In this document: piece by piece, positions 1-47,688 of the stretch
Position numbering within the stretch: position 1 is the first letter of the stretch
How the letters are laid out: each line of letters starts with the position of its first letter
NCBI GenBank assembly: GCA_044341565.1
Contig: JBIIRM010000008.1
Coordinates: forward strand, 1-47,688
Direction of reading: 5' to 3'
From: Minisyncoccia bacterium
GTDB lineage: Bacteria; Patescibacteriota; Minisyncoccia; SW-4-49-11
Length of the DNA stretch: 47,688 nt
Program-made: the position numbers and the translations under genes
The notes under the pieces: generated by a model
What the model saw: only the letters and a program-made list of their open reading frames with translations
What the model was told of the DNA's origin: nothing
Database searches by the model: none

Positions 1-114
1 CCAGGGTCCTCTGGAGGGAGAATAGCCTTATATTATGGAAGTAATATCTTTAGTGGAACCCTCACTGCAAATGGAGGAGTTGGAGGAGCAGGAGCAGGAA
101 CAATATATCAATAA
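1..114 (+). CDS. 3' end of a truncated upstream gene with a Gly-rich beta-helix-like C-terminus (partial)
   Basis: Frame 1 is open from the window edge to TAA at 112-114. It reads PGSSGGRIALYYGSNIFSGTLTANGGVGGAGAGTIYQ*. It is absent from the ORF track because it has no in-window start. Confidence 0.4.
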   Translation, partial: PGSSGGRIALYYGSNIFSGTLTANGGVGGAGAGTIYQ

Positions 115-127
115 TAAGAATAATAAT

Positions 128-661
128 ATGAAAAAGAAGCTAATCATCGGAATAATCATTATCCTAGTATTAGGGGGAGGTTTGTATTTAGGATATAGTC
201 AAGGATATTTTAACTCTATTATTCCTAATATAGCAAAAGATAATTACCAGTATAAAAGTGAAGAATTAAAGAAAATGTCAGAAGAGGCAGGGATAAATTT
301 AGAGAAAGGAATGGTAGAGCAGCCCAAACAAGAGATACCTTTAGTATATGAGAAACAAAAAGAAGAAGAACTCATAAATAGGAATAGCCCAATATATAAA
401 GGAAAATTAACTATCAATGAAGCTAACAATAAAGAATGGTTAGTAAGAGTAGGAATTCCAACCGAGAAAGATAAAAAGTATGGTATATGGAAACAAGAAG
501 GAAGAACCCCAATAGTATTTATGGAAGAATTAAAATCTTCAGGATATGAAGAATGGGAATACAAAAGTGAAGGGAAGCAGGAATTAAAAGGAGGATTTTA
601 TATTGGAGTTATAGGTGATAATAATACGATTATTGATACCTTATATACGATACAAAAATAA
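128..661 (+). CDS. hypothetical membrane-anchored protein
   Basis: ORF 35-661 overlaps the end of the upstream gene. The first sensible start is ATG 128, giving MKKKLIIGIIIILVLGGGLYLG (an N-terminal TM anchor) followed by a Lys/Glu-rich soluble part. I recognise no family. Confidence 0.65.
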   Translation: MKKKLIIGIIIILVLGGGLYLGYSQGYFNSIIPNIAKDNYQYKSEELKKMSEEAGINLEKGMVEQPKQEIPLVYEKQKEEELINRNSPIYKGKLTINEANNKEWLVRVGIPTEKDKKYGIWKQEGRTPIVFMEELKSSGYEEWEYKSEGKQELKGGFYIGVIGDNNTIIDTLYTIQK

Positions 662-695
662 TATTTCATACTAAATAAAGAAGTACAATAAAAAG

Positions 696-2771
696 ATGCA
701 AAAGCGGATAAAAGGATTTACATTATTAGAAATACTATTAGTAATAGCTGTAATAGGGATATTGGCAGCAATAGTATTGATAGCCATAAATCCAAATCGA
801 CAATTAGCCCAAGCAAGGAATGCAGAGAGAAGAGTAGATCTCAATACATTAAATAAAGGATTAGAACAAATATTAATCGATACGGGTTCATATCCTGCAG
901 GAATAACAGATAGTTATCAAGAAGTATGTGCGACAGGAAATAAAAGTAGTACAACTCCCTTAACAGATGCCCCGAGTGTAGATTGTGCGGGGAAACTAGA
1001 CTTAAGATCATTAATCCCAACATATATAGCAGCAATACCAAGAGACCCTCAATCTACAGGTTCTAGTACAGGATATTATGTAGCAAGAAATAGTAATAAT
1101 AATAGAATAAGTATAAAGAGTACAAATGCAGAACTGTCTCAATCGCTTGCTATTAATGATACAGGACAGAGTATAGGTAGTGGTGGTGATGTGTATTATA
1201 ATAATGTATCACTATTATTGCATATGGAAAATGGGTATACTGATTCTAGCCCCAATAATATTTCTGTTACTCCGGGTACTCCAACTACTTTTGCATATGA
1301 TCCATATTATAAATTTGGTGCAGGATCAGTTGTTTTGAATAATACAACAGATGCTTTTGTAGCAACACATCCAACAGCATTTGCAGTTACAGCAAATGAA
1401 GATTATACAATAGAATTTTGGCTAAAACCAAGTAGTACAGGAGGCTTTCAATATTTGGTATATTGTTATGGATCACTAGTAATATTTAATAACTCAGGTG
1501 GGATTCGTGTTGAACAAAATGGAGGTAATTTTGGATTAGAGGGAGGTAGTTTTGTTGTGGGACAATGGTATCATATTGTTACTACGAAATCTTCTGGTAC
1601 GATGCGATTATTTGTTGATGGGGTTTTAGTTTCAACAACGACTTCTAATACCACAGCTTCTAATCAGACAACTGCAGGTCTAAACCCTGGTCCATTTAGA
1701 TCAGCCAATGGAACTATTGTGGATGAAATTCGATTTACAAAAGGAGTAGCTCGATATACATCTAATTTTACACCTCCAACAGCACAATTTCCTGACTCTT
1801 TTTCAAGCTCACCTCCAACAGCTCCAACTGGATTAGCTGTCAATAATATAGATAATAATCAGATTACTTTAACGTGGAACTCTTCATTGAATTCAGAGAT
1901 AACCAATTATGTAATACAATATAGTAGTGATAATGGTGCAACATGGACTACTTCCACAAACCCAGTTTCAAGTTTACCTCGAAAAACAGTACAGGGATTA
2001 ATAAACGGGTCTACATATTTGTTTAGAGTAGCAGGGGTGAATGCCAATGGAACTGGTTCATATAGTGCTCCAACTAGTGCCTATACCTTACCTGAACTGG
2101 ACACATATTATGCTAATACTCCTACATTACTTCATTTTGATGGAAGTAATGGGAGTACTACATTTACGAATTCAGGGAATACAGCTATGACATTTACTCC
2201 AGCTGGGGGAGCCTCTATTAGTACTGCACAAAGTCAATTAGGTGGAGCTAGTGGACTTCTAAATGGTACAAATGCATGGATTCAAGCTCCATATAGTTCT
2301 ACTTTAGATTTTGATGGAGCCTTCACTTTTGAAGGATACTTTAGATTATCGAGTTTACCTGGTAGTATGATACTTTATTCTCGGGCGCAATCAACATGGG
2401 GTATTCCTATAGAGTCAGCTTTTTACCTCACATCTCCTACAAATGTTAATTTGTATTATGGACTCAGAGGATCCTGGATGCAACTAAGAAGTTTTACATT
2501 ACCGCAAACGCTTGTTACTAATCAATGGTATCATATTGCTATTACAAGAGATAGTAATAGTTTGTTAAGAGTATGGTTAGATGGTATCTCATCATCTAAT
2601 TTATATACTGATAATATAAATTTATCAGGAGCACATCCTCTCTATATTGGAGCATTTTTTGACGGTAGCTCATTGTTTAACGGTAATTTGGATGAATTTA
2701 GATTTACAAAAGGAGTTGCACGATATACTGCTCCATTTGTACCTCCTATAGCTCCATTTGCAAATAATTAA
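696..2771 (+). CDS. type IV pilin-like protein: prepilin N-terminal methylation motif fused to LamG-like, FN3 and LamG-like domains
   Basis: The N-terminus MQKRIKG/FTLLEILLVIAVIGILAAIVLIAI is a class III signal (G-1, F+1, E+5). Two concanavalin/LamG_3-like modules are present (LLLHMENGYTDSS...WYHIVTT...VDEIRFTKGVARYTSNFTPP and TLLHFDGSNGSTTFTNS...WYHIAITR...LDEFRFTKGVARYTAPFVPP). They flank an FN3-like module (PTAPTGLAVNN...ITLTWNSS...YVIQYSSDNGATWTT...STYLFRVAGVNANGTGSYS). Confidence 0.85.
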   Translation: MQKRIKGFTLLEILLVIAVIGILAAIVLIAINPNRQLAQARNAERRVDLNTLNKGLEQILIDTGSYPAGITDSYQEVCATGNKSSTTPLTDAPSVDCAGKLDLRSLIPTYIAAIPRDPQSTGSSTGYYVARNSNNNRISIKSTNAELSQSLAINDTGQSIGSGGDVYYNNVSLLLHMENGYTDSSPNNISVTPGTPTTFAYDPYYKFGAGSVVLNNTTDAFVATHPTAFAVTANEDYTIEFWLKPSSTGGFQYLVYCYGSLVIFNNSGGIRVEQNGGNFGLEGGSFVVGQWYHIVTTKSSGTMRLFVDGVLVSTTTSNTTASNQTTAGLNPGPFRSANGTIVDEIRFTKGVARYTSNFTPPTAQFPDSFSSSPPTAPTGLAVNNIDNNQITLTWNSSLNSEITNYVIQYSSDNGATWTTSTNPVSSLPRKTVQGLINGSTYLFRVAGVNANGTGSYSAPTSAYTLPELDTYYANTPTLLHFDGSNGSTTFTNSGNTAMTFTPAGGASISTAQSQLGGASGLLNGTNAWIQAPYSSTLDFDGAFTFEGYFRLSSLPGSMILYSRAQSTWGIPIESAFYLTSPTNVNLYYGLRGSWMQLRSFTLPQTLVTNQWYHIAITRDSNSLLRVWLDGISSSNLYTDNINLSGAHPLYIGAFFDGSSLFNGNLDEFRFTKGVARYTAPFVPPIAPFANN

Positions 2772-2829
2772 ATATGCATTGAGTCAATCTACTCAGTATG
2801 ATATACTATATCTATTGAATAGATACTAT

Positions 2830-3207
2830 ATGATAAGTGTATTTACGAAAATAAGAAATAAAGAAATCCCAGGAATTATATTTGATGATAATGGTGATTT
2901 TTTTGTAATACATAGTAATAATCCTGCTCAATTGGGACATTTACTCGTAATTCCTTATCAAGAAATAGATTATATTTTTGATTTAGAGACAGATTCTTAC
3001 CATAAATTATGGGATTATGTAAAGCAAATAGCAACTCGATTACAAAATATTACAGGAGCTAAAAAAATAGGAATTAGAGTAGAGGGATTAGAGGTAGCTC
3101 ACACACATATTCATCTTATCCCTATTAATCAGGCAGGGGATTTAGAAAATTCTACTCAAATTAGTGAAGAGAATATACAGCAATTATACCAACAATTCAA
3201 ACAATAA
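2830..3207 (+). CDS. HIT (histidine triad) family protein
   Basis: Histidine triad HTHIHLIP near the C-terminus. N-terminal FTKIRNKEIPG...LGHLLVIP is typical of HIT/Hint proteins. The start is moved to ATG 2830 (MISVFTK) because the track start 2758 overlaps the pilin gene end. Confidence 0.85.
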   Translation: MISVFTKIRNKEIPGIIFDDNGDFFVIHSNNPAQLGHLLVIPYQEIDYIFDLETDSYHKLWDYVKQIATRLQNITGAKKIGIRVEGLEVAHTHIHLIPINQAGDLENSTQISEENIQQLYQQFKQ

Positions 3208-3208
3208 T

Positions 3209-5365
3209 ATGCCAAAAAAGAAAACAACAGCCAATAAACCAAAAATCAAATCAGAAGCAAAGCGTTCCATTGTAGGAGTTATATTAATTGCCATTGCTTT
3301 ACTGAGTTTTTTGTCATTCTTCTCATCAGCGGGAGTATTCGGGAAGGGACTTAATGGGGGTATTGGATTTCTTTTTGGTGTAGGTAAATTCATATTACCA
3401 TTTGCATTACTTTATATAGGGCTTACATTATTAGCTCGGCCAAAGGATAGGGGATTATATTATTTTCAACTATTCGTATTAATTATGGGACTATTATTAT
3501 TCTTAGGATTAATACAATTAATACAATTCTCAGATGCAAAAGAATCATTAGCTGAGGCCCAAAAAGGGCTTGGGGGTGGCTATATAGGTCATTATGTAAG
3601 TGTAGGAACGCAATATATATTTGGGTATTGGGGCGCTTTTGTAGCATTAATCACAGGATTTATTACAGCAGGTATTATTGTGATGAATCAATCTATTCAT
3701 CTTGACGGTATAGTAGATTGGATAAAAGAAGTATTTGCTCCTAATAATAGCGAAAATACTATTGCTATTGCTCCCACAGATACATCAGAGGTAAAGGCAG
3801 AAAATACTCGAATATTTCATCAAGATGCAGAAGATGAGGATAAATTAGATAACAAAAAAGTTGCTGATAAGGGGAATATTATTCCAAAAACTCCTGAATG
3901 GATGACAGAAAGTTTATTTAATTTACCCACAGTTGACTTACTAGAAAAAGGAAAAACAGATGATATTGCCCAAAGTGGAGATACCAAAAAAAGCTCAGAA
4001 ATTATTAAAAGTACTTTATCCACATTTGGTATTGAGGTGGAAATGGGGAAAATTGATGTGGGTCCATCAGTAACTCGATTTATGTTACGCCCTTCCAATG
4101 GAATTAAATTATCTCGTATTACATCATTACAAAGTGATTTGGCTCTTGCAATGGCAGCACAGGCTATTCGTATAGAAGCACCTATTCCGGGAATGTCATA
4201 TGTTGGGGTAGAAACTCCAAATGCTAAGCGGGCTACTGTCAGAATTCGCAATATTTTTGAATCAAAAGAATTTAATGAAAATGATTTCCATTTGCCACTT
4301 GCACTTGGACTTGATGTTATGAATAAAGTTATTGTATTTCCGCTAGAGAAAATGCCTCATTTATTAATTGCAGGAGCAACAGGAGCAGGTAAATCTATGG
4401 GATTGAATGCTATGATATTGAGTATGCTATACAAAAATCCTCCATCCAAGCTTAAATTTATTTTTATTGATCCAAAACGAGTAGAATTATCTACATATAA
4501 TGGTATTCCTCATCTCCTAACCCCTGCTATTGTGAGTCCTGAAAAGGCAATGAATGCTCTTAATTGGTGTGTAACAGAAATGGAAAGACGATATGAAGTA
4601 TTGGCTCGTATGGGTTCTCGTAATATTTTTACCTATAATGAAAAAATTGCCTCAGGAACTATTAAAGCTGGAGAAGATGAACAAGAATATGAAATTATGC
4701 CATTTATTGTAGTAGTAATTGATGAACTTGCTGATTTGATGAGTAGTCATAAAAAAGAAGTTGAGGGCTCTATTGTGCGTATTGCACAAATGGCAAGAGC
4801 AGTCGGAATACATCTTATTCTTGCTACACAAAGACCATCAACTGATGTTATTACGGGTCTAATTAAAGCTAATTTACCTTCTCGAGTAAGTTTTCAAGTA
4901 GCTTCCCAAATTGATTCAAGAACTGTTTTGGATATGATGGGAGCAGAAAAATTATTAGGAATGGGGGATATGCTATTCCTAGGGGGAGATCTTGGTAAGC
5001 CGCAGCGTATACAAGGGGCTTTTGTACCAGAGCATGAAGTAAAGGCAGTGGTAGAATGGCTAAAAAGTCAAGGGGAAAACGAATATAATCTAGCTATTAC
5101 AGAAACTGATACTCCAAAACAAATATATCATGATGGGGGAGTTGATTATGGGGAGGGAACAGATCAATTATTCGAACAGGCAAAAGATTTAGTATTACAA
5201 ACAGGCAAAGGTTCAGCCTCATTATTACAAAGAAGATTAAAGGTTGGATATGCCAGGGCCGCCCGATTATTAGATGAATTAGAAGAAGCAGGAATAGTTG
5301 GTCCGGCTGAAGGTTCAAAACCTCGAGAAGTATTTTCAGATGGACATATTGAAGAAAATGAGTAA
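3209..5365 (+). CDS. ftsK: DNA translocase FtsK/SpoIIIE
   Basis: N-terminal multi-TM region, Walker A IAGATGAGKSMGLN, Walker B VVVIDELADL, motif ILATQRPS, and a C-terminal gamma winged-helix ASLLQRRLKVGYARAARLLDELEEAGIVGP. The start ATG 3209 (MPKKKTT) lies just after the HIT stop. Confidence 0.95.
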   Translation: MPKKKTTANKPKIKSEAKRSIVGVILIAIALLSFLSFFSSAGVFGKGLNGGIGFLFGVGKFILPFALLYIGLTLLARPKDRGLYYFQLFVLIMGLLLFLGLIQLIQFSDAKESLAEAQKGLGGGYIGHYVSVGTQYIFGYWGAFVALITGFITAGIIVMNQSIHLDGIVDWIKEVFAPNNSENTIAIAPTDTSEVKAENTRIFHQDAEDEDKLDNKKVADKGNIIPKTPEWMTESLFNLPTVDLLEKGKTDDIAQSGDTKKSSEIIKSTLSTFGIEVEMGKIDVGPSVTRFMLRPSNGIKLSRITSLQSDLALAMAAQAIRIEAPIPGMSYVGVETPNAKRATVRIRNIFESKEFNENDFHLPLALGLDVMNKVIVFPLEKMPHLLIAGATGAGKSMGLNAMILSMLYKNPPSKLKFIFIDPKRVELSTYNGIPHLLTPAIVSPEKAMNALNWCVTEMERRYEVLARMGSRNIFTYNEKIASGTIKAGEDEQEYEIMPFIVVVIDELADLMSSHKKEVEGSIVRIAQMARAVGIHLILATQRPSTDVITGLIKANLPSRVSFQVASQIDSRTVLDMMGAEKLLGMGDMLFLGGDLGKPQRIQGAFVPEHEVKAVVEWLKSQGENEYNLAITETDTPKQIYHDGGVDYGEGTDQLFEQAKDLVLQTGKGSASLLQRRLKVGYARAARLLDELEEAGIVGPAEGSKPREVFSDGHIEENE

Positions 5366-5987
5366 AGAGAAAATTACATTAGGATATGTCCTTACAAAAT
5401 ATCGGCTAAAGTCGAATTTAACCACGGAACAATTAGCTGATAAATTATCTATTGAAGAAAAATATCTAATTGCTCTTGAAAAAGGAGATTATCATGAATT
5501 TACTTCATTAAATCAACCCTTTCCCATTATTAAGAGGCTAAGTTATGTATTTGGACTTAAATATAATGTTTTAATCGAATTATATCATCAAGAATATGAA
5601 ATTTATATACATCAATTAGATCAAAAAAAAGCAAAACCTAAACTGATTATTAGTCATACTATGATGAGAATGTTTATAGGTATTACTATAGGATTGATTG
5701 TCGTAATATATTTAGGAATACAAGTATATCAATTAGGATATACTCCGGTATTAACACTTAATAATAAAGATAGCTATGAAATTAATAATAATACAGAATA
5801 TACTTTGACAGGAGATATATCAAGAGCGGGACAATTGACTTTAAATGGACAAAAGGTTACACTTAAAGAAGATGGGAAATTTGAAGTTATATTATCCCTA
5901 AGAGATGGAGAAAATAGATTAGAATTACAAGTTTCAAAAGATAATAAACCATTAAAAACAACACAAAAAATTGTGTATAAACAATAA
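5358..5987 (+). CDS. HTH (XRE-type) domain, single TM and beta-rich extracytoplasmic domain; RodZ-like architecture
   Basis: MSKEKITLGYVLTKYRLKSNLTTEQLADKLSIEEKYLIALEKGDY is a helix-turn-helix. The TM segment is MMRMFIGITIGLIVVIYLGIQVY. The start ATG 5358 overlaps the ftsK stop (ATGAGTAA). Confidence 0.65.
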   Translation: MSKEKITLGYVLTKYRLKSNLTTEQLADKLSIEEKYLIALEKGDYHEFTSLNQPFPIIKRLSYVFGLKYNVLIELYHQEYEIYIHQLDQKKAKPKLIISHTMMRMFIGITIGLIVVIYLGIQVYQLGYTPVLTLNNKDSYEINNNTEYTLTGDISRAGQLTLNGQKVTLKEDGKFEVILSLRDGENRLELQVSKDNKPLKTTQKIVYKQ

Positions 5988-5992
5988 ATACT

Positions 5993-7234
5993 ATGTCAAT
6001 CAAGCATATTTTTGGCTATGAAATATTAGACTCAAGGGGAAATCCTACTACTGCGAGTTTAGTAGAATTAGAAGATGGGAGCAAGGCGATAGCCTATGTG
6101 CCTTCAGGAGCATCAACCGGAGCTCATGAGGCAGTTGAACTTCGAGATGGAGATGAAAAACGATATCAGGGTCAGGGAGTATTGCGAGCAGTACATAATA
6201 TTAATACAGAAATTGCAACAGCTCTCATCGGTAAAGATAATTCAAAGCAAAGAGAATTAGATAATCTTTTAATAGCATTAGATGGTACTCCAAATAAGGC
6301 GAAACTCGGTGCTAATGCTATATTAGCTGTATCCCTAGCTCTTGCTCGTGCTACAGCAATTTCCCAAAAAAAAGAATTATATCAATATATTCGAGAATTA
6401 TATGGTAATGATATGGGGGTAGATAAGGTATTCCCACAAATTGGATTTAATGTATTGAATGGAGGTAAACATGCTGATTCAGGTCTAGATATCCAAGAAT
6501 ATATGATAATACCTCAAAAAGATTCAATAGCTGAGAATATTCGTGTTGCCTCTGAAATTTATCATACTCTCAAAAAGATTTTGGCAAAACAAGGACAAGT
6601 AACAGCTGTTGGTGATGAAGGTGGTTTTGCACCTCATTTAGATAATAATGAAGAGGGTCTCAAATTATTAGTACAAGCCATTACAGAAGCAGGATATATT
6701 CCAGGAACAGATTGTAGTATTGCCCTAGATGCTGCTGCTACTGAGTTTTTCTCAGCTGACAGCAATTTGTATACTCTTGATAAAAAACAGCATACAGCTT
6801 CAGAACTGGCAGAAATATATCATAATTGGATACAACAATATCCTATTGTCTCCCTAGAAGATCCTTTTGCAGAAGATGATTTTGCTTCTTGGCAAGCATT
6901 TAGGCAAAAAATGAGTCCGGAACTTCGATTAGTAGGGGATGATTTATTAGTGACGAATACTCAGCGTATTCAAGAAGCTATTGATAAGCAATTATGTAAT
7001 TCTGTTCTCATTAAACCAAATCAAATTGGGACTTTGACTGAAGTAATTGATGCTATTCAATTAGCACATCAAAATCAATTCACCACCATGATATCACATC
7101 GTAGTGGGGAGACTATTGATACCTTTATATCAGATTTAGCAGTTGCAAGTCGCTCAGCCTATATGAAGGCTGGAGCTCCAGCCAGAGCCGAAAGGGTAAG
7201 TAAATATAATCGATTATTAGAAATATCTTATTAA
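5993..7234 (+). CDS. eno: enolase (phosphopyruvate hydratase)
   Basis: EILDSRGNPTTASLVELEDGS...VPSGASTGAHEAVELRDGD...IKPNQIGTLTE...SHRSGETIDTFISDLAV are canonical enolase motifs. Confidence 0.97.
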   Translation: MSIKHIFGYEILDSRGNPTTASLVELEDGSKAIAYVPSGASTGAHEAVELRDGDEKRYQGQGVLRAVHNINTEIATALIGKDNSKQRELDNLLIALDGTPNKAKLGANAILAVSLALARATAISQKKELYQYIRELYGNDMGVDKVFPQIGFNVLNGGKHADSGLDIQEYMIIPQKDSIAENIRVASEIYHTLKKILAKQGQVTAVGDEGGFAPHLDNNEEGLKLLVQAITEAGYIPGTDCSIALDAAATEFFSADSNLYTLDKKQHTASELAEIYHNWIQQYPIVSLEDPFAEDDFASWQAFRQKMSPELRLVGDDLLVTNTQRIQEAIDKQLCNSVLIKPNQIGTLTEVIDAIQLAHQNQFTTMISHRSGETIDTFISDLAVASRSAYMKAGAPARAERVSKYNRLLEISY

Positions 7235-7235
7235 T

Positions 7236-8207
7236 ATGATAGCAAGAAAAGCATATAGGATTTTACTTGTAGATGATGATGAACTAGTTCGGAGTATATA
7301 CTCAGAAAGATTAGCTCAAGAACCTGATTTTGTAATTGATACTGCAATAGATGGGGCTGATGGGCTTACTAAAATACAAGAAAATGATTATGATTTAATA
7401 TTCTCAGGAATACAAATGCCAAATCTCACAGGATTTGAATTATTTGAAAAATTACAAGGGAATGCAGAATGGATAACAATTCCATTTATAATATTTAGCC
7501 ATTTAGGAAGAATAGAAGATGTTCAAAGAGCTCATGATTTAGGTGTACAGCATTTTATTGTGAGAGGACAGGCAACCCCTAATGATATTACGCAAAAAAT
7601 TCGAGATATTCTCGTTGAAAGTGAGGAGTTGAAAATAGGAGCTATTACCCGATCACATATACTCATTGTAGAAGATGATCCAATTATACTCTCAACTTAT
7701 ATTGGACGATTTCAGGCAGAATCAAATTTTATGGTTGACTCTGCTGTGGATGGGGCAGATGCTTTAGCTAAAATCAAGCAAAATGTATATGATTTGATAT
7801 TTTCAGGAATACAAATGCCGAATCTTACAGGATTTCAATTATTCGAAGTCCTACAACAAGATGAAAAATACAAAAAAATCCCAGTAGTACTATTTAGTCA
7901 TTTAGGAAGAATAGAAGATATTGAAAATGCACATAGATTAGGGGTAAAACATGTCATTGTGAGAGGAGAAACTACCCCAAATGATGTGGTAAATAAAATA
8001 CAGGATATTCTTGATGTTAAAGATAAGAATTATAATTTGAGTATTAGTAAGAATTCTCCTGATTATGCAGAATTCATCAAGTTATTTTTTGGAGTAGATT
8101 GTGTAGAATATCAAGATATGGATACAACTCCTATTACTATTACTCTACAACAATCATCAGAACCCTATATATTTACTATAGAATTGAATTGTAAAAACCC
8201 CAAATAA
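7236..8207 (+). CDS. tandem receiver (REC)-like domain protein with no output domain; the phospho-acceptor Asp is replaced by Gly in both domains
   Basis: There are two CheY-like modules: ILLVDDDELV...DYDLIFSGIQMPNLTGFELFEKL...IPFIIFSH...HFIVRG and ILIVEDDPII...VYDLIFSGIQMPNLTGFQLFEVL...IPVVLFSH...HVIVRG. Aligned to the canonical DxxxxDxxMP, the acceptor Asp is Gly58 (7407-7409) and Gly191 (7806-7808). The conserved Lys is Arg. Confidence 0.8.
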   Translation: MIARKAYRILLVDDDELVRSIYSERLAQEPDFVIDTAIDGADGLTKIQENDYDLIFSGIQMPNLTGFELFEKLQGNAEWITIPFIIFSHLGRIEDVQRAHDLGVQHFIVRGQATPNDITQKIRDILVESEELKIGAITRSHILIVEDDPIILSTYIGRFQAESNFMVDSAVDGADALAKIKQNVYDLIFSGIQMPNLTGFQLFEVLQQDEKYKKIPVVLFSHLGRIEDIENAHRLGVKHVIVRGETTPNDVVNKIQDILDVKDKNYNLSISKNSPDYAEFIKLFFGVDCVEYQDMDTTPITITLQQSSEPYIFTIELNCKNPK

Positions 8208-8213
8208 AATTAT

Positions 8214-10043
8214 ATGCAATCAAAATATAAATGGCATATAAAGCCAGCTATTACAAAAGATATCATCAATAGCTATCCAGAATTAAATCCTATTATTTTA
8301 CAATTATTATGGAATAGAGATATTCAGGCTACCAAGGATATAGATAATTTTATTAATTCTGATTATCAAGATTTATTGAATCCATTTTTGATATTGGATA
8401 TGCAAAAAAGCATAGATAGAATTATTGAAGCTTTACAGAAAAAAGAAAAAATTATTATTTTTGGAGATTATGATGCCGATGGAGTAACAGGAAGTACTAT
8501 TTTGTATCAGGGGCTAAAAACAGTATATTTTGCTTTGAATCAAAAAGGTGGATTCCAATTAGGAGATAAAGATATTACAGAATTTGATACATATGTTGAG
8601 GTATATATTCCAGATAGACATAAAGAAGGATATGGATTAAAAGATGAGGGAGTGGCCTATATTTTGTCTCAAAAGCCCAATATAGTTATTACCGTTGATT
8701 GTGGAGTAAGAAGTGCTAAGGAAATTGAAATAATACAAGAATCAGGAATTGATGTCATTGTAGTAGATCATCATTCGGTACCCGAAGAAATGCCTCCAGC
8801 ATTTGGAATTATTGTACCAAAACGAAAAGGAGATCCTTATCCCTTTAAAGAATTATGTGGAGCTGGACTCGCCTTTAAGGTTATTACTGCTCTTTTGAGT
8901 GAGGTCAGAACCAAAATAGGATATGACAGTATACCATTGGGATATGAAAAATGGCTTTTAGATTTAGCTGCTATTGGAACTATTGCTGATATGGTACCAC
9001 TTGTGGGGGAGAATAGAATTCTCGTTAGATATGGGCTTTATGTGCTCGCTAAGACTCGAAATATAGGGCTACAAGCCTTGATTGAAGAAACAGGTATTAT
9101 GCCTGAAGTTGATGAAATAGATGGTGTGGAGTCAGCTAATATTAGTGTATATTCAGTAGGATTTCAAATAGCTCCTCGTATTAATGCTGCGGGAAGAATT
9201 GCACATGCTAATCAAGCTTTTAAACTTTTTACTACGCAGGATATAACTGAGGCACAACATTTGGCTCAAGAATTACAAAAGCTCAATGATCATAGAAAAA
9301 GTCTTACTGATACAGTTCTCAAAGAAGTGGAAGCAAAATTAGCCCAATATGATGATATTTCTCAATTAGCAGTTATTTTTGAAGGAGATAAAAATTGGTC
9401 AATTGGTGTATTGGGGATAGTTGCTTCAAGATTAGTAGAAAAATATTATAGGCCAGTGATTTTGTATCAGGAACAGCCCCATCATAATGTCGCCTCAGCT
9501 CGAAGTATTCCAGAATTTAATATTGCTGATGCGGTACAAAATATGCAAGATATTATTATTTCAGGAGGAGGACATAGTCAAGCAGCAGGATTATCATTTG
9601 ATACTCATCAAACTGATGCTGTCAAAGAATCATTGCAAAGTCAAATTCGTAAGCAAGTTGATATTAATAGTTTATCCCCCTATAAAAAAGTAGATATAGA
9701 ATTATCAGCCGAAGCTGTAGACTGGGATTTATATGATACCTTTTATAAATTGGCTCCATTTGGTATGCAAAATCCAAATCCAGTATTTTTGGTGCGTAAA
9801 TTAAGAATAACTGATATTAAACCACTTGGAAAAGAACAAAATCATGTCAAATTACAATTGATATCAGAAGCTCAAGCAGGAAGGCCATTAACTATTTCTG
9901 CCATTGGATTTAATTTTGCTTATGTTTTGGATAAACTGCATCGTAATGATATTATTGATCTTGTATTTCGTCTAGAAATCAATGAATGGGGAGGCAATAG
10001 AGAATTGCAACTTCATATTATTGATTTGGCTTCTAGCGAATAA
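8214..10043 (+). CDS. recJ: single-stranded-DNA-specific exonuclease RecJ
   Basis: DHH family motifs IIIFGDYDADGVTG, ITVDCG and VVVDHH, followed by GGHSQAAG (DHHA1) and a C-terminal OB-like region. Confidence 0.93.
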   Translation: MQSKYKWHIKPAITKDIINSYPELNPIILQLLWNRDIQATKDIDNFINSDYQDLLNPFLILDMQKSIDRIIEALQKKEKIIIFGDYDADGVTGSTILYQGLKTVYFALNQKGGFQLGDKDITEFDTYVEVYIPDRHKEGYGLKDEGVAYILSQKPNIVITVDCGVRSAKEIEIIQESGIDVIVVDHHSVPEEMPPAFGIIVPKRKGDPYPFKELCGAGLAFKVITALLSEVRTKIGYDSIPLGYEKWLLDLAAIGTIADMVPLVGENRILVRYGLYVLAKTRNIGLQALIEETGIMPEVDEIDGVESANISVYSVGFQIAPRINAAGRIAHANQAFKLFTTQDITEAQHLAQELQKLNDHRKSLTDTVLKEVEAKLAQYDDISQLAVIFEGDKNWSIGVLGIVASRLVEKYYRPVILYQEQPHHNVASARSIPEFNIADAVQNMQDIIISGGGHSQAAGLSFDTHQTDAVKESLQSQIRKQVDINSLSPYKKVDIELSAEAVDWDLYDTFYKLAPFGMQNPNPVFLVRKLRITDIKPLGKEQNHVKLQLISEAQAGRPLTISAIGFNFAYVLDKLHRNDIIDLVFRLEINEWGGNRELQLHIIDLASSE

Positions 10044-10085
10044 GAATACAGTTGCTCTTTTGTCAAAAACCCTTATAATAAAGAG

Positions 10086-10416
10086 TATCCAAGGAGAATG
10101 GTAATCGCGCATATCCATATATATGGTGAGTGAGGAAAGTCTGGACACCTATTACTTTGTAATAAATGATAGTGGGTAATACCCACCATTGAGCTTGCTC
10201 AATCGGGATAGTATCGCAGAAACAAGACATTTGAGTATATCTCATCTAAGGTGAAAAGAGATAAACCCTATCAGGTGCAAGGCCGTGCTTTTCTGTATTG
10301 AAAAGAGTGCCGCCAAGAATATGCTGGTAACAGTATATCAAGATAAATGATTACCTATGTATATTTGCTTGCAAGTATGCATAACAGAATCCAGCTTATA
10401 TTCTTCTTGGATAATT
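10086..10416 (+). ncRNA. rnpB: RNase P RNA (bacterial type A-like)
   Basis: Conserved CR-I-like GAGGAAAGTCTGGAC at 10132-10146 and CR-V-like ACAGAATCCAGCTTAT at 10384-10399. Internal GGGTAATACCCACC and AGATAAATGATTACC resemble universal rnpB elements. The P1 helix forms between TATCCAAGGAGAAT (10086-10099) and ATTCTTCTTGGATA (10400-10413) with one G-U pair. A TATAAT at 10074-10079 puts a transcription start near 10086. Confidence 0.85.
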
Positions 10417-10435
10417 CTATAAACAATTACTATAT

Positions 10436-11851
10436 ATGAATAGATTCGAGTTATTATTTAGTGCTATACGAGTACCCATAGATTTTTTTGTCATTCTTTT
10501 GGCAGGAATATTATCTTATCAATTACGTATATCTGAATTTGCAATAGAGGTTCGTCCCATACCATATGATTTCAGTAGTGACTGGTATAATGGATTTGTT
10601 ATTGTATTTGCATTAGTAACCGTAATTATCCTTGCAATATCAGGAATGTATAGTGTCAGGAAAACTCCAGGAATTGTGAGCGAATTTTATCGTATTTTGA
10701 GTTCTGTATCAATCACAATTTTAATTATTATTTTATATTATTTCTTTTATTCTCGTGATTTATTCTCATCAAGATTTTTGATTATTTCCCTTTGGGCATT
10801 AGCTATTATCTTATTATTAATTGGAAGATTATTAGTACATAGCATACAGGATGCTATTGTAAGGCATTATAAATGGGGAATACATAGAGTTGTTATTATT
10901 ACAGGAGAAGATATAGCTGGTAAATTAGTACTTGATGCACTTAATACTAAAGACGGTATAGGATATCAAATAGTAGAAACACAAAAAGTATTGAATCTGA
11001 AAGGCTTAAGGCATTTAGCATTGACTAAACAAATTGACGAAGTAATTTTAGCAGATACCAAATTACCACAAGATCAATTAATTACAGTAAATTATCTGTG
11101 TGAGGAATATAAAATTGATTTTCAATATATCCCCAATATATTCGATATATATACACAGGTAGAGGTAAAAAATCTCTCAGGAGTATTATTATTTAGAGTA
11201 AAGCGTACAACCTTAGAAGGATGGGGAAGTATCTGGAAGAGATTATTCGATATTATTGTTGCTACATTAGCTATTATTATCCTCTCCCCAATTTATCTTA
11301 TTACCATTATTGCAATAAAACTTGATTCACCAGGACCAATTCTCTATAAAAGTCGTAGAGTGGGAGTAGCAAAAAAACCATTTGATGTATACAAATTCCG
11401 GAGTATGTATGAGGAATTATGTACGGATGAAGATAATGCAGAATCTATTGCCTTAGAGCAGAAAATATTAGCAGAAAAAGGTATCAAAAAAGGTCCCGTC
11501 AATAAAATTAAAGATGACCCTCGTGTTACTAAATTAGGGAAATTTATTCGTAAAACCAGTATAGATGAATTACCGCAATTCTTTAATGTACTCGTAGGAA
11601 GTATGAGTCTTGTAGGTCCTCGCCCTCATCAACCACGAGAAGTAGATAAATATAAACAACATCATAAAAAAGTACTCACAATCAAACCTGGAATAACCGG
11701 TATGGCGCAAGTTAATGGCCGCTCAGACTTGAGTTTTGAAGAAGAAGTATTATATGATACCTTTTATATAGAGAATTGGAGTATATGGCTGGATATTATT
11801 ATACTACTCAAAACGCCTTGGGCAATCATAGCTCCCCGCAAAGCTGATTAA
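10436..11851 (+). CDS. polyprenyl-phosphate glycosyl-1-phosphate transferase (WbaP/bacterial sugar transferase family)
   Basis: N-terminal TM bundle and a C-terminal sugar-transferase domain: [42 protein letters not shown]...YKFRSM...[22 protein letters not shown]...[11 protein letters not shown]. Confidence 0.9.
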
Positions 11852-11911
11852 AAAATTGAGAATTATATATCAATATGATATAATAAAAATAATGTAAAAT
11901 AAATAGATATT

Positions 11912-14900
11912 ATGGGAGAATCATTTAGACAAATACCCGAAGATTATAGAGAGCCTAATGAACATGATAGAGGTTTAGAAAATGGTCAAGGACTTATAGA
12001 ATTTGTTTCTGCTTCAGTCAAAAAAAGGAATAGATTTAATAAGGAATTAGGGCCAGTCATTGGTATTACGGACACAGATAATTTGGCTAAATTAAGACGT
12101 AAACTTCAAGAAGAATTGACAATCCCACAGTTAAATGGTAATACATTAGATTTAGAAACAGTAAATTTTTTACGTAATCGTTATGGTTTTGATGCTTTAG
12201 GACAAGAAGAATATGAGGTACAGCAAAGCCAGACACAGGAAGTTGAAAATAGTGTTGAACAGTTAGCTCCAGAAGAAAAAATTAGTCTTAACTCCCTAAA
12301 TTCAGAACAAACTCAAATAGTAGAAGAGGAAACAGGAATAACTCCTGAAATACCAGCTGAGCAAGAATTGGTATCAGAAGTATTGTCACCCATACAGGAC
12401 CAACAAGATCAAATTACCCCTATTGCGGAAGAATCAATTCTTCAAAATCCTGAGCAAGTTGCTCCAAAAGAAGAATTGACTTCTGAAAATCCAGATGTAC
12501 AGGGAATGTTGGCTGAGGTCACAGCTATTGTAGAGGCGGAACAACAGGAGGAAGAAAAATTAGATGTACCTGAAGGAGGAGAAAATAAAGGAGAAGAGAC
12601 TGAAAGATTAACACAAGAAGCTCGTGAAACTATTGCTATATATCAAAAATTTGGACAAGAGCATCCTATTTTTACAAGAGATCAGGCAACGCAAGAGCGA
12701 TATCGTCAATTAGAAGCTGAAGCTTGGGGAGCTCAGAATAGACTTGCTCATATGAATGGGGGAGAAATTTTTGCTTTACCACAAAAAAGAGATATAGAAT
12801 TATCACATCCAGAAGCAAAAGACACAAAAGACTATCTGGAATCATTAGAATATGGATTTGATGAGAAGGGTAATATTATTACCATTAAACATCATAATAA
12901 AAATATAGAATTGAATCGACCTTATAGTGTGGCAAATTTGATAGATAAAGCTCGACCAGCACAAATACTTACTGATATTAATTTAGATAATATCGATACA
13001 GATCTACATCGTATAGGATATGTATTACCGGGTTTGAATCCCCAAACCCCAGACTTTATTGTGAGTACACTCAGCAAAGATGAATTTATACAAGGAGTGA
13101 TTGTTGATGATATTGTTCCCGAACAAGTAGTAACACCTGAAGCTAATCCAGAGATACAAGCTTCTAGTGTTTTATTTCCGCCCGAGCCAACGGCAGAACA
13201 ATTACCAATCACCCCAGTACCAGAAGTTAATCTTGAAGTAGAAAACTCTACGCTTGAAGTTGTGATAAGTCCAGAAATAGAACAAGCACCAATAAATCCA
13301 GATTTGGGAAGTTTATATTATCAAGAAATTCAATTATGGAATAATATTCAAGCATTAAAAGAGCGAAGAGAGCAAAAAGAAGCTAAAGAAGAAGATATTG
13401 ATACACAAATTGAAAAAGCCGAGTCAGATTATCAAAGTTTTATAAACACATTATGGGGAAGTGAATTGGGAAGACGTTTTGTCCAATTTCTTGATTTGCG
13501 TACAGAGAGTGCATATACTGAAGAGCAAAATAATAAATATGGTAGAGATAAAGGTTTATTAGAGAAAATTCGTGATAAATTCTCAAGAGAAGATGTATCA
13601 GATACAGAAGAATTAAGTCCTAAAGATCAGGAACTTAAGGCTAGAAATGAATATAATCAAGCTTTACAAGAATTAATTAGAACTGAATCAGCTATTGGAT
13701 TAGAATCAGAAATACAAACATTATTTGCAACTGAAGTACAGCGTTTGCGAGATGAAAGAATAGTACAATCTCAGGAATTACAAGAATGGGATCAAACAGG
13801 ACTTGAAAAAATAGCTAATTCAACTAAAGAAAAACTATTCAACTGGTATATTAAACATAAAAATACTATTGGTAAAGTTAATCTTGCATTATTTGCAACA
13901 AGTACAACACTAGCATTAACTGGAGCTGGACTACCTGTAGCAGGAGCATTAGAGGCTGTAAGGCGTACAATAGCATATCCTATGGCTTTTGCTTCTGGAG
14001 TATCAAGTAGAGAACTTATAAGGTCAAAATTTGAAGATGGGGATGTTAATATACTTAATATTATTAAATATAAAGGGGGAATTACTAAACTAGTAGGGGA
14101 GTCTCTACAAGGAAATTATATTCAGGAAGCTCAAGATACTGAACTTACTGCAAAACTTAGTACCCTGGAGTCTTATTATCGGCTTAATGGAGGTAAATTT
14201 ACTGAATTGTCTCAGCAAAAAGCTTATGAGTTGATATTAACTGAATTAGGGCAGAGAGTAGAAAATCAAAAAATTGATGATGTTAAACCAGATATAGAGC
14301 AACCTGAAGAGCAAGAGACTACAGCTAACACAGGATTAGATTATAATATTAATTTAAAAGATAATCCTATAGAACAAAATCCAAACTATGTTAATAGCTT
14401 ATTAGAGACAGTATCAGAAAAGCGTATTACAGAATTACAAAGACTACAAAGGAATAGAACTATTGCAAATGTAGCAGGAACAGTTGTAGCGGGATCACTA
14501 TTAGTCAATTTAGCGGCACATGCTATTAAACTTGATAAACCAGATATTGCAGATACTCCTGATAATCTGTCTGTTGGGACAAGTCCAGAGACTGCTACTC
14601 CAAATCCTACAGAAATATCTCCAGTTAAACCTGATATTCCATCTTCAGAAGGAGCTGAATCTATGAATGAGGTTGCAAAAGAAGCTACTCAGCAATTATC
14701 AACAGAACAATTACAAGATATCTCTGAATTAAGTAAGGGAGAGACTTTATGGGGAGAAATAGCTAAAAAATTAGGAGCGAATGCCAGTGAAGCCCAAATT
14801 CAACAAGGAGTAGAAACATATATGCAATCAACACAAGGTTCAGAAACTATATTTAATTTAGCAAATCAAACTGAGGGGGGAAGAGCTTTATTATCTCAAT

Positions 14901-15859
14901 GGGGGATTGATAATGCAGGAGAACTATCACAAGTATCAAAAACAGATTTATATGAATTATCTCGTCATCTAGGAGTAGGACAATTAAAGGGGTTAGATAC
15001 ATTAGATATTACTAATCTCCCTCCTCTTGATGAGGTATCAACTCCTACAGGATTAACTCCTCCTGAAAGTCCTAGTTCTGGAGTAACTCCTCCTGGACCT
15101 GGAGCCGAGTCTATTCCTCCAACTGATACTAATACTTTTGCTCGAGAAGTATCTCATACATTGCGTTTAGAGAATACCTCTCTCGATGATAATCAAGTTA
15201 AAGATATTTTGGAAGCATATCATTCCACTGAGCAGGGACGTAATTCTATGTATGAATTAATATTATCCGCTCCTGAAGGAGATACCTATTTATCTAATTT
15301 AGGTATTAAGACTATAGAAGATTTTTCAAATCTATCAGAGGATCAATTATATGAGCTTTCCCAGAGTATTGATTTAAACAAGCTTGAAGGATTTAATTTC
15401 AATAATATTATCTTATCTCGATTTGAAGATGCTCCAAACTCCATTCCATTGATAAAAGGAACCGGAGCTTTATCCCAAGTAAACCAGTATATTGATTTGT
15501 ATGCGGGAGCATTGCCATATAATTCTACTTTGGGACAAGAAGTATTAACTACATATTTGAATACCCCAGAAGGAAAAGATTGGCTATATGATGCTATTGT
15601 AAATAATCCAGATACATTAAATGGAAATCAAGGTATTCAAATTGCAAAAGAATATTTCCGACAAAAGGGTATACAACAGGGAACAGATATTGATTGGACA
15701 CTCTTAAGTGGAGATAAAAAAAATCCCACCTCAATTTTCTGGAGAGAGACCTCTTTGACAGGAGGAAGAAAAATCCCACCATTATCTACTCTTTTGAAAC
15801 CAGGTACAATGCCAGGTATCAAGAAAGCACTTGAGCAAGTATTAACATTAAAACAATAA
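11912..15859 (+). CDS. giant (1315 aa) hypothetical membrane protein: acidic Glu/Gln-rich N-terminal half, central TM segments, C-terminal triple repeat of about 90 aa
   Basis: Uninterrupted 3.9-kb ORF. TM-like stretches are VNLALFATSTTLALTGAGLPVAGAL and IANVAGTVVAGSLLVNLAAHAI. Repeats sit at about 14741-15010, 15131-15400 and 15520-15680 (shared pattern Q[IV]...Y..[ST].QG....[FY].L....EG...LS..GI....S..S...LYELS). I recognise no family. Confidence 0.8.
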   Translation: MGESFRQIPEDYREPNEHDRGLENGQGLIEFVSASVKKRNRFNKELGPVIGITDTDNLAKLRRKLQEELTIPQLNGNTLDLETVNFLRNRYGFDALGQEEYEVQQSQTQEVENSVEQLAPEEKISLNSLNSEQTQIVEEETGITPEIPAEQELVSEVLSPIQDQQDQITPIAEESILQNPEQVAPKEELTSENPDVQGMLAEVTAIVEAEQQEEEKLDVPEGGENKGEETERLTQEARETIAIYQKFGQEHPIFTRDQATQERYRQLEAEAWGAQNRLAHMNGGEIFALPQKRDIELSHPEAKDTKDYLESLEYGFDEKGNIITIKHHNKNIELNRPYSVANLIDKARPAQILTDINLDNIDTDLHRIGYVLPGLNPQTPDFIVSTLSKDEFIQGVIVDDIVPEQVVTPEANPEIQASSVLFPPEPTAEQLPITPVPEVNLEVENSTLEVVISPEIEQAPINPDLGSLYYQEIQLWNNIQALKERREQKEAKEEDIDTQIEKAESDYQSFINTLWGSELGRRFVQFLDLRTESAYTEEQNNKYGRDKGLLEKIRDKFSREDVSDTEELSPKDQELKARNEYNQALQELIRTESAIGLESEIQTLFATEVQRLRDERIVQSQELQEWDQTGLEKIANSTKEKLFNWYIKHKNTIGKVNLALFATSTTLALTGAGLPVAGALEAVRRTIAYPMAFASGVSSRELIRSKFEDGDVNILNIIKYKGGITKLVGESLQGNYIQEAQDTELTAKLSTLESYYRLNGGKFTELSQQKAYELILTELGQRVENQKIDDVKPDIEQPEEQETTANTGLDYNINLKDNPIEQNPNYVNSLLETVSEKRITELQRLQRNRTIANVAGTVVAGSLLVNLAAHAIKLDKPDIADTPDNLSVGTSPETATPNPTEISPVKPDIPSSEGAESMNEVAKEATQQLSTEQLQDISELSKGETLWGEIAKKLGANASEAQIQQGVETYMQSTQGSETIFNLANQTEGGRALLSQWGIDNAGELSQVSKTDLYELSRHLGVGQLKGLDTLDITNLPPLDEVSTPTGLTPPESPSSGVTPPGPGAESIPPTDTNTFAREVSHTLRLENTSLDDNQVKDILEAYHSTEQGRNSMYELILSAPEGDTYLSNLGIKTIEDFSNLSEDQLYELSQSIDLNKLEGFNFNNIILSRFEDAPNSIPLIKGTGALSQVNQYIDLYAGALPYNSTLGQEVLTTYLNTPEGKDWLYDAIVNNPDTLNGNQGIQIAKEYFRQKGIQQGTDIDWTLLSGDKKNPTSIFWRETSLTGGRKIPPLSTLLKPGTMPGIKKALEQVLTLKQ

Positions 15860-15860
15860 T

Positions 15861-16277
15861 ATGGCAAATCCAGAAGACAATATTATCGCATTATTAGGAC
15901 TAGAAGATTTACCTGTTGAGAATAGAGCTCAATTAGTGGATGAATTAACCCAAATTCTTGAAGTTCGTGTACTCAGTGCCGCTTATGATACATTGAGTGA
16001 AGATCAGGCAAAACATTTAGATACACTACTTAATGAGAATAATCCAGAAGTAGTCACTACCTATATTCAAGAAAATGTTCCAACTCTTAGTGATATATTT
16101 GCCAATCAAATAGAAGTATTAAAAGAGGAATTAGTACAACATAAAGAGAAAATCACCAAGAATTTGACACAAGAATTAGAACTTGAGCATAATCACGATG
16201 AAGATGATGGACATACTCATGAACATGGAGAAGATCATATTCACACAGAATCAGGTGACGAAAATCCTACAGAATAA
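15861..16277 (+). CDS. small acidic protein with a His-rich C-terminal tail
   Basis: It starts 1 nt after the giant gene's stop, so translational coupling is likely. The tail is ELEHNHDEDDGHTHEHGEDHIHTESGDENPTE (about 16182-16277), and the rest looks helical and acidic. Confidence 0.7.
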   Translation: MANPEDNIIALLGLEDLPVENRAQLVDELTQILEVRVLSAAYDTLSEDQAKHLDTLLNENNPEVVTTYIQENVPTLSDIFANQIEVLKEELVQHKEKITKNLTQELELEHNHDEDDGHTHEHGEDHIHTESGDENPTE

Positions 16278-17384
16278 TTATCCAATTACTGGTATAGAGA
16301 ATCTAGGTTCGGGGCTTGATTTACGAGATTTTTTGGCTTCAAATGTATTGAGATAAGCATAGTGATATTTATGTACTTGTCCTTCAATAGATAATATATC
16401 TTGAATTATTGGCATATATTCTGAGGCTATGCGCTTGAGAATAGGATACATATCCTCAATAATATTGAGCCCGGTTACAATAGAGCTATAATTATAAGGA
16501 GTAAAGAATATTCCATTTGCTTTTATTAATTCTTGATTATATTCTCCTTTTGAAGCAAGAACAGGAATCCCAGCAATTAGAGCTAGGGATAGAGGATATT
16601 TATCTTCATTATTCGGAGAAATTTCTACAAATATATGAGCATTTTGAATCAGAGACTGTTCGGTATTCCCGCTTAATTCTCCTACAAAAAGCATAGTATC
16701 ATTTTGATAAGACTCACGTATAGATGGCTTTACTTTACCCAGTACAATAACAGGAAGATTCAGATTATGTTTGCGATATGCCTTTAACCATAATTCTAAA
16801 CTTTCAGAATCTCTATATTGCCCATTATGAACCAGAATATATTCTTGAGGATATAAATCTTTGAAATTATTTTGAGAATTTACAATAGAAGCAGTATCAA
16901 TTCCTGTTGGTATACTATATACTTTTGATTTAAAAGAAGCGTTTAGGAGAGTTTGTAATTCTGGATTATCTATAATCAAAGAATCAGAAAACTGAGCAGA
17001 TATATAAGAGAGTAGCATATAGCGTCGTCTATTCTTTTTGCTATTGACAAAAGTATATTGATGATAATCAAAAATAACCCTTACTTGAGGCATTTGTAAT
17101 GATACCCAAAAAGCCACCCAAGCATATTCTAGCGATCTAATATGTACAATATCAAGATTTTCTATTTTCCGGAGCTCACGAATAATGGACTTAACTTTAG
17201 GTTGACTGGGAATAATATGAATATTCTTATATTCCGTTAATTGGGTGTAATTAGGGTCTGAGAGCACATATACAGAATGTCCTCGTCTTGCCAATTGAGT
17301 CGCTACAATTTCACAATTATACTCATTTCTATCTCGAGTATTTTGATAAGGAATTCCTCTGGTACCAACAAATGCTATGACCAT
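16278..17384 (-). CDS. glycosyltransferase (GT-B fold, GT4-like)
   Basis: The N-terminus MVIAFVGTRGIPYQN...ATQLARRGHSVYVL and the C-terminal half (LFVGELSG...EISPNNEDKYPLSLALIAGIPVLAS) fit GT-B glycosyltransferases. The track start at 17408 is a TTG, and ATG at 17384 is preferred. Confidence 0.75.
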   Translation of the reverse strand: MVIAFVGTRGIPYQNTRDRNEYNCEIVATQLARRGHSVYVLSDPNYTQLTEYKNIHIIPSQPKVKSIIRELRKIENLDIVHIRSLEYAWVAFWVSLQMPQVRVIFDYHQYTFVNSKKNRRRYMLLSYISAQFSDSLIIDNPELQTLLNASFKSKVYSIPTGIDTASIVNSQNNFKDLYPQEYILVHNGQYRDSESLELWLKAYRKHNLNLPVIVLGKVKPSIRESYQNDTMLFVGELSGNTEQSLIQNAHIFVEISPNNEDKYPLSLALIAGIPVLASKGEYNQELIKANGIFFTPYNYSSIVTGLNIIEDMYPILKRIASEYMPIIQDILSIEGQVHKYHYAYLNTFEAKKSRKSSPEPRFSIPVIG

Positions 17385-17453
17385 ATGGGATATTAGTTCT
17401 ACAGACAAAAACTATAGCATAAAATAGCAGTTTTGTCAATTTCTGATATTATT

Positions 17454-17956
17454 TTTCCACCCCTTTCCCTGCTACCCCTCAATTTATCTCCCGTAGGGAG
17501 AGAGGGGAATTAGCTAAGTCCACACCCGTCGACTTTGTCGACACCCTCGCCGGCGAGGCCTGCCTGCGGTAGGCAGGGACAGTTTTATTGTCCTCCCTTG
17601 GGGGAGCTTTGGTTCCTCCTATATTTGTTTAGGAGGGGGTGCCCGTAATAGACTGAAGGTCTGGGAAAGGGGTCGGGAAAACAGAAGTTTTCCCGTGGAG
17701 GAAGGTTGGGAAACCGTGAGGTTTCACAGGAGCAAATCCCATTTGCGACGGGGGAGGGAGGATAGAGTTTAAGTTTGTATTTTATCCACCCCGTCCAGCA
17801 AAGCTGTCCACCCCTCAAGAGGGGAATATATACAATGTACTGTCCTAAAAATTCCCCTCATGGGTTGTGAGTAGATAGGAGTCAGTATATAACAAAGTGC
17901 TTTGTCCGAAAAATTCCCCTCTTGAGGGGTGCCGTCGCTAGACGGCGGGGTGGAAA
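17454..17956 (+). repeat. G+C-rich mosaic stem-loop cassette, copy A (the largest), bounded by a 10-nt inverted repeat
   Basis: TTTCCACCCC (17454-17463) and GGGGTGGAAA (17947-17956). At least 11 short perfect GC-rich hairpins are present. The backbone is shared with 38577-38778, 42131-42206 and 47131-47305. Confidence 0.85.
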
Positions 17957-17959
17957 GTA

Positions 17960-18913
17960 TTACAATAACTCTCTATTCACAAAATACACCCCTGCATATC
18001 CATTCGCAAAGCTATCAGCAGTAATAGTATTTTTCCCCTCTACAGTTAATTCTTTGACCGCAATATTACCTATTTTTGTCCCAATAATCAGATTGTGACT
18101 GACAGAATCTAATTGCCAATATCCTGGCTTAAGTTTAATATCAGATATATGCTCAAGATCTAATCTATCCAATACTACTTTTTTGTCCGTATTGAGATAG
18201 GTATATACTTGTGGCCAAATAGTATAAGCTCTATAGGCATTATTAATGTCCTCGGCTGATTGACTCTCCCAATCAATAAGCCCATCCATTTTTTGAACCA
18301 TTTTCACAAAACTAGCTTTAGCATCATCTTGAACCCAGGGAGTAATTTCTCCATTCATAAAAGGAATAAGATTTTGTCTCAATATATCAGCCGCAACAGT
18401 GATAATTTTTGCCTCAAGTTCAATATAGGTATCGGTAGGAGATATAGTGATTTCCTCTTGAGCAATAATAGGTCCATGATCCATCAAATGATCAATTTCC
18501 ATCAAACTAACAGCAGTACTCTTGTCTCCATTACGGAGGCTCGCCTGTATAGGAGATGGCCCACGATACTGAGGTAGTCTTGAAGGATGAATATTCAACA
18601 CTCGATGAGGCATAATATCTAATATAGCTTGCGGAATAATTTTACCATAGGCAATAATTAGCCAAATATCAGCAGATAATCCTCGCAATAATTCACTAGT
18701 CTCAGGAGCTTTGAGAGAATGAGGACTATACACGGGAATAGAATGACTTTCCCCAAATACTTTGAGAGGACTAGGAGTTAATATTCTTTTACGCCCCTGC
18801 GGAGTATCAGGAGTAGTAATAATAGCCACAATATCAGCCCAATCGAGTAGAGACTCAGCAATAGCAACCGTAAGCTGAGGAGTACCCCAAACTACAATAC
18901 GGGGTTTAGACAT
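17960..18913 (-). CDS. fmt: methionyl-tRNA formyltransferase
   Basis: PRIVVWGTPQLTV...TTPDTPQGRKR...LNIHPSRLPQYRGPSPIQASLRNGDKSTAVSLMEI...MDHGPIIAQ. The start is probably ATG 18913 (MSKPRIV), which overlaps the def stop by 8 nt. The alternative start is 18925. Confidence 0.93.
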   Translation of the reverse strand: MSKPRIVVWGTPQLTVAIAESLLDWADIVAIITTPDTPQGRKRILTPSPLKVFGESHSIPVYSPHSLKAPETSELLRGLSADIWLIIAYGKIIPQAILDIMPHRVLNIHPSRLPQYRGPSPIQASLRNGDKSTAVSLMEIDHLMDHGPIIAQEEITISPTDTYIELEAKIITVAADILRQNLIPFMNGEITPWVQDDAKASFVKMVQKMDGLIDWESQSAEDINNAYRAYTIWPQVYTYLNTDKKVVLDRLDLEHISDIKLKPGYWQLDSVSHNLIIGTKIGNIAVKELTVEGKNTITADSFANGYAGVYFVNRELL

Positions 18914-19424
18914 ACATTTTCCCACTTTGTTTTAGCTTTACAGGAAGAGCCTTATCTGCGAATAATACGCCATCAAGATGATCAATTTCATGTTGCAGAA
19001 TTCGAGCAAAAATTCCAAAAGCCTTACCAGCAATTTTCTCACCTTTTAGATTAAGCCCCGTAAATTCAATACTCGTAGGACGAATCACATCAGCAAAATA
19101 TTCAGGTAAAGACAAACACCCCTCTTCCATAGTAGCAGTATCCTTACTTAAAGCGGTTAATTCAGGATTAATAATTACATAATGTTGATCCAGAGCACAA
19201 TCCTCAAATCCTGACTCTTCAAAATGATCTCCTGGGACATTAATCAAAATCAATCGCACATTATGTCCGACTTGTGGAGCAGCAAGCCCCATACCATGAT
19301 GAGGTCTAATACTAGATTTCATATCTCGAGCTAATTTATGAATATCTCGAGTAATAGAATCAATAGGTTCAGATTTGGTACGGAGAATAGGATTTTTAAG
19401 CCCTGTTTCAATATCAAGAATCAT
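18906..19424 (-). CDS. def: peptide deformylase
   Basis: The three PDF motifs are present: GLAAPQVG, EGCLSLP and HEIDHLDG. Confidence 0.96.
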   Translation of the reverse strand: MILDIETGLKNPILRTKSEPIDSITRDIHKLARDMKSSIRPHHGMGLAAPQVGHNVRLILINVPGDHFEESGFEDCALDQHYVIINPELTALSKDTATMEEGCLSLPEYFADVIRPTSIEFTGLNLKGEKIAGKAFGIFARILQHEIDHLDGVLFADKALPVKLKQSGKMYV

Positions 19425-19483
19425 ATAATGCTATAACAATTTGTTACTATATTATAGCATAAATGAGGCAAAAAAGCAAGATG

Positions 19484-21421
19484 CTATACCAAATTCGGGG
19501 GATTGATTTCAATTTCCTGCCCATATTCTAATATGGGTACTAATTTGCGTTTGATAGAGGTGGCTTGTTTGGGTGAGGTTTGTATAGTGAGGGTAAAGCG
19601 ATACAGACCCTTGCCTCGAGCAATATATTTTTCTAAAGGTCCAAGAGCTCGTATATGTATACTAGACAAAGCCTCTTTGATGCGGAGAGCCTGTGCGAGA
19701 GATTTGGATCTGATATGATGTTGTGAATGTATGGCGATAATCTCATATTGCGGGGGATAATGATAGAGATTGCGATTCTCATATTCTTGTTCCCATAACT
19801 CGGCAATGGGGTGATTGAGTATGGTATGAATATGTGAGGGGCTTTCCTCATCACGATTCCAAGCGGTAAATGTCTGTATTAGAGTTTTATCACTATGCAT
19901 TATGAGCTCGGATAAAACCTGTATTGACTTTTCTCGAATAGTATAATCAGGGAAATTGACCAGGGATTCAGCTGAGGGAATAATGGTGAGAGTTTTCGGT
20001 ATTATATCTAGAAATTTATGTATCATACGCGTGGTGAGGAGAATTGCGGGTTTCACCTGATTAAAATTATCTATAATACTTTGCTGATGTTCCAAGTTAC
20101 TGGCGGTATCACTAGAAAGTACAAAATGGGGGGTGTTGGGGAATAAGGATTTACTAAAATCTTCAATTTTCTCAATTCCAATTCCTCCTTGATGTAAATT
20201 GAGGGATTTGCATTGTGGGCAAATATGTATCATCTTAAACCATTTATGTGAGCTATGGGATAATAATACTTGATTCTCGGTATAATTGGGTATGGCTTTT
20301 GGTAAAGTGTCTACACGATGTACTGTGAGTAAAGTTCCTGTTTTGGGGTCTCTGAGGTGATATCCACAATCTCGGCAAGATACATACAGGGATTCTCCTC
20401 GGCGATTGACATATATAATGGCGGATTGATTATTTTGTAGAGACTTCTGTATAGCTTTTTGGGCTGGTATTGATAATAAATCTCTATTTCCCTTATAGAA
20501 TTCGGTTTGCATTTCAATCAAATTGATTTTGGATTTAGGGATATGGGGATATAACTCAGTAGGGAGGCTAAGATTATGAGACTCTAGGATTGCAAGTGTA
20601 CTAATGCTCGGAATAGTAGAAGCAAGAGTAATATTGGCTTGATATAATTTAGCAACTTCTAAGGCGATACTGGTTGTATGATAATGAGGTTTGGTATCAA
20701 AAGAATAATAGGCTTCAGATGACTCATCTTCTATAATAATATGAGTTAAATGCTGAAAGGGTAAGAATATACTACTTCTGGTACCAATAATAATCTTAGC
20801 TTCTCCTGATTTAACTTGAGACCAAGCGGCTCTATGGGCGGTAATGCCAAGTTGTGAGCTGATGAGTAGGGGATTGAAGTCCGCAAATTCAAGAGCAAAA
20901 CTCTCGAGGCTAATAGTATCGGGTACTAATATCAGTATTTGGCCTATAGTTGATTTGAGAATAGTATGATAGTGTTTGATTCTTTTGGAGAGGGTCCCGA
21001 GGAATACTTTTGGGATATAATGAGGCCCTAACTCTATCTCTGGAGAGGCTACATTGAGTATATTTGGATAACGTTTTATTTTGTTTGATAATTTTGGCAG
21101 GAATAATTTAATAATATTGCCAAGAGCATGGGCATAATAATTACTCATCCATTGGGCTAAGTTTAATTGTTGGCTTGTTAATAGGCTATTATCAGAAAAT
21201 CGCTTACGAATTGGCTTGGGACTAAAGCTTGCAAATTTCTTTAAATCTTGTTTAGCATTTGTCAGCTCTTGACAAAAGTAAACTATTGCGGTAATATCTG
21301 TGTTACGAACTTCCACAACAATCAATGTTCCGGGGAGAATATTCTCGGAAGCATAATAGGTCAAAGTTTGGCTTATTTGACCAGGAAGTTTGATAAGAGG
21401 GACAACTTGCAAAATATACAT
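19484..21421 (-). CDS. priA: primosomal protein N' (PriA)-like protein with degenerate helicase ATPase motifs
   Basis: PriA-type N-terminus (VVPLIKLPGQ..LTYYAS..ILPGTLIVVEVRN), IIIGTRSSIFLPF, and a Cys4 insertion CRDCGY...CPQC. The Walker A position reads LGTLSKRIKHY (20972-20998) instead of GxTGSGKT. The DEEH position reads EDES (20720-20731). Confidence 0.8.
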   Translation of the reverse strand: MYILQVVPLIKLPGQISQTLTYYASENILPGTLIVVEVRNTDITAIVYFCQELTNAKQDLKKFASFSPKPIRKRFSDNSLLTSQQLNLAQWMSNYYAHALGNIIKLFLPKLSNKIKRYPNILNVASPEIELGPHYIPKVFLGTLSKRIKHYHTILKSTIGQILILVPDTISLESFALEFADFNPLLISSQLGITAHRAAWSQVKSGEAKIIIGTRSSIFLPFQHLTHIIIEDESSEAYYSFDTKPHYHTTSIALEVAKLYQANITLASTIPSISTLAILESHNLSLPTELYPHIPKSKINLIEMQTEFYKGNRDLLSIPAQKAIQKSLQNNQSAIIYVNRRGESLYVSCRDCGYHLRDPKTGTLLTVHRVDTLPKAIPNYTENQVLLSHSSHKWFKMIHICPQCKSLNLHQGGIGIEKIEDFSKSLFPNTPHFVLSSDTASNLEHQQSIIDNFNQVKPAILLTTRMIHKFLDIIPKTLTIIPSAESLVNFPDYTIREKSIQVLSELIMHSDKTLIQTFTAWNRDEESPSHIHTILNHPIAELWEQEYENRNLYHYPPQYEIIAIHSQHHIRSKSLAQALRIKEALSSIHIRALGPLEKYIARGKGLYRFTLTIQTSPKQATSIKRKLVPILEYGQEIEINPPNLV

Positions 21422-21550
21422 ACATATAGTATACTCTATTAACAGTAAAAGTGAATATACAATTTATACATTCACACAAAAGAACAGAATTAATCTCTAA
21501 CAGATATAATGCCTGTCATTTACTGTTATCTAATTAATCATTTATATATT

Positions 21551-22006
21551 ATGAAGAAGTATCATATGACCCAATCAGGGCTAGAAAAGGCACAAGTAGA
21601 ACTTGAGGCTCTTTTGGTACGACGCAAGGAAATTGTTGAAAAAATTAAATTTGCTAAGGAACAAGGGGATTTGAAAGAGAATTCAGAGTATCATGAAGCT
21701 AAAAATGATATGGCTTTTAATGAATCTAAGATTCTAGAGTTAGAAGATTTGATTCGAAATGCAGAAATTATTGAGGCTCCAAAGCAATCTCAATTTGTAT
21801 CAATAGGGTCTCGTATCAAAGTAAAAGGGAAAAGAGGAGAAAGAGAATTCCTTATTGTAGGAGCTTCTGAAGCTAATCCAGCTGAGAGTAAAATTTCAGA
21901 TGAATCTCCACTTGGATCTGCTTTTATACATCGCAGTGTTGGAGAAGAAGTAGAAGTAGCAACTCCTGCTGGAAATCAACAATATACTATTATTGAAATC
22001 GCATAA
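21551..22006 (+). CDS. greA: transcription elongation factor GreA
   Basis: MKKYHMTQSGLEKAQVELEAL...KEIVEKIKFAKEQGDLKENSEYHEAKNDMAFNESKILELE is the GreA coiled coil. The C-terminal ISDESPLGSAFIHRSVGEEVEV is the GreA/B C-terminal domain. The start is trimmed from 21509. Confidence 0.9.
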   Translation: MKKYHMTQSGLEKAQVELEALLVRRKEIVEKIKFAKEQGDLKENSEYHEAKNDMAFNESKILELEDLIRNAEIIEAPKQSQFVSIGSRIKVKGKRGEREFLIVGASEANPAESKISDESPLGSAFIHRSVGEEVEVATPAGNQQYTIIEIA

Positions 22007-22060
22007 TTTAGTCCTGATTCGTTTGCACAAATAGATAGTATTTGGTATTATAACAATAAT

Positions 22061-23542
22061 ATGAGTAAATCATTTTTTGTTACCACACCAATTTATTATC
22101 TGAATGGGGAACCTCATCTCGGGCATTATTATGCAACCACTATTGCTGATGTATTAGCACGCTATAATCGTAAATTTGGAGAGGGGGCTTTTTTCTTAAC
22201 TGGAACCGATGAACATGGACAAAAAGTAGCCGAAGCAGCAAACAAAGATAATATAACTCCCCAAGAATATACCGATAAATTATCTGCTATTTGGGAAGGA
22301 GTTTGGAAAGATTTGGATATTAGCTATGATTATTTTATTCGCACCACTAATCCTACTCATAAGGCTTTATGTCAATTTGTTATTCAAACATTATTAGAAA
22401 CTGATGATATATACCCACAAGAATATGAGGCATTATATTGTGTAGGAGCTGAGTCTTTTGTCACTCAATCTGAATTGAGAGTGGGGGGATTATGTCCTGA
22501 TCATGATGAGAAGCCACAAATTGTATTAGAAAAGAATTACTTTTTCCGATTAAATAAGTATAAGGATAGAGTTTTACAGCTTATAGATGATGGTAAGATT
22601 AATATTGTACCAGAATCTCGACGCAATGAGGCAATTGAGCTATTGAAAAATCCAGAAGTGGGAGATTTTTCGGTAACCCGAGAAAAAGTAAGCTGGGGTA
22701 TACCAGTGCCATTTGATACTAGTCAAACATTATATGTTTGGATTGATGCTTTATTTAATTATATGTCTGGAATATTGGCGAGTCAAAATATAGATATTAA
22801 GGATTTATCTATAGGAGAGATTTTAGCTAAAATTGGAGATATTTGGCCACCAGATTTGCATATTATTGGTAAGGATATTTTGAAATTCCATGCAGTATAT
22901 TGGCCAGCCTTCCTTTTGGCCTTCGGAATACCAGAAGAGAATTTACCGAAGACAATTCTCATCACAGGATTTTTCCTCTCTGATGGGCGTAAAATGAGTA
23001 AAAGTATTGGAAATGTAATAGTTCCTCAAGATATTATTACATATTTTGATGAGATAACGGATGGACTTGGGAATGATATTTTGAGATATGTGATCCTGAG
23101 AGAAATGCGAATTGGGAATGATGGAGATATTACCAAGGAGAAAATTATTGGAATTTATCAATCGGAACTTGTCAATAAATTTGGCAATACTTTTAGTCGT
23201 GTAATTGGAATGGCAAAGAAATATGACGTGCAAGTACAGCCTGAATCAAGTGCAGTCTTTCAAGATTATCATAATGCTTTTCAAAAATATGATATTTATG
23301 GTACAATACATAGTATATTTGAGCAGATCAATATCATTGGTCAAGAAATAGAGTCTCATAAACCCTGGGAATTATATAAAGAGGGAAAAACTGAGGAATT
23401 ATTTACTCTTATGCAGAATTGGCTAAAGTCTCTTCATCAAATTACAGAGATAATTGAACCAATAATGCCATCAACCGCAAATTTGATGAAGAAGCTACTT
23501 GCAGGAGAGAGTATTCACATATTCCCACGCATAGAAAAGTAA
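22061..23542 (+). CDS. metG: methionyl-tRNA synthetase
   Basis: TTPIYYLNGEPHLGHYYATTIADVLARY (HIGH-type motif HLGH) and GRKMSKSIGN (KMSKS). Confidence 0.95.
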   Translation: MSKSFFVTTPIYYLNGEPHLGHYYATTIADVLARYNRKFGEGAFFLTGTDEHGQKVAEAANKDNITPQEYTDKLSAIWEGVWKDLDISYDYFIRTTNPTHKALCQFVIQTLLETDDIYPQEYEALYCVGAESFVTQSELRVGGLCPDHDEKPQIVLEKNYFFRLNKYKDRVLQLIDDGKINIVPESRRNEAIELLKNPEVGDFSVTREKVSWGIPVPFDTSQTLYVWIDALFNYMSGILASQNIDIKDLSIGEILAKIGDIWPPDLHIIGKDILKFHAVYWPAFLLAFGIPEENLPKTILITGFFLSDGRKMSKSIGNVIVPQDIITYFDEITDGLGNDILRYVILREMRIGNDGDITKEKIIGIYQSELVNKFGNTFSRVIGMAKKYDVQVQPESSAVFQDYHNAFQKYDIYGTIHSIFEQINIIGQEIESHKPWELYKEGKTEELFTLMQNWLKSLHQITEIIEPIMPSTANLMKKLLAGESIHIFPRIEK

Positions 23543-23547
23543 AAAGT

Positions 23548-24528
23548 ATGAATTGGTTTCGAAGACAAACAGTAATATTCAAAATAGGGATAATCATTAT
23601 CTTGATTTTGGGATGTATTGTATTACTGAGAGGAGGTAATATTAAAAAAATAGAAGTTGCTCAGACAGGGACATATACTTATACGGGTGCTACTAATTAT
23701 ACTAATACATGTACAGGTGGTTTTGTGTGTACCAATATTGCTTATAATGATATTAATAATAAACCAGTTAATGTGGTTGTTTTTTCGGATAAACTAACTA
23801 CTCCTTCCCCAGTAGATTTAGTTGATGTTTTAGTGGTATATCATGGAACAGTGGATACCAATGATAAAATTGAAGGGGCTGCAAAACAAACTTTGGCACA
23901 GTTTAAAAATATATTAAGTTCCCAAAATAAAGATATGCTTATAATAAGTGTTGCTTACCCTGAAGGGGATTTATTAATGGGGGATAATGTTACAGCTTCA
24001 TTAGCTGCATTAGATTGGGCTTTGGATAAAACTGGAGTTAATGGTGCTAGTAAAACATTAGGGGTGAATATTAATAAGGTATTTATTGCTGGACACTCGC
24101 AAGGTGGATATACTGTGGTTCGTTTGAATAGTCTTAGAGAAACAGCAGGAGTAATTGCAAATGCACCCGGACCTATTGATTTAGTATATCGATGTGGTCT
24201 TGATGAGGCTACTAAAAATGGGAAGTCTAGTAAGACTTGTGTCAATTTATATAATGAGTATGGTTCGGTATCTACTAATCCCAATCCATACAAAGATAGA
24301 TCTCTCTCTGGTTTTACTAATAATTTTAAATCTGATATATTATTGAATCAAGGAATGCAAGATGATGAAATTCAGATTTATCTTTGGCCAGGATTCAAAC
24401 AACAGGTGAAAGATTGCACAACCTGTAAAGAGACAAAATTTGTAGAAGTGCAGGGAAAACACGCATCATTATTCGTCAATCCTATTTCAATACAAGAGTT
24501 TAATACATTTATATCTACTCGTAGATAA
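23548..24528 (+). CDS. membrane-anchored/secreted alpha/beta hydrolase (esterase-like)
   Basis: N-terminal TM segment IFKIGIIIILILGCIVLL, nucleophile elbow GHSQGG, and candidate Asp (QGMQDDE) and His (QGKHASLF) completing a Ser-Asp-His triad. Confidence 0.7.
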   Translation: MNWFRRQTVIFKIGIIIILILGCIVLLRGGNIKKIEVAQTGTYTYTGATNYTNTCTGGFVCTNIAYNDINNKPVNVVVFSDKLTTPSPVDLVDVLVVYHGTVDTNDKIEGAAKQTLAQFKNILSSQNKDMLIISVAYPEGDLLMGDNVTASLAALDWALDKTGVNGASKTLGVNINKVFIAGHSQGGYTVVRLNSLRETAGVIANAPGPIDLVYRCGLDEATKNGKSSKTCVNLYNEYGSVSTNPNPYKDRSLSGFTNNFKSDILLNQGMQDDEIQIYLWPGFKQQVKDCTTCKETKFVEVQGKHASLFVNPISIQEFNTFISTRR

Positions 24529-24540
24529 TTACTATCTTGA

Positions 24541-24577
24541 TTTTAGTATATATTACTCTCAGTAATATATACTAAAA
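24541..24577. terminator. A+T hairpin just downstream of the hydrolase gene
   Basis: TTTTAGTATATATTACT-ctc-AGTAATATATACTAAAA is a 17-bp perfect inverted repeat starting 13 nt after the stop at 24528. No separate U-tract follows. Confidence 0.4.
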
Positions 24578-24826
24578 GAACAGAAGCTCCTTTTGTTCCA
24601 TATAATGGGGGTACATGAGAGGGATTCTCAATAGAAGAACCTATTAATTATTGGGTAAAAAGGAATCGAACGACTCAAATACCAATAATTACTAATTTCC
24701 CTGATATTAATAAAAAAGATAAAAGTATATATATAGATGGTGTGTGAGGTATGGAATTTCTTAAAAAATAAATCGAAGTAAAAGGCTTCTCATCTCATAC
24801 AACTTCTAGCAAAATTATAGAATATA

Positions 24827-24835
24827 TGGTATAAT
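24827..24835 (+). promoter_or_regulatory. candidate extended -10 promoter element upstream of gatB
   Basis: TGgTATAAT (TG 24827-24828, TATAAT 24830-24835) lies 33 nt upstream of the gatB ATG. There is no clear -35. Confidence 0.3.
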
Positions 24836-24867
24836 GAGGTATAAAATAATACCTATACAGTGTTTAT

Positions 24868-26355
24868 ATGAGAGAATACGAAGCAGTGATCGGGATGGAA
24901 GTACATGTCGAGTCCAAAACAAATTCTAAAATGTTCTGCTCCTGTATAAATGGGAGAGGATTAGAAGATAAGCCTAATATCAATATTTGTCCTATTTGTA
25001 CTGGGCATCCTGGGACACTACCAGTTCCTAATCGTGAGGCTTTGGTTAAAATAACTCGATTTGGGCAAGCTTTAAATTGTCAAATTTCTGATTATACTTG
25101 GTTTGAACGTAAAAGTTATTTTTATCCCGATTTGCCAAAGGGTTATCAGATTACCCAATATGAAAGACCTATTTGTTATGAGGGTGATATTGAAATATTA
25201 ACCTCAAAAGGTCCAAAGCATATTCGTATTACCCGAATTCATATGGAAGAGGATACGGGTAAATTATCTCATATTAATGGGAAAACCGTTGTGGATTATA
25301 ATAGAGCGGGACTTCCTTTGATGGAACTTGTGACTGAGCCTGATATTCGAAATGCCGAGGAGGCAAAAATATTCTGTGAAGAATTGCAATTAATATTGCG
25401 TTATCTTGATATCTCAGATGGAGATATGGATAAAGGACAAATGCGCTGTGAGGTCAATATTTCTCTTCGAGAAAAGGGGACTGAAGCTTTTGGAACTAAG
25501 GTGGAAATTAAAAATTTAAATTCATTTCGTGTAGTAGAGCAAGCTATTGAATATGAAATTATCCGTCAAACTGAGGTTATATCACAGGGTGGAGAAATAG
25601 TGCAGGAAACCAGAGGTTGGGATGATGCTAAATCTATTACCTTTAGTCAGCGTAAAAAAGAAAATGCACATGATTATCGATACTTTGTAGAGCCTGATAT
25701 TCCTCCTTTTGAGACGGCAGATATTGTGACTGATGCAGCCTCTATTACTGCTGAACTTCCTATTGCAAAGAGAAAGCGATTCATGGATGAATATCAATTA
25801 GCTATACAGCAGGTTGAGATTTTAGTCCGTAATAAGGCTCTAGCTGATTATTTTGAACAGACAATATCTGAATTAAAAGCTTGGACAGAAGCTGAGACTA
25901 AAGAATTTACTGCTGAAGAGACTGCTAAATTAATCAAATTATCTGCTAATTATCTTCTGACTGAGCTAATTAAGCATTATTCTGAGAAAGGTTTGACATT
26001 TGATAATTCTCCTATTAGTCCTGAGAATTATGCTGAATTTATCAAAATTGTATTTAGTGGAGAGGTATCATCTACAGGAGCACAGACATTATTATTCCAA
26101 ATGATTGAGACGGGTTCAGACCCTAGTGATATTGTGGAATCTCAAGGATTAAAGCAAGTAAATGATACGAATGCTCTGCAGGGAATTGTAGATCAAGTCA
26201 TTACCGAAAACCCCAAAGTAGTGCTAGACTATCAGAATGGGAATGAAAATGTGTTACAATTCTTAATAGGGCAGGTAATGCGCTATTCTAAGGGTAGTGC
26301 TAATCCACAAATTGCAAGACAAATTCTTCACGATACTATTACTCAGAATAAATAA
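24868..26355 (+). CDS. gatB: aspartyl/glutamyl-tRNA(Asn/Gln) amidotransferase subunit B
   Basis: YEAVIGMEVHVESKTNSKMFCSC...CPICTGHPGTLPV...YFYPDLPKGYQITQ...RIHMEEDTGK is the canonical GatB N-terminus, and a C-terminal YqeY-like tail is present. Confidence 0.95.
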   Translation: MREYEAVIGMEVHVESKTNSKMFCSCINGRGLEDKPNINICPICTGHPGTLPVPNREALVKITRFGQALNCQISDYTWFERKSYFYPDLPKGYQITQYERPICYEGDIEILTSKGPKHIRITRIHMEEDTGKLSHINGKTVVDYNRAGLPLMELVTEPDIRNAEEAKIFCEELQLILRYLDISDGDMDKGQMRCEVNISLREKGTEAFGTKVEIKNLNSFRVVEQAIEYEIIRQTEVISQGGEIVQETRGWDDAKSITFSQRKKENAHDYRYFVEPDIPPFETADIVTDAASITAELPIAKRKRFMDEYQLAIQQVEILVRNKALADYFEQTISELKAWTEAETKEFTAEETAKLIKLSANYLLTELIKHYSEKGLTFDNSPISPENYAEFIKIVFSGEVSSTGAQTLLFQMIETGSDPSDIVESQGLKQVNDTNALQGIVDQVITENPKVVLDYQNGNENVLQFLIGQVMRYSKGSANPQIARQILHDTITQNK

Positions 26356-26361
26356 TCAGAT

Positions 26362-26952
26362 ATGCAGATTCAATGGCAAAATAATACGACAATTACAATA
26401 AAAGGAAAAGATTATCGGGTGATTATCAATCCTATTGAGGCTGAGGAGGGGAAATTTATTATACCTCAAAAAGAAAATGATTTATTGATTTCTACGAAAG
26501 CTGTGACAATAGCTGATGTGAAGGGATTTCATATTAATGGGGCTGGAGAATATTCTTATCAGGGAGTTACAGTCAGAGCTGCTGCAATTCGGCAAATTGA
26601 AGATGAAGATAAAATTAATCTTATTTCTCTTTCCGTAGAAAATATATTAGTGGCAATAGTATTTGGTATCAAAAAAGAATTAACTTCAGAGGATTTAGAA
26701 TTCATAGGGAGCCCAGATATTCTTGTATTATCATTGAGTGAATCATTTGGATCAGAGAAATCTCTCCATCTTATTAATGCTATTGAGCCTCGTATTGTAA
26801 TCCCGGTATATACACAGGATTCACAATTACAGGGATTAGTGAGTGAATATGGGGTAAAACAAGAGCCTCAAGATGATTTTAGTATCAAAAAATCAGAGCT
26901 TCCATTCGATACTGTCGAAATAAAACCTCTTATACAGCAGATTAAATCTTAA
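26362..26952 (+). CDS. hypothetical protein (possibly a degenerate metallo-beta-lactamase-fold protein)
   Basis: A 196-aa ORF tightly packed between gatB and gyrA. The [24 protein letters not shown] opening resembles UPF0173-like MBL-fold proteins, but no HxHxDH motif is present. Confidence 0.55.
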
Positions 26953-26957
26953 AGACT

Positions 26958-29453
26958 ATGGCAGACGATACCAAAATTTCAACAATTGAGAATATAGGAA
27001 CTATTGAGCTTACAGATATTGTGGCTGAGATGGAGCGCGCCTATATTGATTATTCAATGAGCGTAATTGTAGATAGAGCTCTTCCTGATGTAAGAGATGG
27101 ATTAAAACCAGTGCACAGAAGAATTTTGTATGCTATGCATGAACTTGGTTTGAGGCCAGAAGCAAAATTCCGTAAATCAGCTACCATAGTTGGAGAAGTA
27201 CTCGGAAAATACCATCCTCATGGAGATACTGCTGTATATGATTCTTTGGTTCGTATGGCACAAGATTTCTCTTTGAGATATACCTTGGTAAAAGGACAGG
27301 GAAACTTTGGATCTATGGATGGTGACTCAGCTGCAGCTATGCGATATACTGAGGCTAAAATGGACAAAATTGCTCGAGAAATGCTTGTCGATATTGATAA
27401 GAAAACTGTCAATTTTATTCCTAATTATGATGGAAGTATAGAAGAGCCAACAGTATTACCAGCGAGAGTTCCTAATCTTCTTATTAATGGAGGAACAGGA
27501 ATTGCTGTAGGTATGGCAACTAATATTCCACCTCATAATTTAAAAGAAATTGTAGGAGCAACTATTGCTTTGATTGAAAATCCAGAAATTACTATTGAAG
27601 AATTATTACATTTTGTTAAGGGACCAGATTTCCCAACTGGAGGAGAATTATATAATATTGAAAATATTCGGCAAGTATATGCTACTGGAAGAGGACCTCT
27701 TGTTACTCGAGCTAAAGCTGAAATTGTAGAGCGAACCAAAAAGGGAAATGCTTTTGATATTATTGTCTCAGAAATGACATATCAAACCAATAAATCTACT
27801 TTGATTGAGAAAATGGCTAATATGGTCAGGGATAAAAAACTTGATGGTATTAAGGATATTCGAGATGAATCTGATAGAGATGGAGTAAGAGTAGTAATTG
27901 AGCTTAAATCTGATGCTTATCCACAAAAAGTTCTCAATAAATTATACAAATTAACTGATTTACAAAAAACCTATCATGTGAATATGTTGGCTCTTTGTGA
28001 TGGTATTGAACCTAAAACCTTATCATTAAAGCAAGCCCTACAATATTATATTATTCATCGTAAAGAAGTTGTAACCCGAAAAACTGAATTCGAATTACAA
28101 CAGGCTAAAGATAGAGCTCATATTTTGGAAGGACTCAAAAAAGCTCTTGATTTTATTGATGAAGTTATTACAATTATTCGAGGATCTGAGAGTAAAGAAC
28201 TTGCTAAAGTAAATTTGATTAAGCGTTTTGAATTCAGCACATTACAAGTTCAAGCTATTCTCGATATGAGATTACAAACTCTGGCTGGATTAGAGCGACA
28301 AAAAATCCTTGATGAATTAGCAGAATTATTAATCCTTATCAAAGAACTGGAATCAATTCTTGGTTCAGAAGAAAGAATTTCCCAAATTATTAAAGATGAT
28401 TTGAAACAAGTATCCGAGCAATATGGTGATGAGCGAAAAACTCGTGTATTCCAAGAAGAGTTAGGAGATTTTAAAGAAACAGACTTTATTCCTAATGAGG
28501 ATACTATTATTATTTTGACTAAGGATGGATATATTAAGCGAGTAGACCCTAAAGAATATCGTTCTCAAAGACGAGGTGGGGTTGGAATTTCTGGAGTTAA
28601 AACTCGAGAAGATGATTCGGTATCAATTTTCCTCCATACCATTACCCATGCAAAATTATTATTCTTTACTAATGATGGAAGAGTATTGAAATTGAAGGCT
28701 TATGAAATCCCACAAGGATCTCGTATTGCCAAAGGTCAATCTATTGTGAATTTCTTGGAACTTACGAAAGATGAGCAAATTCAATCCATTTTACCAACTG
28801 AGGATGCTTCAGATAGCTTTGTATCCATTGTTACCAAATTTGGTATTATCAAGAAAAGTGCAATGTCAGTATATTCCAATGTGAGAAAGGGTGGAATTAT
28901 TGCTATTAATCTCAAGGACAAAGATAGTCTTATACAGGCAACTATTACTCATCCTGATGATGATGTGATTTTATTTACAGCTCAAGGAAAAGCTATACGA
29001 TTTTCTCAAGAAGAATTAAGACCAATGGGAAGAACTGCATCTGGAGTAAAAGCAATTACATTAAAACCTGATGACTCAGTATTATCTATGCAAACAATTC
29101 GTTCTGGAGATGAGCAAGGATGGCTTGTGATTGCAACAGCCCAAGGATATGGTAAAAAAAGTAAATTAAGTCATTATAAAGTACAAAGACGAGGTGGGGG
29201 AGGAGTAAAGGTTTCTAAAATTACCACTAAAACTGGTCTTGTTATGGGAGCTCAAGTAGTAACCCCAGATAGTAAGGAATTGATCGCTATTTCTCTAGGG
29301 GGGAATATTATTAAGCTTAATATTCAAAAAGATATTCCGACCCTTTCCAGAGATACACAAGGGGTAAAAATTATGAGACTTAATAAAGATGATACTATTG
29401 CTTCAATCGCTGTTACTACGGAAGATGAAAAAGAAGAAGAAATAGAATCATAG
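26958..29453 (+). CDS. gyrA: DNA gyrase subunit A
   Basis: [14 protein letters not shown]...[20 protein letters not shown]...[11 protein letters not shown] (catalytic Tyr), C-terminal beta-pinwheel repeats including [10 protein letters not shown], and an acidic tail. Confidence 0.97.
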
Positions 29454-29459
29454 AAATAG

Positions 29460-29488
29460 TTGACGATTTATAGGAATAACTATATACT
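29460..29488 (+). promoter_or_regulatory. candidate sigma70-type promoter for the methyltransferase/SBP/pilin gene string
   Basis: TTGACG (29460-29465), a 17-nt spacer, then TATACT (29483-29488), 29 nt upstream of ATG 29517. Confidence 0.4.
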
Positions 29489-29516
29489 AGATACAGGTAT
29501 AAAATAAAATCTCATT

Positions 29517-30059
29517 ATGTTAGAAACCACTACTCGATTTCTATCACCTCGTGAAATAGTACAGCAATTTGATTTAGAAGTTGGTATGAAAATTGCTGAT
29601 TTTGGATCAGGGGCAGGAGATTTTTCTATTGCCATTGCTCAATATATTCAGCCTACAGGGAAAGTCTTTGCAATTGATGTGATGGAATCAGCTCATCAAT
29701 CTCTTAGAAGTAAATATAAAATTCAAGGAATTACGAATATTGAACTGATTTTGACTAATCTAGAGACTGAAACAGGTTCTACTTTACCAAAAGAATCAGT
29801 AGATAGAGTAATGATACATAATATTTTATTTCAAGTAAATGATAAAAAACATTTGCTCAAAGAAGCTCATAAAATCTTAAAAGATAAAGGAAAATTAGTT
29901 GTAATAGAATGGGATATTTCAAGTCCAATAGGACCTCTTAAATCATCAAGAATTCCAGAGAGAGAATTAGTGTCCCTGATACAGAATAATGGTTTTGAAA
30001 TTGATCATAAAATTGACTCAGGAAAATACCATTATGGATATATATTTAATAAATCATAA
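29517..30059 (+). CDS. class I SAM-dependent methyltransferase
   Basis: Motif I IADFGSGAGDFSIAIA, then VFAIDV, and a post-II region HNILFQV. Confidence 0.8.
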   Translation: MLETTTRFLSPREIVQQFDLEVGMKIADFGSGAGDFSIAIAQYIQPTGKVFAIDVMESAHQSLRSKYKIQGITNIELILTNLETETGSTLPKESVDRVMIHNILFQVNDKKHLLKEAHKILKDKGKLVVIEWDISSPIGPLKSSRIPERELVSLIQNNGFEIDHKIDSGKYHYGYIFNKS

Positions 30060-30061
30060 AT

Positions 30062-31408
30062 ATGGCAGGGAATAATTCTCTTGATTCATTTACCAAAAAT
30101 CGCAACGTAATTATTATTGCTGGTGTCGCTATATTAGCTATTGTTATATTGATGCTTGGTAATGCGCTTGGATTCAAAATTGGAGGTGAGAAAAAAGTAC
30201 AAAAAGCAAATTTGGTAGTATGGGGAGTCTGGGATGAAAGTGAGACAATGACGAAATTGGGAAGTGATTTTCGTAAAATATATCCTAATGTAAGTATAGA
30301 ATATCGTAAATTCAAGCCACAAGATTATGAGACAGAACTTATTAATGCTTTAGCTGAGGGACGAGGTCCAGATATATTGGCAATGGAGAGAACTTGGCTT
30401 GGTAAACATAAGAATAAGTTAGCCCCAATGCCAGAAGAAATTATGACACTCAAAGAGTATCAAGATACTTTTGTAGATGTGGTTAATCAAGATTTTATTG
30501 ATGAGGGTAAAATATATGGATTCTCTCTATACACCGATACTTTAGCATTATTATATAACAAAGATGCTTTTAATGATGCTGGAATTGCAAATCCACCAGT
30601 AACTTGGGAAGAATTACAAAGTATAGTACCCAAATTAACTAAAATAGATCAATTTGGTGAGATTAAACAGGCGGGAGTTGCATTAGGTACAGGAGATAAT
30701 ATAAATCGTTCACCAGATGTTTTGATGGCATTAATGTTACAGTCTGGAGCTCAATTTACTGACCCTAAAGATACTAGTAGAATTACTTTTTCTCAAAGTA
30801 AAAATGTCAATGGACAAAATATAAATCCTGCTCAATTATCTTTAGCTTATTATACCGATTTTGCTAATCCTCGAAAAGGAGTATATACCTGGAATTCAAC
30901 CTTAAATAATTCAATAGATGCTTTTTATGAAAGAGAAGTTGCTATGATATTTGGATATTCATATCAGGTAGAAGCAATTAAAGCAAAAGCCCCAAGACTT
31001 AATTTTGCAGTAGCTCCTCTCCCTCAGGTATCTACAGATTCTGGCCTTGCTAATTTTGCAAATTATTGGGGATATGGAGTAAGTGGTCAATCTAAATACC
31101 CAAAAGAAGCCTTTGCATTCCTCAAATCAGCCACTGAAAAGGAAAATGCTCAAGAGTATTTCTTGAAAACCAAGCGCCCAACAGCCAGAAGAGATTTAGT
31201 AGATACACAATCACAAGACATTGATTATGGAGTATTTGTAAAACAAATATTACAAGCTAAAACCTGGAGACAACCCGATAATAATTCAGTAGATAAAATA
31301 TTTATCAATGCTATTAATGGAGTAAATTCAGGATTACTTGACTATAGTAAAGCTATTTCGCAAGCTCAAACAGAAATACAGACATTAGCTGATAATGTGA
31401 AAAAATGA
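30062..31408 (+). CDS. ABC-transporter-type extracellular solute-binding protein (family 1, sugar-like), N-terminally membrane-anchored
   Basis: TM anchor VIIIAGVAILAIVILML, then VVWGVWDESE...YPNVSIEYRKFKPQDYETELINALAEGRGPDILAM...YNKDAF, typical of SBP_bac_1. No permease or ATPase gene is adjacent. Confidence 0.8.
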   Translation: MAGNNSLDSFTKNRNVIIIAGVAILAIVILMLGNALGFKIGGEKKVQKANLVVWGVWDESETMTKLGSDFRKIYPNVSIEYRKFKPQDYETELINALAEGRGPDILAMERTWLGKHKNKLAPMPEEIMTLKEYQDTFVDVVNQDFIDEGKIYGFSLYTDTLALLYNKDAFNDAGIANPPVTWEELQSIVPKLTKIDQFGEIKQAGVALGTGDNINRSPDVLMALMLQSGAQFTDPKDTSRITFSQSKNVNGQNINPAQLSLAYYTDFANPRKGVYTWNSTLNNSIDAFYEREVAMIFGYSYQVEAIKAKAPRLNFAVAPLPQVSTDSGLANFANYWGYGVSGQSKYPKEAFAFLKSATEKENAQEYFLKTKRPTARRDLVDTQSQDIDYGVFVKQILQAKTWRQPDNNSVDKIFINAINGVNSGLLDYSKAISQAQTEIQTLADNVKK

Positions 31409-32730
31409 AATATATAAAGTTCAGTATAGTTTTTGGTATAATATTCTTAGTAGTTTCATTTTTTAGTATTAACTATACTAATGCACAGAGTGCAGATGGA
31501 GCTTGTAGTGCAGGGGCAACATCATTAGAGCAAAACTGTACTTTTCAAAATGGAAGCTCTCGTTTAAATGGAAAATGCCAGGTTAAAGATAAAAATAATC
31601 CAGGTTTAGGATTAACTTGTCGTACTAGCTTAGGATCATCCTGCTCAGGTGATACTTGTCAAAATGGATTAGCCTGTATTAATCAGGTTTGTTCCAGTCC
31701 AAGAGGGGCTAAAACTCAAGGTCAATCTTGTTCAGGGAATGGAAATGAATGTATTGCAGGTCTTGAATGTAGAAATTTTATATGTACAAAAGAAGCTGCC
31801 ATTACTGGTGGAGGGTCTGGGCAAACTGGAGGTGGTCAAGTCGGTACCCCTGGAGGCTCAACAGGGGCAGAAACAGGCCTTGTTAAATGTGGAGTGAGTC
31901 GAGATTGTACTATTTGTGATATATTTATCTTAATTCGAGATATCTTTAATTTTGCTTTAGGGCTACTAGCCTCACTCGCGGTATTAAGTGTTGTTATTGG
32001 TGGGGTCTATGTGTTGACTTCAGCAGGTAATCCTGGAGCGGTAAGTACAGGATATGGCATTATTACCAATGCAGTAATTGGACTATTACTCGTAATGGCA
32101 AGCTTTCTCTTATTTAGTTTCCTTCTTGTGGGGCTTGGATTTCAAGAACAAAATTTCTCAGCTGTACTTACTTTTCAACCAGGTAAAGTATTCGAGGTAA
32201 AATGTGATAATGCTAGTACTTTTAATGATAATGGATCAAATGGAGGAGGGTCTGCTGTACTGGGTAATGGTGGGAGTAACTCATCAACTATAAGTTGTGC
32301 GAGTTTAAATGATTCGGTTAAGGCGGATTTAAATAATGCTAGTTCTCAGACGGGTGTTCCTTCTGAACTATTGGCTGGAATTATGCAAAGAGAATGTCCT
32401 GCAGCCTTTAATAATGCTAATGCTTGTCCAAATGAAAATGGCTCTGGAGCAGCTGGAGCAGGTCAATTTTTACAAAGTAGCTGGAATGAGCTGGGATGTA
32501 GTGGAAGTAGAACGAATCGAAGAGATGCCCTTGTTTGTATGGGGAAACATTTAAAACGGTATAATAAATGTTCTAGTCAATGTAATGGATATTCTAATTT
32601 TTCATCCAGAGCTTGTTCTGATTGTGTGGCAGGAGATTATTGTGGTGCATGTTCAGGTTCATCAGCTTGTGGAGGTAATTATTGTGATGGGGTGTGGAGT
32701 AACTATCAAAAATTTAAAACATGTAAATAA
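31405..32730 (+). CDS. secreted Cys-rich domain, T4SS-pilin-like TM hairpin and C-terminal Cys-rich lytic-transglycosylase-like domain (fusion)
   Basis: Signal peptide MKYIKFSIVFGIIFLVVSFFSINYTNA. Cys-rich repeats follow the pattern C.G..C..GL.C.N..C. The pilin core is FNFALGLLASLAVLSVVIGGVYVLTSAGNPGAVSTGYGIITNAVIGLLLVMASFLLF (about 31897-32155). The SLT-like motifs are ELLAGIMQRECP...GAAGAGQFLQSSW (about 32302-32730). The ATG overlaps the SBP stop (ATGA). Confidence 0.7.
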   Translation: MKYIKFSIVFGIIFLVVSFFSINYTNAQSADGACSAGATSLEQNCTFQNGSSRLNGKCQVKDKNNPGLGLTCRTSLGSSCSGDTCQNGLACINQVCSSPRGAKTQGQSCSGNGNECIAGLECRNFICTKEAAITGGGSGQTGGGQVGTPGGSTGAETGLVKCGVSRDCTICDIFILIRDIFNFALGLLASLAVLSVVIGGVYVLTSAGNPGAVSTGYGIITNAVIGLLLVMASFLLFSFLLVGLGFQEQNFSAVLTFQPGKVFEVKCDNASTFNDNGSNGGGSAVLGNGGSNSSTISCASLNDSVKADLNNASSQTGVPSELLAGIMQRECPAAFNNANACPNENGSGAAGAGQFLQSSWNELGCSGSRTNRRDALVCMGKHLKRYNKCSSQCNGYSNFSSRACSDCVAGDYCGACSGSSACGGNYCDGVWSNYQKFKTCK

Positions 32731-32734
32731 TAAT

Positions 32735-33841
32735 ATGAATAAAATCTTCAGTCTATTTTTACTAATAGCATCTTTCTATTCTATTTCTCCAGTATATGCA
32801 GATACTAGTATATACTCAAGTTTCTTATATCCAAGTTTTGCTGTAAATAATGAAATTTTATATTTTGATCAATATGCAGGAGCTATTGTGAAACAAAATG
32901 TTATTACTGGTGAGAAGTCAGAGATATTTGATTTAATACCTTCTGCTACTAACTTAGTATCAATTTCTCCTGAACAATCTAAAATATTACTTTATCCTCC
33001 TAATATATCATTTCCAAAATATCAAGCACCATTTTTTGATAGTTCAAGAAAATCTCCCGATAATCAATGGTGGGTATATGATTTTAATACAACAAATAAA
33101 ATACTACTAGATGATAAAATTAATTTAGTTGGCTGGTATTCTGATAATGAAATTATATATGTATTTAATAATAAAGATATCACAGTTGCCCCAACCAATG
33201 ACCTATCTAAATTTAATATTCTATACTCTAATATACCATCTAATGTGGATATTAATAAACAAATTATAGCAAATGATAACCATCAAATAATTCCATTAGT
33301 TGATGGTTATCTTGTGGGAAATAAGAAAAACTTTGTATATCAAAAAAGTACTAATTATCAAATTTCAGCCAATCCAAAATTGAATTATTTTTTGGAATAT
33401 AATAATAGTCAGATAAAAGTTTTTGATTGGGATAGTAAGCAAGTAGGTAGTATTATTAATATCAGTAACAGGAAAGCTTTGTTACTGAATAATGATACTA
33501 TAGCTATATTGGCTACAAATGGTAATTTGATACAATATAATTTACAAGGGCAGGAGCAATCAAATGTATCATTAAATCCAATAGTTACTGATATATATTC
33601 GGTTGATCAATCTGGAAATGAACTATTAATTAATCAAAATAATCAAATACGTACTTATAATTTATTAAAAAAAGAGCAGGGAACCATCCTATTATCCACC
33701 AATACTCCTACTCCTAATACTGACACAAATTCAGAGACAGAACAATCCAACACATTAGGGAATATTGCTATTTTAATAGGAGGAATAGTATTCCTTGCTG
33801 GGGGACTGGGGCTATTTATTTGGAAATTAAGAAAAAGATGA
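32735..33841 (+). CDS. secreted beta-propeller-like protein with a C-terminal TM anchor
   Basis: The true start ATG 32735 gives the signal peptide MNKIFSLFLLIASFYSISPVYA. The body is Asn/Ile-rich and beta-strand-like with PD40/TolB-like strings (ISPEQSKILLY, WWVYDFNT). The C-terminal anchor is IAILIGGIVFLAGGLGLFIWKLRKR. Confidence 0.6.
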   Translation: MNKIFSLFLLIASFYSISPVYADTSIYSSFLYPSFAVNNEILYFDQYAGAIVKQNVITGEKSEIFDLIPSATNLVSISPEQSKILLYPPNISFPKYQAPFFDSSRKSPDNQWWVYDFNTTNKILLDDKINLVGWYSDNEIIYVFNNKDITVAPTNDLSKFNILYSNIPSNVDINKQIIANDNHQIIPLVDGYLVGNKKNFVYQKSTNYQISANPKLNYFLEYNNSQIKVFDWDSKQVGSIINISNRKALLLNNDTIAILATNGNLIQYNLQGQEQSNVSLNPIVTDIYSVDQSGNELLINQNNQIRTYNLLKKEQGTILLSTNTPTPNTDTNSETEQSNTLGNIAILIGGIVFLAGGLGLFIWKLRKR

Positions 33842-33871
33842 TATAATTAAAAATAATTAAATACAGATACT

Positions 33872-34711
33872 ATGAAATTAATCATATCTACAGCATTTGG
33901 AATTGTCTTTGCACTAGTATTCTTTAGTAATTCTAATATAACACTTGCTCAATGTGGAAGTGGTCCAAGCTGTACAGGGAATTTTGTTTGTGTGAACGCA
34001 GATGGTACTCCTAAATGTTTGCTAAATCAGGTTAGTAATAATGGTTTATGTGAGGGCGACTCTTCTGTGAAATGTTCAGCAAATCAAGCTTGTATTCAAA
34101 ATAATGCAACAGAAATTGTATGTGCCCCTTTAGCGGGATCATCAGCTAATACAAATTTACCAGGTTCTGGAAGTACAACAACTTGTCCAACCTGTAAATC
34201 TGGTGAAACATGTATTAAGAGTGCAGCAGGACCACTCGTATGTAGATCCGCCGCTACAAATTGTACTCCTGCTTGTACAACAGGTAAGGTGTGTGTTAAA
34301 GCAACGCCAACAGCAACTACTGGAACTTGTGTAGATAATGCGCCTACTCAAGCTGCTGGAGGAGCTGGTGGTAATGGTGCTGGAGGGAATGGATCTTCAG
34401 GAGGAAGTGGTGGTGGCTTATTAGAAGGTCTCAATGCTTTTGGTAGTGCAGATTCTGGACTTAATACAGAGGGAACTCTCATTGGGTTTATTTCTAATAT
34501 TATTCGTTGGATATTAGGACTTCTTGGAACTGTGTTCTTTGTAATCATAGTTTTACAAGGGTATCTTTATATGACATCTTCAGGAGATGCGAGTAAAACA
34601 GCAGCAGCTACGGGGGCTATTACTAATGCAGTAATAGGACTACTGATTATTATGGGAGCTTTCCTCATTACTAATTTTGTGACAAGTGGTTTGATTGCCG
34701 CTGGGTCTTAA
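33872..34711 (+). CDS. T4SS-pilin-like protein, paralogue 1, with a long Cys-rich N-terminal extension and Gly-rich linker
   Basis: Signal peptide MKLIISTAFGIVFALVFFSNSNITLA, then about 20 Cys in C..G..C-type repeats and the linker AGGAGGNGAGGNGSSGGSGGG. The pilin core is IIRWILGLLGTVFFVIIVLQGYLYMTSSGDASKTAAATGAITNAVIGLLIIMGAFLITNF. Confidence 0.8.
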   Translation: MKLIISTAFGIVFALVFFSNSNITLAQCGSGPSCTGNFVCVNADGTPKCLLNQVSNNGLCEGDSSVKCSANQACIQNNATEIVCAPLAGSSANTNLPGSGSTTTCPTCKSGETCIKSAAGPLVCRSAATNCTPACTTGKVCVKATPTATTGTCVDNAPTQAAGGAGGNGAGGNGSSGGSGGGLLEGLNAFGSADSGLNTEGTLIGFISNIIRWILGLLGTVFFVIIVLQGYLYMTSSGDASKTAAATGAITNAVIGLLIIMGAFLITNFVTSGLIAAGS

Positions 34712-34721
34712 TATCTTATAT

Positions 34722-35069
34722 ATGATAGAAGCATTTATATCCAATTTCATCATAGTAACAGCTAAAGCCCAGGAGACATCGCCTCCTCCTATATTAGCTA
34801 TACCTACAGGAACAGGAGTGGGGGAGCAAGGAGATCTGTTTACTTTTGTGTCAGCTATTGTGCAATGGGGATTGGGATTAATAGGGATAGTATTATTTGT
34901 ACTTATACTCTTTTCTGGATTCCAATATGCAACAGCAGGGGGCGACTCTAAAAAAACTGAAGAAGCTATTAGTAGAATTACTTCTGCAGTAATCGGAGTA
35001 TTCATTGTAGGGGTGGCTTTTATACTATCCAATGCAGTATTAGGATTTGTTTTTAGTCTAGGATCTTAA
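34722..35069 (+). CDS. T4SS-pilin-like protein (TrbC/VirB2-type two-TM hairpin), paralogue 2
   Basis: The core is IVQWGLGLIGIVLFVLILFSGFQYATAGGDSKKTEEAISRITSAVIGVFIVGVAFILSNAVLGFVF. The start is trimmed to ATG 34722, after the upstream stop at 34711. Confidence 0.8.
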   Translation: MIEAFISNFIIVTAKAQETSPPPILAIPTGTGVGEQGDLFTFVSAIVQWGLGLIGIVLFVLILFSGFQYATAGGDSKKTEEAISRITSAVIGVFIVGVAFILSNAVLGFVFSLGS

Positions 35070-35097
35070 TATACTGACTTATCCACAATAGTATCAC

Positions 35098-35126
35098 TTG
35101 CATAGTAATATAAGATATGATAGTAT
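35098..35126 (+). promoter_or_regulatory. candidate promoter for pilin paralogue 3
   Basis: TTGCAT (35098-35103), a 17-nt spacer, then TAGTAT (35121-35126) in the 100-bp A+T-rich spacer. Confidence 0.25.
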
Positions 35127-35169
35127 AAAAACATAGAACATATTATTCAATAATTATTAAGATATTCTT

Positions 35170-35553
35170 ATGAATACTTCCCAGATAAAATCAATAGCAA
35201 CAAGAGCATTATTACCTGTATTAGTATTAGCTCCTACTTTAGCTGGAGCTGCAACTCCCATAAAAGATACTAGAGTCATAGGTGAAATACCTCAAGTAGC
35301 TGGTACTAATCAATCTACTGACCTTGTGGCTACAGTACAAGTGGTTATTCAATGGGCATTAGGATTTATCGGAATTGTAATATTCATTATTTTCTTATTT
35401 GCAGGATTTGAATATGCAACAGCAGGAGGAGATGAAGGAAAAGCAAAAACTGCACAGTCTCGAATGATTAACGCGGTAATTGGACTTATTATTATATTCT
35501 TTGCCTTTGTAGCTTCAAATGCAATATTGTCATTCGTATTCCCAGGAAATTAA
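35170..35553 (+). CDS. T4SS-pilin-like protein, paralogue 3
   Basis: Signal-like N-terminus ...LVLAPTLAGAATP. The core is VIQWALGFIGIVIFIIFLFAGFEYATAGGDEGKAKTAQSRMINAVIGLIIIFFAFVASNAILSFVFP. Confidence 0.85.
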   Translation: MNTSQIKSIATRALLPVLVLAPTLAGAATPIKDTRVIGEIPQVAGTNQSTDLVATVQVVIQWALGFIGIVIFIIFLFAGFEYATAGGDEGKAKTAQSRMINAVIGLIIIFFAFVASNAILSFVFPGN

Positions 35554-35573
35554 TCAAATTGATAGATACTATG

Positions 35574-35610
35574 AAACAATAAAAAGGGATTATATCCCTT
35601 TTTATTGTTT
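35574..35610 (+). terminator. rho-independent terminator-like hairpin after pilin paralogue 3
   Basis: AAACAATAAAAAGGGAT-tat-ATCCCTTTTTATTGTTT is a 17-bp perfect stem whose 3' arm carries a T-run. Confidence 0.65.
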
Positions 35611-35697
35611 AGAGAATACATATTCAAATAGTATAATCTTCTTGTCAGATAATAGAATACTTGATATACTTGTAATATATAGAATAGTAAAATAGAT

Positions 35698-36114
35698 ATG
35701 AGAGTCTTATTGATTATAATAGCTTTATTGATGGGGGTATTTGTATTAAGTTCTAATATATCTCTAGCTCAAAGAGCCCCTGATGCCACTCTCCCTGGTC
35801 CAGGAACAATCCCAATTAATACCGGAATAGCTGAGGGACCAAGCTTGATAGAAACAGTGTCTATTATTATAAGGTGGATATTAGGATTTATTGGAATTAT
35901 AATATTTATTATATTCCTATATGCAGGATTTGAATATGCAACAGCAGGAGGGGATGAGAAGCAGGCTGAATCAGCTCAAAAAAGAATGGTAAATGCAATC
36001 ATAGGACTGATTATTATATTCTTTGCATTTGTATTGTCGAATGCAGTATTAAGCTTTGTATTTCCTCCAGACGATACAGTAGATGATCCTAATATGCCAT
36101 TAAATGTAAATTAG
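35698..36114 (+). CDS. T4SS-pilin-like protein, paralogue 4
   Basis: Signal peptide MRVLLIIIALLMGVFVLSSNISLA. The core is IIRWILGFIGIIIFIIFLYAGFEYATAGGDEKQAESAQKRMVNAIIGLIIIFFAFVLSNAVLSFVFP. Confidence 0.85.
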   Translation: MRVLLIIIALLMGVFVLSSNISLAQRAPDATLPGPGTIPINTGIAEGPSLIETVSIIIRWILGFIGIIIFIIFLYAGFEYATAGGDEKQAESAQKRMVNAIIGLIIIFFAFVLSNAVLSFVFPPDDTVDDPNMPLNVN

Positions 36115-36115
36115 T

Positions 36116-36556
36116 ATGAAATATCTATCAATAGTAATAATTGCAATAATGATACTAATGAGTAATCCTTTTATTAGCTTTGCAGGTACCCCATCAGGGG
36201 GAGGAACTACTCCAGCTACGGGTGGTACTCCATCAGGGGGAGGAACTACTCCAGCTACGGGTGGTACTCCCACAACCCCAACTGACAATACTTCTGCTCA
36301 AAGTGTAGGATTTGTGAATCCAATTCGATTTAATTCTATCCCTGAGCTTATAGCAGGTATTATCAATGCTCTCTTGGGTATACTCGGAGCTATTACTGTG
36401 GCAATATTAGTGATGTCAGGATTTAAATATATGACAGCTTCTAATCCAGGAGCAGTAGGGCAAGCTTTAGATGGTATTAGGAATGCAATTGTAGGACTTA
36501 TGATTATTATGGGGGCTTTTCTCATCACACAATATATTATATCTGCTTTGGTGTAA
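36116..36556 (+). CDS. T4SS-pilin-like protein, paralogue 5, with a tandem Thr/Pro/Gly repeat
   Basis: Signal-like MKYLSIVIIAIMILMSNPFISFA, then (GTPSGGGTTPATG)x2. The core is IINALLGILGAITVAILVMSGFKYMTASNPGAVGQALDGIRNAIVGLMIIMGAFLITQY. Confidence 0.85.
   Translation: MKYLSIVIIAIMILMSNPFISFAGTPSGGGTTPATGGTPSGGGTTPATGGTPTTPTDNTSAQSVGFVNPIRFNSIPELIAGIINALLGILGAITVAILVMSGFKYMTASNPGAVGQALDGIRNAIVGLMIIMGAFLITQYIISALV
36185..36262 (+). repeat. two tandem copies of a 39-bp coding repeat
   Basis: GGTACCCCATCAGGGGGAGGAACTACTCCAGCTACGGGT (36185-36223) is repeated at 36224-36262 with 2 substitutions. Each copy encodes GTPSGGGTTPATG, and a partial third unit (GTPTTPT) follows. Confidence 0.9.
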
Positions 36557-36574
36557 ATATTAGATAAAGAAAAA

Positions 36575-36598
36575 CACCCTGTACTTTCGTAAAGGGTG
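36575..36598. terminator. hairpin between convergent genes; the T-run is on the minus strand
   Basis: CACCCT(g)TAC-tttc-GTA(a)AGGGTG. On the minus strand it is followed by TTTTTCTTT, so it best fits the terminator of gene 36613-37323. Confidence 0.55.
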
Positions 36599-36612
36599 CT
36601 ATGTATCTATAC

Positions 36613-37323
36613 TCAGCGAGCTTGTATCACTGGGTATCCAGATTGCCCACCTGGCATCTTCTGGTAATATTCATAATCATTATTAACATCTGCTCCGATA
36701 TTAAATTTCCTTTTAATATCGGGAGTATATTGTTTACCAAATACTCCTAGGGATATTTTGATCCTTTTCCCAGAAAGTGATGAAGGTAAATCGTGGCATT
36801 TAGCGTAAGGCTCAATAACCCTCCAATTGTCACCAATGGTAACCTCTTGATTTATCCAGTGTTTCTCTGGATGGCCAGTCTGTTTGAAGCAGACCTTGAG
36901 AGGTCGTGCTGGGAGATCATACTCACCATCACGATTGATCACGATGGGAGTCATTTCCCCGGGGGGATTGAGTTGTGCCTGCCTTGCACTATGTATGCTC
37001 TGGTTGAAGTTAGCTGAGCAATAGTTCAAGAGGAGAATTACTCCAATCACAGTAGCAGCAAACCTGAGCTTGCTATTGAGTACCGCTGCAATTATAGTAA
37101 TGGCCATCAAAAAGAATATCTCACCATCAGAAATACTTCCTCCGATGAGAATCATTTTGGCCCCCAACCAAAGACCAGCCAAACTAATCAGTAAAACTGA
37201 CCAGTTCAGTCCGCGAGCTTTACTCCACAAATTCCCAGAACTTGCCGGAGATGGGGAGGAGTTTGTGGATGATGAGGTGTTTGAGCCTCTAGATCCACGG
37301 GACCCGTATTGACGATTTGTCAT
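36613..37323 (-). CDS. hypothetical membrane protein: Ser-rich N-terminus, 3 TM segments and a soluble domain of about 120 aa
   Basis: MTNRQYGSRGSRGSNTSSSTNSSPSPASS, then TM segments (WSVLLISLAGLWLGAKMILIGG, IFFLMAITIIAAVL, FAATVIGVILLLNY). It is visibly more G+C-rich than neighbouring genes. I recognise no family. Confidence 0.65.
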   Translation of the reverse strand: MTNRQYGSRGSRGSNTSSSTNSSPSPASSGNLWSKARGLNWSVLLISLAGLWLGAKMILIGGSISDGEIFFLMAITIIAAVLNSKLRFAATVIGVILLLNYCSANFNQSIHSARQAQLNPPGEMTPIVINRDGEYDLPARPLKVCFKQTGHPEKHWINQEVTIGDNWRVIEPYAKCHDLPSSLSGKRIKISLGVFGKQYTPDIKRKFNIGADVNNDYEYYQKMPGGQSGYPVIQAR

Positions 37324-37395
37324 GATAAAATGAACGAATTACTTTCTATATATAGCATATTTTAGGTAAAATGTCAATATTTATAGACAATAAAA

Positions 37396-37418
37396 AAGCC
37401 GTGACATTGTCACGGCTT
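37396..37418 (-). terminator. rho-independent terminator of the SPFH gene
   Basis: AAGCCGTGAC-att-GTCACGGCTT is a 10-bp stem. On the minus strand it is followed by TTTTTTATT, and it lies 17 nt after the stop at 37435. Confidence 0.8.
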
Positions 37419-37434
37419 GGTAATATGCTGCTGA

Positions 37435-38460
37435 TCAGTCTTTGGAAGCTTCGAGAGCTCCCAGGACTTGATTTGCTATATCTTGCCCTTTACCCCCTCC
37501 ATGGAAAATAACTTTGGCATTGGTACCAAGAGTTTTTTCCAAAATAGGATATTGGGCGAGTTTAGCAAAAAGCTGTTGCTCTGAGATATCAGAGCCCATT
37601 GCTCCAGCTTTAATTGCAGCTGTGAATCCTTTGGTTTCAGCCAATAGATTCTCATTCTGTTGCTTAATAACCAGACCACGGGCTGTCTCGCGATCGAGAT
37701 CAGCTTTTTGCTCAGCTTTTGCTATGGCAGATTTATTCTTGGCATCATTGACCTCGGACGGTAACTCTAAATCATCTATATTTATTGCAGATAGCTCAAT
37801 ACCAATATTATCTAGTTTCTTCAGAATGGTCTTACCAAGAGCAAGAGCTTCAATATCCTCTGTAGTATCCATACCCTTAATACGAGATCCATCTTGCTCC
37901 AGACCAAGAGCTTGAAGTAATTGATCAGGAGTCATTGTAGATATTTGAATATCCTGAACCTCTTTACCCGCAGCTATATGCTTGGAGTATTCTTGATAGG
38001 TATGTTGTTGCAGTACTAGACGAATATAAGGGTTCAAGATGCGTTCAGTTGCCTGACGTTCATCCTGATCCTCTGCATTATAGTGCAAGTTATAAACATG
38101 CTTTATTTTTTCCTGCAGAGTATTTCCTTTAATTTGAGCAATTACGCTAACTCTTGCTTCTAGAGTAACATCAGCCAATTCTAATTTGGCAAAGTCATCA
38201 GTACTAGGAGCATCAGATCTATCCTGAGGGGCTACTTTTCTAGGCCCGTCATGTCTAAAAAGATAGACAGGAAACTGGTTGGTTTCATACCATCCAGCTA
38301 ATTTTGATCCCGGTACAATCAGATGAGGTCCCGGAGTAGCAATTTTGGAAAGAATTCCACTCCCATTATGATTTGGACGGCTTCCTAACCATGAAATCAC
38401 ATGAACTTCATCATCAGGTACAATCCAGATAGGGGGGATAAAGAAAGAATCAAAGGCCAT
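37435..38460 (-). CDS. SPFH/Band-7 (prohibitin/flotillin-like) domain protein without an N-terminal TM segment
   Basis: IWIVPDDEVHVISWLG...GPHLIVPGSKL, then IGIELSAINIDDLELPSEVNDAKNKSAIAKAEQKADLDRETA, matches the SPFH core and the following Ala/Glu-rich helix. G+C is visibly higher than the surroundings. Confidence 0.7.
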   Translation of the reverse strand: MAFDSFFIPPIWIVPDDEVHVISWLGSRPNHNGSGILSKIATPGPHLIVPGSKLAGWYETNQFPVYLFRHDGPRKVAPQDRSDAPSTDDFAKLELADVTLEARVSVIAQIKGNTLQEKIKHVYNLHYNAEDQDERQATERILNPYIRLVLQQHTYQEYSKHIAAGKEVQDIQISTMTPDQLLQALGLEQDGSRIKGMDTTEDIEALALGKTILKKLDNIGIELSAINIDDLELPSEVNDAKNKSAIAKAEQKADLDRETARGLVIKQQNENLLAETKGFTAAIKAGAMGSDISEQQLFAKLAQYPILEKTLGTNAKVIFHGGGKGQDIANQVLGALEASKD

Positions 38461-38576
38461 TTTGTGAATGAACGAGGGACTTCTTATTCATAACACAAAA
38501 TCATAAATTTGTCAACTCATAATAACAGGTGTATATACATAAAATTATTCCGACTCAGGTCAATGAGTACTTATAA

Positions 38577-38778
38577 TGTCCTCCCTTGGGGGAGGTGGGG
38601 AAAGGGGTCGGGAAAACGAGAGGTTTCACAGGAGCAAATTTTATTTGCGACGGAGGAGGATAATTCAAAAAGTCCACACCCACCGCTAACGCGGTACCCC
38701 CTCGCCAGCGAGTGACAGATTTAATATCCTCCCCCGGGGGAGGATAAAATAGTACAGGCGACTGAAAGGTCGCCCCTA
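38577..38778 (+). repeat. G+C-rich mosaic stem-loop cassette, copy B
   Basis: A 17-nt run GTCCTCCCTTGGGGGAG (38577-38593) is identical to 17590-17606. GGGAAAGGGGTCGGGAAAAC, GAGCAAAT-ttt-ATTTGCGACG (38631-38651) and AAGTCCACACCC (38669-38680) are all shared with copy A. A 22-nt perfect palindrome lies at 38724-38745. Confidence 0.85.
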
Positions 38779-38821
38779 CAAAATTGATAATTCACAACTA
38801 TTACTTCATCTCAACCTTGTA

Positions 38822-38850
38822 TTGACAAATAGCACTATATATACTACAAT
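38822..38850 (+). promoter_or_regulatory. candidate sigma70-type promoter of the rpsL-rpsG-fusA operon
   Basis: TTGACA (38822-38827), a 17-nt spacer, then TACAAT (38845-38850), 81 nt upstream of the rpsL ATG. Confidence 0.5.
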
Positions 38851-38931
38851 AGAACAAGTTCCCAAAAGAGGTGTGCTTTTGAGTGTCTTTAGGTGTAAAG
38901 ATGCTCACCCCGCTAATTATAATTATTATTT

Positions 38932-39345
38932 ATGCCTACTATACAACAATTAGTACGAAAAGGTCGTAAGACCGGAGTAAAGAAAACCAAGTCCCCAGCA
39001 TTGGCTAGAACTTTTAATGTTCTCAAAAACAAGCCTATGGAGAGTAATTCTCCTTTCAAAAGAGGAGTATGTGTGAAAGTTACTACTACCACTCCAAAAA
39101 AACCTAACTCAGCTTTACGTAAAATTGCAAGAGTTCGATTATCTAATGGACAAGAAGTTACTGCGTATATTCCAGGAATGGGACATAATCTTCAAGAGCA
39201 TTCAGTAGTAATGCTAAGAGGAGGGCGAGTAAAAGATTTGCCTGGAGTACGATATCATATTGTTCGAGGAGTATTAGATACTGCTGGAGTAGATGGACGA
39301 TCTCAAGAGCGAAGTAAATATGGGGTAAAAAAGCCGAAGAAATAA
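38932..39345 (+). CDS. rpsL: 30S ribosomal protein S12
   Basis: [13 protein letters not shown]...[10 protein letters not shown]...[18 protein letters not shown]. Confidence 0.98.
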
Positions 39346-39369
39346 GGTTAATTAAGATATTGTAATATT

Positions 39370-39837
39370 ATGGCTAGAAGAAAGCGCAATTATACCAGAG
39401 AAATCGAACTTGATCCACGATACAAGAATCTTTTGGTTTCTCAATTCATCAACTATATTATGTTGGATGGTAAAAAGTCAGTAGCTCGAAATGTATTTTA
39501 TGGAGCTATGGATATTATTGAGAAAGATTATTCACAAGAACCATTAAATGTATTCAATACTGCGGTAAAGAATGTATCTCCTGCCGTTGAGGTAAAATCT
39601 CGAAGAGTTGGGGGTGCTAATTATCAAGTACCGGTAGAAGTTCGACCAGAACGAAAAACTTCTCTTGCTTTTCGATGGATTCTGGATGCTGTACGTAAGA
39701 AAAAAGGTAAGTCAACTGATAAAAAATTAGCTGAAGAGTTAATGGATGCTTTCAATAAAACTGGTTCTGTTATCAAGAAAAAAGATGATACCCAGAGAAT
39801 GGCGGAAGCAAACCGAGCTTTTGCTCATTTGAGATAA
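39370..39837 (+). CDS. rpsG: 30S ribosomal protein S7
   Basis: MARRKR...DPRYKN...MLDGKKS...VEVKSRRVGGANYQVPVEVRPERK...ANRAFAH. Confidence 0.98.
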   Translation: MARRKRNYTREIELDPRYKNLLVSQFINYIMLDGKKSVARNVFYGAMDIIEKDYSQEPLNVFNTAVKNVSPAVEVKSRRVGGANYQVPVEVRPERKTSLAFRWILDAVRKKKGKSTDKKLAEELMDAFNKTGSVIKKKDDTQRMAEANRAFAHLR

Positions 39838-39926
39838 TTGAAATACTGCTAAGAATCCTGCCTATGAATATCATGGTCAGGATTTGAGCGGTGAGTATAC
39901 TAATTAGTAATTAATAATCAAATACC

Positions 39927-42047
39927 ATGGCCAAAGATCACAAAGATATTCCTCTTGATGATGTTCGTAATATTGGAATTATTGCGCATATTGATGCAGG
40001 TAAAACTACTACTACGGAGCGAATTTTGTATTTCACTGGATTAAAGCATAAAATTGGTGAGGTTCATGATGGTGCGGCTGAAATGGATTGGATGGCACAA
40101 GAGCGAGAGCGAGGAATTACTATTACCTCAGCAGCTACTACGTGTTTTTGGAAAGATCATAGAATTAATATTATTGATACTCCTGGCCATGTTGATTTTA
40201 CTATGGAAGTGGAGCGATCTCTTCGTGTACTTGATGGTGCTGTTACTGTATTCGATGGAAAATCCGGTGTAGAACCACAATCTGAGACAGTTTGGCGACA
40301 AGCTGATCGATATAATGTACCGCGAATTTGTTTTGTGAATAAAATTAATCAAACGGGAGGGGATTTTTATAAATCATTTGCATCTATTCAAGAGCGACTA
40401 TCTAAGGATGCAGTAGTTATTGCTCTTCCTATTGGATTTGAGCAAGGTATACGAGGGCTTGTAGATTTGGTAGAGAATAAAGCTTATGTCTATGCTGATG
40501 AAGCTGGTATGACTGAAATTGTTGAGGCTGAAATCCCCGCAGATATGCTCGAGCAAGTAGAAGAATATCGACAAGTATTAATGGAGAAAGTCTCAGAAGT
40601 AGATGATAGACTTATTGAATTATTCTTGAATGATGGTGTGCTCTCAACTGAAGAGATGAAATATGCTATTCGACGAGGAACTCTAGAATCAAAGATTTTC
40701 CCCGTACTTGGAGGAGATTCTCGAACTGCTATTGTACGAAAACTTCTTGATGCTGTTATTGATTATCTTCCATCCCCATTAGATATTGATGCCGCTAAGG
40801 GTACTGATGTTAATGATGAGGAAAAAGAATTAGAAAGAAAGGCAGACAAGAATGAGCCATTTGCAGGACTTGCTTTCAAAATTGCAACTGACCCTTATAT
40901 TGGACAATTAGTATTTTTCCGTGTATATTCTGGAACTCTTAAGAGTGGAAGTTATGTGTATAATTCAACCAAGGGGGAGAAAGAGCGAATTTCTCGACTT
41001 GTTTTGATGCATGCTAATTCTCGAACCGAAGTAGATGAATTATCTGCAGGAGAAATTGGAGCTATTGTAGGACTTAAGAATACTACTACTGGAGATACTC
41101 TTTGTGATGAGAAAGATCCTATTATTTTGGAGAAAATTGTTATCCCAGAACCTGTTATTCAGATTAAACTTGAGCCAAAGACTAAGGTAGATCAAGAAAA
41201 AATGAGTTTAGCTCTTCACAAATTATCTGATGAAGATCCAACTCTTAAAGTTAGCTCTGATGAAGTGACAGGAGATACCCTTATTGCAGGAATGGGAGAG
41301 CTTCATCTTGATATTATTGTGGATCGTATGAAGCGAGAATTTGGTGTAGAAGTAAATGTAGGACAACCACAAGTAGCCTATAAAGAAACTATTCAAAGTT
41401 CTGCTGAAGCACAAGGGAAATATATCAAACAATCAGGAGGAAAAGGACAATATGGAGATGTATATCTTCGAGTTGAGTCATTTGATCCTGAAACAACTGA
41501 AATTGATCCAAAGAAACCACAACATTATATTTTTGGAAATGAATTAAAGGGAGGATCTATTCCATCTGAATATGTGCCTGCTATTGAAAAGGGAGTAAAA
41601 GAATCTATAGATCGTGGTGTTATAGCTGGATATCCATTGATTAATATCAAGGCAACCGTATATGATGGATCATATCATGATGTTGACTCCTCTGAATCAG
41701 CTTTCAAAATTGCAGGTTCTATGGCTCTTTCAGCCGCTGTAAAAAAAGCAAATCCTATTATTCTTGAGCCAATTATGGCTGTCGAAGTAACTATCCCAGA
41801 ACAATATATGGGAGATGTAGTAGGAGATTTGAATTCACGACGAGGACTTATTGAAGAAATGAATGATAGAACTGGTGGACTTAAAGTTGTATCAGCAAAA
41901 GTACCTCTATCTTCAATGTTCGGATATGTGACTACACTTCGGTCTATGACACAAGGACGAGGAAATGCAGTGATGGAATTCAATGATTATCAGCCAGTTC
42001 CTAGCAATGTACAACAAGATATTATTGCCAAGAGAACAGCGAAATAA
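39927..42047 (+). CDS. fusA: translation elongation factor G
   Basis: [22 protein letters not shown]...[19 protein letters not shown]...[12 protein letters not shown] and full-length EF-G domains II-V. Confidence 0.98.
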
Positions 42048-42073
42048 TAGTGTAAATCTATAAACCTAAAAAG

Positions 42074-42099
42074 CCTGAGAATAAAAACTCAGGTTTTTT
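42074..42099 (+). terminator. rho-independent terminator after fusA
   Basis: CCTGAG-aataaaaa-CTCAGG followed by TTTTTT (42094-42099). Confidence 0.7.
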
Positions 42100-42130
42100 G
42101 GTATATACTCACTATAGGTAATCCTCCTCC

Positions 42131-42206
42131 GTTCCTCCTATATATAATAGGAGGAACACCTCCCCCCAAGGGAGGACAGAAATTTTGTCCCTCGCCAGCG
42201 AGGGAC
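42131..42206 (-). repeat. G+C-rich mosaic stem-loop cassette, copy C (condensed, inverted relative to copy A)
   Basis: GTTCCTCCT-n9-AGGAGGAAC (42131-42157). CTCCCCCCAAGGGAGGACAGAAATTTTGTCCC (42160-42191) matches the reverse complement of 17576-17606 with one extra C and a changed loop. GTCCCTCGC-ca-GCGAGGGAC lies at 42187-42206. Confidence 0.8.
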
Positions 42207-42253
42207 AATAATACGTTTATGCTATACTGTAAGTATTACTATAATTATCCTTT

Positions 42254-43393
42254 ATGCCACTTGCAGATAGAGTCAGGCCCATCGATCTGAATACCTTTAT
42301 AGGGCAAAAACACCTTGTAGGAGAAGGTAAACCCCTCTACCTGTGTATTACACAGCAATTACCACAATCTTTTATTTTGTGGGGTCCCCCTGGAGTGGGT
42401 AAAACCACTTTAGCCCGTATATACAGTAATGCAATTGATGGTAAATTATATGAAGTCTCAGCGGTCAGAGCAGGGAAAAAAGATATAGAAGCAATTATCA
42501 AAGATAATACGGAACAGCAAAAGATTTTATTCCTGGATGAGATACATCGTTTTAATAAAGCTCAGCAAGATTATTTACTTCCTTTTGTGGAAGACGGGAC
42601 TTTGATTTTGATTGGAGCTACCACAGAGAATCCAAGTTTTGAAATTATAGCCGCCCTACAATCTCGTTGTATTATTTATACCCTTATAGCACTCACCGTA
42701 GAGGAAATACAAGATATATTAGCTCAGGCGGGATTAAAGGATACTGCTATAAGTGAGTATATTGCTCAATATACTAATGGAGATGCCCGCAAGGCTTTGG
42801 GAATTTATGAGAGAGCTAAATCTATGTATTCAGATACTCTAAGTATTGAGAATATTGAAGCTATTTTGAAGGATACCAATCTTAGATATGATAGGGCAGG
42901 GGAGGAGCATTATGATGTTATTAGTGCTTTTATCAAAAGTATGAGAGCCAGCCAAGTGGATGCAGCTTTATATTATCTTGCTCGTATGTTAGAAGGGGGC
43001 GAAGACCCTAAATTTATTGCACGTAGAATGATTATATTTGCAAGTGAGGATATTGGTATGGCTCTTCCCACAGCTCTTGTGATTGCCAATGAAGTATTCC
43101 GAACAGTAGAAGTAGTGGGATTACCGGAGGCTTCTATTAATCTCGCGCATGGAGTAGTATATTTAGCTCAAGCCCCCAAGGATAGACGAGTATATGATGC
43201 TATTAAAGATGCTCAAAGAGAAGTGAAACAGTCAGGGAACCTTACAATACCATTAAATATTCGCAATGCTCCTACTAATTTGATGAAAGATTTGGGCTAT
43301 GGCAAAGAGTATGAATTGTATGATACAGAAAGTTATCTCCCAGAAAAAATACAGAATAAAGCTTTTTGGAAAAAATCTAAAAAAGAGAAGTAA
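42254..43393 (+). CDS. rarA: replication-associated recombination protein A (RarA/MgsA AAA+ ATPase)
   Basis: LADRVRPIDLNTFIGQKHLVG...WGPPGVGKTTLARI...LFLDEIHRFNKAQQD.LLPFVEDG...IGATTENPSFE...ALYYLARMLEGGEDPKFIARR. Confidence 0.93.
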   Translation: MPLADRVRPIDLNTFIGQKHLVGEGKPLYLCITQQLPQSFILWGPPGVGKTTLARIYSNAIDGKLYEVSAVRAGKKDIEAIIKDNTEQQKILFLDEIHRFNKAQQDYLLPFVEDGTLILIGATTENPSFEIIAALQSRCIIYTLIALTVEEIQDILAQAGLKDTAISEYIAQYTNGDARKALGIYERAKSMYSDTLSIENIEAILKDTNLRYDRAGEEHYDVISAFIKSMRASQVDAALYYLARMLEGGEDPKFIARRMIIFASEDIGMALPTALVIANEVFRTVEVVGLPEASINLAHGVVYLAQAPKDRRVYDAIKDAQREVKQSGNLTIPLNIRNAPTNLMKDLGYGKEYELYDTESYLPEKIQNKAFWKKSKKEK

Positions 43394-43445
43394 ATAAAAA
43401 AGAGAGTTTATCGGCTCCCTTTTTTCTTTTTGATATTCTCAAGAT

Positions 43446-46163
43446 TTAATTGAAGTCTTTTTTACGGAATATTTTTCTCCATACAAATCGTCGAGTATGA
43501 GCCAAGGCAACATAGAATACCGGATAGGCAAATATTACCAATAGGGTACTAGATGCGAGTCCGAATACCAATGCATAGGCAAGCCCTTCCCAGAACGGGT
43601 CAGCAAAGGCGAGAGGCAGTATACCAACAATAGTTGAGAGAGAAGTAGTAATCAAAGCTCGGAAACGATATTTGATTGCCCCAGAAATTGATTCTCGAAT
43701 AGATCCCGTTTCTGCTAAGACTGTATTAGAATAGTCGAGTAAGAGAATAGTATTATTAACTACAATACCGACAAGCCCCGTAATACCAATTAAGGCAAAG
43801 AAGCTCAGAGGATTATTGGTCAAATAGAGTCCAAAGAATAATCCAGGGAATGAGAATGGTACGGCCATTAAGATAAGGAATGGTTGACTCAAGGAATTGA
43901 ATTGCAATACCAAGAGTATATACATAATGATAATAGCCGCAATAAGAGCAAATATTGCTGATTGGAAGGAGTCAAGATTTTCTCCTTGTTGTCCTAGATC
44001 AAATGCAACTCCATCTTTAGCTAAATCATATTTAGCACGGAATTCATCAGTATCAAATTTTTCTTTGATAGCAGTTTGAGCTTCTAATACCAAATTAGTA
44101 TTCTCAGGGTCAGATACTGCAACTTGTACAGAAGCATAACGTCGGCCATCTTTTCGGGTAATAGTATCAATATTATTGATAATGACATCTTTGATTTCAC
44201 CACCATCTAATTTGATATCTTGAGTAAAGTCTCGAATTTCTTTGGTTGAATTCTCAAGAGTTTTTTGGTCATCTGAGAATACTTGGAAAGTAATTTGATA
44301 ATCATCGGTTGGAGGCCCAGCTCCAGATATACCAGCCTTTACTTTCAAATCCTTAAGCTTTACATTATCTGCAATTTTATCATTAATTTCTGCTACCATA
44401 GTTGCAGAAGTTTTCTCTCTTTCTCCAAGAGGAGTAAGAGTAATATACATCAATACACCAGATGCATCTGCATTAAAGTAGGTAATATCATCAATATAAT
44501 CTGCATTGGTATCCTTTATGATTTTCTCAATTTCCTTAGTGGTATCAATAGATTTCTGAAGATCACGATTATCTTTTAATATAGAAGTAACCGTAATCTC
44601 ATTGGTGTCTTTGGCTGGAGCAAAAATAGCAAATTTGAGCTTACTTGCAGTAAATATTCCTCCTCCGATAAGTGCTATCGTCAAAACAAATATTATCGTA
44701 CTACGCCATATATTATTAAGATACCAATTGGTATACTGATACACCTTAATATTAATCCAATCAATAATACCAGGAACAAAATAGAGAACATTATATAATG
44801 CTTTACTAATACCTTTTCTTTTTACTTTAACTCCAGTCTCAGCCTCATAATGAGGTAATACCAGATTTGCAAAGAAAGGAATCAGAGTAAGACTTACAAT
44901 AAGAGATAAAGCTAAAGTCAAGATAACGGTAATAGGAATAAGCTTAATAAATTCTCCTAAAGTACCAGATACAAGAGCAATAGGAATAAAGGCTAGAATG
45001 GTAGTAACAGTTCCTGATATATCAGCTAGCCCAACAGTATTAATGGCCTTTATAACCGCTTGTTTACCTCGGTGTCCCGCTTTACGGGCATTATCAATAG
45101 CATCAATCACAAGAATAGCATCATCGGCGATTAATCCAATCACCAGAATCAGTCCAAATAAAGTCAGGGTATTAAGAGAATATCCAATCAGATATAATCC
45201 TAAAGAAGTAAGTGCAATAGAGACAGGGATAAACACCGCAATTACAATAGAAGCTCTCCAGTTAACAATTAATATCATAATAATCATTACTGCAAGAAGC
45301 CCAGATATAGCACTTTCCTGGAGTAAAGATAATTGAGCTTTGAGTGAATTAGAAGCATCTCCACCCCCAAATATCACATCATATCCATCTAAATCCCCTG
45401 AATCTTTGAGCTTTTGAACTTTATCTTGAATAGCCTGTGAGAATTCAATAGTACCAACATTAGTGTCTCTGACAGCACCAATAAGAATGGCATCAGTAAA
45501 TACTAATTTATTATCAGCATTACGATGAGCAGATCTTCCAAATTTAATTTGCTCTAAATTAGATTCTCCCGTAATAGGATTCGTTTGAACTTCTTGTAAA
45601 TCAATTACATTTGTTCGAATAACTGAATTAACAGCATCTATTTCCTTTGCTACAAAATTAGCTTTATCTTGTAATTCTTGAGTAGATTTCCCATTGCTAA
45701 TCAAACTGAATACAAGGTCATTTTCTCCATCAAAAGAAGCAGCATTAATAGTGACAAAAGAAGGCTTGGTATCCTTGGGTAGGGTAGCGCCATTAACTGC
45801 ATCCTCTAATAATTTAGCCCCAGCCTTAGAAGTTGTACCTTCTTTGAACTCGACTGTAATATTAGAGAAATTATCAGTGCTGGTAGAGGTAATAGCTTTA
45901 ATCTCCTGTATACTTCCAATAGCCGATTTAATTGGGCCGGTAACATCTTTATCTACAAGCCCTTTGTCATTAACAAAATAAGGCGTTTGAATAAGGGCAA
46001 CCGGAACCTCAATAGTAGGGAAGCCTTCTCGTTTAAGGAATGTGGTATAAGCCGCAGTTCCAATTGCAAGAATACCCACTAATAAAAGAACAGTAATTCG
46101 CCATTTATTCAGGAAGAATAAGGCAATTTTTGTTAATGCATCTGGTTTATTGGATGTATCCAT
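43446..46163 (-). CDS. RND-superfamily efflux/export permease (AcrB/AcrD/AcrF-like)
   Basis: A 905-aa protein with a 12-TM-type layout. The N-terminus is LTKIALFFLNKWRITVLLLVGILAIG...FPTIEVPVALIQTPY. Two large extracytoplasmic loops and conserved GLIADDAILVIDAI and GIVVNNTILLLDY segments are present. No adaptor or outer-membrane partner gene is adjacent. Confidence 0.85.
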   Translation of the reverse strand: MDTSNKPDALTKIALFFLNKWRITVLLLVGILAIGTAAYTTFLKREGFPTIEVPVALIQTPYFVNDKGLVDKDVTGPIKSAIGSIQEIKAITSTSTDNFSNITVEFKEGTTSKAGAKLLEDAVNGATLPKDTKPSFVTINAASFDGENDLVFSLISNGKSTQELQDKANFVAKEIDAVNSVIRTNVIDLQEVQTNPITGESNLEQIKFGRSAHRNADNKLVFTDAILIGAVRDTNVGTIEFSQAIQDKVQKLKDSGDLDGYDVIFGGGDASNSLKAQLSLLQESAISGLLAVMIIMILIVNWRASIVIAVFIPVSIALTSLGLYLIGYSLNTLTLFGLILVIGLIADDAILVIDAIDNARKAGHRGKQAVIKAINTVGLADISGTVTTILAFIPIALVSGTLGEFIKLIPITVILTLALSLIVSLTLIPFFANLVLPHYEAETGVKVKRKGISKALYNVLYFVPGIIDWINIKVYQYTNWYLNNIWRSTIIFVLTIALIGGGIFTASKLKFAIFAPAKDTNEITVTSILKDNRDLQKSIDTTKEIEKIIKDTNADYIDDITYFNADASGVLMYITLTPLGEREKTSATMVAEINDKIADNVKLKDLKVKAGISGAGPPTDDYQITFQVFSDDQKTLENSTKEIRDFTQDIKLDGGEIKDVIINNIDTITRKDGRRYASVQVAVSDPENTNLVLEAQTAIKEKFDTDEFRAKYDLAKDGVAFDLGQQGENLDSFQSAIFALIAAIIIMYILLVLQFNSLSQPFLILMAVPFSFPGLFFGLYLTNNPLSFFALIGITGLVGIVVNNTILLLDYSNTVLAETGSIRESISGAIKYRFRALITTSLSTIVGILPLAFADPFWEGLAYALVFGLASSTLLVIFAYPVFYVALAHTRRFVWRKIFRKKDFN

Positions 46164-46257
46164 ACTGATAATTAATTACTACATAGAGTTGCTGCATTCA
46201 GTATATACGATATATAGGTTTCTAGCAAACAAAATAATAGATTGCTAAATGAAAAAG

Positions 46258-46278
46258 AGGAGCTCATATTGAGCTCCT
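46258..46278 (-). terminator. rho-independent terminator of the small Cys protein gene
   Basis: AGGAGCTCA-tat-TGAGCTCCT is a 9-bp stem, followed on the minus strand by CTTTTTC. It lies 31 nt beyond the stop at 46309. Confidence 0.65.
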
Positions 46279-46308
46279 TGGTGAGAGGGGGGTAGAGCGC
46301 ATCCTTAT

Positions 46309-46563
46309 TCAGTCAGGCTCATAGAATGCACTGGAGTAGGGGAGGGCTTCAGTAAGGTTGAATGCCTCTTTTCGAGACATGGAGTTCAATTGCCGTGTGC
46401 GACAACAGCTACAGAATCTTCCATTTTGTTCGAATACCCGCACTTCTCCATGAACTCGAATGTGGATATCTGCGCCTACCCAGCGTGAGACTTGATTTGT
46501 GCAATTAGGCGTTGCACATGGGGCATTGAGTACATAATCAAGAATCCGATCAAGAAATGACAT
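46309..46563 (-). CDS. small (84 aa) Cys-containing hypothetical protein, relatively G+C-rich
   Basis: MSFLDRILDYVLNAPCATPNCTNQV...GRFCSCCRTRQLN carries CxxxxC plus CxCC, a possible metal site. It has its own terminator. I recognise no family. Confidence 0.5.
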   Translation of the reverse strand: MSFLDRILDYVLNAPCATPNCTNQVSRWVGADIHIRVHGEVRVFEQNGRFCSCCRTRQLNSMSRKEAFNLTEALPYSSAFYEPD

Positions 46564-46635
46564 GACAGAAAGTCGAGTTTACAAAAATAACCATACCATA
46601 TTTTTGCAAAAATGTCAATATGTATAAACAATTTA

Positions 46636-46890
46636 TTATTTTGTATATATAAATCTCTGGATAGCAAGAGTCGACCAAAGTATAACTGATATCACGGTCA
46701 CAGCAGTAGATAACCAAAGTTCGAGAGAAGCAAAAGATAAACCAATTGCAGTTAAAGACAGAGCATAAGGAATAGAAGTCCAATAGCGAACTGGTCCTAT
46801 TTTGGTCTTAAAGCCCAATACAACCTGAGGTATCAGAGATAGGGAAATAATAATGCTCGCAATAGTAATAACAATATCTTGTATATTCAT
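46636..46890 (-). CDS. SemiSWEET/PQ-loop family small membrane transporter (3 TM)
   Basis: An 84-aa protein with three TM helices and a PQ motif in TM1 (ASIIISLSLIPQVVLGFKTK). Its size and layout match bacterial SemiSWEETs. Confidence 0.55.
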   Translation of the reverse strand: MNIQDIVITIASIIISLSLIPQVVLGFKTKIGPVRYWTSIPYALSLTAIGLSFASLELWLSTAVTVISVILWSTLAIQRFIYTK

Positions 46891-46974
46891 AAAATAATTT
46901 AGTATATATGTATAGTAAACCGATATATAACTCTAGTCAATAAATCAAATATCTGATAAAATAATCAAGATAAT

Positions 46975-47060
46975 GGAGAGTTCGCATAGTTGGTCTAGTG
47001 CGCACGCTTGGAAAGCGTGTATACCGCAAGGTATCAAGAGTTCGAATCTCTTACTCTCCG
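46975..47060 (+). tRNA. tRNA-Ser (anticodon GGA), class II with a long variable arm
   Basis: Acceptor GGAGAGT/ACTCTCC plus discriminator G. D-arm GCA/TGC with a GG loop. Anticodon stem CACGC/GCGTG with loop TTGGAAA. Variable arm ATACC-gcaa-GGTAT. T-arm AAGAG-TTCGAAT-CTCTT. No CCA is encoded. Confidence 0.93.
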
Positions 47061-47063
47061 CAA

Positions 47064-47101
47064 AAATTAAAAATAGGGGTTTTTGCCCCTATTTTTAATT
47101 T
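47064..47101 (+). terminator. long hairpin terminator after tRNA-Ser
   Basis: AAATTAAAAATAGGGG-tttttg-CCCCTATTTTTAATTT is a 16-bp perfect stem. Confidence 0.7.
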
Positions 47102-47130
47102 CCGTGAGTTAGTAAAGAGAAATTCGAACT

Positions 47131-47305
47131 CGGGAAGGGGTCGGGAAACGGAAGTTTCCTGTGGCGGAAGTAATCAATACCCCTAGATAGGAAGGCAATG
47201 AGGAGCTTGCTCCGAATGTCGGAAACCGTGGGTGTCCGAGATGGGGTTGTAGGGGTATTGAGGGAACTGAGGGGGTTTCAAAGAGCAAATCCCATTTGCG
47301 ACGAG
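47131..47305 (+). repeat. G+C-rich mosaic stem-loop cassette, copy D
   Basis: CGGGAAGGGGTCGGGAAACGGAAGTTTCCTGTGGCGGAAG (47131-47170) is colinear with 17662-17704. GGAAACCGTGGGTGTCC is present. The 21-nt core GAGCAAATCCCATTTGCGACG (47283-47303) is identical to 17730-17750. More hairpins follow up to about 47413. Confidence 0.85.
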
Positions 47306-47325
47306 TTCGGAATCTCTTACTATCT
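47303..47325 (+). repeat. degenerate direct repeat of the tRNA-Ser 3' end (att-like)
   Basis: GAGTTCGGAATCTCTTACTATCT compared with GAGTTCGAATCTCTTACTCTCC in the tRNA (47038-47059): one inserted G and two substitutions near the 3' end. Confidence 0.75.
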
Positions 47326-47512
47326 ATATTCCGACACTCGGGAATAAATCCCTCGCTGCCTTCCTGCACGGGGGATTTTGCCTTCATACATACGATGTAT
47401 GAAATCCTGAAGGAGTTATTTAGATTCAAACTTCATTTTTAATTGGACTAAATAAATTTTAGTTGGTATTCTATTTATTAGGTGGTATATCAGTTAATCT
47501 AAAAATAATTTT

Positions 47513-47688
47513 ATGTTGAATATATTGTTTTTAATATTACCATTGGCGATAGTAGATAGCTTAAATCCCTTTACTATTGCAACACATGTTTTTTTATTAA
47601 CCACAAAGAATCCTTTGCCAAAGGCAATTTTTCATATTATTGGTATCTATTTAATGTATTTGATAGGTGGTATTTTAATATTTTTAGG
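47513..47688 (+). CDS. 5' end of a polytopic membrane protein gene (GAP/Sap-like; partial, runs off the window)
   Basis: ATG 47513 opens a frame with no stop up to the window edge: MLNILFLILPLAIVDSLNPFTIATHVFLLTTKNPLPKAIFHIIGIYLMYLIGGILIFL. It is absent from the ORF track because it is unterminated. Confidence 0.55.
   Translation, partial: MLNILFLILPLAIVDSLNPFTIATHVFLLTTKNPLPKAIFHIIGIYLMYLIGGILIFL

Follow-up and report, generated by a model that had tools for sequence, protein, structure and literature searches.

Positions 11912-16277 of the window (the whole stretch of 47,688 nucleotides that was analysed) hold two genes of a Patescibacterium that are conserved as a unit: a large orphan modular gene, here called X, followed directly by the gene for a small DUF5663 protein. 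X is a mosaic produced by recombination; it diverges much more quickly than any of the genes around it and is reshuffled cassette by cassette among near-identical genomes, whereas the DUF5663 protein is strongly conserved. This evolutionary pattern makes the pair a candidate envelope or host-interface module. We tentatively favor a reading in which X is a protein of the envelope or cell surface, anchored in the membrane and subject to diversifying selection, and DUF5663 is the conserved protein that partners it; all functional inference on the two proteins rests on gene neighbourhood and composition. The features are listed below by window position, strand, and description.

10436..11851, +, polyprenyl glycosylphosphotransferase (EPS_sugtrans type); PF02397 (Bac_transf) 1e-66, TIGR03025 391.6 bits (cut-off, 295.6)
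11856..11884, +, promoter-like site TTGAGA-17-TG-TATAAT inside the 60-nt gap before X; 11/12 consensus matches
11912..15859, +, gene X, orphan modular protein, 1315 aa, pI 4.5, no cysteine; from sequence, no database family
12267..15470, +, hypervariable mosaic core of X (aa ~119-1186); blastn versus L004, incongruent segment identity matrices
12587..13111, +, N-domain (aa 226-400); conserved block (A1), AF2 pLDDT 70-86
13634..14551, +, central helical module (aa 575-880); common to DUF5663-adjacent large proteins of other Patescibacteria
13877..13951, +, hydrophobic segment 1, Gly/Ala-rich (aa 656-680); KD 1.43 (aa 658-676)
14462..14527, +, hydrophobic segment 2 (aa 851-872); KD 1.72 (aa 854-872)
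14534..14656, +, Pro/Thr/Ser-rich linker 1 (aa ~875-915); from sequence, AF2 pLDDT <50
14723..15016, +, helical module R1 (aa 938-1035); hhalign to R2, six-helix pattern in AF2 model
15131..15415, +, helical module R2 (aa 1074-1168); dispensable, missing in P0001 and L004
15416..15856, +, module R3, a probable repeat copy, with conserved C-terminal extension (aa 1169-1315); AF2 pLDDT 85-93, best-conserved part of the X family
15861..16277, +, DUF5663 (PF18908) protein, 138 aa, pI 4.3; Pfam 30.3 bits (cut-off, 23.7), core aa 1-105
16176..16274, +, His-rich tail of the DUF5663 protein (aa 106-138); closest clade only
16278..17384, -, GT4-family glycosyltransferase; PF13439 (Glyco_transf_4) 3e-10, convergent, abuts the DUF5663 stop codon

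The gene pair and its neighbourhood

The source organism is an uncultured freshwater Patescibacterium, and related MAGs carry the labels Paceibacteria, Parcubacteria, or Minisyncoccia. The open reading frames, their 1-nt spacing (TAA-T-ATG), the hydrophobic segments, the repeats, and the flanking genes that an earlier note had described are all present in the sequence. At all close loci that hold upstream DNA, the DUF5663 gene comes immediately after X, and this order is also kept in four distant loci with differing downstream genes (MnmA, HAD hydrolase/GH1, RNase J). The pair is thus found in every related locus examined and is therefore not a strain-specific accident; all X orthologues are intact open reading frames (474 to 1889 aa). 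Co-transcription is likely, and the promoter-like site, a consensus-only match, suggests that the two genes may have their own promoter. Translational coupling, previously claimed, is not established and is only possible: the gap differs among orthologous loci (1 to 37 nt), short gaps are common genome-wide, and Shine-Dalgarno sequences are essentially unused in this genome (1 of 25 genes).

The small protein had been considered unassignable, but it belongs to a Pfam family: it aligns to profile positions 2-83 of 84 of PF18908, above the gathering score, and the precomputed PF18908 domain occurs on all 73 of its homologue clusters. We found no described function, structure, or literature for the family. 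The protein is, judging by its residues, probably mostly helical, and it does not co-vary with X. Its tail carries the string HNHDEDDGHTHEHGEDHIHTE and then 8 further residues, with 7 His and 13 Asp/Glu among the last 33 residues. The suggestion of a metal-binding tail is undercut by its distribution, as it occurs in the closest clade only and is missing from most orthologues; it is therefore not a feature of the DUF5663 family.

The upstream neighbour, labelled WbaP-type in the earlier note, is indeed a phosphoglycosyl transferase, but it scores above the TIGR03025 cut-off and below that of the WbaP-specific model (290 versus 403) and is therefore of the EPS type and not demonstrably WbaP. 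It lies upstream of X in L001-L005, L008, L010, L012-L014, and L020-L022 and is kept at three of the four distant loci. The downstream GT4-like glycosyltransferase is likewise as described; it is conserved in close relatives only, and no GT4 gene follows the pair in distant loci L020-L023. Of the proposed glycan-synthesis neighbourhood, the two flanking genes are thus real, but the region is otherwise housekeeping, and no flippase, polymerase, or ligase gene is found in the window. We consider very unlikely the reading first proposed, in which X assists glycan synthesis as a membrane accessory and its coupled partner binds divalent metal through a His-rich tail: the flanking transferases, the 1-nt gap, and the tail composition favor that reading, but it conflicts with the restricted distribution of the tail, the loss of GT4 at distant loci, the variable gap in a genome where Shine-Dalgarno sites are generally missing, and the lack of the other glycan genes in the window. 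An envelope context recurs at all three DUF5663 locus types, the neighbours being the phosphoglycosyl transferase; or PMT_2, FtsQ-like, and LTD proteins; or RmlB, RmlD-RmlA, PEGA, MurA, and CtpA.

Modular architecture of X

X consists, in order, of a variable N-terminus, a folded N-domain, a variable linker, a helical central module containing two hydrophobic segments rich in Gly/Ala, a Pro/Thr/Ser linker, R1, a second linker (Pro/Thr/Ser, aa ~1036-1073), R2, and R3. It had been called lineage specific and unassignable to a known family, and both descriptions hold: X has no match in Pfam, NCBIfam, PHROG, PADLOC, or PDB sequences or in fold searches with two AlphaFold models, and its relatives number 7 by word-indexed search and just 32 by exhaustive HMM search of 1.84e9 representatives, those with identified source being Patescibacteria. 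Much of the protein is predicted as long helices (AF2). The N-terminal ~650 aa had been described as probably coiled or disordered, which is not true of the whole stretch, since residues ~226-400 (the N-domain) form a conserved block for which AF2 gives a helical hairpin and a small alpha/beta domain (pLDDT 70-86). This domain falls into at least two allelic classes (identity, 77 to 89% within and 33 to 49% between).

The central module recurs beside DUF5663 in other Patescibacterial lineages and is the sole part that DUF5663-adjacent large proteins of two other locus types have in common with X (hhalign probability, 89 to 96%; E, 1e-7 to 1e-8; reversed-sequence controls, E 0.08 to 0.17); it also has a direct HMM match to the L026 protein (E 3.7e-4). 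Segment 1 carries a conserved TG.G[IL]P motif with basic residues on both sides and is modelled by AF2, at low confidence, as helix-break-helix; a conserved basic cluster, RLQRNR, precedes segment 2. Both segments were found where they had been reported (nt 13870-13990 and 14460-14525) and are kept with their basic flanks in all long X members. The description of X as a membrane protein is nevertheless weakened: the segments are marginally hydrophobic (KD 1.4 to 1.8; sum on the Hessa scale, +2.5 to +4.4 kcal/mol), and two short members of 474 and 598 aa (P0097, P0100) consist of N-domain, R1, and R3 without a hydrophobic segment. In P0106 the N-domain is followed by RWRR, one hydrophobic helix, a Pro/Ser linker, and then R1, while P0108 combines R1 with DxDGDG repeats that appear to resemble Ca-binding repeats of extracellular proteins.

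The Pro/Thr/Ser linker noted earlier lies after segment 2, ahead of the repeat modules. R1 and R2 are clearly homologous (29% BLASTP identity over 68 aa; hhalign probability, 99.3%, E 4e-20 over 93 columns; R2 matched by the R1 HMM at 1.2e-14), and R3 is probably a third copy that has diverged and been extended (88 to 94%; E, 1e-6 to 1e-7), so that the proposed triple repeat is real for two copies and only probable for the last. The strings DLYELSRHL and QLYELSQSI are both present. There is no DNA-level repeat within X, and the duplication is therefore ancient. As expected from the earlier note, the repeats showed no homology to a characterised domain in Pfam, NCBIfam, PDB, or fold searches.

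Mosaic evolution and candidate roles

Compared with its counterpart in the closest genome (L004), X is 44% identical, and flanking proteins are 91 to 99% identical. In the same comparison at the DNA level (blastn), identity is 93% as far as 12266 and 91% from 15470 onward, with only 69 to 80% patches or no match between; the extreme N- and C-termini are thus the conserved parts of X between close genomes. Clustering of genomes by X segment is incongruent: L001 and L002 share 94% identity in the N-terminus, 35% in the N-domain, 55% in the central module, 92% in R1, and 54% in the C-terminus. Presence of R2 also varies among genomes, and variability spans the entire protein, being just as strong in the N-terminal half. 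Fast divergence could come partly from low constraint on disordered or coiled regions.

In our tentatively favored reading, X would be anchored in the cytoplasmic membrane by segment 2, which would span it with the basic N-flank inside, while segment 1, basic on both sides and with a conserved Gly-Pro break, would form a re-entrant helix-break-helix that dips into the inner leaflet. This arrangement would place the N-domain and central module in the cytoplasm and display the linker-tethered R1-R3 in the cell envelope, where they may contact a wall glycopolymer and/or a host or phage; contact with a glycopolymer would explain the persistent phosphoglycosyl transferase neighbour. Diversifying selection at the envelope interface would keep X hypervariable, with homologous recombination via its conserved 5′ and 3′ ends swapping allelic cassettes. 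DUF5663, made from the X transcript, would be the conserved cytoplasmic partner (chaperone or adaptor) and would bind one of the conserved parts of X, of which the central hydrophobic module is the most probable. We infer anchoring from the conserved segments and basic flanks, the Pro/Thr/Ser linkers after segment 2, and the architectures of P0106 and P0108. The conserved gene pairing, the recurrence of the central module beside DUF5663, the hypervariability of X, and the recurring envelope neighbours also favor this reading. Several observations count against it: the segments are marginally hydrophobic; no signal peptide and no known wall-binding domain were detected in X; P0097 and P0100 have no hydrophobic segment, and therefore both their ends must share one compartment; variability also covers the parts placed in the cytoplasm; and DUF5663, a putative partner, does not co-vary with X.

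Some of these observations fit a cytoplasmic or membrane-peripheral scaffold, which we consider rather unlikely. X would then stay inside the cell, either as an N-in/C-in protein that crosses the membrane twice around an outer loop of ~170 aa or without any true span. Together with DUF5663 it would organise machinery for envelope biogenesis or division close to the phosphoglycosyl transferase, loosely as polysaccharide co-polymerases or coiled-coil division scaffolds do, and its fast evolution would reflect weak constraint plus recombination. Both termini can function in the same compartment, as P0097 and P0100 join the N-domain to R1/R3 without a hydrophobic segment, and an even number of segments (two) puts both ends on one side; the missing signal peptide, the equally variable N-terminal half, the envelope or division neighbours, and the long predicted helices are also consistent with a scaffold. 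However, basic clusters on the loop side of both segments go against the positive-inside rule if that loop lies outside, P0106 has one hydrophobic helix between N-domain and R1, no match to Wzz/PCP or division protein families was found at E<=1, and housekeeping scaffolds do not usually show cassette-type mosaicism with deep allelic classes.

We regard as improbable the proposal that X is a secreted or translocated effector whose Gly-rich hydrophobic helices enter a target (host) membrane, with DUF5663 as a small acidic cytoplasmic chaperone or adaptor and export through a type IV-like machine of Patescibacteria or through an orphan coupling ATPase of the VirD4 type. Locus type B has the order large central-module protein, DUF5663, 130-aa acidic protein, and VirD4/TraG-like ATPase (PF02534), but this VirD4 link is based on three syntenic loci, and no coupling ATPase lies beside X in its own locus type, where the persistent neighbour is the phosphoglycosyl transferase and not secretion genes. 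CPR bacteria widely carry orphan VirD4 homologues as well as arrays of VirB2-like pilins (bioRxiv 10.1101/2025.01.22.634366), and the window holds six T4SS_pilin genes. Hypervariability over the full length of X would fit an arms race, its extreme termini are conserved, and DUF5663 is small, acidic, and probably mostly helical beside a putative client; however, no similarity was found to effectors, translocators, or chaperones of any known family or fold.

Comparison with known systems

The closest known relation of the small protein is PF18908 itself, from which this member differs by its added clade-specific His/Asp/Glu-rich tail. Secretion chaperone and substrate pairs include type III secretion (T3SS) class I/II chaperones, T6SS Eag, and LXG-Lap. 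The DUF5663/X pair may resemble these in placing a small acidic, probably helical protein beside a large client with hydrophobic helices, and a VirD4-like ATPase follows in one locus type; unlike them, it shows no homology to such chaperones or substrates and has no secretion ATPase in X's locus, and partner binding is putative.

The polysaccharide co-polymerases Wzz, Wzc, and CpsC have two hydrophobic segments around a helical region, a phosphoglycosyl transferase beside them, and a downstream partner (CpsD). X is alike in its two segments bracketing a helical region, its adjacent phosphoglycosyl transferase, and its small downstream gene, but it has no Wzz (PF02706) or GNVR match at E<=1, its DUF5663 partner is not a P-loop kinase, its short members lack the segments, and co-polymerases are without its 650-aa N-terminal and 440-aa C-terminal regions.

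Mosaic, hypervariable surface proteins of Gram-positive bacteria, such as pneumococcal PspA/PspC and streptococcal M proteins, combine extended helical regions, linkers rich in proline, and repeated C-terminal modules with extreme allelic divergence and cassette-like recombination in otherwise conserved genomes. X shares the helical regions, Pro-rich linkers, C-terminal repeats, and cassette-like allelic divergence. Unlike these proteins, it lacks a signal peptide, an LPXTG motif, and choline-binding repeats, shows no similarity to them in sequence, and carries internal hydrophobic segments instead, and its surface location is putative. With three tandem C-terminal modules, of which R1 opens with the LysM-like string GETLWGEIAKKLG, X is also like proteins bearing SLH or LysM-type wall-binding repeats.

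Anatomy of X and its DUF5663 partner

The 1315-aa orphan modular protein, X, is a member of no described family. It has no significant match in Pfam, NCBIfam, PHROGs, PADLOC or PDB sequences: the best that the first four return is noise (TUG-UBL1, E 0.035; SLATT_2, E 0.44; AmcB, E 0.023), a PDB sequence-profile search with the X alignment gave nothing below E 0.05, and fold searches of its AlphaFold models gave nothing meaningful. The protein is acidic (pI 4.5) and contains no cysteine. We defined its anatomy from an alignment of eight full-length relatives together with two AlphaFold (AF2) models.

The gene pair and the parts of X, in order along the protein
11912..15859, + strand: X ORF, 1315 aa (ORF listing)
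ahead of the N-domain, + strand: variable acidic N-terminus of X (alignment, AF2 models)
aa ~226-400, + strand: conserved N-domain, a helical hairpin plus a small alpha/beta domain (pLDDT 70-86)
aa ~400-560, + strand: acidic Pro-rich stretch, highly variable, many indels (alignment, AF2 models)
aa ~575-880, + strand: helical central module containing both hydrophobic segments (alignment, AF2 models)
C-terminal to the central module, + strand: linker, R1, second linker, R2, R3, the modules all helical (R2+R3 pLDDT 85-93)
15861..16277, + strand: 138-aa DUF5663 ORF (ORF listing)

The earlier note took the N-terminal half to be probably coiled or disordered, which is only partly right, because the N-domain is folded and conserved. 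The Pro/Thr/Ser linkers lie at aa ~875-915 and ~1036-1073. The C-terminal repeat is genuine: R1 and R2 share 29% identity over 68 aa, and their profiles (22-25 orthologues) align at 99.3% probability (E 4e-20). R3 aligns with the R1 and R2 profiles at 88-94% probability, its HMM reaches R2 at 4e-4, and it is probably the third copy, with a C-terminal extension. The string GETLWGEIAKKLG raised the possibility of LysM for R1, which was rejected given the lack of a Pfam LysM match at E<=1 and an AF2 model that is all-helical, unlike the beta-alpha-alpha-beta fold of LysM. A representative search also returned P0108, a 338-aa fragment that joins an R1-type module to many DxDGDGxxD repeats resembling Ca-binding repeats; the R1-type module is therefore also used in a very different architecture that is probably extracellular.

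The small partner, left without a family in the earlier note, fits DUF5663 (PF18908) at 30.3 bits against a Pfam gathering cut-off of 23.7, with residues 9-90 covering model positions 2-83 of 84, and the same domain is carried by all 73 of its 73 homologue clusters. DUF5663 is a catalogued but uncharacterised family. Its alignment has no PDB match below E 0.05 in a sequence-profile search, and neither DUF5663 nor PF18908 is mentioned in the searchable literature. Public sources name both X and DUF5663 "hypothetical protein"; some JGI names ("succinate dehydrogenase flavin-adding protein") echo a weak Sdh5/SdhE match of DUF5663 (E 0.0067, below cut-off), which we treat as unreliable.

The DUF5663 core (aa 1-105) is very strongly conserved across the aligned orthologues. 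The C-terminus (...HNHDEDDGHTHEHGEDHIHTESGDENPTE) holds 7 His within its last 33 residues, the feature behind the earlier proposal of a metal-binding tail. This His cluster is limited to the window copy and its four closest sequences (P0009, P0010, P0014, P0028); it is missing from the other 15 aligned orthologues, which carry unrelated acidic tails in its place. A family-wide metal-binding tail is thus not borne out, and we consider the earlier metal-binding, glycan-accessory reading of the pair very improbable.

The flanking genes are largely as previously described. The upstream gene (10436-11851, +) is a polyprenyl glycosylphosphotransferase (PGT; PF02397, Bac_transf, 1.1e-66; TIGR03025, 391.6 bits against a cut-off of 295.55). 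At 290.1 bits it falls below the WbaP (TIGR03022) cut-off of 403, so the label "WbaP-type" holds for architecture only. The convergent downstream gene is a GT4 glycosyltransferase, as proposed, with PF13439 (Glyco_transf_4) at 40.7 bits against a cut-off of 28.5 and a C-terminal PF00534 (Glycos_transf_1) domain at 25.1 bits, just under the cut-off of 26.4. Its ORF (16278-17408, -) can start at TTG 17408 or ATG 17384, of which the latter is favoured because the -10 element of a strong promoter-like site ends at 17411. The DUF5663 stop codon abuts that of GT4.

Another strong promoter-like site lies at 11856-11884 (11/12 consensus matches, extended -10), and X and DUF5663 meet at TAA-T-ATG, a 1-nt gap that had been read as translational coupling. 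Short intergenic gaps are frequent in this genome, and a Shine-Dalgarno-like motif precedes only 1 of 25 checked window genes; the gap therefore points to co-transcription and leaves room for termination-reinitiation, but is not proof of coupling. A-rich leaders such as ACAATAAT-ATG recur across the window.

Two noncoding features lie close by. A bacterial class A RNase P RNA occupies 10089-10414 (+) between recJ and PGT (140 bits; gathering score 100). Between GT4 and fmt, the intergenic stretch 17440-17760 has about 42% GC against a 33% background, about ten short GC-rich perfect hairpins, folding z-scores of -6.6 (minus strand) and -4.8 (plus strand), and no Rfam match. About 17558-17757 is without counterpart in L004, the closest genome, as is 17440-17757 in the related genome L002; the stretch may be an inserted palindromic element or a novel structured RNA.

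Distribution of the pair and other DUF5663 loci

A word-indexed search found 7 relatives of X, and one with the C-terminal alignment yielded just three fragmentary members of this family. An exhaustive HMM search (aa 200-1315; 1.84 billion representatives) raised the number to 32; these include several fragments and one evidently spurious entry, the eukaryotic repeat protein P0110. By genome title the family belongs to Patescibacteria, labelled Paceibacteria, Parcubacteria or Minisyncoccia. Wherever a close locus includes upstream DNA, DUF5663 has an X orthologue directly 5' of it, at a gap of 1-18 nt. The four remote members examined (P0103, P0097, P0105, P0100; 474 to 1737 aa) are detectable only via single modules, and DUF5663 directly follows all four, with PGT ahead in three. 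Their downstream genes differ (MnmA, HAD hydrolase/GH1, RNase J); the pair is therefore conserved beyond simple synteny, and the GT4 link is not. Co-occurrence in close and remote relatives thus excludes a strain-specific accident. Short members (474 and 598 aa) retain the N-domain, R1 and R3, and lack the central module and hydrophobic segments. A phage or viral origin was rejected and a defence-system protein is not supported, X having no PHROGs or PADLOC match and tblastn and IMG/VR scans being negative; DUF5663 has only weak PHROGs/PADLOC matches (E about 0.01).

More distant DUF5663 genes (30-36% identity) have other large, charged proteins as neighbours, in two additional gene orders. 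A metagenome scan for distant DUF5663 loci gave only 6.

Gene orders around distant DUF5663 genes
Type B: FtsQ-like protein, PMT_2 glycosyltransferase, LTD protein, 691-781-aa protein, DUF5663, 130-aa acidic protein, VirD4-like ATPase
Type C: RmlB, RmlD-RmlA, PEGA protein, DUF5663, 1170-1565-aa protein, MurA, CtpA

What X and these large proteins have in common is the central module only, in collinear alignment: a coiled-coil lead-in, a Gly-rich hydrophobic stretch, RR, G.GSYEL/SGVSSREL and YE.R..L.G.K/LEAYYRLNGGKF. The hhalign probability is 89-96% (E 1e-7 to 1e-8), against E 0.08-0.17 for reversed-sequence controls, and the central-module HMM directly matches a protein of locus L026 (E 3.7e-4). 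The N-domain and R modules are unrelated to the other DUF5663-adjacent large proteins (probability <1%). The VirD4-like ATPase of type B bears on a reading in which X would be a secreted effector and DUF5663 its chaperone, linked to orphan VirD4-type ATPases. Adjacency, size and charge were the features examined for such a chaperone-substrate relationship, which we regard as quite improbable.

In another Patescibacterial lineage (L015 8293-11132, L017 8294-11270, L018 2635-3266), DUF5663 is followed first by an acidic protein of 130-145 aa, next by a membrane-anchored VirD4/TraG-like ATPase of 816-833 aa, and farther downstream by a ClpB-like AAA+ protein. Orphan VirD4-type ATPases and VirB2-like pilin arrays are common in CPR (bioRxiv 10.1101/2025.01.22.634366). 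The window holds such a pilin array, six T4SS_pilin (PF18895) genes at 31405-36556 (+). It also encodes a large pilin-like putative adhesin (696-2771, +; 691 aa) that has a type IV pilin methylation motif at its N-terminus as well as Laminin_G_3 and fn3 domains, an RND/MMPL-type transporter (43446-46163, -; ACR_tran, 7e-93) and one tRNA gene (46975-47060, +).

Hydrophobic segments and membrane topology

A Kyte-Doolittle (KD) scan finds only two hydrophobic windows in X, aa 658-676 (1.43) and aa 854-872 (1.72), agreeing in position with the segments noted before. Segments 1 and 2 (aa 656-680 and 851-872) are weakly hydrophobic (KD maxima 1.4-1.8; summed Hessa +2.5 to +4.4 kcal/mol) and kept in all long X members. 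They lie 170 aa apart, and their basic flanks point to the loop between them. Segment 1 is K-rich before and followed by RR, and segment 2 has a basic cluster ahead of it. Segment 1 contains a conserved TG.G[IL]P break, drawn by AF2 at low confidence as helix-break-helix. In P0106, a related protein, the order is N-domain, RWRR, one hydrophobic helix, Pro/Ser linker, R1. The positive-inside rule, the P0106 architecture and the presence of linkers beyond segment 2 lead us to favour a predicted topology with a re-entrant segment 1, a membrane-spanning segment 2 and an external C-terminus.

Counting against this model are the marginal hydrophobicity and two members, P0097 and P0100, that lack any hydrophobic segment. 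Members of that kind also suit an intracellular or peripheral scaffold for envelope biogenesis, a role that we think unlikely. The X N-terminus is hydrophilic (MGESFRQIPEDYRE...), with no Sec signal peptide and no window above KD 1.4 before aa 658, and no LPXTG or choline-binding Pfam domains occur in X, so that a Sec-exported or sortase-anchored surface protein is not supported. Wzz/PCP membership was likewise set aside (no Wzz/GNVR match at E<=1 in Pfam or NCBIfam).

Mosaic variation of X and its meaning

X departs sharply from its surroundings, which are nearly identical to L004.

Protein identity to the closest genome, L004
PGT, 99%
RecJ, 96%
GT4, 95%
fmt, 96%
def, 98%
DUF5663, 91%
X, 44%

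At the nucleotide level, L004 matches at 93% as far as 12266 and at 91% from 15470 onward, and the interval between them shows either no match or just patches of 69-80%. In segment-wise identity matrices computed among eight genomes, each X segment clusters the genomes differently.

Grouping of related genomes by X segment
N-terminus: {window, L004, L002, L001}
N-domain: {window, L002, L005, L013} and {L014, L001}
Central module: {L004, L002, L014} and {L005, L001, L013}
C-terminus: {window, L004, L002}, {L005, L014, L008}, {L001, L013}

Along X, L001 and L002 share 94, 35, 55, 92 and 54% identity by segment, and R2 is missing from P0001 and L004. The variation is cassette-like recombination among deeply diverged alleles, for which the conserved gene ends could act as recombination arms. 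Long intact ORFs in all alleles argue against decay. A diversity-generating retroelement was rejected: Pfam finds no reverse transcriptase domain in the window's larger ORFs, there are no DNA-level repeats in or near X, and the variation is spread over 3.2 kb instead of being confined to a short variable region. The surrounding genome region is near-clonal and streamlined, and the X family counts among its most rapidly diversifying genes, shuffled by recombination.

We infer the functional readings of X from context only. We tentatively prefer to see X as an envelope or surface protein that is anchored in the membrane and subject to diversifying selection, and DUF5663 as its conserved cytoplasmic partner. 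A broader proposal, which we rate as rather doubtful, is that DUF5663 and a large central-module protein form a Patescibacteria-wide, lineage-specific two-component envelope/secretion module, with X here a cassette-shuffled, hypervariable host or phage interface, possibly exported with help from DUF5663 and from an orphan VirD4-type ATPase. Most Patescibacteria have yet to be cultured, and many of their genes lack a functional assignment. If true, the module would offer a first way into the function of a Pfam DUF and into a determinant of epibiont-host or phage specificity in uncultured freshwater CPR bacteria. If X is only a loosely constrained scaffold, its annotation is still corrected and the metal-binding and glycan-accessory speculation removed.

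In three independent locus arrangements, DUF5663 is linked with one particular class of large partner proteins. Its association with X and the mosaic hypervariability of X are both unreported in the literature that could be searched, and the paper found on hypervariable surface proteins dealt with those of the host rather than of the epibiont. Hypervariable islands usually mark a cell's phage or host interface, which makes the pair a concrete candidate for work on host range, phage receptors or envelope assembly. In its evolutionary mode, X resembles known mosaic surface proteins.

Follow-up and report, generated by a model that had tools for sequence, protein, structure and literature searches.

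The spacer that separates fmt from a GT4 glycosyltransferase gene in the window (the whole stretch of 47,688 nucleotides analysed here) contains, at positions 17454-17956, a nested mosaic built from five or more repeat modules arranged in both orientations, and not one cassette or one RNA gene. The best reading of these modules (a left-end module, A, hpY, the core, M2, and X) is that they are non-autonomous repeats specific to one Paceibacteria (Patescibacteria/CPR) lineage. Considering all the evidence together, we estimate a probability of about 60% that they are nested, mobile or recombinogenic, non-coding hairpin repeats that act as folded strands and whose core comes from a parent element located at gene ends.

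The composition of the block sets it apart from its surroundings. As originally predicted, it is a G+C-rich spacer in an A+T-rich window (51.7% vs 35.1% window-wide). It contains 31 perfect hairpins (stem of at least 5, loop of 2-10) vs 6.2 ± 3.5 in 300 dinucleotide shuffles, more than every other 503-nt window of the stretch, and its RNA fold z-scores relative to shuffles are -8.5 and -9.0 for the + and - strands, respectively. The 13 hairpins that had been listed, the terminal pair TTTCCACCCC (17454-17463) and GGGGTGGAAA (17947-17956), and the 19-nt direct repeat at 17841-17859 and 17903-17921 were all recovered at their positions. The block is flanked by the glycosyltransferase gene and fmt, the latter followed by def and priA, and outside it the window carries housekeeping genes. 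Since homology to relatives sets the start of the glycosyltransferase at the ATG at 17383, the spacer measures 576 bp, not 551 bp. A promoter-like site for this gene (TTGACA-17-TATAGT, 17411-17439, - strand) is conserved in empty- and filled-site relatives and, by comparison with them, marks the right edge of the insertion. All six frames of the block are interrupted by 4-7 stops each, and some indels between aligned copies have lengths not divisible by 3, which indicates that the block is non-coding; a conserved open frame, proposed as a check on its novelty, was found neither in the six frames of the block nor across the aligned copies.

When the block was compared by BLAST with the window and related loci, nearly all of 17460-17960 was seen to recur elsewhere, piecemeal. 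The left-end module (17454-17516, - strand) holds TCTCCC-gta-GGGAGA nested within CCCCTC...GAGGGG, ends on the - strand in the family end motif GGGGTGGAAA, and has 11-16 similar copies at other Paceibacteria loci. Module A (17517-17580, + strand), composed of AGTCCACACCC, a hairpin, CCTCGCCGGCGAGG, and the CCTGCCT hairpin, is also present in L065 and L071 and occurs again in the window at 38672-38715 with its hairpin compensated (GTCGAC/GTCGAC vs ACCGC/GCGGT). Two pyrimidine/purine hairpins follow (17583-17637, + strand), namely hpY (GTCCTCCC-TTGG-GGGAG) and then TTCCTCCT-n10-AGGAGG, and both reappear inverted at 42132-42179; hpY has 36 matches in the fetched loci, with the compensatory variants CTCCCT/AGGGAG, CCTCCT/AGGAGG, CCTCCC/GGGAGG, and CCCCCT/AGGGGG. 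The core leader (17639-17662, + strand; GTGCCCGTAAT and the hairpin AGAC-tgaag-GTCT) is conserved 5' of the core in at least 20 copies, with AAAGGC-ttta-GCCTTT as an alternative hairpin. Beyond the core lie an inverted M2 (17782-17830, - strand; AATTCCCCTCTTGAGGGGTGG, a variable hairpin, and ACGGGGTGGA) and a forward M2 (17903-17961, + strand) that ends in GGGGTGGAAAGTATT. M2 occurs in 33 instances, and its second hairpin pairs with differing sequences that form seven different stems. Hairpins are hence maintained through compensatory changes in hpY, the second hairpin of M2, and module A. At the loci compared, the modules are found apart, variously ordered, and in either orientation. The single 503-bp cassette of the original prediction consequently dissolves into parts that occur separately, reordered, and in both orientations, with intermediates of 184 bp and 368 bp, and the 10-nt inverted repeat that had been taken for the boundary of the block is the end motif ACGGGGTGGA common to two outward-facing, oppositely oriented modules.

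The recurrence announced for three other spacers (38558-38790, 42120-42205, and 47109-47420) is real, and their cassettes consist of differing module subsets in other orders. The second cassette (38558-38790, + strand), 5' of the rpsL promoter, contains hpY, a core that has lost 31 nt internally, module A, another hpY, and a module E with the hairpin GGCGAC-tgaaa-GTCGCC. In the orthologous rpsL cassette of a relative with 99% protein identity (L056), the core is intact and the distal modules are different, and in L008 the core of the rpsL cassette is inverted. The third site, in the fusA-mgsA spacer (42120-42205), has three hairpin modules and no core; this spacer is 87 bp long and module-free in L008, which makes it a second empty site. 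The fourth spacer contains a member of gene-end type (47111-47325, + strand; 55.9 bits with the covariance model R1 described below) located 3' of tRNA-Ser(GGA) (46975-47061). In this member, 47111-47131 is the complement of the tRNA 3' end, 47132-47302 is a core with an insert of ~110 nt, and 47303-47325 repeats the tRNA 3' end in decayed form. It is followed by the long hairpin of module X (47330-47420, + strand), which also lies inverted inside the core at 47172-47260 and between tRNA and core in L026 and L039.

The core itself, a 102-nt unit at 17663-17764 (+ strand), scores 127.8 bits with R1, a covariance model built from dispersed core copies only and applied to the genome loci with a cut-off of 50 bits. 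Its 5' part consists of GGGAAAGGGGT, P2 (CGGGAAAAC/GTTTTCCCG), GTGGAGGAAGGTTGG, and P3 (GAAACC-GTGA-GGTTTC), and its 3' part of ACAGGA, P4 (GCAAAT-ccc-ATTTGC), and GACGGGGGAGGGAGGATA. An exact-motif scan of one genome per species gave 72 loci, ~55 of them true copies distributed in ~12 Paceibacteria/Parcubacteria MAGs, and one single MAG has 16 exact-motif copies. The check for further copies that had been suggested was therefore amply answered, with 55 core copies of at least 50 bits in genome loci. The elements occupy dozens of spacers, often beside accessory genes (HsdR, MazF-like toxins, and RhuM). The core is ~90% identical across genera, including genomes with fmt proteins only 65% identical, so that either selection on the sequence or horizontal spread is needed. 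Its G-rich strand agrees with co-directional neighbours in 16 cases and opposes them in 3, the copy at 17663-17764 being among the latter, and the wobbles on this strand are of G.U type in 18 cases vs 9 A.C mismatches; these two biases would also fit a role at the RNA level. The agreement of the core with local GC skew (39:16) is inseparable from gene orientation, and a strict strand rule based on skew was discarded because it amounts to a bias with this confounding. Pairing of the 5' CCCGT with the 3' ACGGG of the dispersed core in a pseudoknot was likewise abandoned, as the second subfamily gives it no support.

The core also belongs to a wider family of elements found at conserved gene ends. 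A metagenome scan with a 20-mer of the subfamily of the tRNA-Ser copy retrieved at least 120 loci, and R1 matches 106 sites in 100 gene-end metagenome loci with E < 1e-3 among the loci listed. The core at 17663-17764 aligns position by position with these gene-end cores, the outer pairs of P3 covary freely, and the junction purines are invariant. Among the matches listed (at least 120), the G+C content of the loci ranges from 31% to 59%, the core lies 7-400 nt (mostly 30-70) 3' of a same-strand tRNA in 82 of 107 informative loci, and the adjoining genes cover at least 20 tRNA isotypes plus one tmRNA. Further copies are located at the 3' end of rplL, H+-PPase, or ndk, or else at the 5' end of dnaK or of a glycosyltransferase-like gene; in the 5'-end cases the core is antisense to the gene. 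All loci with a nameable organism are patescibacterial (MAGs and one locus whose DnaK is 100% identical to that of a Candidatus Uhrbacteria genome); the remaining metagenome contigs are without taxonomy.

Read on the core strand, the gene-end elements share an order: the gene body, its terminal segment (20-95 nt), a spacer often with a terminator, the complement of the 12-19 nt with which that segment starts, the core, and a second copy of the segment. The direct repeat of the gene end has a median of 15 exact nt (controls: 7); for the complement, the match is 11 with the local tRNA vs 6 with another isotype. The host tRNAs are complete, and, as in integrative elements at gene ends, a direct repeat flanks the insert and the gene remains intact in the gene-end members, including that at 47111-47325 of the window, a comparison that does not extend to the dispersed copy at 17663-17764. 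Where the host is a protein gene, the reading frame is preserved in the second copy, whose differences are almost only synonymous: 7 of 8 codons differ in L178, every change being synonymous, and ~14 synonymous changes accompany 1 non-synonymous change over 31 codons in L156. This excludes a replicative target duplication followed by decay, and a simple target-site duplication was rejected on the same pattern (up to 14 synonymous and 0-1 non-synonymous changes). Together with the antisense cases, the synonymous differences also exclude an mRNA intron. These comparisons demonstrate the conservation of structure in the core, its homology to the gene-end family, and the integration of that family with replacement of the gene end. 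The family as a whole is consistent with a DNA element that, like tRNA-targeting islands, inserts at the end of a gene and brings along a substitute for that end.

The succession of target complement, core, and second target copy raises the possibility, which we entertain tentatively, of an integration module programmed by base pairing that would form a new, Patescibacteria-specific class. The insertion site would be chosen by pairing with a conserved gene end (tRNA, tmRNA, rplL, dnaK, H+-PPase, or ndk), and the gene would be repaired with the carried copy. The necessary activities might come from host enzymes only or from a small nuclease with structure specificity, for which the neighbouring GIY-YIG proteins would be candidates. 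The small genes of these proteins are found at most 600 nt away in 12 of the 120 loci among the matches listed, and in one locus (L182) such an ORF lies inside the element; no recombinase was found between the gene-end repeats at the gene-end loci examined. The scattered Paceibacteria cassettes, including 17454-17956, would then be miniature, retargeted offspring.

The same succession resembles a guide with a template, and the modules, above all the core, could instead be functional structured RNAs, such as a small RNA, a ribozyme, or a component of an RNA-guided system. The GNRA-type loops of P2 and P3, the wobble pairs on the G-rich strand, the invariant junction nucleotides beside covarying helices, and the orientation biased towards gene sense all agree with this idea. 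Nevertheless, single-stranded DNA tolerates wobbles equally, and P4 is mostly GCGAAGC, GCGTAGC, or GCGCAGC, which we take to be the GNA-triloop minihairpin noted for its stability in DNA. The -10-like hexamers enriched 21-31 nt 5' of the gene-end cores could speak for transcription, but they sit within T-rich terminator tails. Moreover, no conserved promoter was found on the dispersed modules, and the copy at 17663-17764 is antisense to both neighbouring genes. We therefore consider an RNA function of the modules rather unlikely. The original prediction had hesitated between a mobile repeat and a multi-copy RNA; the tests favour the mobile repeat, albeit not in the form of one cassette.

The history of the fmt site can be followed in close relatives, for which we compared contigs with fmt proteins 89-95% identical to that of the window. 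The proposal to look for empty and filled sites in sister genomes proved fruitful, since the fmt-glycosyltransferase spacer varies from 57 bp (L074/L075 and L078/L079) through 184 bp (L073) and 368 bp (L076/L077) to 576 bp in the window. The nucleotide identity of def and fmt to those of the window is 96.0% for L073, 94.1% for L074, 93.9% for L076, and 88.1% for L078. Of these, L074 and the outgroup L078 are empty-site contigs, and their 57-bp spacers show 1 difference in the aligned stretch, a near-identity that makes the empty state ancestral. The filled forms come from three independent assemblies and are thus not an artefact. The spacer of L073 is an inverted M2 doublet alone, to which the window adds a 62-nt and a 330-nt segment. 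The 62-nt segment (17847-17908), present in the window and L076/L077 and absent from L073, is flanked by the 13-nt direct repeat GAGGGGAATTTTT, the opposite-strand reading of the 19-nt repeat. The 330-nt stretch (17464-17793), which includes the core, is absent from the 96%-identical L073 and has GGGGTGG on both sides. L076 shares the 62-nt addition and the start of the 330-nt addition, diverging thereafter, and in L030 the cassette 3' of fmt has its core in the opposite orientation. The modules are thus multi-copy and modular, and they are gained, lost, and inverted between close relatives. In filled vs empty fmt spacers ~14 nt are replaced, and the L012/L033 comparison is alike; no target-site duplication or precise insertion junction was recovered from either. 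A MITE was set aside for this reason: the 10-nt inverted repeat is present, yet ~14 nt are replaced and no duplication exists at the junction.

This replacement-like pattern, the truncation of many copies, the lack of a mobilising gene in our searches, and the repeats flanking the junctions, which could drive deletion, are also what one would expect if the modules were inert debris (decayed island ends or old duplications) subject to slippage and homologous recombination only, with no current mobility. However, debris would hardly keep its cores ~90% identical across genera and its hairpins compensated, nor would it occupy dozens of distinct spacers or have been gained at fmt within ~6% nucleotide divergence. 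In addition, the second gene-end copy is still intact in frame, which implies recent events. Inert debris is, accordingly, quite improbable.

An equally small probability attaches to the block being primarily a cis signal, either terminating transcription or insulating fmt from the glycosyltransferase promoter, or else stabilising mRNA as a 3' structure. On the - strand, 17929-17916 reads CCCCTCAAGAGGGG followed by AATTTTT, 31 nt past the fmt stop, so that a G+C-rich hairpin and a T-run lie 3' of the gene on its own strand, as in intrinsic terminators, a likeness at the level of consensus; no such hairpin was found 3' of fmt in the empty-site relatives. REP and BOX elements are known to have been co-opted as cis signals, which lends some weight to the idea. 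But one 25-nt hairpin would suffice for this function and leave 500 nt unexplained, the content varies between close relatives and is missing in some, and the same modules are located 5' of promoters and between convergent or divergent genes. As for the block being one large structured ncRNA gene comparable to OLE, GOLLD, or ROOL, the long G+C-rich spacer of extreme predicted structure in an A+T-rich genome might evoke it, but this is highly improbable given its absence at 94% and 88% nucleotide identity, the 184-bp and 368-bp versions elsewhere, the parts that face both ways and recur independently, and the lack of any Rfam match.

No mobilising gene was found in the window or in the neighbourhood of the copies examined. 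We detected no transposase, integrase, or reverse transcriptase in the window or recurring beside copies, no RAYT (Y1/HUH) transposase in the window or among the module-flanked ORFs examined, and no integrase in at least 190 loci examined. Clustering of ~1,200 neighbouring ORFs and a second ORF set yielded just housekeeping genes, accessory genes (HsdR, MazF-like, RhuM, and DUF1016-like), and small GIY-YIG genes. With Rfam 15, RNase P and tRNA alone passed the gathering threshold in the window, and a permissive search of 17380-18000 gave 17.6 bits (E = 0.25) at best. The copy at 47111-47325, 18 related loci, and the canonical gene-end element L173 likewise matched only tRNA or RNase P, so the novelty of the block is not refuted by Rfam. 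Annotated phages and plasmids had no match to the elements, and viral contigs one chance match and no true one.

Several known systems were considered and discarded. For the tRNA-like 3' end, a tmRNA or permuted tmRNA was not recognised by ARAGORN. A group I intron has no Intron_gpI match, and the core is ~85-100 nt long vs the ~200 nt or more needed; group I or alternative-last-exon introns are further opposed by the intact host genes and by cores antisense to dnaK and the glycosyltransferase gene. The template and variable repeats of a DGR were rejected because the differences between copies are not adenine-specific, and an integron attC because the ends carry the motif ACGGGGTGGA and its complement, not GTTRRRY, and at least 190 loci contain no integrase. 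A full-text literature search returned no paper describing the repeats of the block or the gene-end element, in line with the original statement that no described class was known; one paper that it brought up deals with anticodon-loop group I introns only (PMC13011429). The gene-end element family of the core, present across Patescibacteria, therefore appears to be undescribed.

Under our preferred reading, of mobile or recombinogenic hairpin repeats, a cluster would have entered the ancestral 57-bp fmt-glycosyltransferase spacer and would later have changed through additional insertions or through deletions between the repeats that it contains (GAGGGGAATTTTT and GGGGTGG). The modules would spread and be shuffled at the DNA level, entering intergenic spacers in either orientation. 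The core of 102 nt would be the dispersed derivative of a Patescibacteria-wide element that integrates at conserved gene ends and that carries a 12-19-nt target complement, a multi-hairpin core, and a replacement gene end. The modules would presumably act as folded single strands, the substrate of an enzyme whose gene lies elsewhere in the genome, and the closing stem of the core would mimic the target. The dispersed Paceibacteria copies would have shed this gene-end logic and would spread or recombine at their own end motif, probably nesting at GGGGTGG. As a side effect, the M2 copy beside fmt would supply it with a terminator-like hairpin.

The tiny genomes of Patescibacteria are generally said to contain little mobile DNA; in the present case, fast-changing structured repeats take up several percent of the intergenic space in one lineage. 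Because these differ between strains with 94-96% identical flanking genes, they can be used as strain markers. They also provide new terminators and are probably responsible for contig breaks. Furthermore, the combination of target complement, scaffold, and spare target copy predicts a sequence-programmed integration, and elements that achieve site specificity without a recombinase of their own would be interesting from an evolutionary standpoint and might find practical applications.

The elements can be compared with several known systems. The yeast mitochondrial GC clusters and the Rickettsia palindromic elements (RPEs) are also G+C-rich palindromic insertions with presence/absence polymorphism in very A+T-rich genomes, but their sequences and hosts are unrelated, and RPEs insert in frame in genes, whereas the elements described here are intergenic or duplicate a gene end. 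The BOX elements of Streptococcus pneumoniae (boxA-boxB(n)-boxC) share a modular, non-coding, hairpin-rich, and intergenic nature and have no transposase of their own; however, their order is fixed, with one orientation per element, in contrast with the variable order and orientation of the block and its nested modules. Genomic islands at gene ends, such as those associated with dusA, resemble the gene-end members in the direct repeat of the terminal segment, the intact gene, and copies that differ only synonymously. Unlike them, the present elements measure 100-350 bp, have no integrase, are directed at several protein genes as well as at least 20 tRNA isotypes, and have, beside a conserved core, the beginning of the repeat in inverted form. 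REP/BIME elements (the REPIN-RAYT system of enterobacteria and pseudomonads) are closer, being short G+C-rich imperfect palindromes in many intergenic copies, mosaics of several motif types in alternating orientation, variable between strains, and sometimes terminators, as the hairpin beside fmt would be by its consensus; the 184-bp form of L073, an inverted M2 doublet, is particularly reminiscent of a REPIN. Still, the sequences show no similarity, no RAYT gene was observed beside any copy, and the core is a 100-nt multi-helix unit tied to gene-end integrating elements, not a single hairpin. With regard to integron attC sites and the attP(+) of phage CTX, GTTRRRY/RYYYAAC core sites are lacking, neither an integron integrase nor attI lies nearby, dif is not the target, and the stems, which match the target gene, are far longer. 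Nonetheless, the likeness extends to the arrangement of site, cassette content, inverse site, structured centre, and site, to stems that vary in sequence and conserve structure, to the apparent folding of one strand, and to a recombinase not encoded by the element (CTX uses the host XerCD). By analogy, then, the closest counterparts of the repeats described here would be the REP/RAYT elements, the integron attC sites, and the attP hairpin of phage CTX.

A tRNA-Ser gene lies at positions 46975-47061 of the window, and the element located downstream of it (47111-47325) opens with a segment complementary to this tRNA's T-loop and acceptor 3' strand and finishes with a decayed second copy of the same T-loop/acceptor 3' strand. 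This arrangement pointed us to the widespread gene-end family found across the Patescibacteria/CPR, whose members consist of a gene end, its complement, the core (a conserved multi-hairpin module) and a second gene-end copy. In locus L091, oriented with the core on the plus strand, the region from ~110 to 620 nt past the core start contains a GIY-YIG gene with 14-nt inverted repeats of its own (TTCGCCAAGGCTAC / GTAGCCTTGGCGAA). Since this gene is flanked by two additional copies of the tRNA-Ser 3' end, the same tRNA site seems to have been entered serially by GIY-YIG cassettes and core elements.

Another gene-end-type core, in locus L019 (regions 3565-4545 and 1478-2230), has no tRNA nearby and is directly followed by a restriction-modification-like gene set; an ORF upstream has a G+C content of 55% in an A+T-rich contig. 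This element may be an island border marker.

The core upstream of rpsL (window 38598-38626) carries a 31-nt deletion flanked by two repeats resembling GGGAAAAC when compared with the intact copy in the orthologous rpsL cassette of the close relative L056, a loss that exemplifies decay within the module via slippage or recombination. Among the relatives sharing the fmt locus, L076-L079 carry an extra reverse-strand ORF of ~290 aa between priA and def (2487-3359), with JGI versions of 196-228 aa and no Pfam match. It is missing from L074 and from the window (19425-19483), and in L076 it is adjoined by a hairpin module of type E, one of several mosaic repeat modules (GGCGAC-tgaaa-GTCGCC in the window's rpsL cassette).

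The window also encodes a bacterial class A RNase P RNA (10089-10414, 140 bits), with recJ on one side and a sugar transferase gene on the other, and a run of paralogous small ORFs (31405-36556) that have in common a hydrophobic segment repeated at their C-termini (repeat families D1, D3, and D6). Upstream of the paralogue run, the ORF at 31405-32730 has a match to PF18895, a T4SS pilin family. L002 and L056 differ in how many paralogues they have and in which ones. At 36185-36262, inside an ORF, a 39-nt unit is duplicated in tandem (perfect to 97%) and encodes a repeated peptide.

The small hairpin motif GAGCAAATnnnATTTGCGACG also occurs outside the CPR. In the Micrarchaeota MAGs L032, L042, L048, L064, and L068, it immediately follows the 3' terminus of a tRNA-like sequence of archaeal type (ggttcaaatcccga..g), but these loci score weakly against the core covariance model (12-17 bits), so that the hairpin may be unrelated. 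Further non-CPR occurrences of this small hairpin, in Ruminococcus (L034 and L060), a Clostridia MAG (L017 and L044), and Bacteroidaceae (L036), are placed inside other palindromic repeats (cattccgagGAGCAAAT...GCGACGtgggaatc) or after tRNA-like sequence, the Bacteroidaceae locus scoring 25.6 bits with the core model.

Follow-up and report, generated by a model that had tools for sequence, protein, structure and literature searches.

The window analysed here, a stretch of 47,688 nt read on the forward strand of contig JBIIRM010000008.1 (Minisyncoccia bacterium, GCA_044341565.1), carries a cluster in the order gyrA, promoter, methyltransferase, solute-binding protein (SBP), 441-aa pilin, 368-aa protein and pilins 1 to 5, with all genes from the methyltransferase to pilin 5 on the plus strand. 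Its bearer is an ultra-small bacterium of the CPR/Paceibacteria type, and the locus, which is flanked by housekeeping genes and syntenic across species, does not lie on a mobile element. The open reading frames and their junctions lie where the original prediction had put them, and so do the hairpin terminator and the promoter-like site. The first gene (29517-30059) encodes a 180-aa protein whose proposed identity as a SAM-dependent methyltransferase held up, with assignment to class I by Pfam (Methyltransf_31/11/25, E 7e-16); it falls below every NCBIfam equivalog cut-off, and its best PDB matches (3dh0, 3i9f) are named only generically as methyltransferases. No hydrophobic segment was found in its 180 residues, and it is predicted to be cytoplasmic.

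After a gap of 2 nt (30059/30062) follows the gene of a 448-aa SBP (30062-31408), a membrane-tethered protein of the carbohydrate type (family 1; Pfam SBP_bac_1, 1.7e-28) that contains no cysteine and is anchored by a single N-terminal transmembrane segment (residues 15-33), as had been suggested; the SBPs of three relatives (L060, L077 and L081) bear lipobox-like signals. Its top PDB profile matches are mostly sugar-binding proteins of ABC transporters, and like the methyltransferase it stays below every NCBIfam equivalog cut-off. The earlier statement that it has no cognate permease or ATPase here was borne out, as no ABC permease or ATPase gene occurs in the window or within the annotated ±10 kb of four relatives with Pfam annotation.

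The SBP stop codon overlaps the start of the next gene in an ATGA (31405-31408). This gene (31405-32730) encodes a composite pilin of 441 aa with 30 cysteines, which consists of a signal peptide, a Cys-rich ectodomain (residues ~30-170), a VirB2-like two-helix hairpin (residues ~171-250) and a C-terminal SLT/GH23-like muramidase domain (residues 251-441) with Glu330 as the putative catalytic residue. Its PF18895 match (7.7e-6) reaches 26.3 bits, just short of the cut-off of 26.6, and its own Pfam SLT match is sub-threshold (E 0.009), while homologues of the C-terminal domain match Pfam SLT down to 1e-17 and the SLT motif pattern is present, with the Glu in ...IMQREC... followed by GAGQF..SSW. 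On these grounds the supposed fusion of a Cys-rich pilin with an SLT domain stands, its structure model being poor (pLDDT 52). Separated from it by 4 nt (32730/32735), the gene of the 368-aa surface protein (32735-33841) is interleaved among the pilin genes; its ATG start at 32735 is backed by the N-termini of homologues. The protein has a signal peptide, a propeller-like head, a linker of Thr/Pro/Asn type and a C-terminal transmembrane anchor. The conjectured propeller fold finds support in an AlphaFold2 model (pLDDT 69, pTM 0.63, ~27 strands) with an all-beta head, the top Foldseek matches being WD40 and designed propellers (probability 1.0, TM 0.45-0.53).

Three pilin genes follow at intervals of 30 nt (33841/33872), 10 nt (34711/34722) and 100 nt (35069/35170): pilin 1 (33872-34711, 279 aa; PF18895 at 1.9e-9), with a signal peptide, a 16-Cys ectodomain and a VirB2-like hairpin; pilin 2 (34722-35069, 115 aa; 1.1e-10), the start of which agrees with a 115-aa gene call in L088; and pilin 3 (35170-35553, 127 aa; 8.1e-9). 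The array had been thought to end at 35610 with four pilins. Since two further PF18895 genes follow the terminator, it reaches 36556 and numbers six: pilin 4 (35698-36114, 138 aa; 4.9e-10), whose hairpin is 72% identical to that of pilin 3, and pilin 5 (36116-36556, 146 aa; 5.9e-10), the last gene of the array, with a variable N-terminal part rich in Gly, Thr and Pro that is not conserved in L088. Each of the six is predicted to comprise a Sec signal and a two-helix membrane hairpin, and in the large ones the ends that are predicted to be extracellular carry further domains: Cys-rich knots and the SLT/GH23 muramidase-like domain. Identity as type IV pilins was rejected, PF18895 being the family of VirB2/TrbC-like type IV secretion pilins; to our knowledge no pilus has been shown for any of its members. 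The tie to a type IV secretion system (T4SS) is by family membership only, because no T4SS core gene was found in the window or any fetched locus, and clustering and inspection of unlabelled ORFs (rather than a Pfam scan) gave no VirB4/VirD4-like group among those of ≥450 aa in 87 loci.

Genes across the whole window usually lie 1-6 nt apart, so that close packing by itself is no proof of an operon. A sigma-70-type promoter (TTGACG-17-TATACT, 29460-29488, plus strand) lies directly after the gyrA stop codon. Its score of 10/12 matches is unremarkable, with 12 sites of ≥10/12 in 10 kb; the pattern TTGAC[GT]-17 nt-TATA[CA]T is nevertheless kept, with diverging spacer sequence, in seven relatives whose SBP identity goes down to 69%. 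The 63-nt interval between gyrA and the methyltransferase gene contains no hairpin (z = 0.06), and read-through from gyrA is therefore possible. The guess that the 100-nt spacer ahead of pilin 3 holds a promoter of its own is strengthened by a site TTGCAT-17-TAGTAT (35098-35126, plus strand) beside a perfect DnaA-box 9-mer, TTATCCACA (35079-35087, plus strand), both kept in L088, L002, L010 and L008 (the last with an inverted box); in seven loci the same 9-mer precedes a pilin gene by 45-100 nt. After pilin 3 stands an intrinsic-terminator-like hairpin (35574-35610, plus strand; -19.9 kcal/mol, z = -4.6) with a perfect 17-bp stem in an A-tract/T-tract arrangement. It was not listed by a simple terminator scan, and L002 and L010 have a hairpin of other sequence plus a T-run at the same position. 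The promoter scan further gave a promoter-like site with TG ahead of pilin 4 (TTGTCA-17-TATACT, 35642-35670, plus strand), and a hairpin (36575-36598, z = -2.0) with its T-run on the minus strand lies between pilin 5 and a convergent 236-aa gene on that strand. Expression of the cluster probably yields two or more transcripts, nested or in series, instead of a single one: the first would run from the promoter at 29460 to the terminator at 35610, with the DnaA-box-associated internal promoter before pilin 3, and the second would cover pilins 4 and 5.

Gene order was compared among species-level genomes with enough flank (n = 76 for SBP-pilin, 77 for methyltransferase-SBP) and proved to be conserved in relatives, as expected if the genes belong together. 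A PF18895 gene begins ≤150 nt after the SBP gene in 65/76 species, with a median gap of 5 nt and an ATGA-type four-base overlap in 19 of them; the methyltransferase gene lies directly upstream of the SBP gene in 60/77, gyrA adjoins the methyltransferase gene in 44/59, and a median of five pilin genes follows downstream. The SBP-pilin pair is kept where the gyrA/methyltransferase linkage is broken, both in an alternative order (SMC-SBP-pilin-HTH-methyltransferase-pilins; L073, L076, L082, L085) and in five further loci (L027, L055, L062, L065, L086). The conserved block reaches upstream to gyrA and the gene of an MBL-fold protein, and given these housekeeping genes part of the conservation could be gene-order inertia in streamlined genomes. 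The hairpin of the 441-aa protein best matches the first-position pilin in 36/58 species, against 3-4/58 for pilins 2-4, which marks this first pilin as an orthologous subtype of its own.

The surface domains behave otherwise. Over 10.6 kb L003 and L002 agree at 99.8% identity, after which they have no homology in the first pilin's C-terminal ectodomain or in the propeller head, so that in near-identical strains surface domains are swapped wholesale while pilin hairpins, SBP and methyltransferase are conserved. Ectodomains and propeller head are exchanged as cassettes between such strains. The 368-aa protein is weakly related to a ~230-aa gene after the first pilin in ~30 loci, and homologues of ~227 aa share with it only linker and anchor: its head is an exchangeable cassette, and SLT and propeller domains alike are accessories of particular lineages that do not belong to the conserved parts of the cluster. 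Between distant Paceibacteria-type lineages the SBP is still 40-45% identical. In a set of 12 sequences 57 of its residues are invariant, including the aromatics W54, Y81, Y89, W112, Y152, W182, Y264, W277, Y335, W336 and W402, and it changes about as fast as the pilin hairpins, unlike the ectodomains. It is the most conserved of the predicted extracellular parts, which is easier to reconcile with a conserved ligand or partner than with a host-specific adhesin.

In sequence and conserved aromatic residues the SBP resembles the carbohydrate-binding proteins of ABC importers (trehalose/maltose-binding protein 1eu8, Lin1841 5ysb, MalE; E 1e-26 to 1e-30), from which it differs by its translational coupling to a pilin gene and by the missing transporter genes nearby. 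The pheromone-binding proteins PrgZ and TraC also have the SBP fold and are encoded without a permease of their own alongside the Gram-positive-type conjugation system of enterococcal plasmids, but these are family-5 peptide binders feeding a chromosomal Opp permease, in contrast to the family-1 carbohydrate type found here. Pilin 3 matches NCBIfam NF045849, the Mbov_0395 family of pilin-like conjugal transfer proteins from Mycoplasma ICEs, along almost all of the 80 profile positions (E 8.6e-10; 38.2 bits, just under the cut-off of 40), although our locus, as noted, is not on a mobile element. There is also a likeness in family and chromosomal location to the PF18895-type arrays that are widespread in Patescibacteria (Quinonero-Coronel et al. 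2025, PMC12102498), with tandem sets of 2-11 divergent paralogues, each having a signal peptide and a two-helix hairpin, and to SEML1_0014-0019 of Southlakia epibionticum (PMC10633639). The Southlakia array sits inside an essential T4SS locus, adjoined by PrgI-family and VirB6-like genes and lacking an SBP or methyltransferase (PMC10633639), whereas the present one is detached from T4SS genes, headed by the methyltransferase-SBP pair and includes pilins to which large ectodomains are fused. The C-terminal domain of the 441-aa protein shares its motif pattern with VirB1-type T4SS lytic transglycosylases (SLT, GH23), few homologues of which were recovered in Patescibacteria by the searches of a survey (PMC12102498); unlike these separate secreted enzymes it is fused C-terminally to a pilin hairpin, is Cys-rich and occurs only in some lineages.

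We regard the cluster as this genome's version of a set of surface-appendage genes common to many Paceibacteria/Parcubacteria-type lineages, and give this explanation as a whole a probability of roughly 0.5. An ordinary importer SBP, passing sugar to a MalFGK-type permease/ATPase encoded elsewhere and adjoining the pilins by inherited synteny without functional link, is unlikely, though it has in its favour the clear SBP_bac_1/SBP_bac_8 membership, the profile matches to sugar binders, the naming of some homologues as 'multiple sugar transport system substrate-binding protein', the synteny reaching to gyrA and the MBL-fold gene, and the tight gaps genome-wide. Sugar SBP genes of the family-1 class, however, normally adjoin their permease genes, which are absent from the window and the ±10 kb of the four annotated relatives; SBP-pilin adjacency moreover outlasts that of gyrA and methyltransferase and survives rearrangements removing gyrA, the start/stop overlap recurs in 19 species, and the adjoining pilin is of its own subtype. 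Less likely still is that the SBP fold, without binding a small ligand, helps to assemble the first pilin or the T4SS platform as a protein-binding scaffold or chaperone, in a role like that of pilin chaperones or of lipoproteins in T4SSs: coupling to one specific pilin subtype, membrane tethering by anchor or lipobox-like signal and a rate of change like that of the hairpins agree with it, while the many invariant aromatics look like a preserved carbohydrate-binding cleft and no fusion of SBP and pilin came to light, the only candidate (L081) being an artefact of masked bases.

It is improbable that the hairpin proteins and the SBP form an uptake channel, or an import-mode T4SS or pilus, which would replace the missing permease and offer auxotrophic cells a route for host-derived glycans. 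The coupling of an orphan SBP to an array of small two-TM proteins (~5-6 per array) in >60 species, the lack of a permease nearby and an SLT-type domain in the same operon that could generate ligands speak for it, as do the Patescibacterial T4SS loci mostly without relaxases (PMC12102498) and the Southlakia locus without recognisable coupling and relaxase proteins (PMC10633639), for which the authors suggested functions other than DNA transfer (PMC12102498; PMC10633639). Against it, the cluster has no energising component, the same pilin family occurs without an SBP inside bona fide Saccharibacteria T4SS loci, and the arrangement is without precedent, the idea being purely inferential. That several independent transcription units merely abut, as the conserved internal promoter before pilin 3, the conserved terminator before pilin 4 and the promoter-like sites before pilin 4 would allow, is very improbable given the overlapping or nearly abutting junctions from methyltransferase to pilin 2 and the fact that the whole set is inherited together in two different orders.

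In the surface-appendage reading, the pilins would be membrane-inserted subunits, polymerised or displayed by a VirB4/VirB6-type T4SS encoded elsewhere; virB4 lies near dnaA in most Patescibacteria classes, Paceibacteria included (PMC12102498). The SBP would serve the apparatus as a dedicated ligand-binding partner instead of acting as receptor for a canonical ABC importer. It may bind a conserved ligand of the glycan or muropeptide type, or else attach to the first pilin. The methyltransferase may modify a component or ligand of the system, and the variable domains would touch the envelope of a host or partner cell and open it locally. VirB2-like pilin arrays of Patescibacteria are already published (PMC12102498), whereas we found no paper describing the coupling to SBP and methyltransferase, the pilin-SLT fusion or the cassette mosaicism. 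The cluster suggests a cell-surface apparatus of an undescribed kind, the function of which, we infer, is most likely to deal with host cells.

The cluster downstream of gyrA comprises genes for a methyltransferase (MT, 29517-30059), a solute-binding protein (SBP, 30062-31408), a 441-aa protein (31405-32730) and a 368-aa protein (32735-33841), followed by an array of pilin genes. All open reading frames and junctions of the original prediction were reproduced, with the starts at 32735 and 34722 backed by homologue N-termini and by the gene calls of relatives. The pilin set held as far as pilin 3 (pilins 1 to 3: 33872-34711, 34722-35069 and 35170-35553), but its end coordinate did not, as two further pilin genes (pilin 4, 35698-36114; pilin 5, 36116-36556) lie beyond it. 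Five genes match PF18895 (T4SS_pilin, VirB2/TrbC-like) at 35.9-41.9 bits (gathering cut-off 26.6), and the 441-aa protein, which is the first, SBP-adjacent pilin, scores 26.3 bits, marginally under that cut-off. By hydropathy, all six pilins have a signal peptide and, after it, a pair of hydrophobic helices with a short polar loop between them. The loop consensus, with near-invariant Gly positions, was derived from 313 pilin domains, and the conserved loop peptide reads T-A-G-G-D/N-x-x-K. Because of the PF18895 matches, this architecture and the near-match of one pilin to the NCBIfam model of a Mycoplasma ICE pilin-like conjugal transfer protein, the array genes are predicted to encode conjugation-type pilins. 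A reading as type IV pilins was rejected, since none of these pilin genes carries an N_methyl motif and all match PF18895. The sole N_methyl protein of the window (696-2771, 691 aa) combines the N-terminal methylation motif of type IV pilins with Laminin_G_3 and fn3 domains; it is predicted to be a true type IV pilin-like adhesin, with no relationship to the VirB2-like genes.

The original prediction had placed an SLT domain in the 441-aa protein, in which a pilin hairpin is flanked by a 30-Cys set of ectodomains. The C-terminal 191 residues alone match SLT_2 below the cut-off (E 0.009), and a single-protein PDB search with the 441-aa protein gave nothing meaningful, but SLT membership gains support from homologues. 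A close-homologue profile of the C-terminal domain yielded 15 PDB matches, all to MltC, MltB, EmtA or g-type lysozyme (best E 0.011), which align on the catalytic Glu and a GLMQ-type motif. A word-indexed database search with this domain returned one match only and an exhaustive HMMER search 19 relatives; among 16 relatives scanned (phmmer), SLT was found in four (best 1e-17), SLT_2 in three and PF18895 also in eight, and in the homologue alignment the columns of the Glu and of the G-x-M-Q-F motif hardly vary. An AlphaFold2 model from a two-sequence alignment was too poor to serve as evidence (pLDDT 52), and its Foldseek matches were non-significant, nearly all of them GH23 or lytic transglycosylase folds. 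Based on the PDB profile matches, the relatives with SLT or SLT_2 and the motif columns, we accept the C-terminal domain as probably SLT/GH23-type, with a putative catalytic Glu330.

The following gene encodes the 368-aa protein, which models as all-beta with about 27 strands (pLDDT 69, pTM 0.63, from a shallow alignment with four long homologues). Foldseek returned 1479 PDB matches at E ≤ 1e-3 with beta-propellers at the top, in agreement with the propeller-like protein originally proposed, and we assign the head a beta-propeller (WD40-like) fold with moderate confidence. The head is followed by a Thr/Pro/Asn linker and the expected C-terminal anchor, also predicted here. A gene of about 230 aa found after the first pilin in about 30 related loci encodes a distant relative, recognizable by the common linker and anchor.

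Co-transcription of the cluster had been proposed from its signals and tight packing. The near-consensus promoter (TTGACG-17-TATACT, 29460-29488) is present; such a site is unremarkable alone in AT-rich DNA, and here TTGAC[GT], a spacing of exactly 17 nt and TATA[CA]T are kept in seven relatives with SBP identities from 94% down to 69%, the spacer sequence being altered. The interval between gyrA and the MT gene contains nothing terminator-like. The hairpin proposed as a strong terminator (35574-35610) has a perfect stem of 17 bp (-19.9 kcal/mol, z = -4.6). At the corresponding site the related loci L002 and L010 carry another hairpin, unlike it in sequence and with a T-run after it, which looks like conservation at the level of structure. 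The promoter suspected in the 100-nt spacer before pilin 3 was located as a conserved TTGCA[TA]-17-TAnnAT. Small intergenic gaps are the norm throughout the window, and none of nine gene starts between 29490 and 36120 has a Shine-Dalgarno-like leader, the leaders being A/T-rich, so that packing alone is little proof of an operon. An Rfam scan of the cluster region found no RNA family. A perfect DnaA-box 9-mer, TTATCCACA, was observed at 35079-35087, 10 nt 5' of the conserved internal promoter. Seven related loci also have this 9-mer, in one orientation or the other, at 45-100 nt ahead of a small pilin gene (locus:position L002:14469, L003:13099, L008:5373, L010:14429, L013:8103, L066:18597 and L078:7028). 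Across 1.2 Mb of sequence from related loci there are 22 perfect boxes, seven of them in pilin-array spacers. These boxes may link pilin expression to DnaA or the cell cycle.

The window is a low-GC chromosome stretch (about 33-36%) rich in housekeeping genes, including ftsK, eno, recJ, fmt/def, priA, greA, metG, gatB, gyrA, rpsL/rpsG/fusA, an AcrB-like pump, a class A RNase P RNA (10089-10414, 140 bits) and tRNA-Ser(GGA) (46975-47061). By exact-sequence look-up and homologue tables, this 47,688-bp JGI metagenome contig belongs among the Parcubacteria/Paceibacteria-type CPR bacteria. With housekeeping genes on both flanks and a locus that is syntenic across species, an origin as mobile element or ICE was rejected. 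Convergent to the array, on the reverse strand, lie genes for a highly variable 236-aa three-TM protein with a Ser-rich N-terminus (36613-37323), 3' of the pilins, and for a Band_7/SPFH protein (37435-38460); this pair is kept in closer relatives only. Elsewhere, a 1315-aa ORF without Pfam match (11912-15859) precedes a DUF5663 gene.

The predicted cluster proved to be widely conserved. An SBP alignment search of species-representative genomes found at least 555 relatives, the best 80 loci of which were taken and their six-frame ORFs labelled with the window proteins and a pilin-hairpin HMM. In these best 80 of at least 555, the SBP gene has a pilin gene no more than 150 nt downstream in 65 of 76 species (median gap 5 nt, including nineteen overlaps of 4 bases). 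MT lies ahead of the SBP in 60 of 77 and gyrA ahead of MT in 44 of 59, and the median number of downstream pilin genes per locus is five. The usual order, on a single strand in nearly all loci, is (MBL-fold)-gyrA-MT-SBP-pilin (106-1200 aa)-[~230-aa gene]-pilins. The SBP-pilin pair persists where the surrounding order differs: five loci (L027, L055, L062, L065, L086) keep it with other genes upstream, and four (L073, L076, L082, L085) lack gyrA and read SMC-(ComM-like)-SBP-pilin-RodZ-like HTH protein-MT-small membrane protein-six to seven pilins (e.g., L085:9968-16666; upstream identities from inspection of N-terminal sequences, not Pfam), with MT moving along with the pair. Moreover, the SBP-adjacent pilin hairpin best matches a first-position pilin in 36 of 58 species, versus only 3-4 of 58 for pilins 2-4, which argues for a dedicated positional pilin subtype as neighbour of the SBP. 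An SBP-pilin fusion was rejected as a Rosetta-stone link, the sole apparent case (617 aa in L081) being due to a stretch of masked bases that was translated as X. In one species, no pilins follow the SBP (L051:11602-19076) and a carbamoyltransferase, two PMT_2-type glycosyltransferases and a radical-SAM/SPASM enzyme are found instead.

The scaffold of the cluster is conserved and its surface domains are exchanged. Where the SBPs share 72% identity, pilin hairpins still agree at about 80%. The Cys-rich N-domain and the SLT domain, however, like the propeller head and the pilin 1 N-domain, are absent there, replaced or moved to another pilin, and a relative with a 94%-identical SBP already carries a different, 227-aa head on the anchored protein. 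L003 and L002 encode an identical SBP and their DNA is 99.8% identical for 10.6 kb, until just past the first pilin hairpin; homology then ceases for about 1.4 kb (L003:10657-12068 versus L002:11939-12939) before resuming at 81% identity. Comparison of the window with L088 gives breaks at the same domain boundaries (about 32250-33680, 34133-34410 and 36125-36300). Strains that are otherwise 92-99.8% identical thus lose homology abruptly at the edges of ectodomains, which suggests that whole cassettes were replaced by recombination. A conserved scaffold bearing exchangeable exposed heads is what one typically sees in surface structures subject to diversifying selection.

The 180-aa MT is a cytoplasmic class I SAM enzyme that matches no equivalog model and whose nearest solved structures carry only generic methyltransferase names; being cytoplasmic and co-inherited with the cluster, it could modify either the pilin loop that faces the cytoplasm or a ligand. 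The SBP matches PF01547 (SBP_bac_1) at 1.7e-28 over residues 59-363, with a family-1 profile over both lobes, a membership also backed by PDB profile matches. It is a predicted carbohydrate-type binder with conserved aromatic residues, held in the membrane by one N-terminal helix, in place of which some relatives have a lipobox-like signal.

An ordinary importer SBP with a distant permease, to which its family would be suited, is one of the main alternatives; as originally noted, no cognate permease (PF00528) or ATPase (PF00005) match occurs in the 47.7-kb window, and none in the precomputed Pfam annotation of ±10 kb in L002, L004, L006 and L088. Large array-adjacent genes in L051, L020, L066 and L083 were rejected as hidden T4SS or ABC parts, being glycosyltransferase, carbamoyltransferase, radical-SAM or fn3 proteins or lacking a Pfam match. 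The slow evolution of the SBP matches that of MT and is far behind the pace of the heads, so that its target is probably an unchanging one, be it a glycan-type ligand or the first pilin, which refines the earlier idea of an adhesive component. The other main alternatives are a pure assembly factor and a new SBP-dependent conduit. In the boldest reading, with a probability of only about one in ten, the VirB2-like pilin apparatus of Paceibacteria-type CPR bacteria would be an SBP-coupled uptake device: the conserved orphan sugar-type SBP, translationally coupled to a first pilin of its own, would bind fragments of glycan or muropeptide, which pilin-borne muramidase domains would release in some strains, and pass them to a pilin/T4SS-based conduit rather than an ABC permease.

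The composition, topology, coupling, conservation and mosaicism of the cluster are documented above; as for mechanism, the hairpin proteins would be subunits that a T4SS with genes at another site displays or polymerises. None of the core genes VirB4, VirB6 and VirB3/PrgI occurs in the window, no T4SS core gene was recognised in 87 related loci, and no member of the VirB4/VirD4-like ATPase group was found among their unlabelled ORFs of at least 450 aa; in most Patescibacteria classes, including Paceibacteria, virB4 lies near dnaA/dnaN (PMC12102498). By analogy with VirB2 and TraA, both pilin termini would face outward, which would place the fused domains on the cell outside, where the variable heads may mediate contact with a partner cell and local lysis of its wall.

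VirB2-like pilin arrays of Patescibacteria have already been published (PMC10633639, PMC12102498, PMC12857230), as has their essentiality in Southlakia, the sole Patescibacterium with genome-wide mutagenesis, in which the T4SS-like machinery and pilin array are needed for epibiotic growth (PMC10633639). There, in contrast to the cluster described here, the array lies inside the T4SS locus without an SBP (PMC10633639); an Hsp20 gene beside it (PMC10633639, supplement) has a counterpart in the Yanofskybacteria loci L006 and L007, where it lies downstream of the pilin genes. The same supplement lists for Southlakia epibionticum an essential family-5 peptide SBP, SEML1_0634, beside secG, with no permease among the listed neighbours. 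Solute- or substrate-binding proteins are unmentioned in the T4SS survey (PMC12102498) and in the T4SS nomenclature review; the survey does not mention gyrA and names a methyltransferase once, apparently the rRNA methyltransferase KsgA. Literature searches combining Patescibacteria, solute-binding protein and VirB2 found no paper, and a search on orphan SBPs in Parcubacteria nothing relevant. The coupling of MT and SBP to a pilin, conserved in many lineages, appears to be new, as do the positional subtype of pilin, the fusion of a pilin with an SLT-type domain and the exchange of cassettes.

For a very large and almost uncultured group, the Paceibacteria/Parcubacteria-type lineages, the cluster offers three leads. 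The SBP would be a conserved soluble partner. The pilin-fused SLT-type, muramidase-like domain is a candidate for the missing VirB1 function and may help to explain why few VirB1 homologues were recovered by the survey (PMC12102498). The conserved scaffold with exchangeable heads is the pattern expected of determinants of host range or phage evasion. If the SBP works with the pilins and not with a permease, secretion-system pili would be connected to nutrient capture, and were the uptake device real, auxotrophic CPR cells would have a previously unknown route to host material.

Follow-up and report, generated by a model that had tools for sequence, protein, structure and literature searches.

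The closest described counterparts of the protein analysed here are the wall hydrolases that are encoded together with genes of type IV secretion systems (T4SSs), namely VirB1, PrgK of pCF10, TraG of pIP501, TcpG and CwlT. Like the protein of this study, these enzymes carry an SLT/lysozyme-like domain with a single catalytic Glu and are tethered to the membrane, and the presumed common job is the local opening of peptidoglycan. A second group of relatives is formed by the VirB2/TrbC pilins, which have a signal peptide and a two-helix hairpin and which in Patescibacteria occur as chromosomal tandem arrays of 2-11 divergent paralogues (PF18895; PMC12102498; Wang 2023 as cited in PMC12857230). 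Such VirB2-like arrays are essential in S. epibionticum (PMC12102498, PMC12857230), and no pilus has so far been demonstrated for any VirB2-like protein of Patescibacteria (PMC12857230). In the sole genetically tractable Patescibacterium, epibiotic growth requires the T4SS-like system together with its array of VirB2-like pilins, and the role of both has been called 'completely unknown' (PMC11665869). A 2025 survey found that most Patescibacteria having VirB2 are without a recognisable VirB1 (Quinonero-Coronel 2025, PMC12102498).

In the CdiA-CT/CdiI and Rhs-CT/RhsI modules, a constant carrier is joined at a sharp boundary to a C-terminal domain that varies among close relatives. Peptidoglycan is the target of the T6SS effectors Tse3 and Tse1, whose immunity proteins Tsi3 and Tsi1 are extracytoplasmic. 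Wall-cutting domains are also found in other machines, on carrier folds other than a pilin: FlgJ is a flagellar rod cap fused to a muramidase, EtgA/EscI belongs to a T3SS, and T7 gp16 stands for the phage tape-measure or internal proteins that bear an SLT domain; we know of none among these with strain-to-strain exchange of the enzyme head.

The window, by which we mean the whole 47.7-kb stretch of DNA analysed, comes from an uncultured, ultrasmall bacterium of the Paceibacteria, and the pilin array in it lies on the chromosome. The gene in focus very probably encodes a Sec-exported membrane protein of Paceibacteria (Patescibacteria/CPR) that combines a VirB2-like hairpin with two extracytoplasmic domains, a disulfide-rich one at the N-terminus and one of the GH23/SLT superfamily at the C-terminus with Glu330 as the predicted catalytic acid, and it opens an array of six VirB2-like pilin genes. 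The features are as follows.

30062-31408, + strand: upstream gene of a solute-binding protein (SBP_bac_1), whose adjacency to the fusion gene is kept in the clade
31405-32730, + strand: pilin/lysozyme-like fusion gene, 441 aa, its ORF confirmed on the window
31405-31485, + strand: signal-peptide-like N-terminus, residues 1-27, ending in ...INYTNA/QS (hydropathy peak centres 10-18; putative cleavage site)
31486-31809, + strand: disulfide-rich N-terminal domain, residues 28-135, 12 Cys, with two 4-Cys units at residues 80-96 and 109-127
31810-31869, + strand: Gly/Thr-rich linker, residues 136-155, read off the sequence
31870-32136, + strand: conserved core, residues 156-244, comprising a Cys motif beside the membrane, ETGLVKCGVSRDCTICD, and a two-helix pilin hairpin of VirB2-like type (PF18895, paralogue homology, invariant columns)
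32137-32241, + strand: conserved segment after the hairpin, LGFQEQNFSAVLTFQPGKVFEVKCDNASTFNDNG (residues 245-279), which runs up to the variable-head boundary
32284-32727, + strand: C-terminal SLT/goose-lysozyme-like domain of type A, residues 294-441, 14 Cys
32392-32394, + strand: codon of the Glu in MQRE, Glu330, which is predicted to be the catalytic acid, does not vary in alignments A3 and A4 and aligns to Slt35 Glu162
32240-33660, + strand: exchangeable cassette of about 1.4 kb, comprising the fusion head and the ectodomain of the next gene (DNA identity profiles)
32735-33841, + strand: partner gene, 368 aa, with signal peptide, beta-propeller-like ectodomain and C-terminal membrane anchor
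33872-36556, + strand: five VirB2-like pilin genes after the partner gene (33872-34711, 34695-35069, 35170-35553, 35698-36114 and 36116-36556), all of which pass PF18895

The ATG of the fusion gene overlaps the stop codon of the upstream gene (ATGA), and the two are probably translationally coupled. The initial annotation had read the 441-aa product as a signal peptide, a Cys-rich domain and a pilin hairpin, and this layout is borne out on the window, where all the strings quoted for it are present (ALGLLAS from residue 184, ELLAGIMQRE at 321-330, GAGQF from 351). The hydropathy scan gives three hydrophobic segments, one N-terminal (centres 10-18) and two corresponding to helices at about 176-205 and 215-243 (peaks at 178-200 and 221-239), that is, the signal peptide and two-helix hairpin by which VirB2-like pilins are recognised. 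Of the 30 Cys of the protein, the N-terminal domain has 12 and the C-terminal domain 14, and the other 4 lie around the hairpin.

That the core is a pilin core common to the downstream paralogues, as had been claimed, is upheld by BLASTP against paralogue 1 (39% over 69 aa, 3e-12) and paralogue 5 (2e-11), and by an HMM built from the five paralogues, which matches the fusion at 7e-14. PF18895 covers residues 176-240 of the fusion with 26.3 bits, 0.3 bits short of the gathering score of 26.6, and it scores 37.8-40.2 bits on orthologues with the same core. Since the core is kept in 57 homologues, 23 of which were aligned and show about 50 invariant columns, the resemblance is not due to chance. 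The fusion and the five downstream genes form a six-gene array, and in the loci compared the fusion gene always heads an array of bona fide PF18895 pilins. With the model NF045849, the five downstream pilins score 28-40.6 bits against a cut-off of 40, which is reached by 35698-36114 only. Members of the published arrays in Patescibacteria are described as small pilins, whereas the fusion adds a C-terminal, predicted wall-cutting domain of about 150 aa and the N-terminal Cys-rich domain. In Paceibacteria at least, the pilin that comes first in the array incorporates a predicted wall-cutting enzyme.

For the C-terminal domain, the Pfam models of SLT remain below their gathering scores on the fusion, and the only one with a match is SLT_2 (12.5 bits, E 0.084, cut-off 24.3, residues 347-374); in the orthologue P0015, Pfam SLT reaches 14.8 bits. 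Since Pfam fails to call the domain, the initial annotation, which saw a resemblance to lytic transglycosylases of SLT/VirB1 type here, went beyond routine annotation. Its call is supported by a profile of six type-A domains searched against 1.84e9 proteins, which arrives at P0064 (3.9e-7), P0073 (3.2e-5), P0075, P0079 and P0084 (1.5e-4), proteins whose matched stretches are Pfam SLT/SLT_2 above cut-off. E330, G351, Q354 and D374 are invariant in alignment A3, and E330 in A4 as well. Conservation of the Glu of MQRE had been proposed as a check, and Glu330 proves invariant in all relatives of the type-A domain and in the canonical SLT proteins aligned alongside, and it falls on the catalytic Glu162 of Slt35 in the profile that includes canonical SLTs. 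The other proposed check, a lysozyme-like fold, likewise leaves the idea standing: the AF2 model of the head, whose input alignment, like profile A3, included four canonical SLT sequences, has a lysozyme-like fold with a pLDDT of 93.7 and places E330 at the end of model helix 27-37. The replacement of E-S by E-C, also noticed before, is found in all pilin-fused type-A domains, and remoter relatives have E-A, E-G or E-H. The Glu-Ser dipeptide is the signature of family-1 lytic transglycosylases and not a requirement of the superfamily.

These profile and alignment matches place the C-terminal domain in the SLT/goose-lysozyme (GH23) superfamily, as a divergent member. Glu, G..Q and D motifs that stay invariant across deep divergence are what one would expect of an active enzyme, and the fusion is likely to cut peptidoglycan in its glycan strands, whether as lytic transglycosylase or as muramidase. 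Searches by other routes gave less: a profile of ten pilin-fused heads found nothing credible among PDB sequences, and a word-indexed search with the head alone had no match. Alkaline phosphatase and PAT1, which came up with the single- and six-sequence profiles against PDB sequences at E 0.1-1 only, are regarded as chance matches.

The head of the fusion is exchanged between close relatives. Between the window and locus L001, DNA identity is 85-100% on either side of 32240-33660 and about 30% inside, and the same cassette boundaries recur in another lineage, where loci L005, L006 and L007 have flanks of 100% identity but bear heads of type E, A and B, respectively. At least five lysozyme-like head types (A-E) occur on one pilin core, and the swap boundary is fixed at FNDxGxxGGG. 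Comparison by hhalign relates A to D weakly (143 columns, E 1e-3, the Glu in register) and is not significant for A against B, C or E. Four of the five head types fall below Pfam thresholds, so that surveys relying only on VirB1 models would miss these enzymes. With all five head types as tblastn queries, the window yielded the resident head as sole match and no silent or orphan head cassette, and the head was not found as a phage-borne cassette in viral contigs or GenBank phages either.

The exchange extends into the next gene, the true start of which is 32735 (32585 is the ORF start only). The N-terminal domain of this partner tracks the head type and not the lineage. A type-A head followed by a propeller-like partner is seen in four diverged lineages, i.e. 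the clade of the window and those of P0015, P0058 and P0060, with pairwise E-values of 2e-17, 1e-16 and 6e-24 and in three genomic contexts. Head and partner co-vary in types A, B, D and E, also where heads are swapped inside one lineage, but not in type C, whose head (locus L014) is paired with a B-type partner. Among B-type heads the identity goes down to 34-47%, and their partners are still 70-91% identical. Since it has a signal peptide and a C-terminal anchor, the partner faces the same compartment as the enzyme. Its ectodomain takes up residues 23 to 320 or so, and the partner found in B or E loci is 225 aa long. Its structural model is of low confidence (pLDDT 62), a generic beta-propeller without link to known lysozyme inhibitors, and a fold predicted at this level would speak neither for nor against an inhibitor role.

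These features set the fusion apart from the monoderm wall hydrolases in that its anchor is a VirB2-like pilin hairpin and its gene lies within a pilin array, that its head is swapped among at least five lysozyme-like types along with a segment of the neighbouring gene, and that it has no CHAP/NlpC or M23 second domain and no VirB4 in the window. With CdiA-CT/CdiI and Rhs-CT/RhsI the fusion family has in common the constant carrier, the sharp boundary and the C-terminal domain variable among close relatives. It differs from them and from T6SS effectors in its carrier, which is a pilin hairpin instead of a filament, an Rhs cage or a T6SS spike; moreover, its heads are all predicted wall glycosidases where those systems have a mixed toxin repertoire, head and partner are not strictly paired, as the type-C head shows, and the window holds no orphan cassettes. 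In the literature covered, which is incomplete, neither pilin/lysozyme fusions nor polymorphic wall-hydrolase cassettes are described in Patescibacteria.

As to which wall is cut, sequence does not tell the producer's own from that of a host, and the exchange of the head together with the neighbouring ectodomain suggests use against a host cell wall. We favour, at a little under an even chance, the reading that the pilin-displayed enzyme opens host-cell peptidoglycan and that the swappable head has in the partner its cognate immunity protein or regulator. On the epibiont's surface, where pilin array and T4SS-like apparatus operate, the pilin part would position the enzyme so that it opens non-self peptidoglycan, namely the wall of the attached host cell. 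A tie to such an apparatus accords with the type-A fusion P0059, whose gene lies near that of a VirB4-like ATPase, and with the VirB2-like arrays known from Patescibacteria. The head would be a replaceable module traded among strains together with the ectodomain of the adjacent membrane-anchored protein, which most simply would be a cognate binding partner shielding the producer's own wall from the enzyme. Because only about 15 residues link the head to its own membrane, reaching the host wall would require extrusion of the pilin or release of the head. The fuller proposition is that a VirB2-like pilin of Paceibacteria carries polymorphic peptidoglycan-cutting heads for opening the wall of a host bacterium, that a separate membrane-anchored protector belongs to each head, and that the system is the pilin-borne analogue of the effector/immunity modules of CDI, Rhs and T6SS; as a whole it is rather unlikely. 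If it were true, the essential arrays of Patescibacteria would be scaffolds that display host-directed enzymes and binding domains on the surface, and not fibre subunits alone.

A possible though doubtful alternative is that the head acts in cis as the equivalent of VirB1, cutting the producer's own peptidoglycan for the pilin array or T4SS channel, with fusion to the pilin ensuring co-localisation and with the partner as regulator or scaffold. The short linker, which puts the head beside its own membrane, is in accord with it, as is the general membrane anchoring of monoderm T4SS wall hydrolases (PrgK, TraG of pIP501; cited in PMC12102498). Further in its favour, a homologous type-A fusion (P0059, locus L025) lies inside a VirB4 locus, four genes after the VirB4-like ATPase and immediately before two pilins, and a hidden VirB1 fused to the pilin would fill the VirB1 gap of most VirB2-bearing Patescibacteria. 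However, own-wall cutting gives no evident reason for swapping five unrelated head types between genomes with 100% identical flanks, and it leaves the co-exchange of the neighbouring ectodomain unexplained. The 382-aa protein of locus L025 has no detectable kinship to the partner. Whether the wall is its own or the host's, the fusion family, in which a predicted catalytic head and the neighbouring ectodomain are swapped between otherwise identical genomes, offers a testable handle on how ultrasmall epibionts handle a cell wall.

The initial annotation implied a T4SS locus, but the 47.7-kb window holds no T4SS ATPase, and none of the VirB4, VirD4 and VirB6 families is found in it. This lack, together with the housekeeping genes gyrA, gatB and rpsL that surround the fusion in the window and the PF18895 score slightly below cut-off, would agree with a general autolysin of growth or division for which the hairpin is a mere membrane anchor unrelated to type IV secretion; such a role is improbable given that the gene consistently comes first in an array of bona fide PF18895 pilins, that a relative adjoins VirB4 and that fast head exchange is atypical of division autolysins. 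Least probable of all is a non-catalytic module for adhesion, whose lysozyme-like fold would bind host peptidoglycan or another polysaccharide, as E-C in place of E-S, the Pfam SLT scores under threshold and the unusually many Cys of the domain might indicate, but against which stand the catalytic Glu, G..Q and D motifs invariant over deep divergence.

The N-terminal Cys-rich domain has no Pfam match. The 4-Cys units said to be repeated throughout it are clear in two copies, at 80-96 and 109-127, and the first four Cys follow another pattern; what it shares with paralogue 1 (33872-34711) is the spacing pattern and not a significant sequence similarity (BLASTP of the N-domains, E = 0.25). Not every family member has the domain: of 56 homologues scored, 13 have 4-12 Cys upstream of the core, and the remaining ones have low-complexity linkers or other domains at this place.

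The genes considered here lie on chromosomal Patescibacterium DNA, in the order gyrA, methyltransferase, solute-binding protein, fusion, partner, five pilins and, further on, rpsL-rpsG-fusA, which is kept in related genomes. The features around the pilin array are:

30062-31408: solute-binding protein gene (SBP_bac_1/SBP_bac_8), overlapping the fusion start codon by 4 nt (ATGA)
31405-32730, forward strand: pilin fusion gene, product of 441 aa
32735-33841: partner gene, product with a signal peptide, an ectodomain and a C-terminal membrane anchor
33872-36556: five downstream pilin genes, paralogues 1-5
36613-37323, reverse strand: 236-aa protein without Pfam hits
37435-38460, reverse strand: SPFH/Band 7 protein

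The solute-binding protein gene adjoins the fusion in all related loci of the clade, with no ABC permease beside it; uptake of wall-released sugars would be a speculative role. Genes similar in size and position to the two reverse-strand genes occur in four related loci (L001, L002, L004 and L005).

The fusion reading frame is present as the initial annotation described it, and the sequence strings quoted there are all found in place. A hydropathy scan gave three hydrophobic segments, namely a signal-peptide-like N-terminus and helices at about residues 176-205 and 215-243. With the signal peptide cleaved and the two helices forming a hairpin, the N- and C-terminal domains should both face outward, and this agrees with their 12 and 14 cysteines, respectively (4 more lie around the hairpin). 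The repeated Cys unit earlier proposed for the N-terminal domain does exist, in two copies (80-96 and 109-127), and what it has in common with paralogue 1 is the spacing pattern, without significant sequence similarity (BLASTP E 0.25).

In Pfam, residues 176-240 score 26.3 bits against PF18895 (T4SS_pilin), 0.3 bits under the cut-off, and all five downstream genes are above it; the latter are also related to the Mbov_0395 pilin-like conjugal transfer family of NCBIfam, one at its cut-off of 40 bits and four under. The fusion hairpin matches the paralogues at 3e-12 and 2e-11 by BLASTP and at 7e-14 by a paralogue HMM, and orthologues with the same core reach 40 bits against PF18895. Because of this paralogue homology and these orthologue scores, we accept the segment as a VirB2-like pilin hairpin; sequence homology makes the fusion a PF18895 member, and its gene heads an array of six pilin genes. 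Such arrays comprise 2-11 genes in Patescibacteria and are essential in S. epibionticum (PMC12102498, PMC12857230), and VirB1 is reported to be absent from most VirB2-bearing Patescibacteria genomes (PMC12102498).

For the C-terminal head (residues 294-441), the best Pfam match was SLT_2 at E 0.084, which is not called, and PDB sequence searches gave chance matches only. A profile of six type-A heads found 38 matches among 1.84 billion representative proteins, of which the closest (1e-22 to 1e-29) are further PF18895 fusions, belonging to different pilin subfamilies, while the aligned stretches of the remote ones (3.9e-7 to 1.5e-4) coincide with above-threshold Pfam SLT or SLT_2. In an alignment of 19 head-type domains E330, G351, Q354, D374 and Y426 are invariant, and the Glu at the catalytic position, E330, on whose conservation the initial annotation had staked its lytic-transglycosylase reading, is kept in every relative. 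The 19-domain profile matched Slt35/MltB at 6e-9 with catalytic Glu162 opposite E330, a match which is not independent since the profile included four canonical SLT sequences. The lysozyme-like fold proposed earlier is likewise borne out in the predicted structure, and the E-C in place of E-S departs from the family-1 motif only. Predicted fold and profile together place the head in the SLT superfamily, below Pfam thresholds. The pilin hairpin bears a lysozyme-like domain that faces outward and keeps its catalytic signature intact. The mode of work of this domain may be likened to that of VirB1, PrgK and TraG, the membrane-tethered SLT-type enzymes of secretion machines, and in organisation the protein recalls FlgJ, whose muramidase is joined to a structural part.

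A near-invariant core, ETGLVKCGVSRDCTICD followed by the hairpin and FxVKCDxxSxFNxxG, is common to 57 homologues. At least five types of C-terminal domain can be told apart among them, and the five listed here all have a Glu at the aligned position.

Head types among the fusion homologues
Type A: the type of the window fusion itself
Type B: YYE...AYGRYQ; no Pfam hit
Type C: PF18896 and PF01464, above threshold
Types D and E: SLT, sub-threshold

Database annotation already shows the domain combination: four homologues carry PF18895, PF18896 and/or PF01464, and JGI gives several the name 'muramidase'. The relatives derive from 13 species-level MAGs; these bear the labels Parcubacteria, Paceibacteria or Minisyncoccia, and two of them the label Saccharibacteria. 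N-terminal cargo differs as well: the same pilin scaffold bears a Cys-rich domain or a low-complexity linker, or else an uncharacterised domain of about 260 aa (P0016 and P0017) or a weak GDSL-lipase-like domain (residues ~1-190 of P0060), and proteins of these last two kinds may therefore display two enzymes at once.

Between the window (type A) and the closely related contig L001 (type E), DNA identity is 85-100% to about 32240; it then drops to about 30%, and after about 33660 it is back at 90%, hence the replaced stretch runs on into the partner gene. Three contigs of a second lineage, each from a different sample, are 100% identical over about 1.9 kb upstream, carry heads A, E and B, and break at the same place; assembly chimeras are unlikely because each variant protein is found on 3-5 contigs. 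The partner tail tracks lineage (the last 59 aa are 90% identical between the window and L001), whereas the ectodomain tracks head type, with identities of 60-100% for A-A, 25-48% for E-E, 70-95% for B-B and 45-94% for D-D pairs, and with no or weak similarity within a lineage when heads differ. Type-A heads always have a partner of 361-393 aa, both within the window clade and in three diverged lineages (P0015, P0058 and P0060), with pairwise E-values of 2e-17, 1e-16 and 6e-24; two of these loci, P0058 and P0060, have a different genomic context. The partners of heads B, C, D and E belong to a family of about 225 aa whose N-terminal halves are type-specific. Head and partner are therefore exchanged together as a cassette. 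The one exception is the sole type-C locus, L014 (2243-4309; PF18896 and PF01464), which retains a B-type partner (73-85% identical to those of B loci) behind a gap of 145 nt, against tight spacing elsewhere, and where the head alone seems to have been replaced. At B-type loci the partners are better conserved than the heads. For the type-A partner, a low-confidence model (pLDDT 62) predicts a seven-bladed beta-propeller without specific relatives.

The head would have muralytic activity, as a lytic transglycosylase or as a muramidase, and be deployed with a pilin or T4SS-like apparatus, its target being a wall other than the producer's own, and the partner would be a cognate binder or protector. 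We tentatively favour such host-directed use, because unrelated heads with their adjacent ectodomain are rapidly exchanged between otherwise identical genomes, a pattern that marks conflict or host-range loci rather than a housekeeping gap-cutter. A VirB1 role purely in cis, against which this exchange speaks, is somewhat less likely; the short tether of the head, the imperfect head/partner pairing and the lack of VirB4 from the window, where no T4SS ATPase or channel gene was found in 47.7 kb, keep it in contention. In its population genetics, and in that respect only, the cassette resembles polymorphic toxins such as CdiA-CT/CdiI, or the wall effectors of T6SS and the immunity proteins that go with them.

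A genuine T4SS locus does house P0059, a fusion homologue with the same head type: on L025 1-9836 (GCA_030837625.1; also L026), the gene of a VirB4-like ATPase is followed by genes for a 190-aa protein, for an Rce1-like (CPBP) intramembrane protease and for an 894-aa protein lacking Pfam hits. Next come the type-A fusion and two pilins, and a 382-aa protein is encoded there as well. Lying near the pilins, the protease could serve in pilin processing.

While the individual domains are already known, our literature search, of incomplete coverage, found no published description of a wall-cutting domain joined to a pilin; as far as we found, the fusion itself, its place at the head of a pilin array and the head/partner cassette are new.

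Relative to L001, the window also has replaced stretches in the Cys-rich N-terminal domain of paralogue 1 (34060-34460) and in the N-terminal region of paralogue 5 (36060-36310), so outward-facing extensions of other array members are also strain-exchanged. Elsewhere in the window, a 1315-aa ORF without Pfam match (11912-15859) is followed by a DUF5663 protein (15861-16277), and 696-2771 encodes a type IV (N-methyl) pilin-like protein with Laminin_G_3 and fibronectin type III domains, a second kind of pilin on the contig, unrelated to the array, with a large displayed domain.

Follow-up and report, generated by a model that had tools for sequence, protein, structure and literature searches.

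Organization of the locus

The window analyzed here is a whole contig of 47.7 kb. The nearest relatives of its GyrA are found in Parcubacteria, Paceibacteria and Minisyncoccia MAGs, and the contig is part of a Paceibacteria-type Patescibacteria (CPR) chromosome. When all six reading frames were searched with a family HMM, six pilin modules, and no more, were found in the window (E 2e-63 to 4e-7; the best ORF after these six had E 0.34). The initial annotation described an array of five genes, and these five + strand ORFs are present as it placed them: p1 (33872–34711, 279 aa), p2 (34722–35069, 115 aa), p3 (35170–35553, 127 aa), p4 (35698–36114, 138 aa) and p5 (36116–36556, 146 aa). The count of five was too low, a sixth paralogue, p0 (31405–32730, + strand, 441 aa), having been overlooked, and the array therefore starts at 31405, 2.5 kb upstream of 33872. 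A single non-pilin gene, X (32735–33841, + strand, 368 aa), lies between p0 and p1.

The initial annotation also proposed membership in the CPR T4SS_pilin family, and the PF18895 search bears this out. All of p1–p5 scored above the gathering score of 26.6 bits, at 37.9, 41.6, 35.9, 39.8 and 39.5 bits, respectively (E 8e-9 to 1e-10). With 26.3 bits, p0 was marginally below the gathering score; it was detected by the family HMM at E 4e-7, and 56 of 57 p0 homologues match PF18895. Full-length identity within the array averages 23% and reaches 50% at most. Previous work described 441 Patescibacteria pilin arrays of 2–11 genes, with a mean identity of about 25% and a maximum of 54%, an array being defined as at least two pilin genes of low mutual identity, in tandem or with one non-pilin gene between (Quinonero-Coronel et al. 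2025, PMC12102498). With six pilin genes, one interposed X and low mutual identity, the present locus is a further case of these already published VirB2-like pilin arrays.

The cassette sits between gyrA, a methyltransferase (MTase) gene and a solute-binding protein (SBP) gene on one side and the rpsL-rpsG-fusA operon on the other. Besides gyrA, MTase, SBP, X and rpsL, the neighbors include genes for an unknown protein of 3–4 TM segments and an SPFH protein; neither virB3 nor virB4 is adjacent. Synteny of the gene order gyrA-MTase-SBP-p0-X-p1 to p5 extends to relatives with as little as 78% GyrA identity. The full cassette is found in L003, L005 and L007, and in L004 and L009 it is preserved as far as the contigs extend. 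As the initial annotation had it, the window lacks T4SS ATPase and channel genes: Pfam scans covering every ORF of 90 aa or longer, apart from one of 106 aa at 47109–47429 (− strand), found no VirB4, VirD4, VirB6 or VirB11. The FtsK encoded at 3164–5365 is a genuine FtsK, because both the alpha and gamma domains are present. The Pfam ORF scans of the window also found no integrase, relaxase or phage genes.

A conserved hairpin with variable extensions

Each of p1–p5 has an N-terminal signal-like segment and two C-terminal hydrophobic helices by hydropathy. AF2 modeled the hairpins of p0 and p4 at pLDDT 80–93; in p4 (pLDDT 75.5) the helices are residues 50–82 and 87–121, at pLDDT 85–93. The two-TM hairpin with a signal-like leader that had been read from the sequence is thus upheld by the hydropathy of p1–p5 and by the p4 model. 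The module is 75–80 aa long, and by eye the leaders look cleavable at a conserved A|Q site. The lead-in helix and the polar loop are strongly conserved, the loop between the helices being about 18–20 residues long with the motif G-F/Y-x-Y-A/M-T-A/S-G-G-D. Because p0 carries Cys-rich domains on both sides of its hairpin, the arrangement implies that both termini lie outside the cell and that the polar loop faces the cytoplasm.

The extensions are of the types first described, that is, about 200 aa with 16 Cys in p1, short Pro-rich segments in p2–p4, and a TP/G repeat in p5. In p1 the leader is followed by a Cys-rich and Gly-rich extension of about 175–200 aa, with the module at the C-terminal end (residues ~201–279); N-extensions vary among p1 orthologues, whose total length ranges from 135 to 279 aa. 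In the short paralogue p2, a Pro-rich linker connects a short atypical leader (MIEAFISNFIIVTAKAQ) to the module; the start of p2, the ATG at 34722, is supported by orthologues, and it is 97% identical to its L003 counterpart (dS 0.035). The most conserved member is p3, also short, with 99% identity to L003, 72–73% to L005 and L007, and 60% to L009. The p3 and p4 modules are 70% identical, and p4, the third short paralogue, has a 16-aa acidic/Pro C-terminal tail beyond the module. The TP/G repeat of the p5 N-extension is encoded by a tandem DNA repeat at 36185–36270 (39 nt x 2.2 copies, 97% match by TRF), and in its place the p5 orthologues of L003, L005 and L007, 290–299 aa in total, have a Cys-rich domain of about 150 aa. 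The initial annotation held the upstream parts to be unrelated to each other. This does not apply to all of them: p2–p4 share a Pro/Gly lead-in, with only a 25–30-aa linker beyond the hairpin, and a C-x-G-x-C...C mini-repeat recurs in the Cys-rich extensions found in p0 and p1 and in the orthologues of p5.

X has a signal-like N-terminus, an ectodomain of about 320 aa and a C-terminal TM anchor followed by KLRKR (hydropathy), and gave no match in Pfam, NCBIfam or PDB. Its position is kept in L003, L004, L005, L007 and L009, while its ectodomain is swapped between versions of 368–374 aa and 224–228 aa. For the modules, dN/dS is 0.05–0.44, whereas the extensions are unalignable at the DNA level. 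Purifying selection acts on the modules, while the extracellular extensions are exchanged from one related genome to the next. The earlier picture of a conserved core with variable extensions is supported.

p0 joins a pilin module to a lysozyme-like domain

In p0, a signal-like leader (residues 1–27) is followed by a Cys-rich N-domain (residues 28–165, 14 Cys) and the two-helix hairpin module (residues 169–243, DNA 31909–32133), the helices of which, residues 169–205 and 210–243, were modeled at pLDDT ~80–87 (AF2). A disordered G/N/S linker then leads to a Cys-rich lysozyme/lytic-transglycosylase-like C-domain (residues ~295–441, DNA 32287–32727), with blocks at pLDDT up to 92. The best 50 Foldseek PDB matches of this C-domain consist entirely of GH23 lytic transglycosylases and g-type lysozymes, among them MltF, Slt, MltC, MltE, g-type lysozyme, the phi6 lysin and a GH23 chitinase. 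Among these 50, the probability is mostly above 0.8, being 0.95–1.0 in the best two dozen and 0.60 at the lowest; TM is about 0.5 to single-domain targets, and all E values are at least 0.02. A family profile of the C-domain matched only lysozymes in the PDB, and those weakly (E 0.06–0.4). No SLT-family HMM scored above its cutoff with the p0 of the window (SLT_2, 15.6 vs 24.3 bits); among the 57 p0 homologues, seven match SLT (PF01464) and four match SLT_3 (PF18896) at E ≤ 1e-3, and the JGI annotation of homologues is 'muramidase (phage lysozyme)'. A catalytic-Glu plus G-x-x-Q pattern was seen by motif inspection in p0 of the window type (LLAGIMQRE...GAAGAGQFLQ), the corresponding motifs being AIIDEGEG...SAGFTQ (L003 type) and AISVYET...ASGRYQI (L007 type). 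Both IMQRE and GAGQF come from direct inspection of the sequence, and the Glu of IMQRE is the predicted catalytic residue. The modeled fold thus suggests a lysozyme-fold (GH23-like), VirB1-like domain, a predicted muramidase or lytic transglycosylase.

The earlier statement that no secretion machinery lies nearby is accordingly correct for VirB4, VirD4, VirB6 and VirB11 but needs qualifying, because p0 carries this VirB1-like domain. In five of seven canonical MPF_T loci examined, virB1 lies directly upstream of virB2; in parallel, p0 heads the array. The papers on Patescibacteria pilin arrays cited here make no mention of a fusion between pilin module and lysozyme-fold domain.

Relationship to VirB2/TrbC pilins and to a Mycoplasma ICE protein

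The label 'TrbC/VirB2-type' found no significant support in the sequence. Only p4 scored with the canonical TrbC Pfam, PF04956 (11.6 bits, E 0.34). HHalign of the module against seven annotated VirB2/TrbC proteins gave a probability of 5.5% (P 0.007, 53 columns in register), and a PDB profile search with the module returned no matches at E ≤ 10. Fold searches against solved conjugative pilins were non-discriminating, a helical hairpin being generic. From sequence, homology to canonical VirB2/TrbC is not demonstrable. The likeness to the Agrobacterium VirB1-VirB2 (MPF_T) and TrbC pilins is one of layout: a leader peptide is followed by two hydrophobic helices, the amphipathic lead-in aligns in register (I..W.LG here, NI.TFI.G in TrbC/VirB2), and a peptidoglycan hydrolase, putative in the present case, is encoded immediately before the pilin. 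The loop of VirB2, however, is about 5 residues rather than 18–20, there is no significant sequence similarity, and VirB1 is a separate protein whereas here the transglycosylase-like domain is fused to a pilin module. Unlike canonical virB2, the array has no adjacent virB3/virB4, and its host is a monoderm.

A better relative is NCBIfam NF045849, the Mbov_0395 family pilin-like conjugal transfer protein of Mycoplasma ICEs, which matches p1–p5 at E 1e-6 to 1.6e-10. The score of p4 (40.6 bits) is above the equivalog cutoff of 40, followed by p3 (38.2 bits, E 8.6e-10), p5 (34.1), p2 (32.9) and p1 (28.0); p0 gave no NF045849 match. These matches indicate, at the level of sequence, homology of the module rather than equivalog membership. 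The Mycoplasma ICE protein shares the hairpin module of about 80 aa, with 69–76 of 80 model positions aligned, and a genome-reduced monoderm host with a VirB4 that is a member of MPF_FATA or nests inside it. It differs in being a single small ICE protein, as against six copies with large extensions on a housekeeping chromosome, with no integrase or relaxase. We found no functional test of the Mycoplasma protein in the literature. This sequence bridge bears on the origin of the monoderm 'pilin'.

A model for the array and its alternatives

Our favored reading, which we consider probable, is that the locus is a conserved chromosomal cassette of six PF18895 'T4SS pilin' paralogues and one membrane-anchored surface protein, the paralogues being subunits of a pilus-like or conduit structure assembled by a T4SS. 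Sec insertion and signal-peptidase cleavage would leave a membrane pool of hairpins, from which subunits would be extracted by a VirB4-type T4SS whose genes lie elsewhere in the genome, and polymerized into the pilus-like or conduit structure. The short and most conserved p2–p4 would be bulk subunits, and p0, p1 and the p5 orthologues, with their large Cys-rich extensions, would be minor, tip or base subunits presenting host-binding domains. The muramidase-like domain of p0, in the role of VirB1, might open peptidoglycan, of the cell itself or of its host, at the point where the structure crosses it, and extension swapping would adapt the structure to different host surfaces. Polymerization into a filament is something we infer; the assembling machine is assumed, as the 47.7-kb contig encodes no VirB4, VirB6 or VirD4, and a VirB2-type helical filament would be crowded if each subunit bore a domain of 150–200 aa. 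The longer inter-helix loop and the lack of demonstrable homology to VirB2/TrbC also count against this reading, as do, for p0, the sub-threshold SLT_2 score and the Foldseek E values. We know of no Patescibacterium on which a pilus has been seen.

An alternative, unlikely in our view though to be taken seriously, is that the hairpin does no more than anchor the six proteins in the cytoplasmic membrane, where as monomers or small oligomers they would present variable domains (Cys-rich binders, a muramidase, Pro-rich stalks) on the outside of the cell, with no T4SS or filament. Large globular extensions do occur on both sides of the p0 hairpin and, as N-domains of 150–200 aa, in p1 and in the orthologues of p5; the cassette also encodes, in X, a conventional surface protein with a single-pass anchor; T4SS genes are absent from the window; and the hairpin is generic by fold searches. 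But p2–p4 display little except the hairpin and a 25–30-aa linker, which a structural subunit fits better; the conservation of the polar loop and lead-in helix exceeds the needs of a passive anchor; and the module matches a conjugation-element protein family (NF045849). The pilin family is, moreover, co-localized with virB4 in 1135 assemblies (PMC12102498) and essential within a T4SS cluster (PMC10633639).

That the module might be an inner-membrane channel or assembly part of a T4SS, VirB3/PrgI-like rather than a polymerizing pilin, seems improbable. The idea draws on the best sequence relative outside Patescibacteria being the small Mycoplasma ICE protein, although NCBI names that family 'pilin-like', and six divergent copies with swapped extracellular domains would be unexpected of a stoichiometric component. 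To our knowledge, VirB3-type proteins lack cleaved signal peptides, which also counts against it, and no paralogue has a VirB3 Pfam match at E ≤ 1. Small ICE membrane proteins of the wall-less mycoplasmas (CDS13, CDS15) have been described or proposed as VirB3-like (PMC12857230), and the Patescibacteria VirB4 nests within monoderm MPF_FATA systems that are otherwise pilus-less; yet Patescibacteria widely possess PrgI/VirB3 homologues of a separate kind already (PMC12102498). Still more disfavored, and in our estimate very improbable, is a reading of the cassette as a lysis or antagonism module, mobile or derived from phage, that pairs a holin-like hairpin with a lysozyme and forms no surface structure. 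While p0 joins a two-TM hairpin to a lysozyme-fold domain and has homologues with a phage lysozyme name, the cassette keeps the same housekeeping position, from the gyrA side to rpsL-rpsG-fusA, in relatives with GyrA identity as low as 78%, no mobile-element or phage genes accompany it in the window, the encoded proteins bear signal peptides along with Cys-rich ectodomains, and five of the six genes lack an enzyme domain.

The T4SS-assembled structure can be given a more specific form, which as a whole we put forward tentatively and regard as rather doubtful. Here p0 would be a VirB1-VirB2 fusion, its hairpin bearing a divergent, Cys-rich lytic transglycosylase and so supplying the 'missing' VirB1, the function of which has been inferred in the literature to be dispensable in most Patescibacteria; the pilin, given the module's clear match to the Mycoplasma ICE protein, would have come down together with the monoderm MPF_FATA machinery instead of being co-opted from T4SSs of diderms; and the mosaic divergence would stem from recombination that shuffles host-binding extensions on a conserved polymerizing core. 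If the MPF_FATA inheritance is true, hairpin 'pilins' would be an ancestral component of monoderm T4SSs that has been overlooked. The fusion of pilin module and muramidase-like domain offers a testable link from the array to cell-wall breaching.

Comparison with other arrays

The separation of the array from T4SS machinery, at first taken as a puzzle, is common: VirB4 is found in 2417 of 3035 Patescibacteria genomes (80%), and of 1948 assemblies just 1135 have a pilin gene close to virB4, whereas in 813 the two are apart (PMC12102498). Few gene sets have been shown to be essential for epibiotic life in a cultivated Patescibacterium; T4SS-associated pilin arrays belong to these few, in Ca. Southlakia epibionticum ML1, whose array has six pilin genes (Wang et al. 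2023, PMC10633639; pilin essentiality also in PMC12857230). The present array resembles published ones, including those of Southlakia and Nanosynbacter lyticus TM7x, in phylum, PF18895 family, tandem layout and low identity (mean 23%, vs 25%), and has the same copy number as that of Southlakia. It differs in belonging to a Paceibacteria-type lineage, published arrays being most abundant in Microgenomatia and Saccharimonadia (PMC12102498), in lying between gyrA and the rpsL operon rather than inside a T4SS cluster, and in having a first gene that fuses the module to a lysozyme-fold domain. The locus is a well-delimited Paceibacteria-type example, a positionally conserved six-gene cassette whose orthologues let evolution of core and extension be separated. 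Neither this cassette, nor the fusion in p0, nor the sequence bridge to the Mycoplasma protein changes the general published picture.

Tandemly amplified, divergent pilin genes also occur in the virB2 paralogue arrays of Bartonella and Anaplasma phagocytophilum, where their presumed role is the diversification of surface interactions (cited in PMC12102498). The genes concerned are canonical TrbC/VirB2 members of diderm MPF_T clusters, whereas the paralogues described here are old and positionally conserved across relatives, with variation mainly in the appended domains.

The pilin-module array and its family

The initial annotation claimed five consecutive forward-strand ORFs encoding pilin paralogues, and all five are present, at 33872-34711 (p1), 34722-35069 (p2), 35170-35553 (p3), 35698-36114 (p4) and 36116-36556 (p5). 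The start it gave for p2 is most likely right, because all orthologues begin at the ATG at 34722. It also placed the proteins in the CPR T4SS_pilin family, and this membership is established by the Pfam scan: all five score above the PF18895 gathering threshold of 26.6 bits (35.9-41.6 bits; E 8e-9 to 1e-10). Some homologues of p4 have already been labelled secretion-system pilins by NCBI. The count of five modules proved too low. A family HMM applied to all six reading frames found exactly six in the window (E 2e-63 to 4e-7; E 0.34 for the best remaining ORF), with no further copies. The missed sixth paralogue is p0, a 441-aa protein encoded at 31405-32730. Its PF18895 match, at residues 176-240, scores 26.3 bits, marginally below the cutoff, and 56 of 57 p0 homologues match the family. 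Between p0 and p1 lies a non-pilin gene, X (32735-33841). Its product starts with a signal-like segment, is anchored by a C-terminal TM segment and had no match in Pfam, NCBIfam or PDB.

By hydropathy, p1-p5 share a common plan, in which a variable region lies between a signal-like N-terminal segment and two hydrophobic helices at the C-terminus. An AlphaFold2 model of p4, built with 66 aligned homologues, has a leader helix (residues 2-19), a disordered linker and a hairpin of helices 50-82 and 87-121 at pLDDT 85-93, so that the two-TM hairpin layout proposed earlier is backed by both analyses. Signal-peptide cleavage sites (A|Q) were judged by eye. The p2 leader (34722-34772) is unusually short, with an acidic rather than basic n-region (MIEAFISNFIIVTAKAQ|E), and p2 orthologues have a similar short leader ending AQAQ|E; because this type is kept in orthologues, the p2 leader may differ from a standard Sec signal peptide.

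The descriptions of the extensions in the initial annotation were accurate: that of p1 is Cys-rich (about 175 residues, 16 Cys), p2-p4 have short Pro-rich linkers, and p5 carries a TP/G repeat, which at the DNA level is a 39-nt tandem repeat (36185-36270). The further claim that the extensions are unrelated to each other held only in part. Some of them are related, since a C-x-G-x-C...C mini-repeat recurs in the Cys-rich parts of p0, p1 and p5 orthologues and p2-p4 share a Pro/Gly lead-in.

Arrays of this kind have been described before. Wang et al. (2023; PMC10633639) reported that in Ca. Southlakia epibionticum predicted pilin subunits lie within an essential T4SS cluster. The profiles of Quinonero-Coronel et al. 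(2025; PMC12102498) included PF18895; of 3035 Patescibacteria genomes, 2417 had VirB4, and VirB2-like proteins occurred in 1948 VirB4-positive assemblies, 1135 of which have the pilin gene close to virB4. The present array, with a mean full-length identity of 23% and a maximum of 50%, fits the published VirB2-array description. It is thus an instance of a published phenomenon, and the family-level classification is right.

Relation to VirB2/TrbC and to a Mycoplasma ICE protein

The initial annotation labelled the module TrbC/VirB2-type, and membership of canonical TrbC/VirB2 was not established. The Pfam TrbC model (PF04956) matched one paralogue only, at 11.6 bits. A profile of 66 family members found nothing in PDB at E<=10. 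HHalign against seven annotated VirB2/TrbC proteins from plasmids gave a probability of 5.5% over 53 columns, with the lead-in motif, TM1 and TM2 in register, and a P of 0.007 that TM composition can give. None of the three comparisons gave significant support for canonical VirB2 homology. NCBIfam NF045849, the 'Mbov_0395 family pilin-like conjugal transfer protein' of Mycoplasma ICEs, matched all of p1-p5 (E 1e-6 to 1.6e-10; 69-76 of 80 model positions), with p4 passing the cutoff. At the level of profile matches, this is an independent link of the module to conjugation machinery. Monoderm MPF_FATA systems are said to have no VirB2 homologues (PMC12102498), and small Mycoplasma ICE membrane proteins have been described as VirB3-like (PMC12857230), so the Mycoplasma link may be under-appreciated. 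It may have implications for where the Patescibacteria pilin came from.

p0, a probable pilin-muramidase fusion

In order, p0 comprises a leader, a Cys-rich N-domain (14 Cys), the hairpin (AlphaFold2 helices 169-205 and 210-243, pLDDT about 80-87), a disordered G/N/S linker and a Cys-rich helical C-domain. Because Cys-rich domains flank the hairpin on both sides, the simplest topology would be N-out, loop-in, C-out, the same as that of VirB2-type pilins.

The C-domain is probably of lysozyme fold, a putative VirB1-like peptidoglycan hydrolase that would be displayed outside the membrane. The fold and family evidence for this call is individually modest. The window protein itself matches SLT_2 below threshold (15.6 bits vs 24.3), while among its 57 homologues seven match SLT (PF01464), four match SLT_3 (PF18896), and several are named 'muramidase (phage lysozyme)' by JGI. 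The top 50 PDB matches to the AlphaFold2 model of the domain are all GH23 lytic transglycosylases or goose-type lysozymes (MltF, Slt, MltC, MltE, phi6 lysin), with probabilities mostly >0.8 (0.95-1.0 in the top two dozen), E-values of 0.02 or worse, and TM scores of ~0.5 against single-domain targets; the p0 family profile matched only lysozymes in PDB, weakly. Related genomes carry three sequence versions of the domain, each with a Glu followed by G-x-x-Q. A strict catalytic-motif regex matched 20 of 57 homologues, several of the 20 in linker or low-complexity sequence off the catalytic site, and it missed the commonest type, YE(G/T)...GRxQ. Of seven canonical MPF_T loci retrieved, five have a gene for a lytic transglycosylase immediately before virB2; there the two are adjacent genes, whereas here the same pairing is a fusion heading the array.

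A stable cassette with exchanged extensions

Relatives of the contig retrieved by GyrA are Parcubacteria, Paceibacteria and Minisyncoccia MAGs. The nearest, L003 (CAZPCB010000001.1), is a contig of 299 kb whose GyrA is 99% identical and whose DNA is about 92-94% identical. Its record is titled 'Candidatus Saccharibacteria', a label that is probably wrong, because the next GyrA relatives (78-91% identity) carry the titles Parcubacteria, Paceibacteria or Minisyncoccia and the GyrA of true Saccharimonadia shares only about 52-54% identity. The order gyrA-methyltransferase-SBP (solute-binding protein) gene-p0-X-p1-p2-p3-p4-p5 is kept in L003 and two further relatives (L005, L007), and to the contig limits in two more (L004, L009). 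The paralogues are old and positionally stable, since this order persists down to 78% GyrA identity.

Within this cassette the modules are conserved and the appended parts are replaced between genomes. Against L003, module dN/dS is 0.05-0.44, and identity is 99% for p3, 97% for p2 and 84% for p4. Across orthologues the total length of p1 lies between 135 and 279 aa, X has an ectodomain version of either 368-374 or 224-228 aa, and p5, here 146 aa with its TP/G repeat, is elsewhere 290-299 aa with a Cys-rich domain. Swapped segments show no DNA-level alignment even with the 93%-identical relative, four being replaced outright relative to L003 (32250-33679, 34132-34409, 36124-36299 and 36575-37656). 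Synonymous divergence from L003 is mosaic, as scored in window regions 34722-35553 vs 35698-36556 and 33872-34470 (L003 16513-19452): dS is 0.02-0.035 in p2 and p3, 0.36-0.43 in gyrA, gatB and the SBP gene (0.34-0.43 over the flanking housekeeping genes), and 0.5-0.9 in p4, p5 and the N-terminal part of p1. The mosaic and the replaced segments suggest that the array and its immediate surroundings have undergone recombination or allele replacement; for the low p2/p3 values, strong codon constraint in highly expressed genes would be another explanation.

Search for secretion machinery

VirB4, VirD4, VirB6 and VirB11 had been reported absent from the 47.7-kb window, and none was found among its scanned ORFs of at least 90 aa, the set excluding a 106-aa ORF at 47109-47429 (minus strand). 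The unannotated ORFs are not polytopic. The window, a whole contig of about 34% GC, carries ordinary chromosomal genes (enolase, RecJ, RNase P RNA, PriA, Def, Fmt, GreA, MetRS, GatB, GyrA), an rpsL-rpsG-fusA operon, MgsA, an RND transporter, tRNA-Ser and an FtsK with alpha and gamma domains. The other p4-bearing assemblies are shorter. A motif scan of 80 GyrA loci for a VirB4-type ATPase found only FtsH and, in Saccharimonadales too distant to serve as a source of probes, a T4SS coupling-protein-like membrane ATPase of 930-990 aa with TraG-D_C and TrwB_AAD_bind domains, a few kb upstream of gyrA (L034:2440-5226, L040:2919-5846, L046:1144-4071, L052:4078-7047). By the module HMM, these four loci contain no pilin module.

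Possible roles of the array

We favor, as more likely than not, the reading of an array that feeds a pilus-like or conduit structure via a VirB4-type T4SS encoded elsewhere. Our confidence in the family and array identity is high; for polymerisation the chances are about even. The proteins would be Sec-inserted and cleaved at A|Q, and the resulting hairpins, both termini facing outward, would form a pool in the membrane from which the T4SS would extract them to build the structure. In such a structure p2-p4 would be bulk subunits, the extension-bearing paralogues would be minor, tip or base subunits, and the muramidase-like domain of p0 would provide local wall opening.

The main rival, which we consider rather unlikely, gives the hairpin no function beyond anchoring all these proteins for display at the surface. 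Less probable still is that the module acts as a VirB3-like channel component, VirB3-like being the description given to the small Mycoplasma ICE proteins. A mobile-element or lysis-cassette reading, under which the muramidase-like domain would serve lysis, is very improbable and was rejected, because housekeeping synteny is conserved in relatives. What the locus adds, namely the fusion of a pilin module to a muramidase-like domain, a conserved cassette whose extensions are swapped and the link to a Mycoplasma ICE protein, is useful detail and makes no new category.

Other features of the window

Promoter and terminator scans were uninformative in this AT-rich window (57 promoter-like sites vs 40 expected), and the contig end (47100-47688, about 600 bases) had no convincing ORF and no Rfam match. 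Downstream, a gene convergent with the array directly adjoins it at 36613-37323 (minus strand); its 236-aa product is rich in Ser at the N-terminus, has 3-4 TM segments and matched no family. This region is another variable spot, because it is unalignable with L003 DNA. An SPFH/Band 7 gene follows at 37435-38460 (minus strand). A 1315-aa acidic Glu/Gln/Leu-rich ORF at 11912-15859, with at most one weak hydrophobic segment and no match in Pfam or NCBIfam, is followed by a DUF5663 protein at 15861-16277. RNase P RNA class A lies at 10089-10414 (140 bits) and tRNA-Ser(GGA) at 46975-47061. At the contig start (696-2771) is a large type IV pilin-like protein with an N_methyl motif, two Laminin_G_3 domains and fn3, which belongs to T4P, a pilus system separate from the array.

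Follow-up and report, generated by a model that had tools for sequence, protein, structure and literature searches.

The window, by which we mean the whole 47,688-nucleotide stretch of DNA that was analyzed, is bacterial and has a G+C content of 35%. Its genes include those of a bacterial RNase P, rpsL-rpsG-fusA and an arrayed set of T4SS pilins, and it matches contigs of Parcubacteria/Paceibacteria MAGs at 91-94% identity; the RNase P, the pilin genes and the CPR MAG matches speak against an organelle or chloroplast origin. The pilin array (32000-36560) is made up of paralogous genes with C-terminal segments in common (families D1, D3 and D7), and at 36185-36262 a 39-nt segment coding for Gly/Thr/Pro-rich sequence is duplicated perfectly in tandem. 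Copy B, the island of hairpins studied here, occupies the spacer that separates a Band_7 gene (37435-38460, - strand) from rpsL (38932, + strand), the gene of ribosomal protein S12. Its G+C content is 54%, as against 29-31% in its immediate flanks.

A 40-nt A+T-rich sequence occurs at 37352-37391 and again, 85% identical, at 46593-46632, upstream of two high-G+C ORFs on the - strand (36613-37323, 236 aa; 46309-46563, 84 aa). Neither ORF has a Pfam match, and the region of the 84-aa ORF is missing from L042, a 94%-identical contig. The segment next to island B that holds the 236-aa ORF and the Band_7 gene (36690-38455, 40-41% G+C) has no DNA-level alignment with the orthologous locus L059; both flanks align, at 79-91%, and the segment looks like a replaced or fast-evolving one.

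The original prediction described two copies, A and B, of a hairpin cassette. The window holds four islands, with G+C contents of 49-54%:

17440-17958, + strand: island A, with block 2 (17518-17582), the S hairpin (17590-17606), two extra hairpins, an intact core (17663-17758) and further hairpin modules.
38578-38780, + strand: island B (copy B), about 200 bases long, upstream of rpsL.
42105-42208, - strand: island D, with the S and TTCCTCC hairpins reversed, plus a CCCTCGCCAGCGAGGG hairpin.
47100-47325, + strand: island C, in which the core (53 bits) takes a tRNA-linked form, behind tRNA-Ser(GGA) (46975-47061) and its terminator.

The motifs quoted for copy B in the prediction are all present; every coordinate given for B was 1 base too low, the true position lying 1 base to the right, and those given for A were exact. 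The observation on copy B is real, and A and B share modules far above chance, with module counts of 3-5 in the window as compared to 0.02-0.17 expected from shuffles of the window. Local BLAST bears out the permuted, two-block colinearity of the two copies: A 17695-17757 aligns with B 38595-38659 (83% over 65 nt, E = 9e-12), A 17583-17606 with B 38571-38594 (92%), and A 17497-17606 with B 38652-38742 (68-71%). The fold of B is much more stable than that of its shuffles, with z = -5.7 on the + strand and z = -3.6 on the - strand. Independent assemblies of two other metagenomes (L001 and L002) contain an identical B sequence, and B is therefore not an assembly artefact. In L001, otherwise 98.6-100% identical to the window, the first ~70 nt of rpsL are swapped for unrelated sequence (1270-1320, vs window 38925-39000) and the gene call is 102 aa long, which reflects either an assembly chimera or a strain variant.

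Copy B can be read module by module:

38578-38594, + strand: S hairpin GTCCTCCCTTGGGGGAG, that is GTCCTCCC-TTGG-GGGAG, which with 38649-38662 provides the two arms of the core-enclosing S-ext hairpin.
38598-38648, + strand: damaged core, with GGGAAAGGGGTC, a chimeric H1/H2 hairpin (GGGAAAAC-GAGA-GGTTTCAC) and H3 (GCAAAT-TTT-ATTTGC); 33 nt are missing.
38649-38662, + strand: 3' arm of S-ext, GACGGAGGAGGATA, pairing with TGTCCTCC at 38577-38584.
38672-38720, + strand: block 2 module, with GTCCACACCC, the variable hairpin ACCGC-TAAC-GCGGT (38682-38695), ACCCC, CTCGCC-A-GCGAG and then GACAG.
38725-38746, + strand: S', a perfect 22-nt palindrome (TATCCTCCCCC/GGGGGAGGATA), the inverted-repeat partner of S.
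38754-38780, + strand: terminal module ACAGGCGAC-TGAAAG-GTCGCCCCTAC, adjoining the rpsL promoter, with the hairpin GGCGAC-tgaaag-GTCGCC at 38757-38774.

An undamaged core is a 96-nt unit that runs GGGAAAGGGGTC, H1 (CGGGAAAAC-loop-GTTTTCCCG), TGGAGGAAGG, H2, GGA, H3 (GCAAAT-loop-ATTTGC) and GACGG, its three hairpins being joined by the invariant purine-rich linkers GGGAAAGGGGTC, TGGAGGAAGG and GACGG. Under a covariance model of the core, B scores 49.5 bits, its ortholog L059 117.4 and copy A 122.4. What had been taken for two hairpin insertions in A (H1/H2) is instead a 33-nt deletion in B: L059 retains both hairpins, and in the alignment of the two loci the loss falls between GGGAAA(A)C repeats. 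The GGCGAC-tgaaag-GTCGCC hairpin, likewise, is not the positional counterpart of A's AGAC-tgaag-GTCT, as had been proposed, and belongs to a separate conserved terminal module (ACAGGCGAC-loop-GTCGCCCCTAC) found also in L009, L011, L130, L133 and L134; in L011, L130, L133 and L134/L136 it sits at the same place as in B. S and S' form 19-nt inverted repeats around 130 nt, i.e., most of B, and S' can close the whole island by pairing with S. Both palindromes also occur alone, and island ends differ among copies.

The original prediction combined two ideas, that hairpins are kept despite sequence change and that B is a discrete cassette transcribed from a TATAAT immediately 5' of its first module. 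The former stands, as the covariation data below show. The latter does not: the TATAAT at 38572-38577 of the window reads TTGTACT in L059, and a promoter scan found no -35 for it and no promoter in B, so that an own promoter at this site was rejected. The likely rpsL promoter is a strong match, TTGACA-17-TACAAT, found downstream of B at 38822-38850. Copy B probably sits between this and a divergent - strand promoter of the Band_7 gene, the latter by our own reading of the sequence.

A look-up with the S12 protein returned nine more orthologous spacers besides that of L059, and eleven close relatives, L059 among them, are 94-98% identical to the window over rpsL-rpsG-fusA. Despite this similarity, the rpsL spacer is highly variable. 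No island is present in L131, L132, L135 and L137; L130 has S plus the terminal module only; L138 has the S-ext hairpin with the core absent; and L133 and L134/L136 hold other mosaics. The core is absent from all nine look-up spacers and occurs at B's site only in L059 and the window, where it exactly replaces TCGCTGAAGGT of the loop of the S-ext hairpin, a hairpin that stands without the core at the same site in L138 and L130. In the more distant L011, whose flanks are 85% identical, the spacer is likewise occupied by an island that ends in this terminal module, its core being inverted relative to rpsL, and L033 has an island at A's site after fmt with its core inverted relative to fmt. Island D is missing from the orthologous fusA-mgsA spacer of L011. 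Comparison with empty sites revealed no clear target-site duplication at the borders of B or D. Since the corresponding spacers of close relatives are empty of islands, minimally occupied or filled with other mosaics, B does not qualify as a conserved RNA gene or leader. A role as rpsL leader or Band_7 regulator was rejected on the same absence in close relatives and on the position of B upstream of the rpsL promoter.

The two core orientations seen at orthologous sites of different genomes, together with the 19-nt inverted repeats S and S' around 130 nt of B, raise the idea that S-type inverted palindromes make the core a recombinase-flipped invertible switch (inverton) regulating rpsL, Band_7 or other neighbors. 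We consider this very improbable. The invertible segment has no promoter, no invertase gene lies nearby, and the independent assemblies of this strain all show one orientation; the inversions that are seen are between species and are accompanied by other rearrangements.

The islands belong to a previously undescribed family of non-coding, G+C-rich hairpin repeats in the intergenic spacers of Paceibacteria (CPR). They are mosaics of about a dozen short hairpin modules, with the 96-nt core as one larger recurring unit, and the modules around the core (S, block 2, terminal module) recur in varying order and orientation. When one genome per species was scanned for the 21-nt motif of H3, 72 loci were obtained, ~55 of them in a dozen Paceibacteria/Parcubacteria MAGs and at least 17 in one genome, the per-genome copy numbers being lower bounds from 8-kb samples. 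The covariance model found 118 copies in 0.68 Mb. Full-length core copies lie nearly all between ORF calls; the few inside ORFs are mostly in ORFs made by the repeat itself. The original view that the islands are not under selection as protein is in line with these data, and nothing here is protein-coding: the core consensus has in-frame stops, and ORFs over the repeats cluster solely among themselves. At the gathering threshold no Rfam 15 family matches the islands, and relaxed searches (E<=10 for A, B and C; E<=1 for six tRNA-linked loci) gave only sub-threshold, chance-level matches to unrelated families. A literature search found no paper linking CPR with MITE or REP and no match for the motif strings. 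Other sources were rejected in turn: derivation from RNase P or some further host RNA (the RNase P RNA encoded in the window is rich in A+T and bears no relation to the islands), a group II intron (sole match E=7) and a phage (three scans of viral contigs gave one chance match and otherwise nothing).

Stem changes in the larger alignments are compensatory, as the original prediction anticipated. In twelve copies, the variable hairpin of block 2, between GTCCACACCC and ACCCTCGCC, has four stem alleles (GTCGAC/GTCGAC, GGCAC/GTGCC, GTCAC/GTGAC and ACCGC/GCGGT), all of which pair; these stems were read by eye, the MAFFT alignment having lost the hairpin register. Besides B, the block 2 module with its compensatory stem alleles was found in 12 other copies. 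Across 112 distinct copies of the core, 95.5% of cells are paired and 22 of the 23 pairs show double-sided changes (110 cells), in an alignment that was fitted to the model and hence leans towards the structure. None of 500 shuffles reached this level, and sliding the partners by 1-3 columns gave 17-39 cells. All three hairpins covary, and two H1 pairs show the path G:C to G:T to A:T. Among wobble pairs G:T outnumber A:C by 49 to 23, which identifies the G-rich strand as the folding strand; the folded strand fits RNA or single-stranded DNA. Stems and linkers of the core are conserved in sequence as well, its loops are often of the GNRA type, and its single-stranded linkers are invariant. Cores are ~95% identical between genomes whose flanking genes are 70-85% identical, which also fits purifying selection on a functional RNA.

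These features suggest an alternative in which the core, perhaps even whole islands, works as a structured RNA from the G-rich strand, either a 3'-UTR/intercistronic stabilizer or terminator or a multicopy trans-acting sRNA, with B as a dead copy. Covariation in all three hairpins, the excess of G:U over A:C, the GNRA-type loops with their invariant linkers and the near-identity of cores across species are all expected of such an RNA. Location adds to this, as 23 of 32 core copies lie downstream of a co-directional gene, cores between co-directional genes are sense in 13 cases and antisense in 3, and tRNA-linked units (below) are followed by intrinsic terminators. We nonetheless regard this alternative as unlikely. 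A conserved promoter was not found, copy A is antisense to both of its neighbor genes and B is flanked by divergent promoters, cores at orthologous sites differ in orientation, and presence varies among near-identical strains. The core is moreover nested in other repeats, its stems are conserved in sequence beyond what structure alone would call for, and Rfam has no match to it. If the core is a functional RNA after all, it is a widespread unannotated family.

The same data bear on whether the islands serve the host as DNA, be it as sites for nucleoid or topology proteins (cf. IHF and gyrase at BIMEs), as cruciform insulators or as replication or recombination signals. Placement is strictly intergenic, often between convergent or divergent genes; the invariant blocks could be protein sites, and perfect palindromes are able to extrude as cruciforms. 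Against these points, close relatives have no island in the same spacer, module content at a given site is not conserved, strand-asymmetric wobble pairs are unexpected for double-stranded recognition, and there is no known candidate binding protein. A host DNA role is accordingly quite improbable in our estimation.

Copy B belongs to a new family of mosaic repeats, as a member that has decayed and been rearranged, and is not a transcribed cassette. As to what maintains the family, we favor, with a probability of about 0.62, the reading that B is one island of non-autonomous, hairpin-dependent, selfish mosaic repeats that are reshuffled by recombination between their own palindromes. Islands are gained, lost and reshuffled much faster than flanking genes change, and the modules each remain foldable, preferentially in the G-rich strand. 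Modules have been gained and lost, insertions have been nested in the loops of hairpins, sequence between short direct repeats has dropped out (B's 33 nt), and segments between palindromic modules have been inverted or permuted. Palindromic S modules act as direct and inverted repeats at once, and recombination between two S copies can delete, invert or permute the interval. Since such exchange can produce all three outcomes, it would also explain better why A and B look like different windows on a tandem unit, as had been proposed; the block permutation behind that proposal is seen, and at B's site relatives differ by inversions and by exchanged modules. Spread would require hairpins in a single strand and a hypothetical mover, an enzyme acting in trans; host recombination and replication slippage would otherwise rearrange the islands. 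We infer that copy B itself is a decaying relic whose effects on its neighbors are at most incidental.

No transposase, integrase or HUH enzyme adjoins any copy in the sampled loci, and one serine recombinase lies 0.5 kb from a unit in L109. Recurrent neighbors (MazF/PemK, RhuM, NYN, glycosyltransferases and a shikimate-dehydrogenase-like ORF) include no recombinase apart from that of L109, and an autonomous partner among them was rejected. In the Paceibacteria loci L038 (2733-3936), L015, L036 and L061, islands alternate with MazF/PemK toxins, RhuM and NYN in a superficially cassette-like manner.

A metagenome scan anchored on the unpaired linkers recovered dispersed Paceibacteria copies and ~14 units in other, often G+C-richer, contigs. 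One of the latter contigs has a DUF1559/N-methyl neighbor, which we take to be typical of Planctomycetota, making it a probable planctomycete. In these units and in copy C, a tRNA or tmRNA gene precedes the core at a distance of 13-130 nt, in most cases with a terminator in between (window 46975-47430; L014, L025, L029, L042, L043, L072, L078, L079, L086, L087, L093, L104, L109-L111 and L118). The 18 tRNA/tmRNA-element pairs cover 14 tRNA identities, called by ARAGORN, plus tmRNA. Most pairs have an inverted copy of 9-20 nt of the neighboring tRNA 3' end just 5' of the core, and the unit ends in a direct copy of the tRNA 3' end, mostly of 12-18 nt starting in the T-loop, with a few degraded to 6-9 nt; a tRNA-Gln unit has a 35-nt direct copy starting from the anticodon loop. 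In island C these arms, taken from the 3' end of tRNA-Ser(GGA), are ATTCGAACTC (5', inverted) and GAATCTCTTACT (3', direct). Complementarity of the 5' arm to the neighboring tRNA (T-loop, T-stem and acceptor strand) reaches 20/20 and is often better than its match to the element's own 3' arm. Units are stacked in tandem in L043, L025 and L078, and several tRNAs of one genome may carry them, e.g., all three tRNA-Ser loci sampled in JBIKWJ. Contigs with tRNA-linked units have canonical tmRNA genes elsewhere. Copy C was rejected as a tmRNA or tRNA-like gene on the presence of such a canonical gene, on the failure of ARAGORN and Rfam to call it, and on its having no tag ORF. No integrase occurs within or beside the tRNA-linked units, and the unit was not found in the viral contigs scanned.

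Some further loci show related arrangements. Unit E1 of L043 has the same arm architecture with a different core. A further module (ttccgacactcgggaataaatccctcgctgccttcctgcacggggg...) follows copy C at 47326-47430 and recurs behind tRNA-Ser(GCT) in L029 (3900-4050); it includes the reverse complement of part of a long insert in copy C and L072. Six Micrarchaeota (DPANN) loci (L035, L045, L051, L053, L067 and L071) match the 21-nt H3 pattern, the match mostly beginning inside the tRNA 3' end (...GGGTTCAAATCCCGAGGGGAGCA, then AAT...) and being followed by a partial T-arm repeat; these may be chance matches or a distant tRNA-linked relative.

This architecture suggests that the core arose as a miniature integrative element of 110-250 nt. 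On the mechanism favored above, the core would descend from an element of that size integrating behind tRNA/tmRNA genes and duplicating the tRNA 3' end. Sublocation classes of integration at tRNA genes have reportedly been distinguished (Williams, 2002), and the direct repeats match the product of site-specific integration into tRNA genes. The inverted arm beside a conserved folded core is left unexplained by this model, and it is for this reason that the 5' arm can be read as a guide, or else as one half of a folded attachment site resembling the double-stranded end of the tRNA gene. The core would then be an undescribed structured RNA or folded single-stranded DNA of a gene-less 110-250 nt element able to insert behind practically every tRNA or tmRNA gene, with structure- or RNA-directed targeting that in Paceibacteria was retargeted from T-arms to S-type hairpins, seeding the mosaic repeats. 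We put this forward as a doubtful proposal.

CPR/Patescibacteria genomes are regarded as streamlined and repeat-poor, and a family of prolific, fast-evolving, structured repeats would change this picture. It would account for contig breaks in CPR assemblies (L002 stops exactly at B's edge), and the islands are usable as strain-level markers. Through the core, the CPR repeats are tied to a gene-less element that follows tRNA/tmRNA genes in several phyla and whose arms match the tRNA in each case; if self-targeting, this element would represent a new way for mobile DNA to pick its site.

Several known systems share part of this description. The REP/BIME sequences of enterobacteria and pseudomonads are short, G+C-rich imperfect palindromes that are intergenic, often transcribed as 3' UTRs, and variable between strains. 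Like the islands, they are many-copy extragenic palindromes in mosaics of variable order, number and orientation. They differ in their GT(A/G)G head, whereas on inspection island modules begin GTCC, ACAGGC or CCCTCG and have no GTAG-type head. Island modules are also more diverse, include one 96-nt three-hairpin unit, and share that core with tRNA-linked units in other phyla. No RAYT transposase was identified, and there is no transposase among the recurrent neighbors at the sampled loci. BOX (boxA-boxB(n)-boxC) and ERIC, for which no mobilizing enzyme is known, resemble the islands in being intergenic, structure-forming and modular, and in gaining or losing entire modules at set positions within the repeat; the islands have many more module types, nesting in hairpin loops and inversion-mediating palindromes, with no known sequence relationship. 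In contrast to MITEs, the islands have no clear target-site duplication and no IS adjoining the copies.

Integron attC sites recombine as folded single strands, and their structure is conserved more than their sequence. Some CPR copies are attC-like in flanking small accessory genes (MazF/PemK, RhuM, NYN). The islands differ in having no RYYYAAC/GTTRRRY core sites and no IntI, and the copies in the window flank the housekeeping genes rpsL, fusA, fmt and tRNA-Ser; integron cassettes were rejected on the absence of attC core sites. Yeast mitochondrial GC clusters are G+C-rich hairpin clusters of an A+T-rich organelle genome. The 'repetitive hairpin-forming elements' of sponge organelles (PMC2800124) are G+C-rich hairpins that invade the spacers of a compact, A+T-rich genome. 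These organelle clusters share with the islands their families and their nested insertions in the spacers of A+T-rich compact genomes, and unlike the islands they lack a conserved core of several hairpins and are not linked to tRNA 3' ends.

A further parallel is offered by the integrative elements that occupy tRNA/tmRNA genes and by CIMEs, their derivatives that lack an integrase (cf. PMC5704250 and PMC6323972). Copy C and the tRNA-linked units resemble CIMEs in lying at a tRNA 3' end with a direct repeat from the T-loop or anticodon loop, in tandem stacking, in having no integrase and in leaving the tRNA intact. Unlike CIMEs, the units measure 110-250 nt, carry no cargo genes, repeat the tRNA 3' end once more in inverted form beside a conserved structured core, and place one and the same core behind at least 14 different tRNAs.
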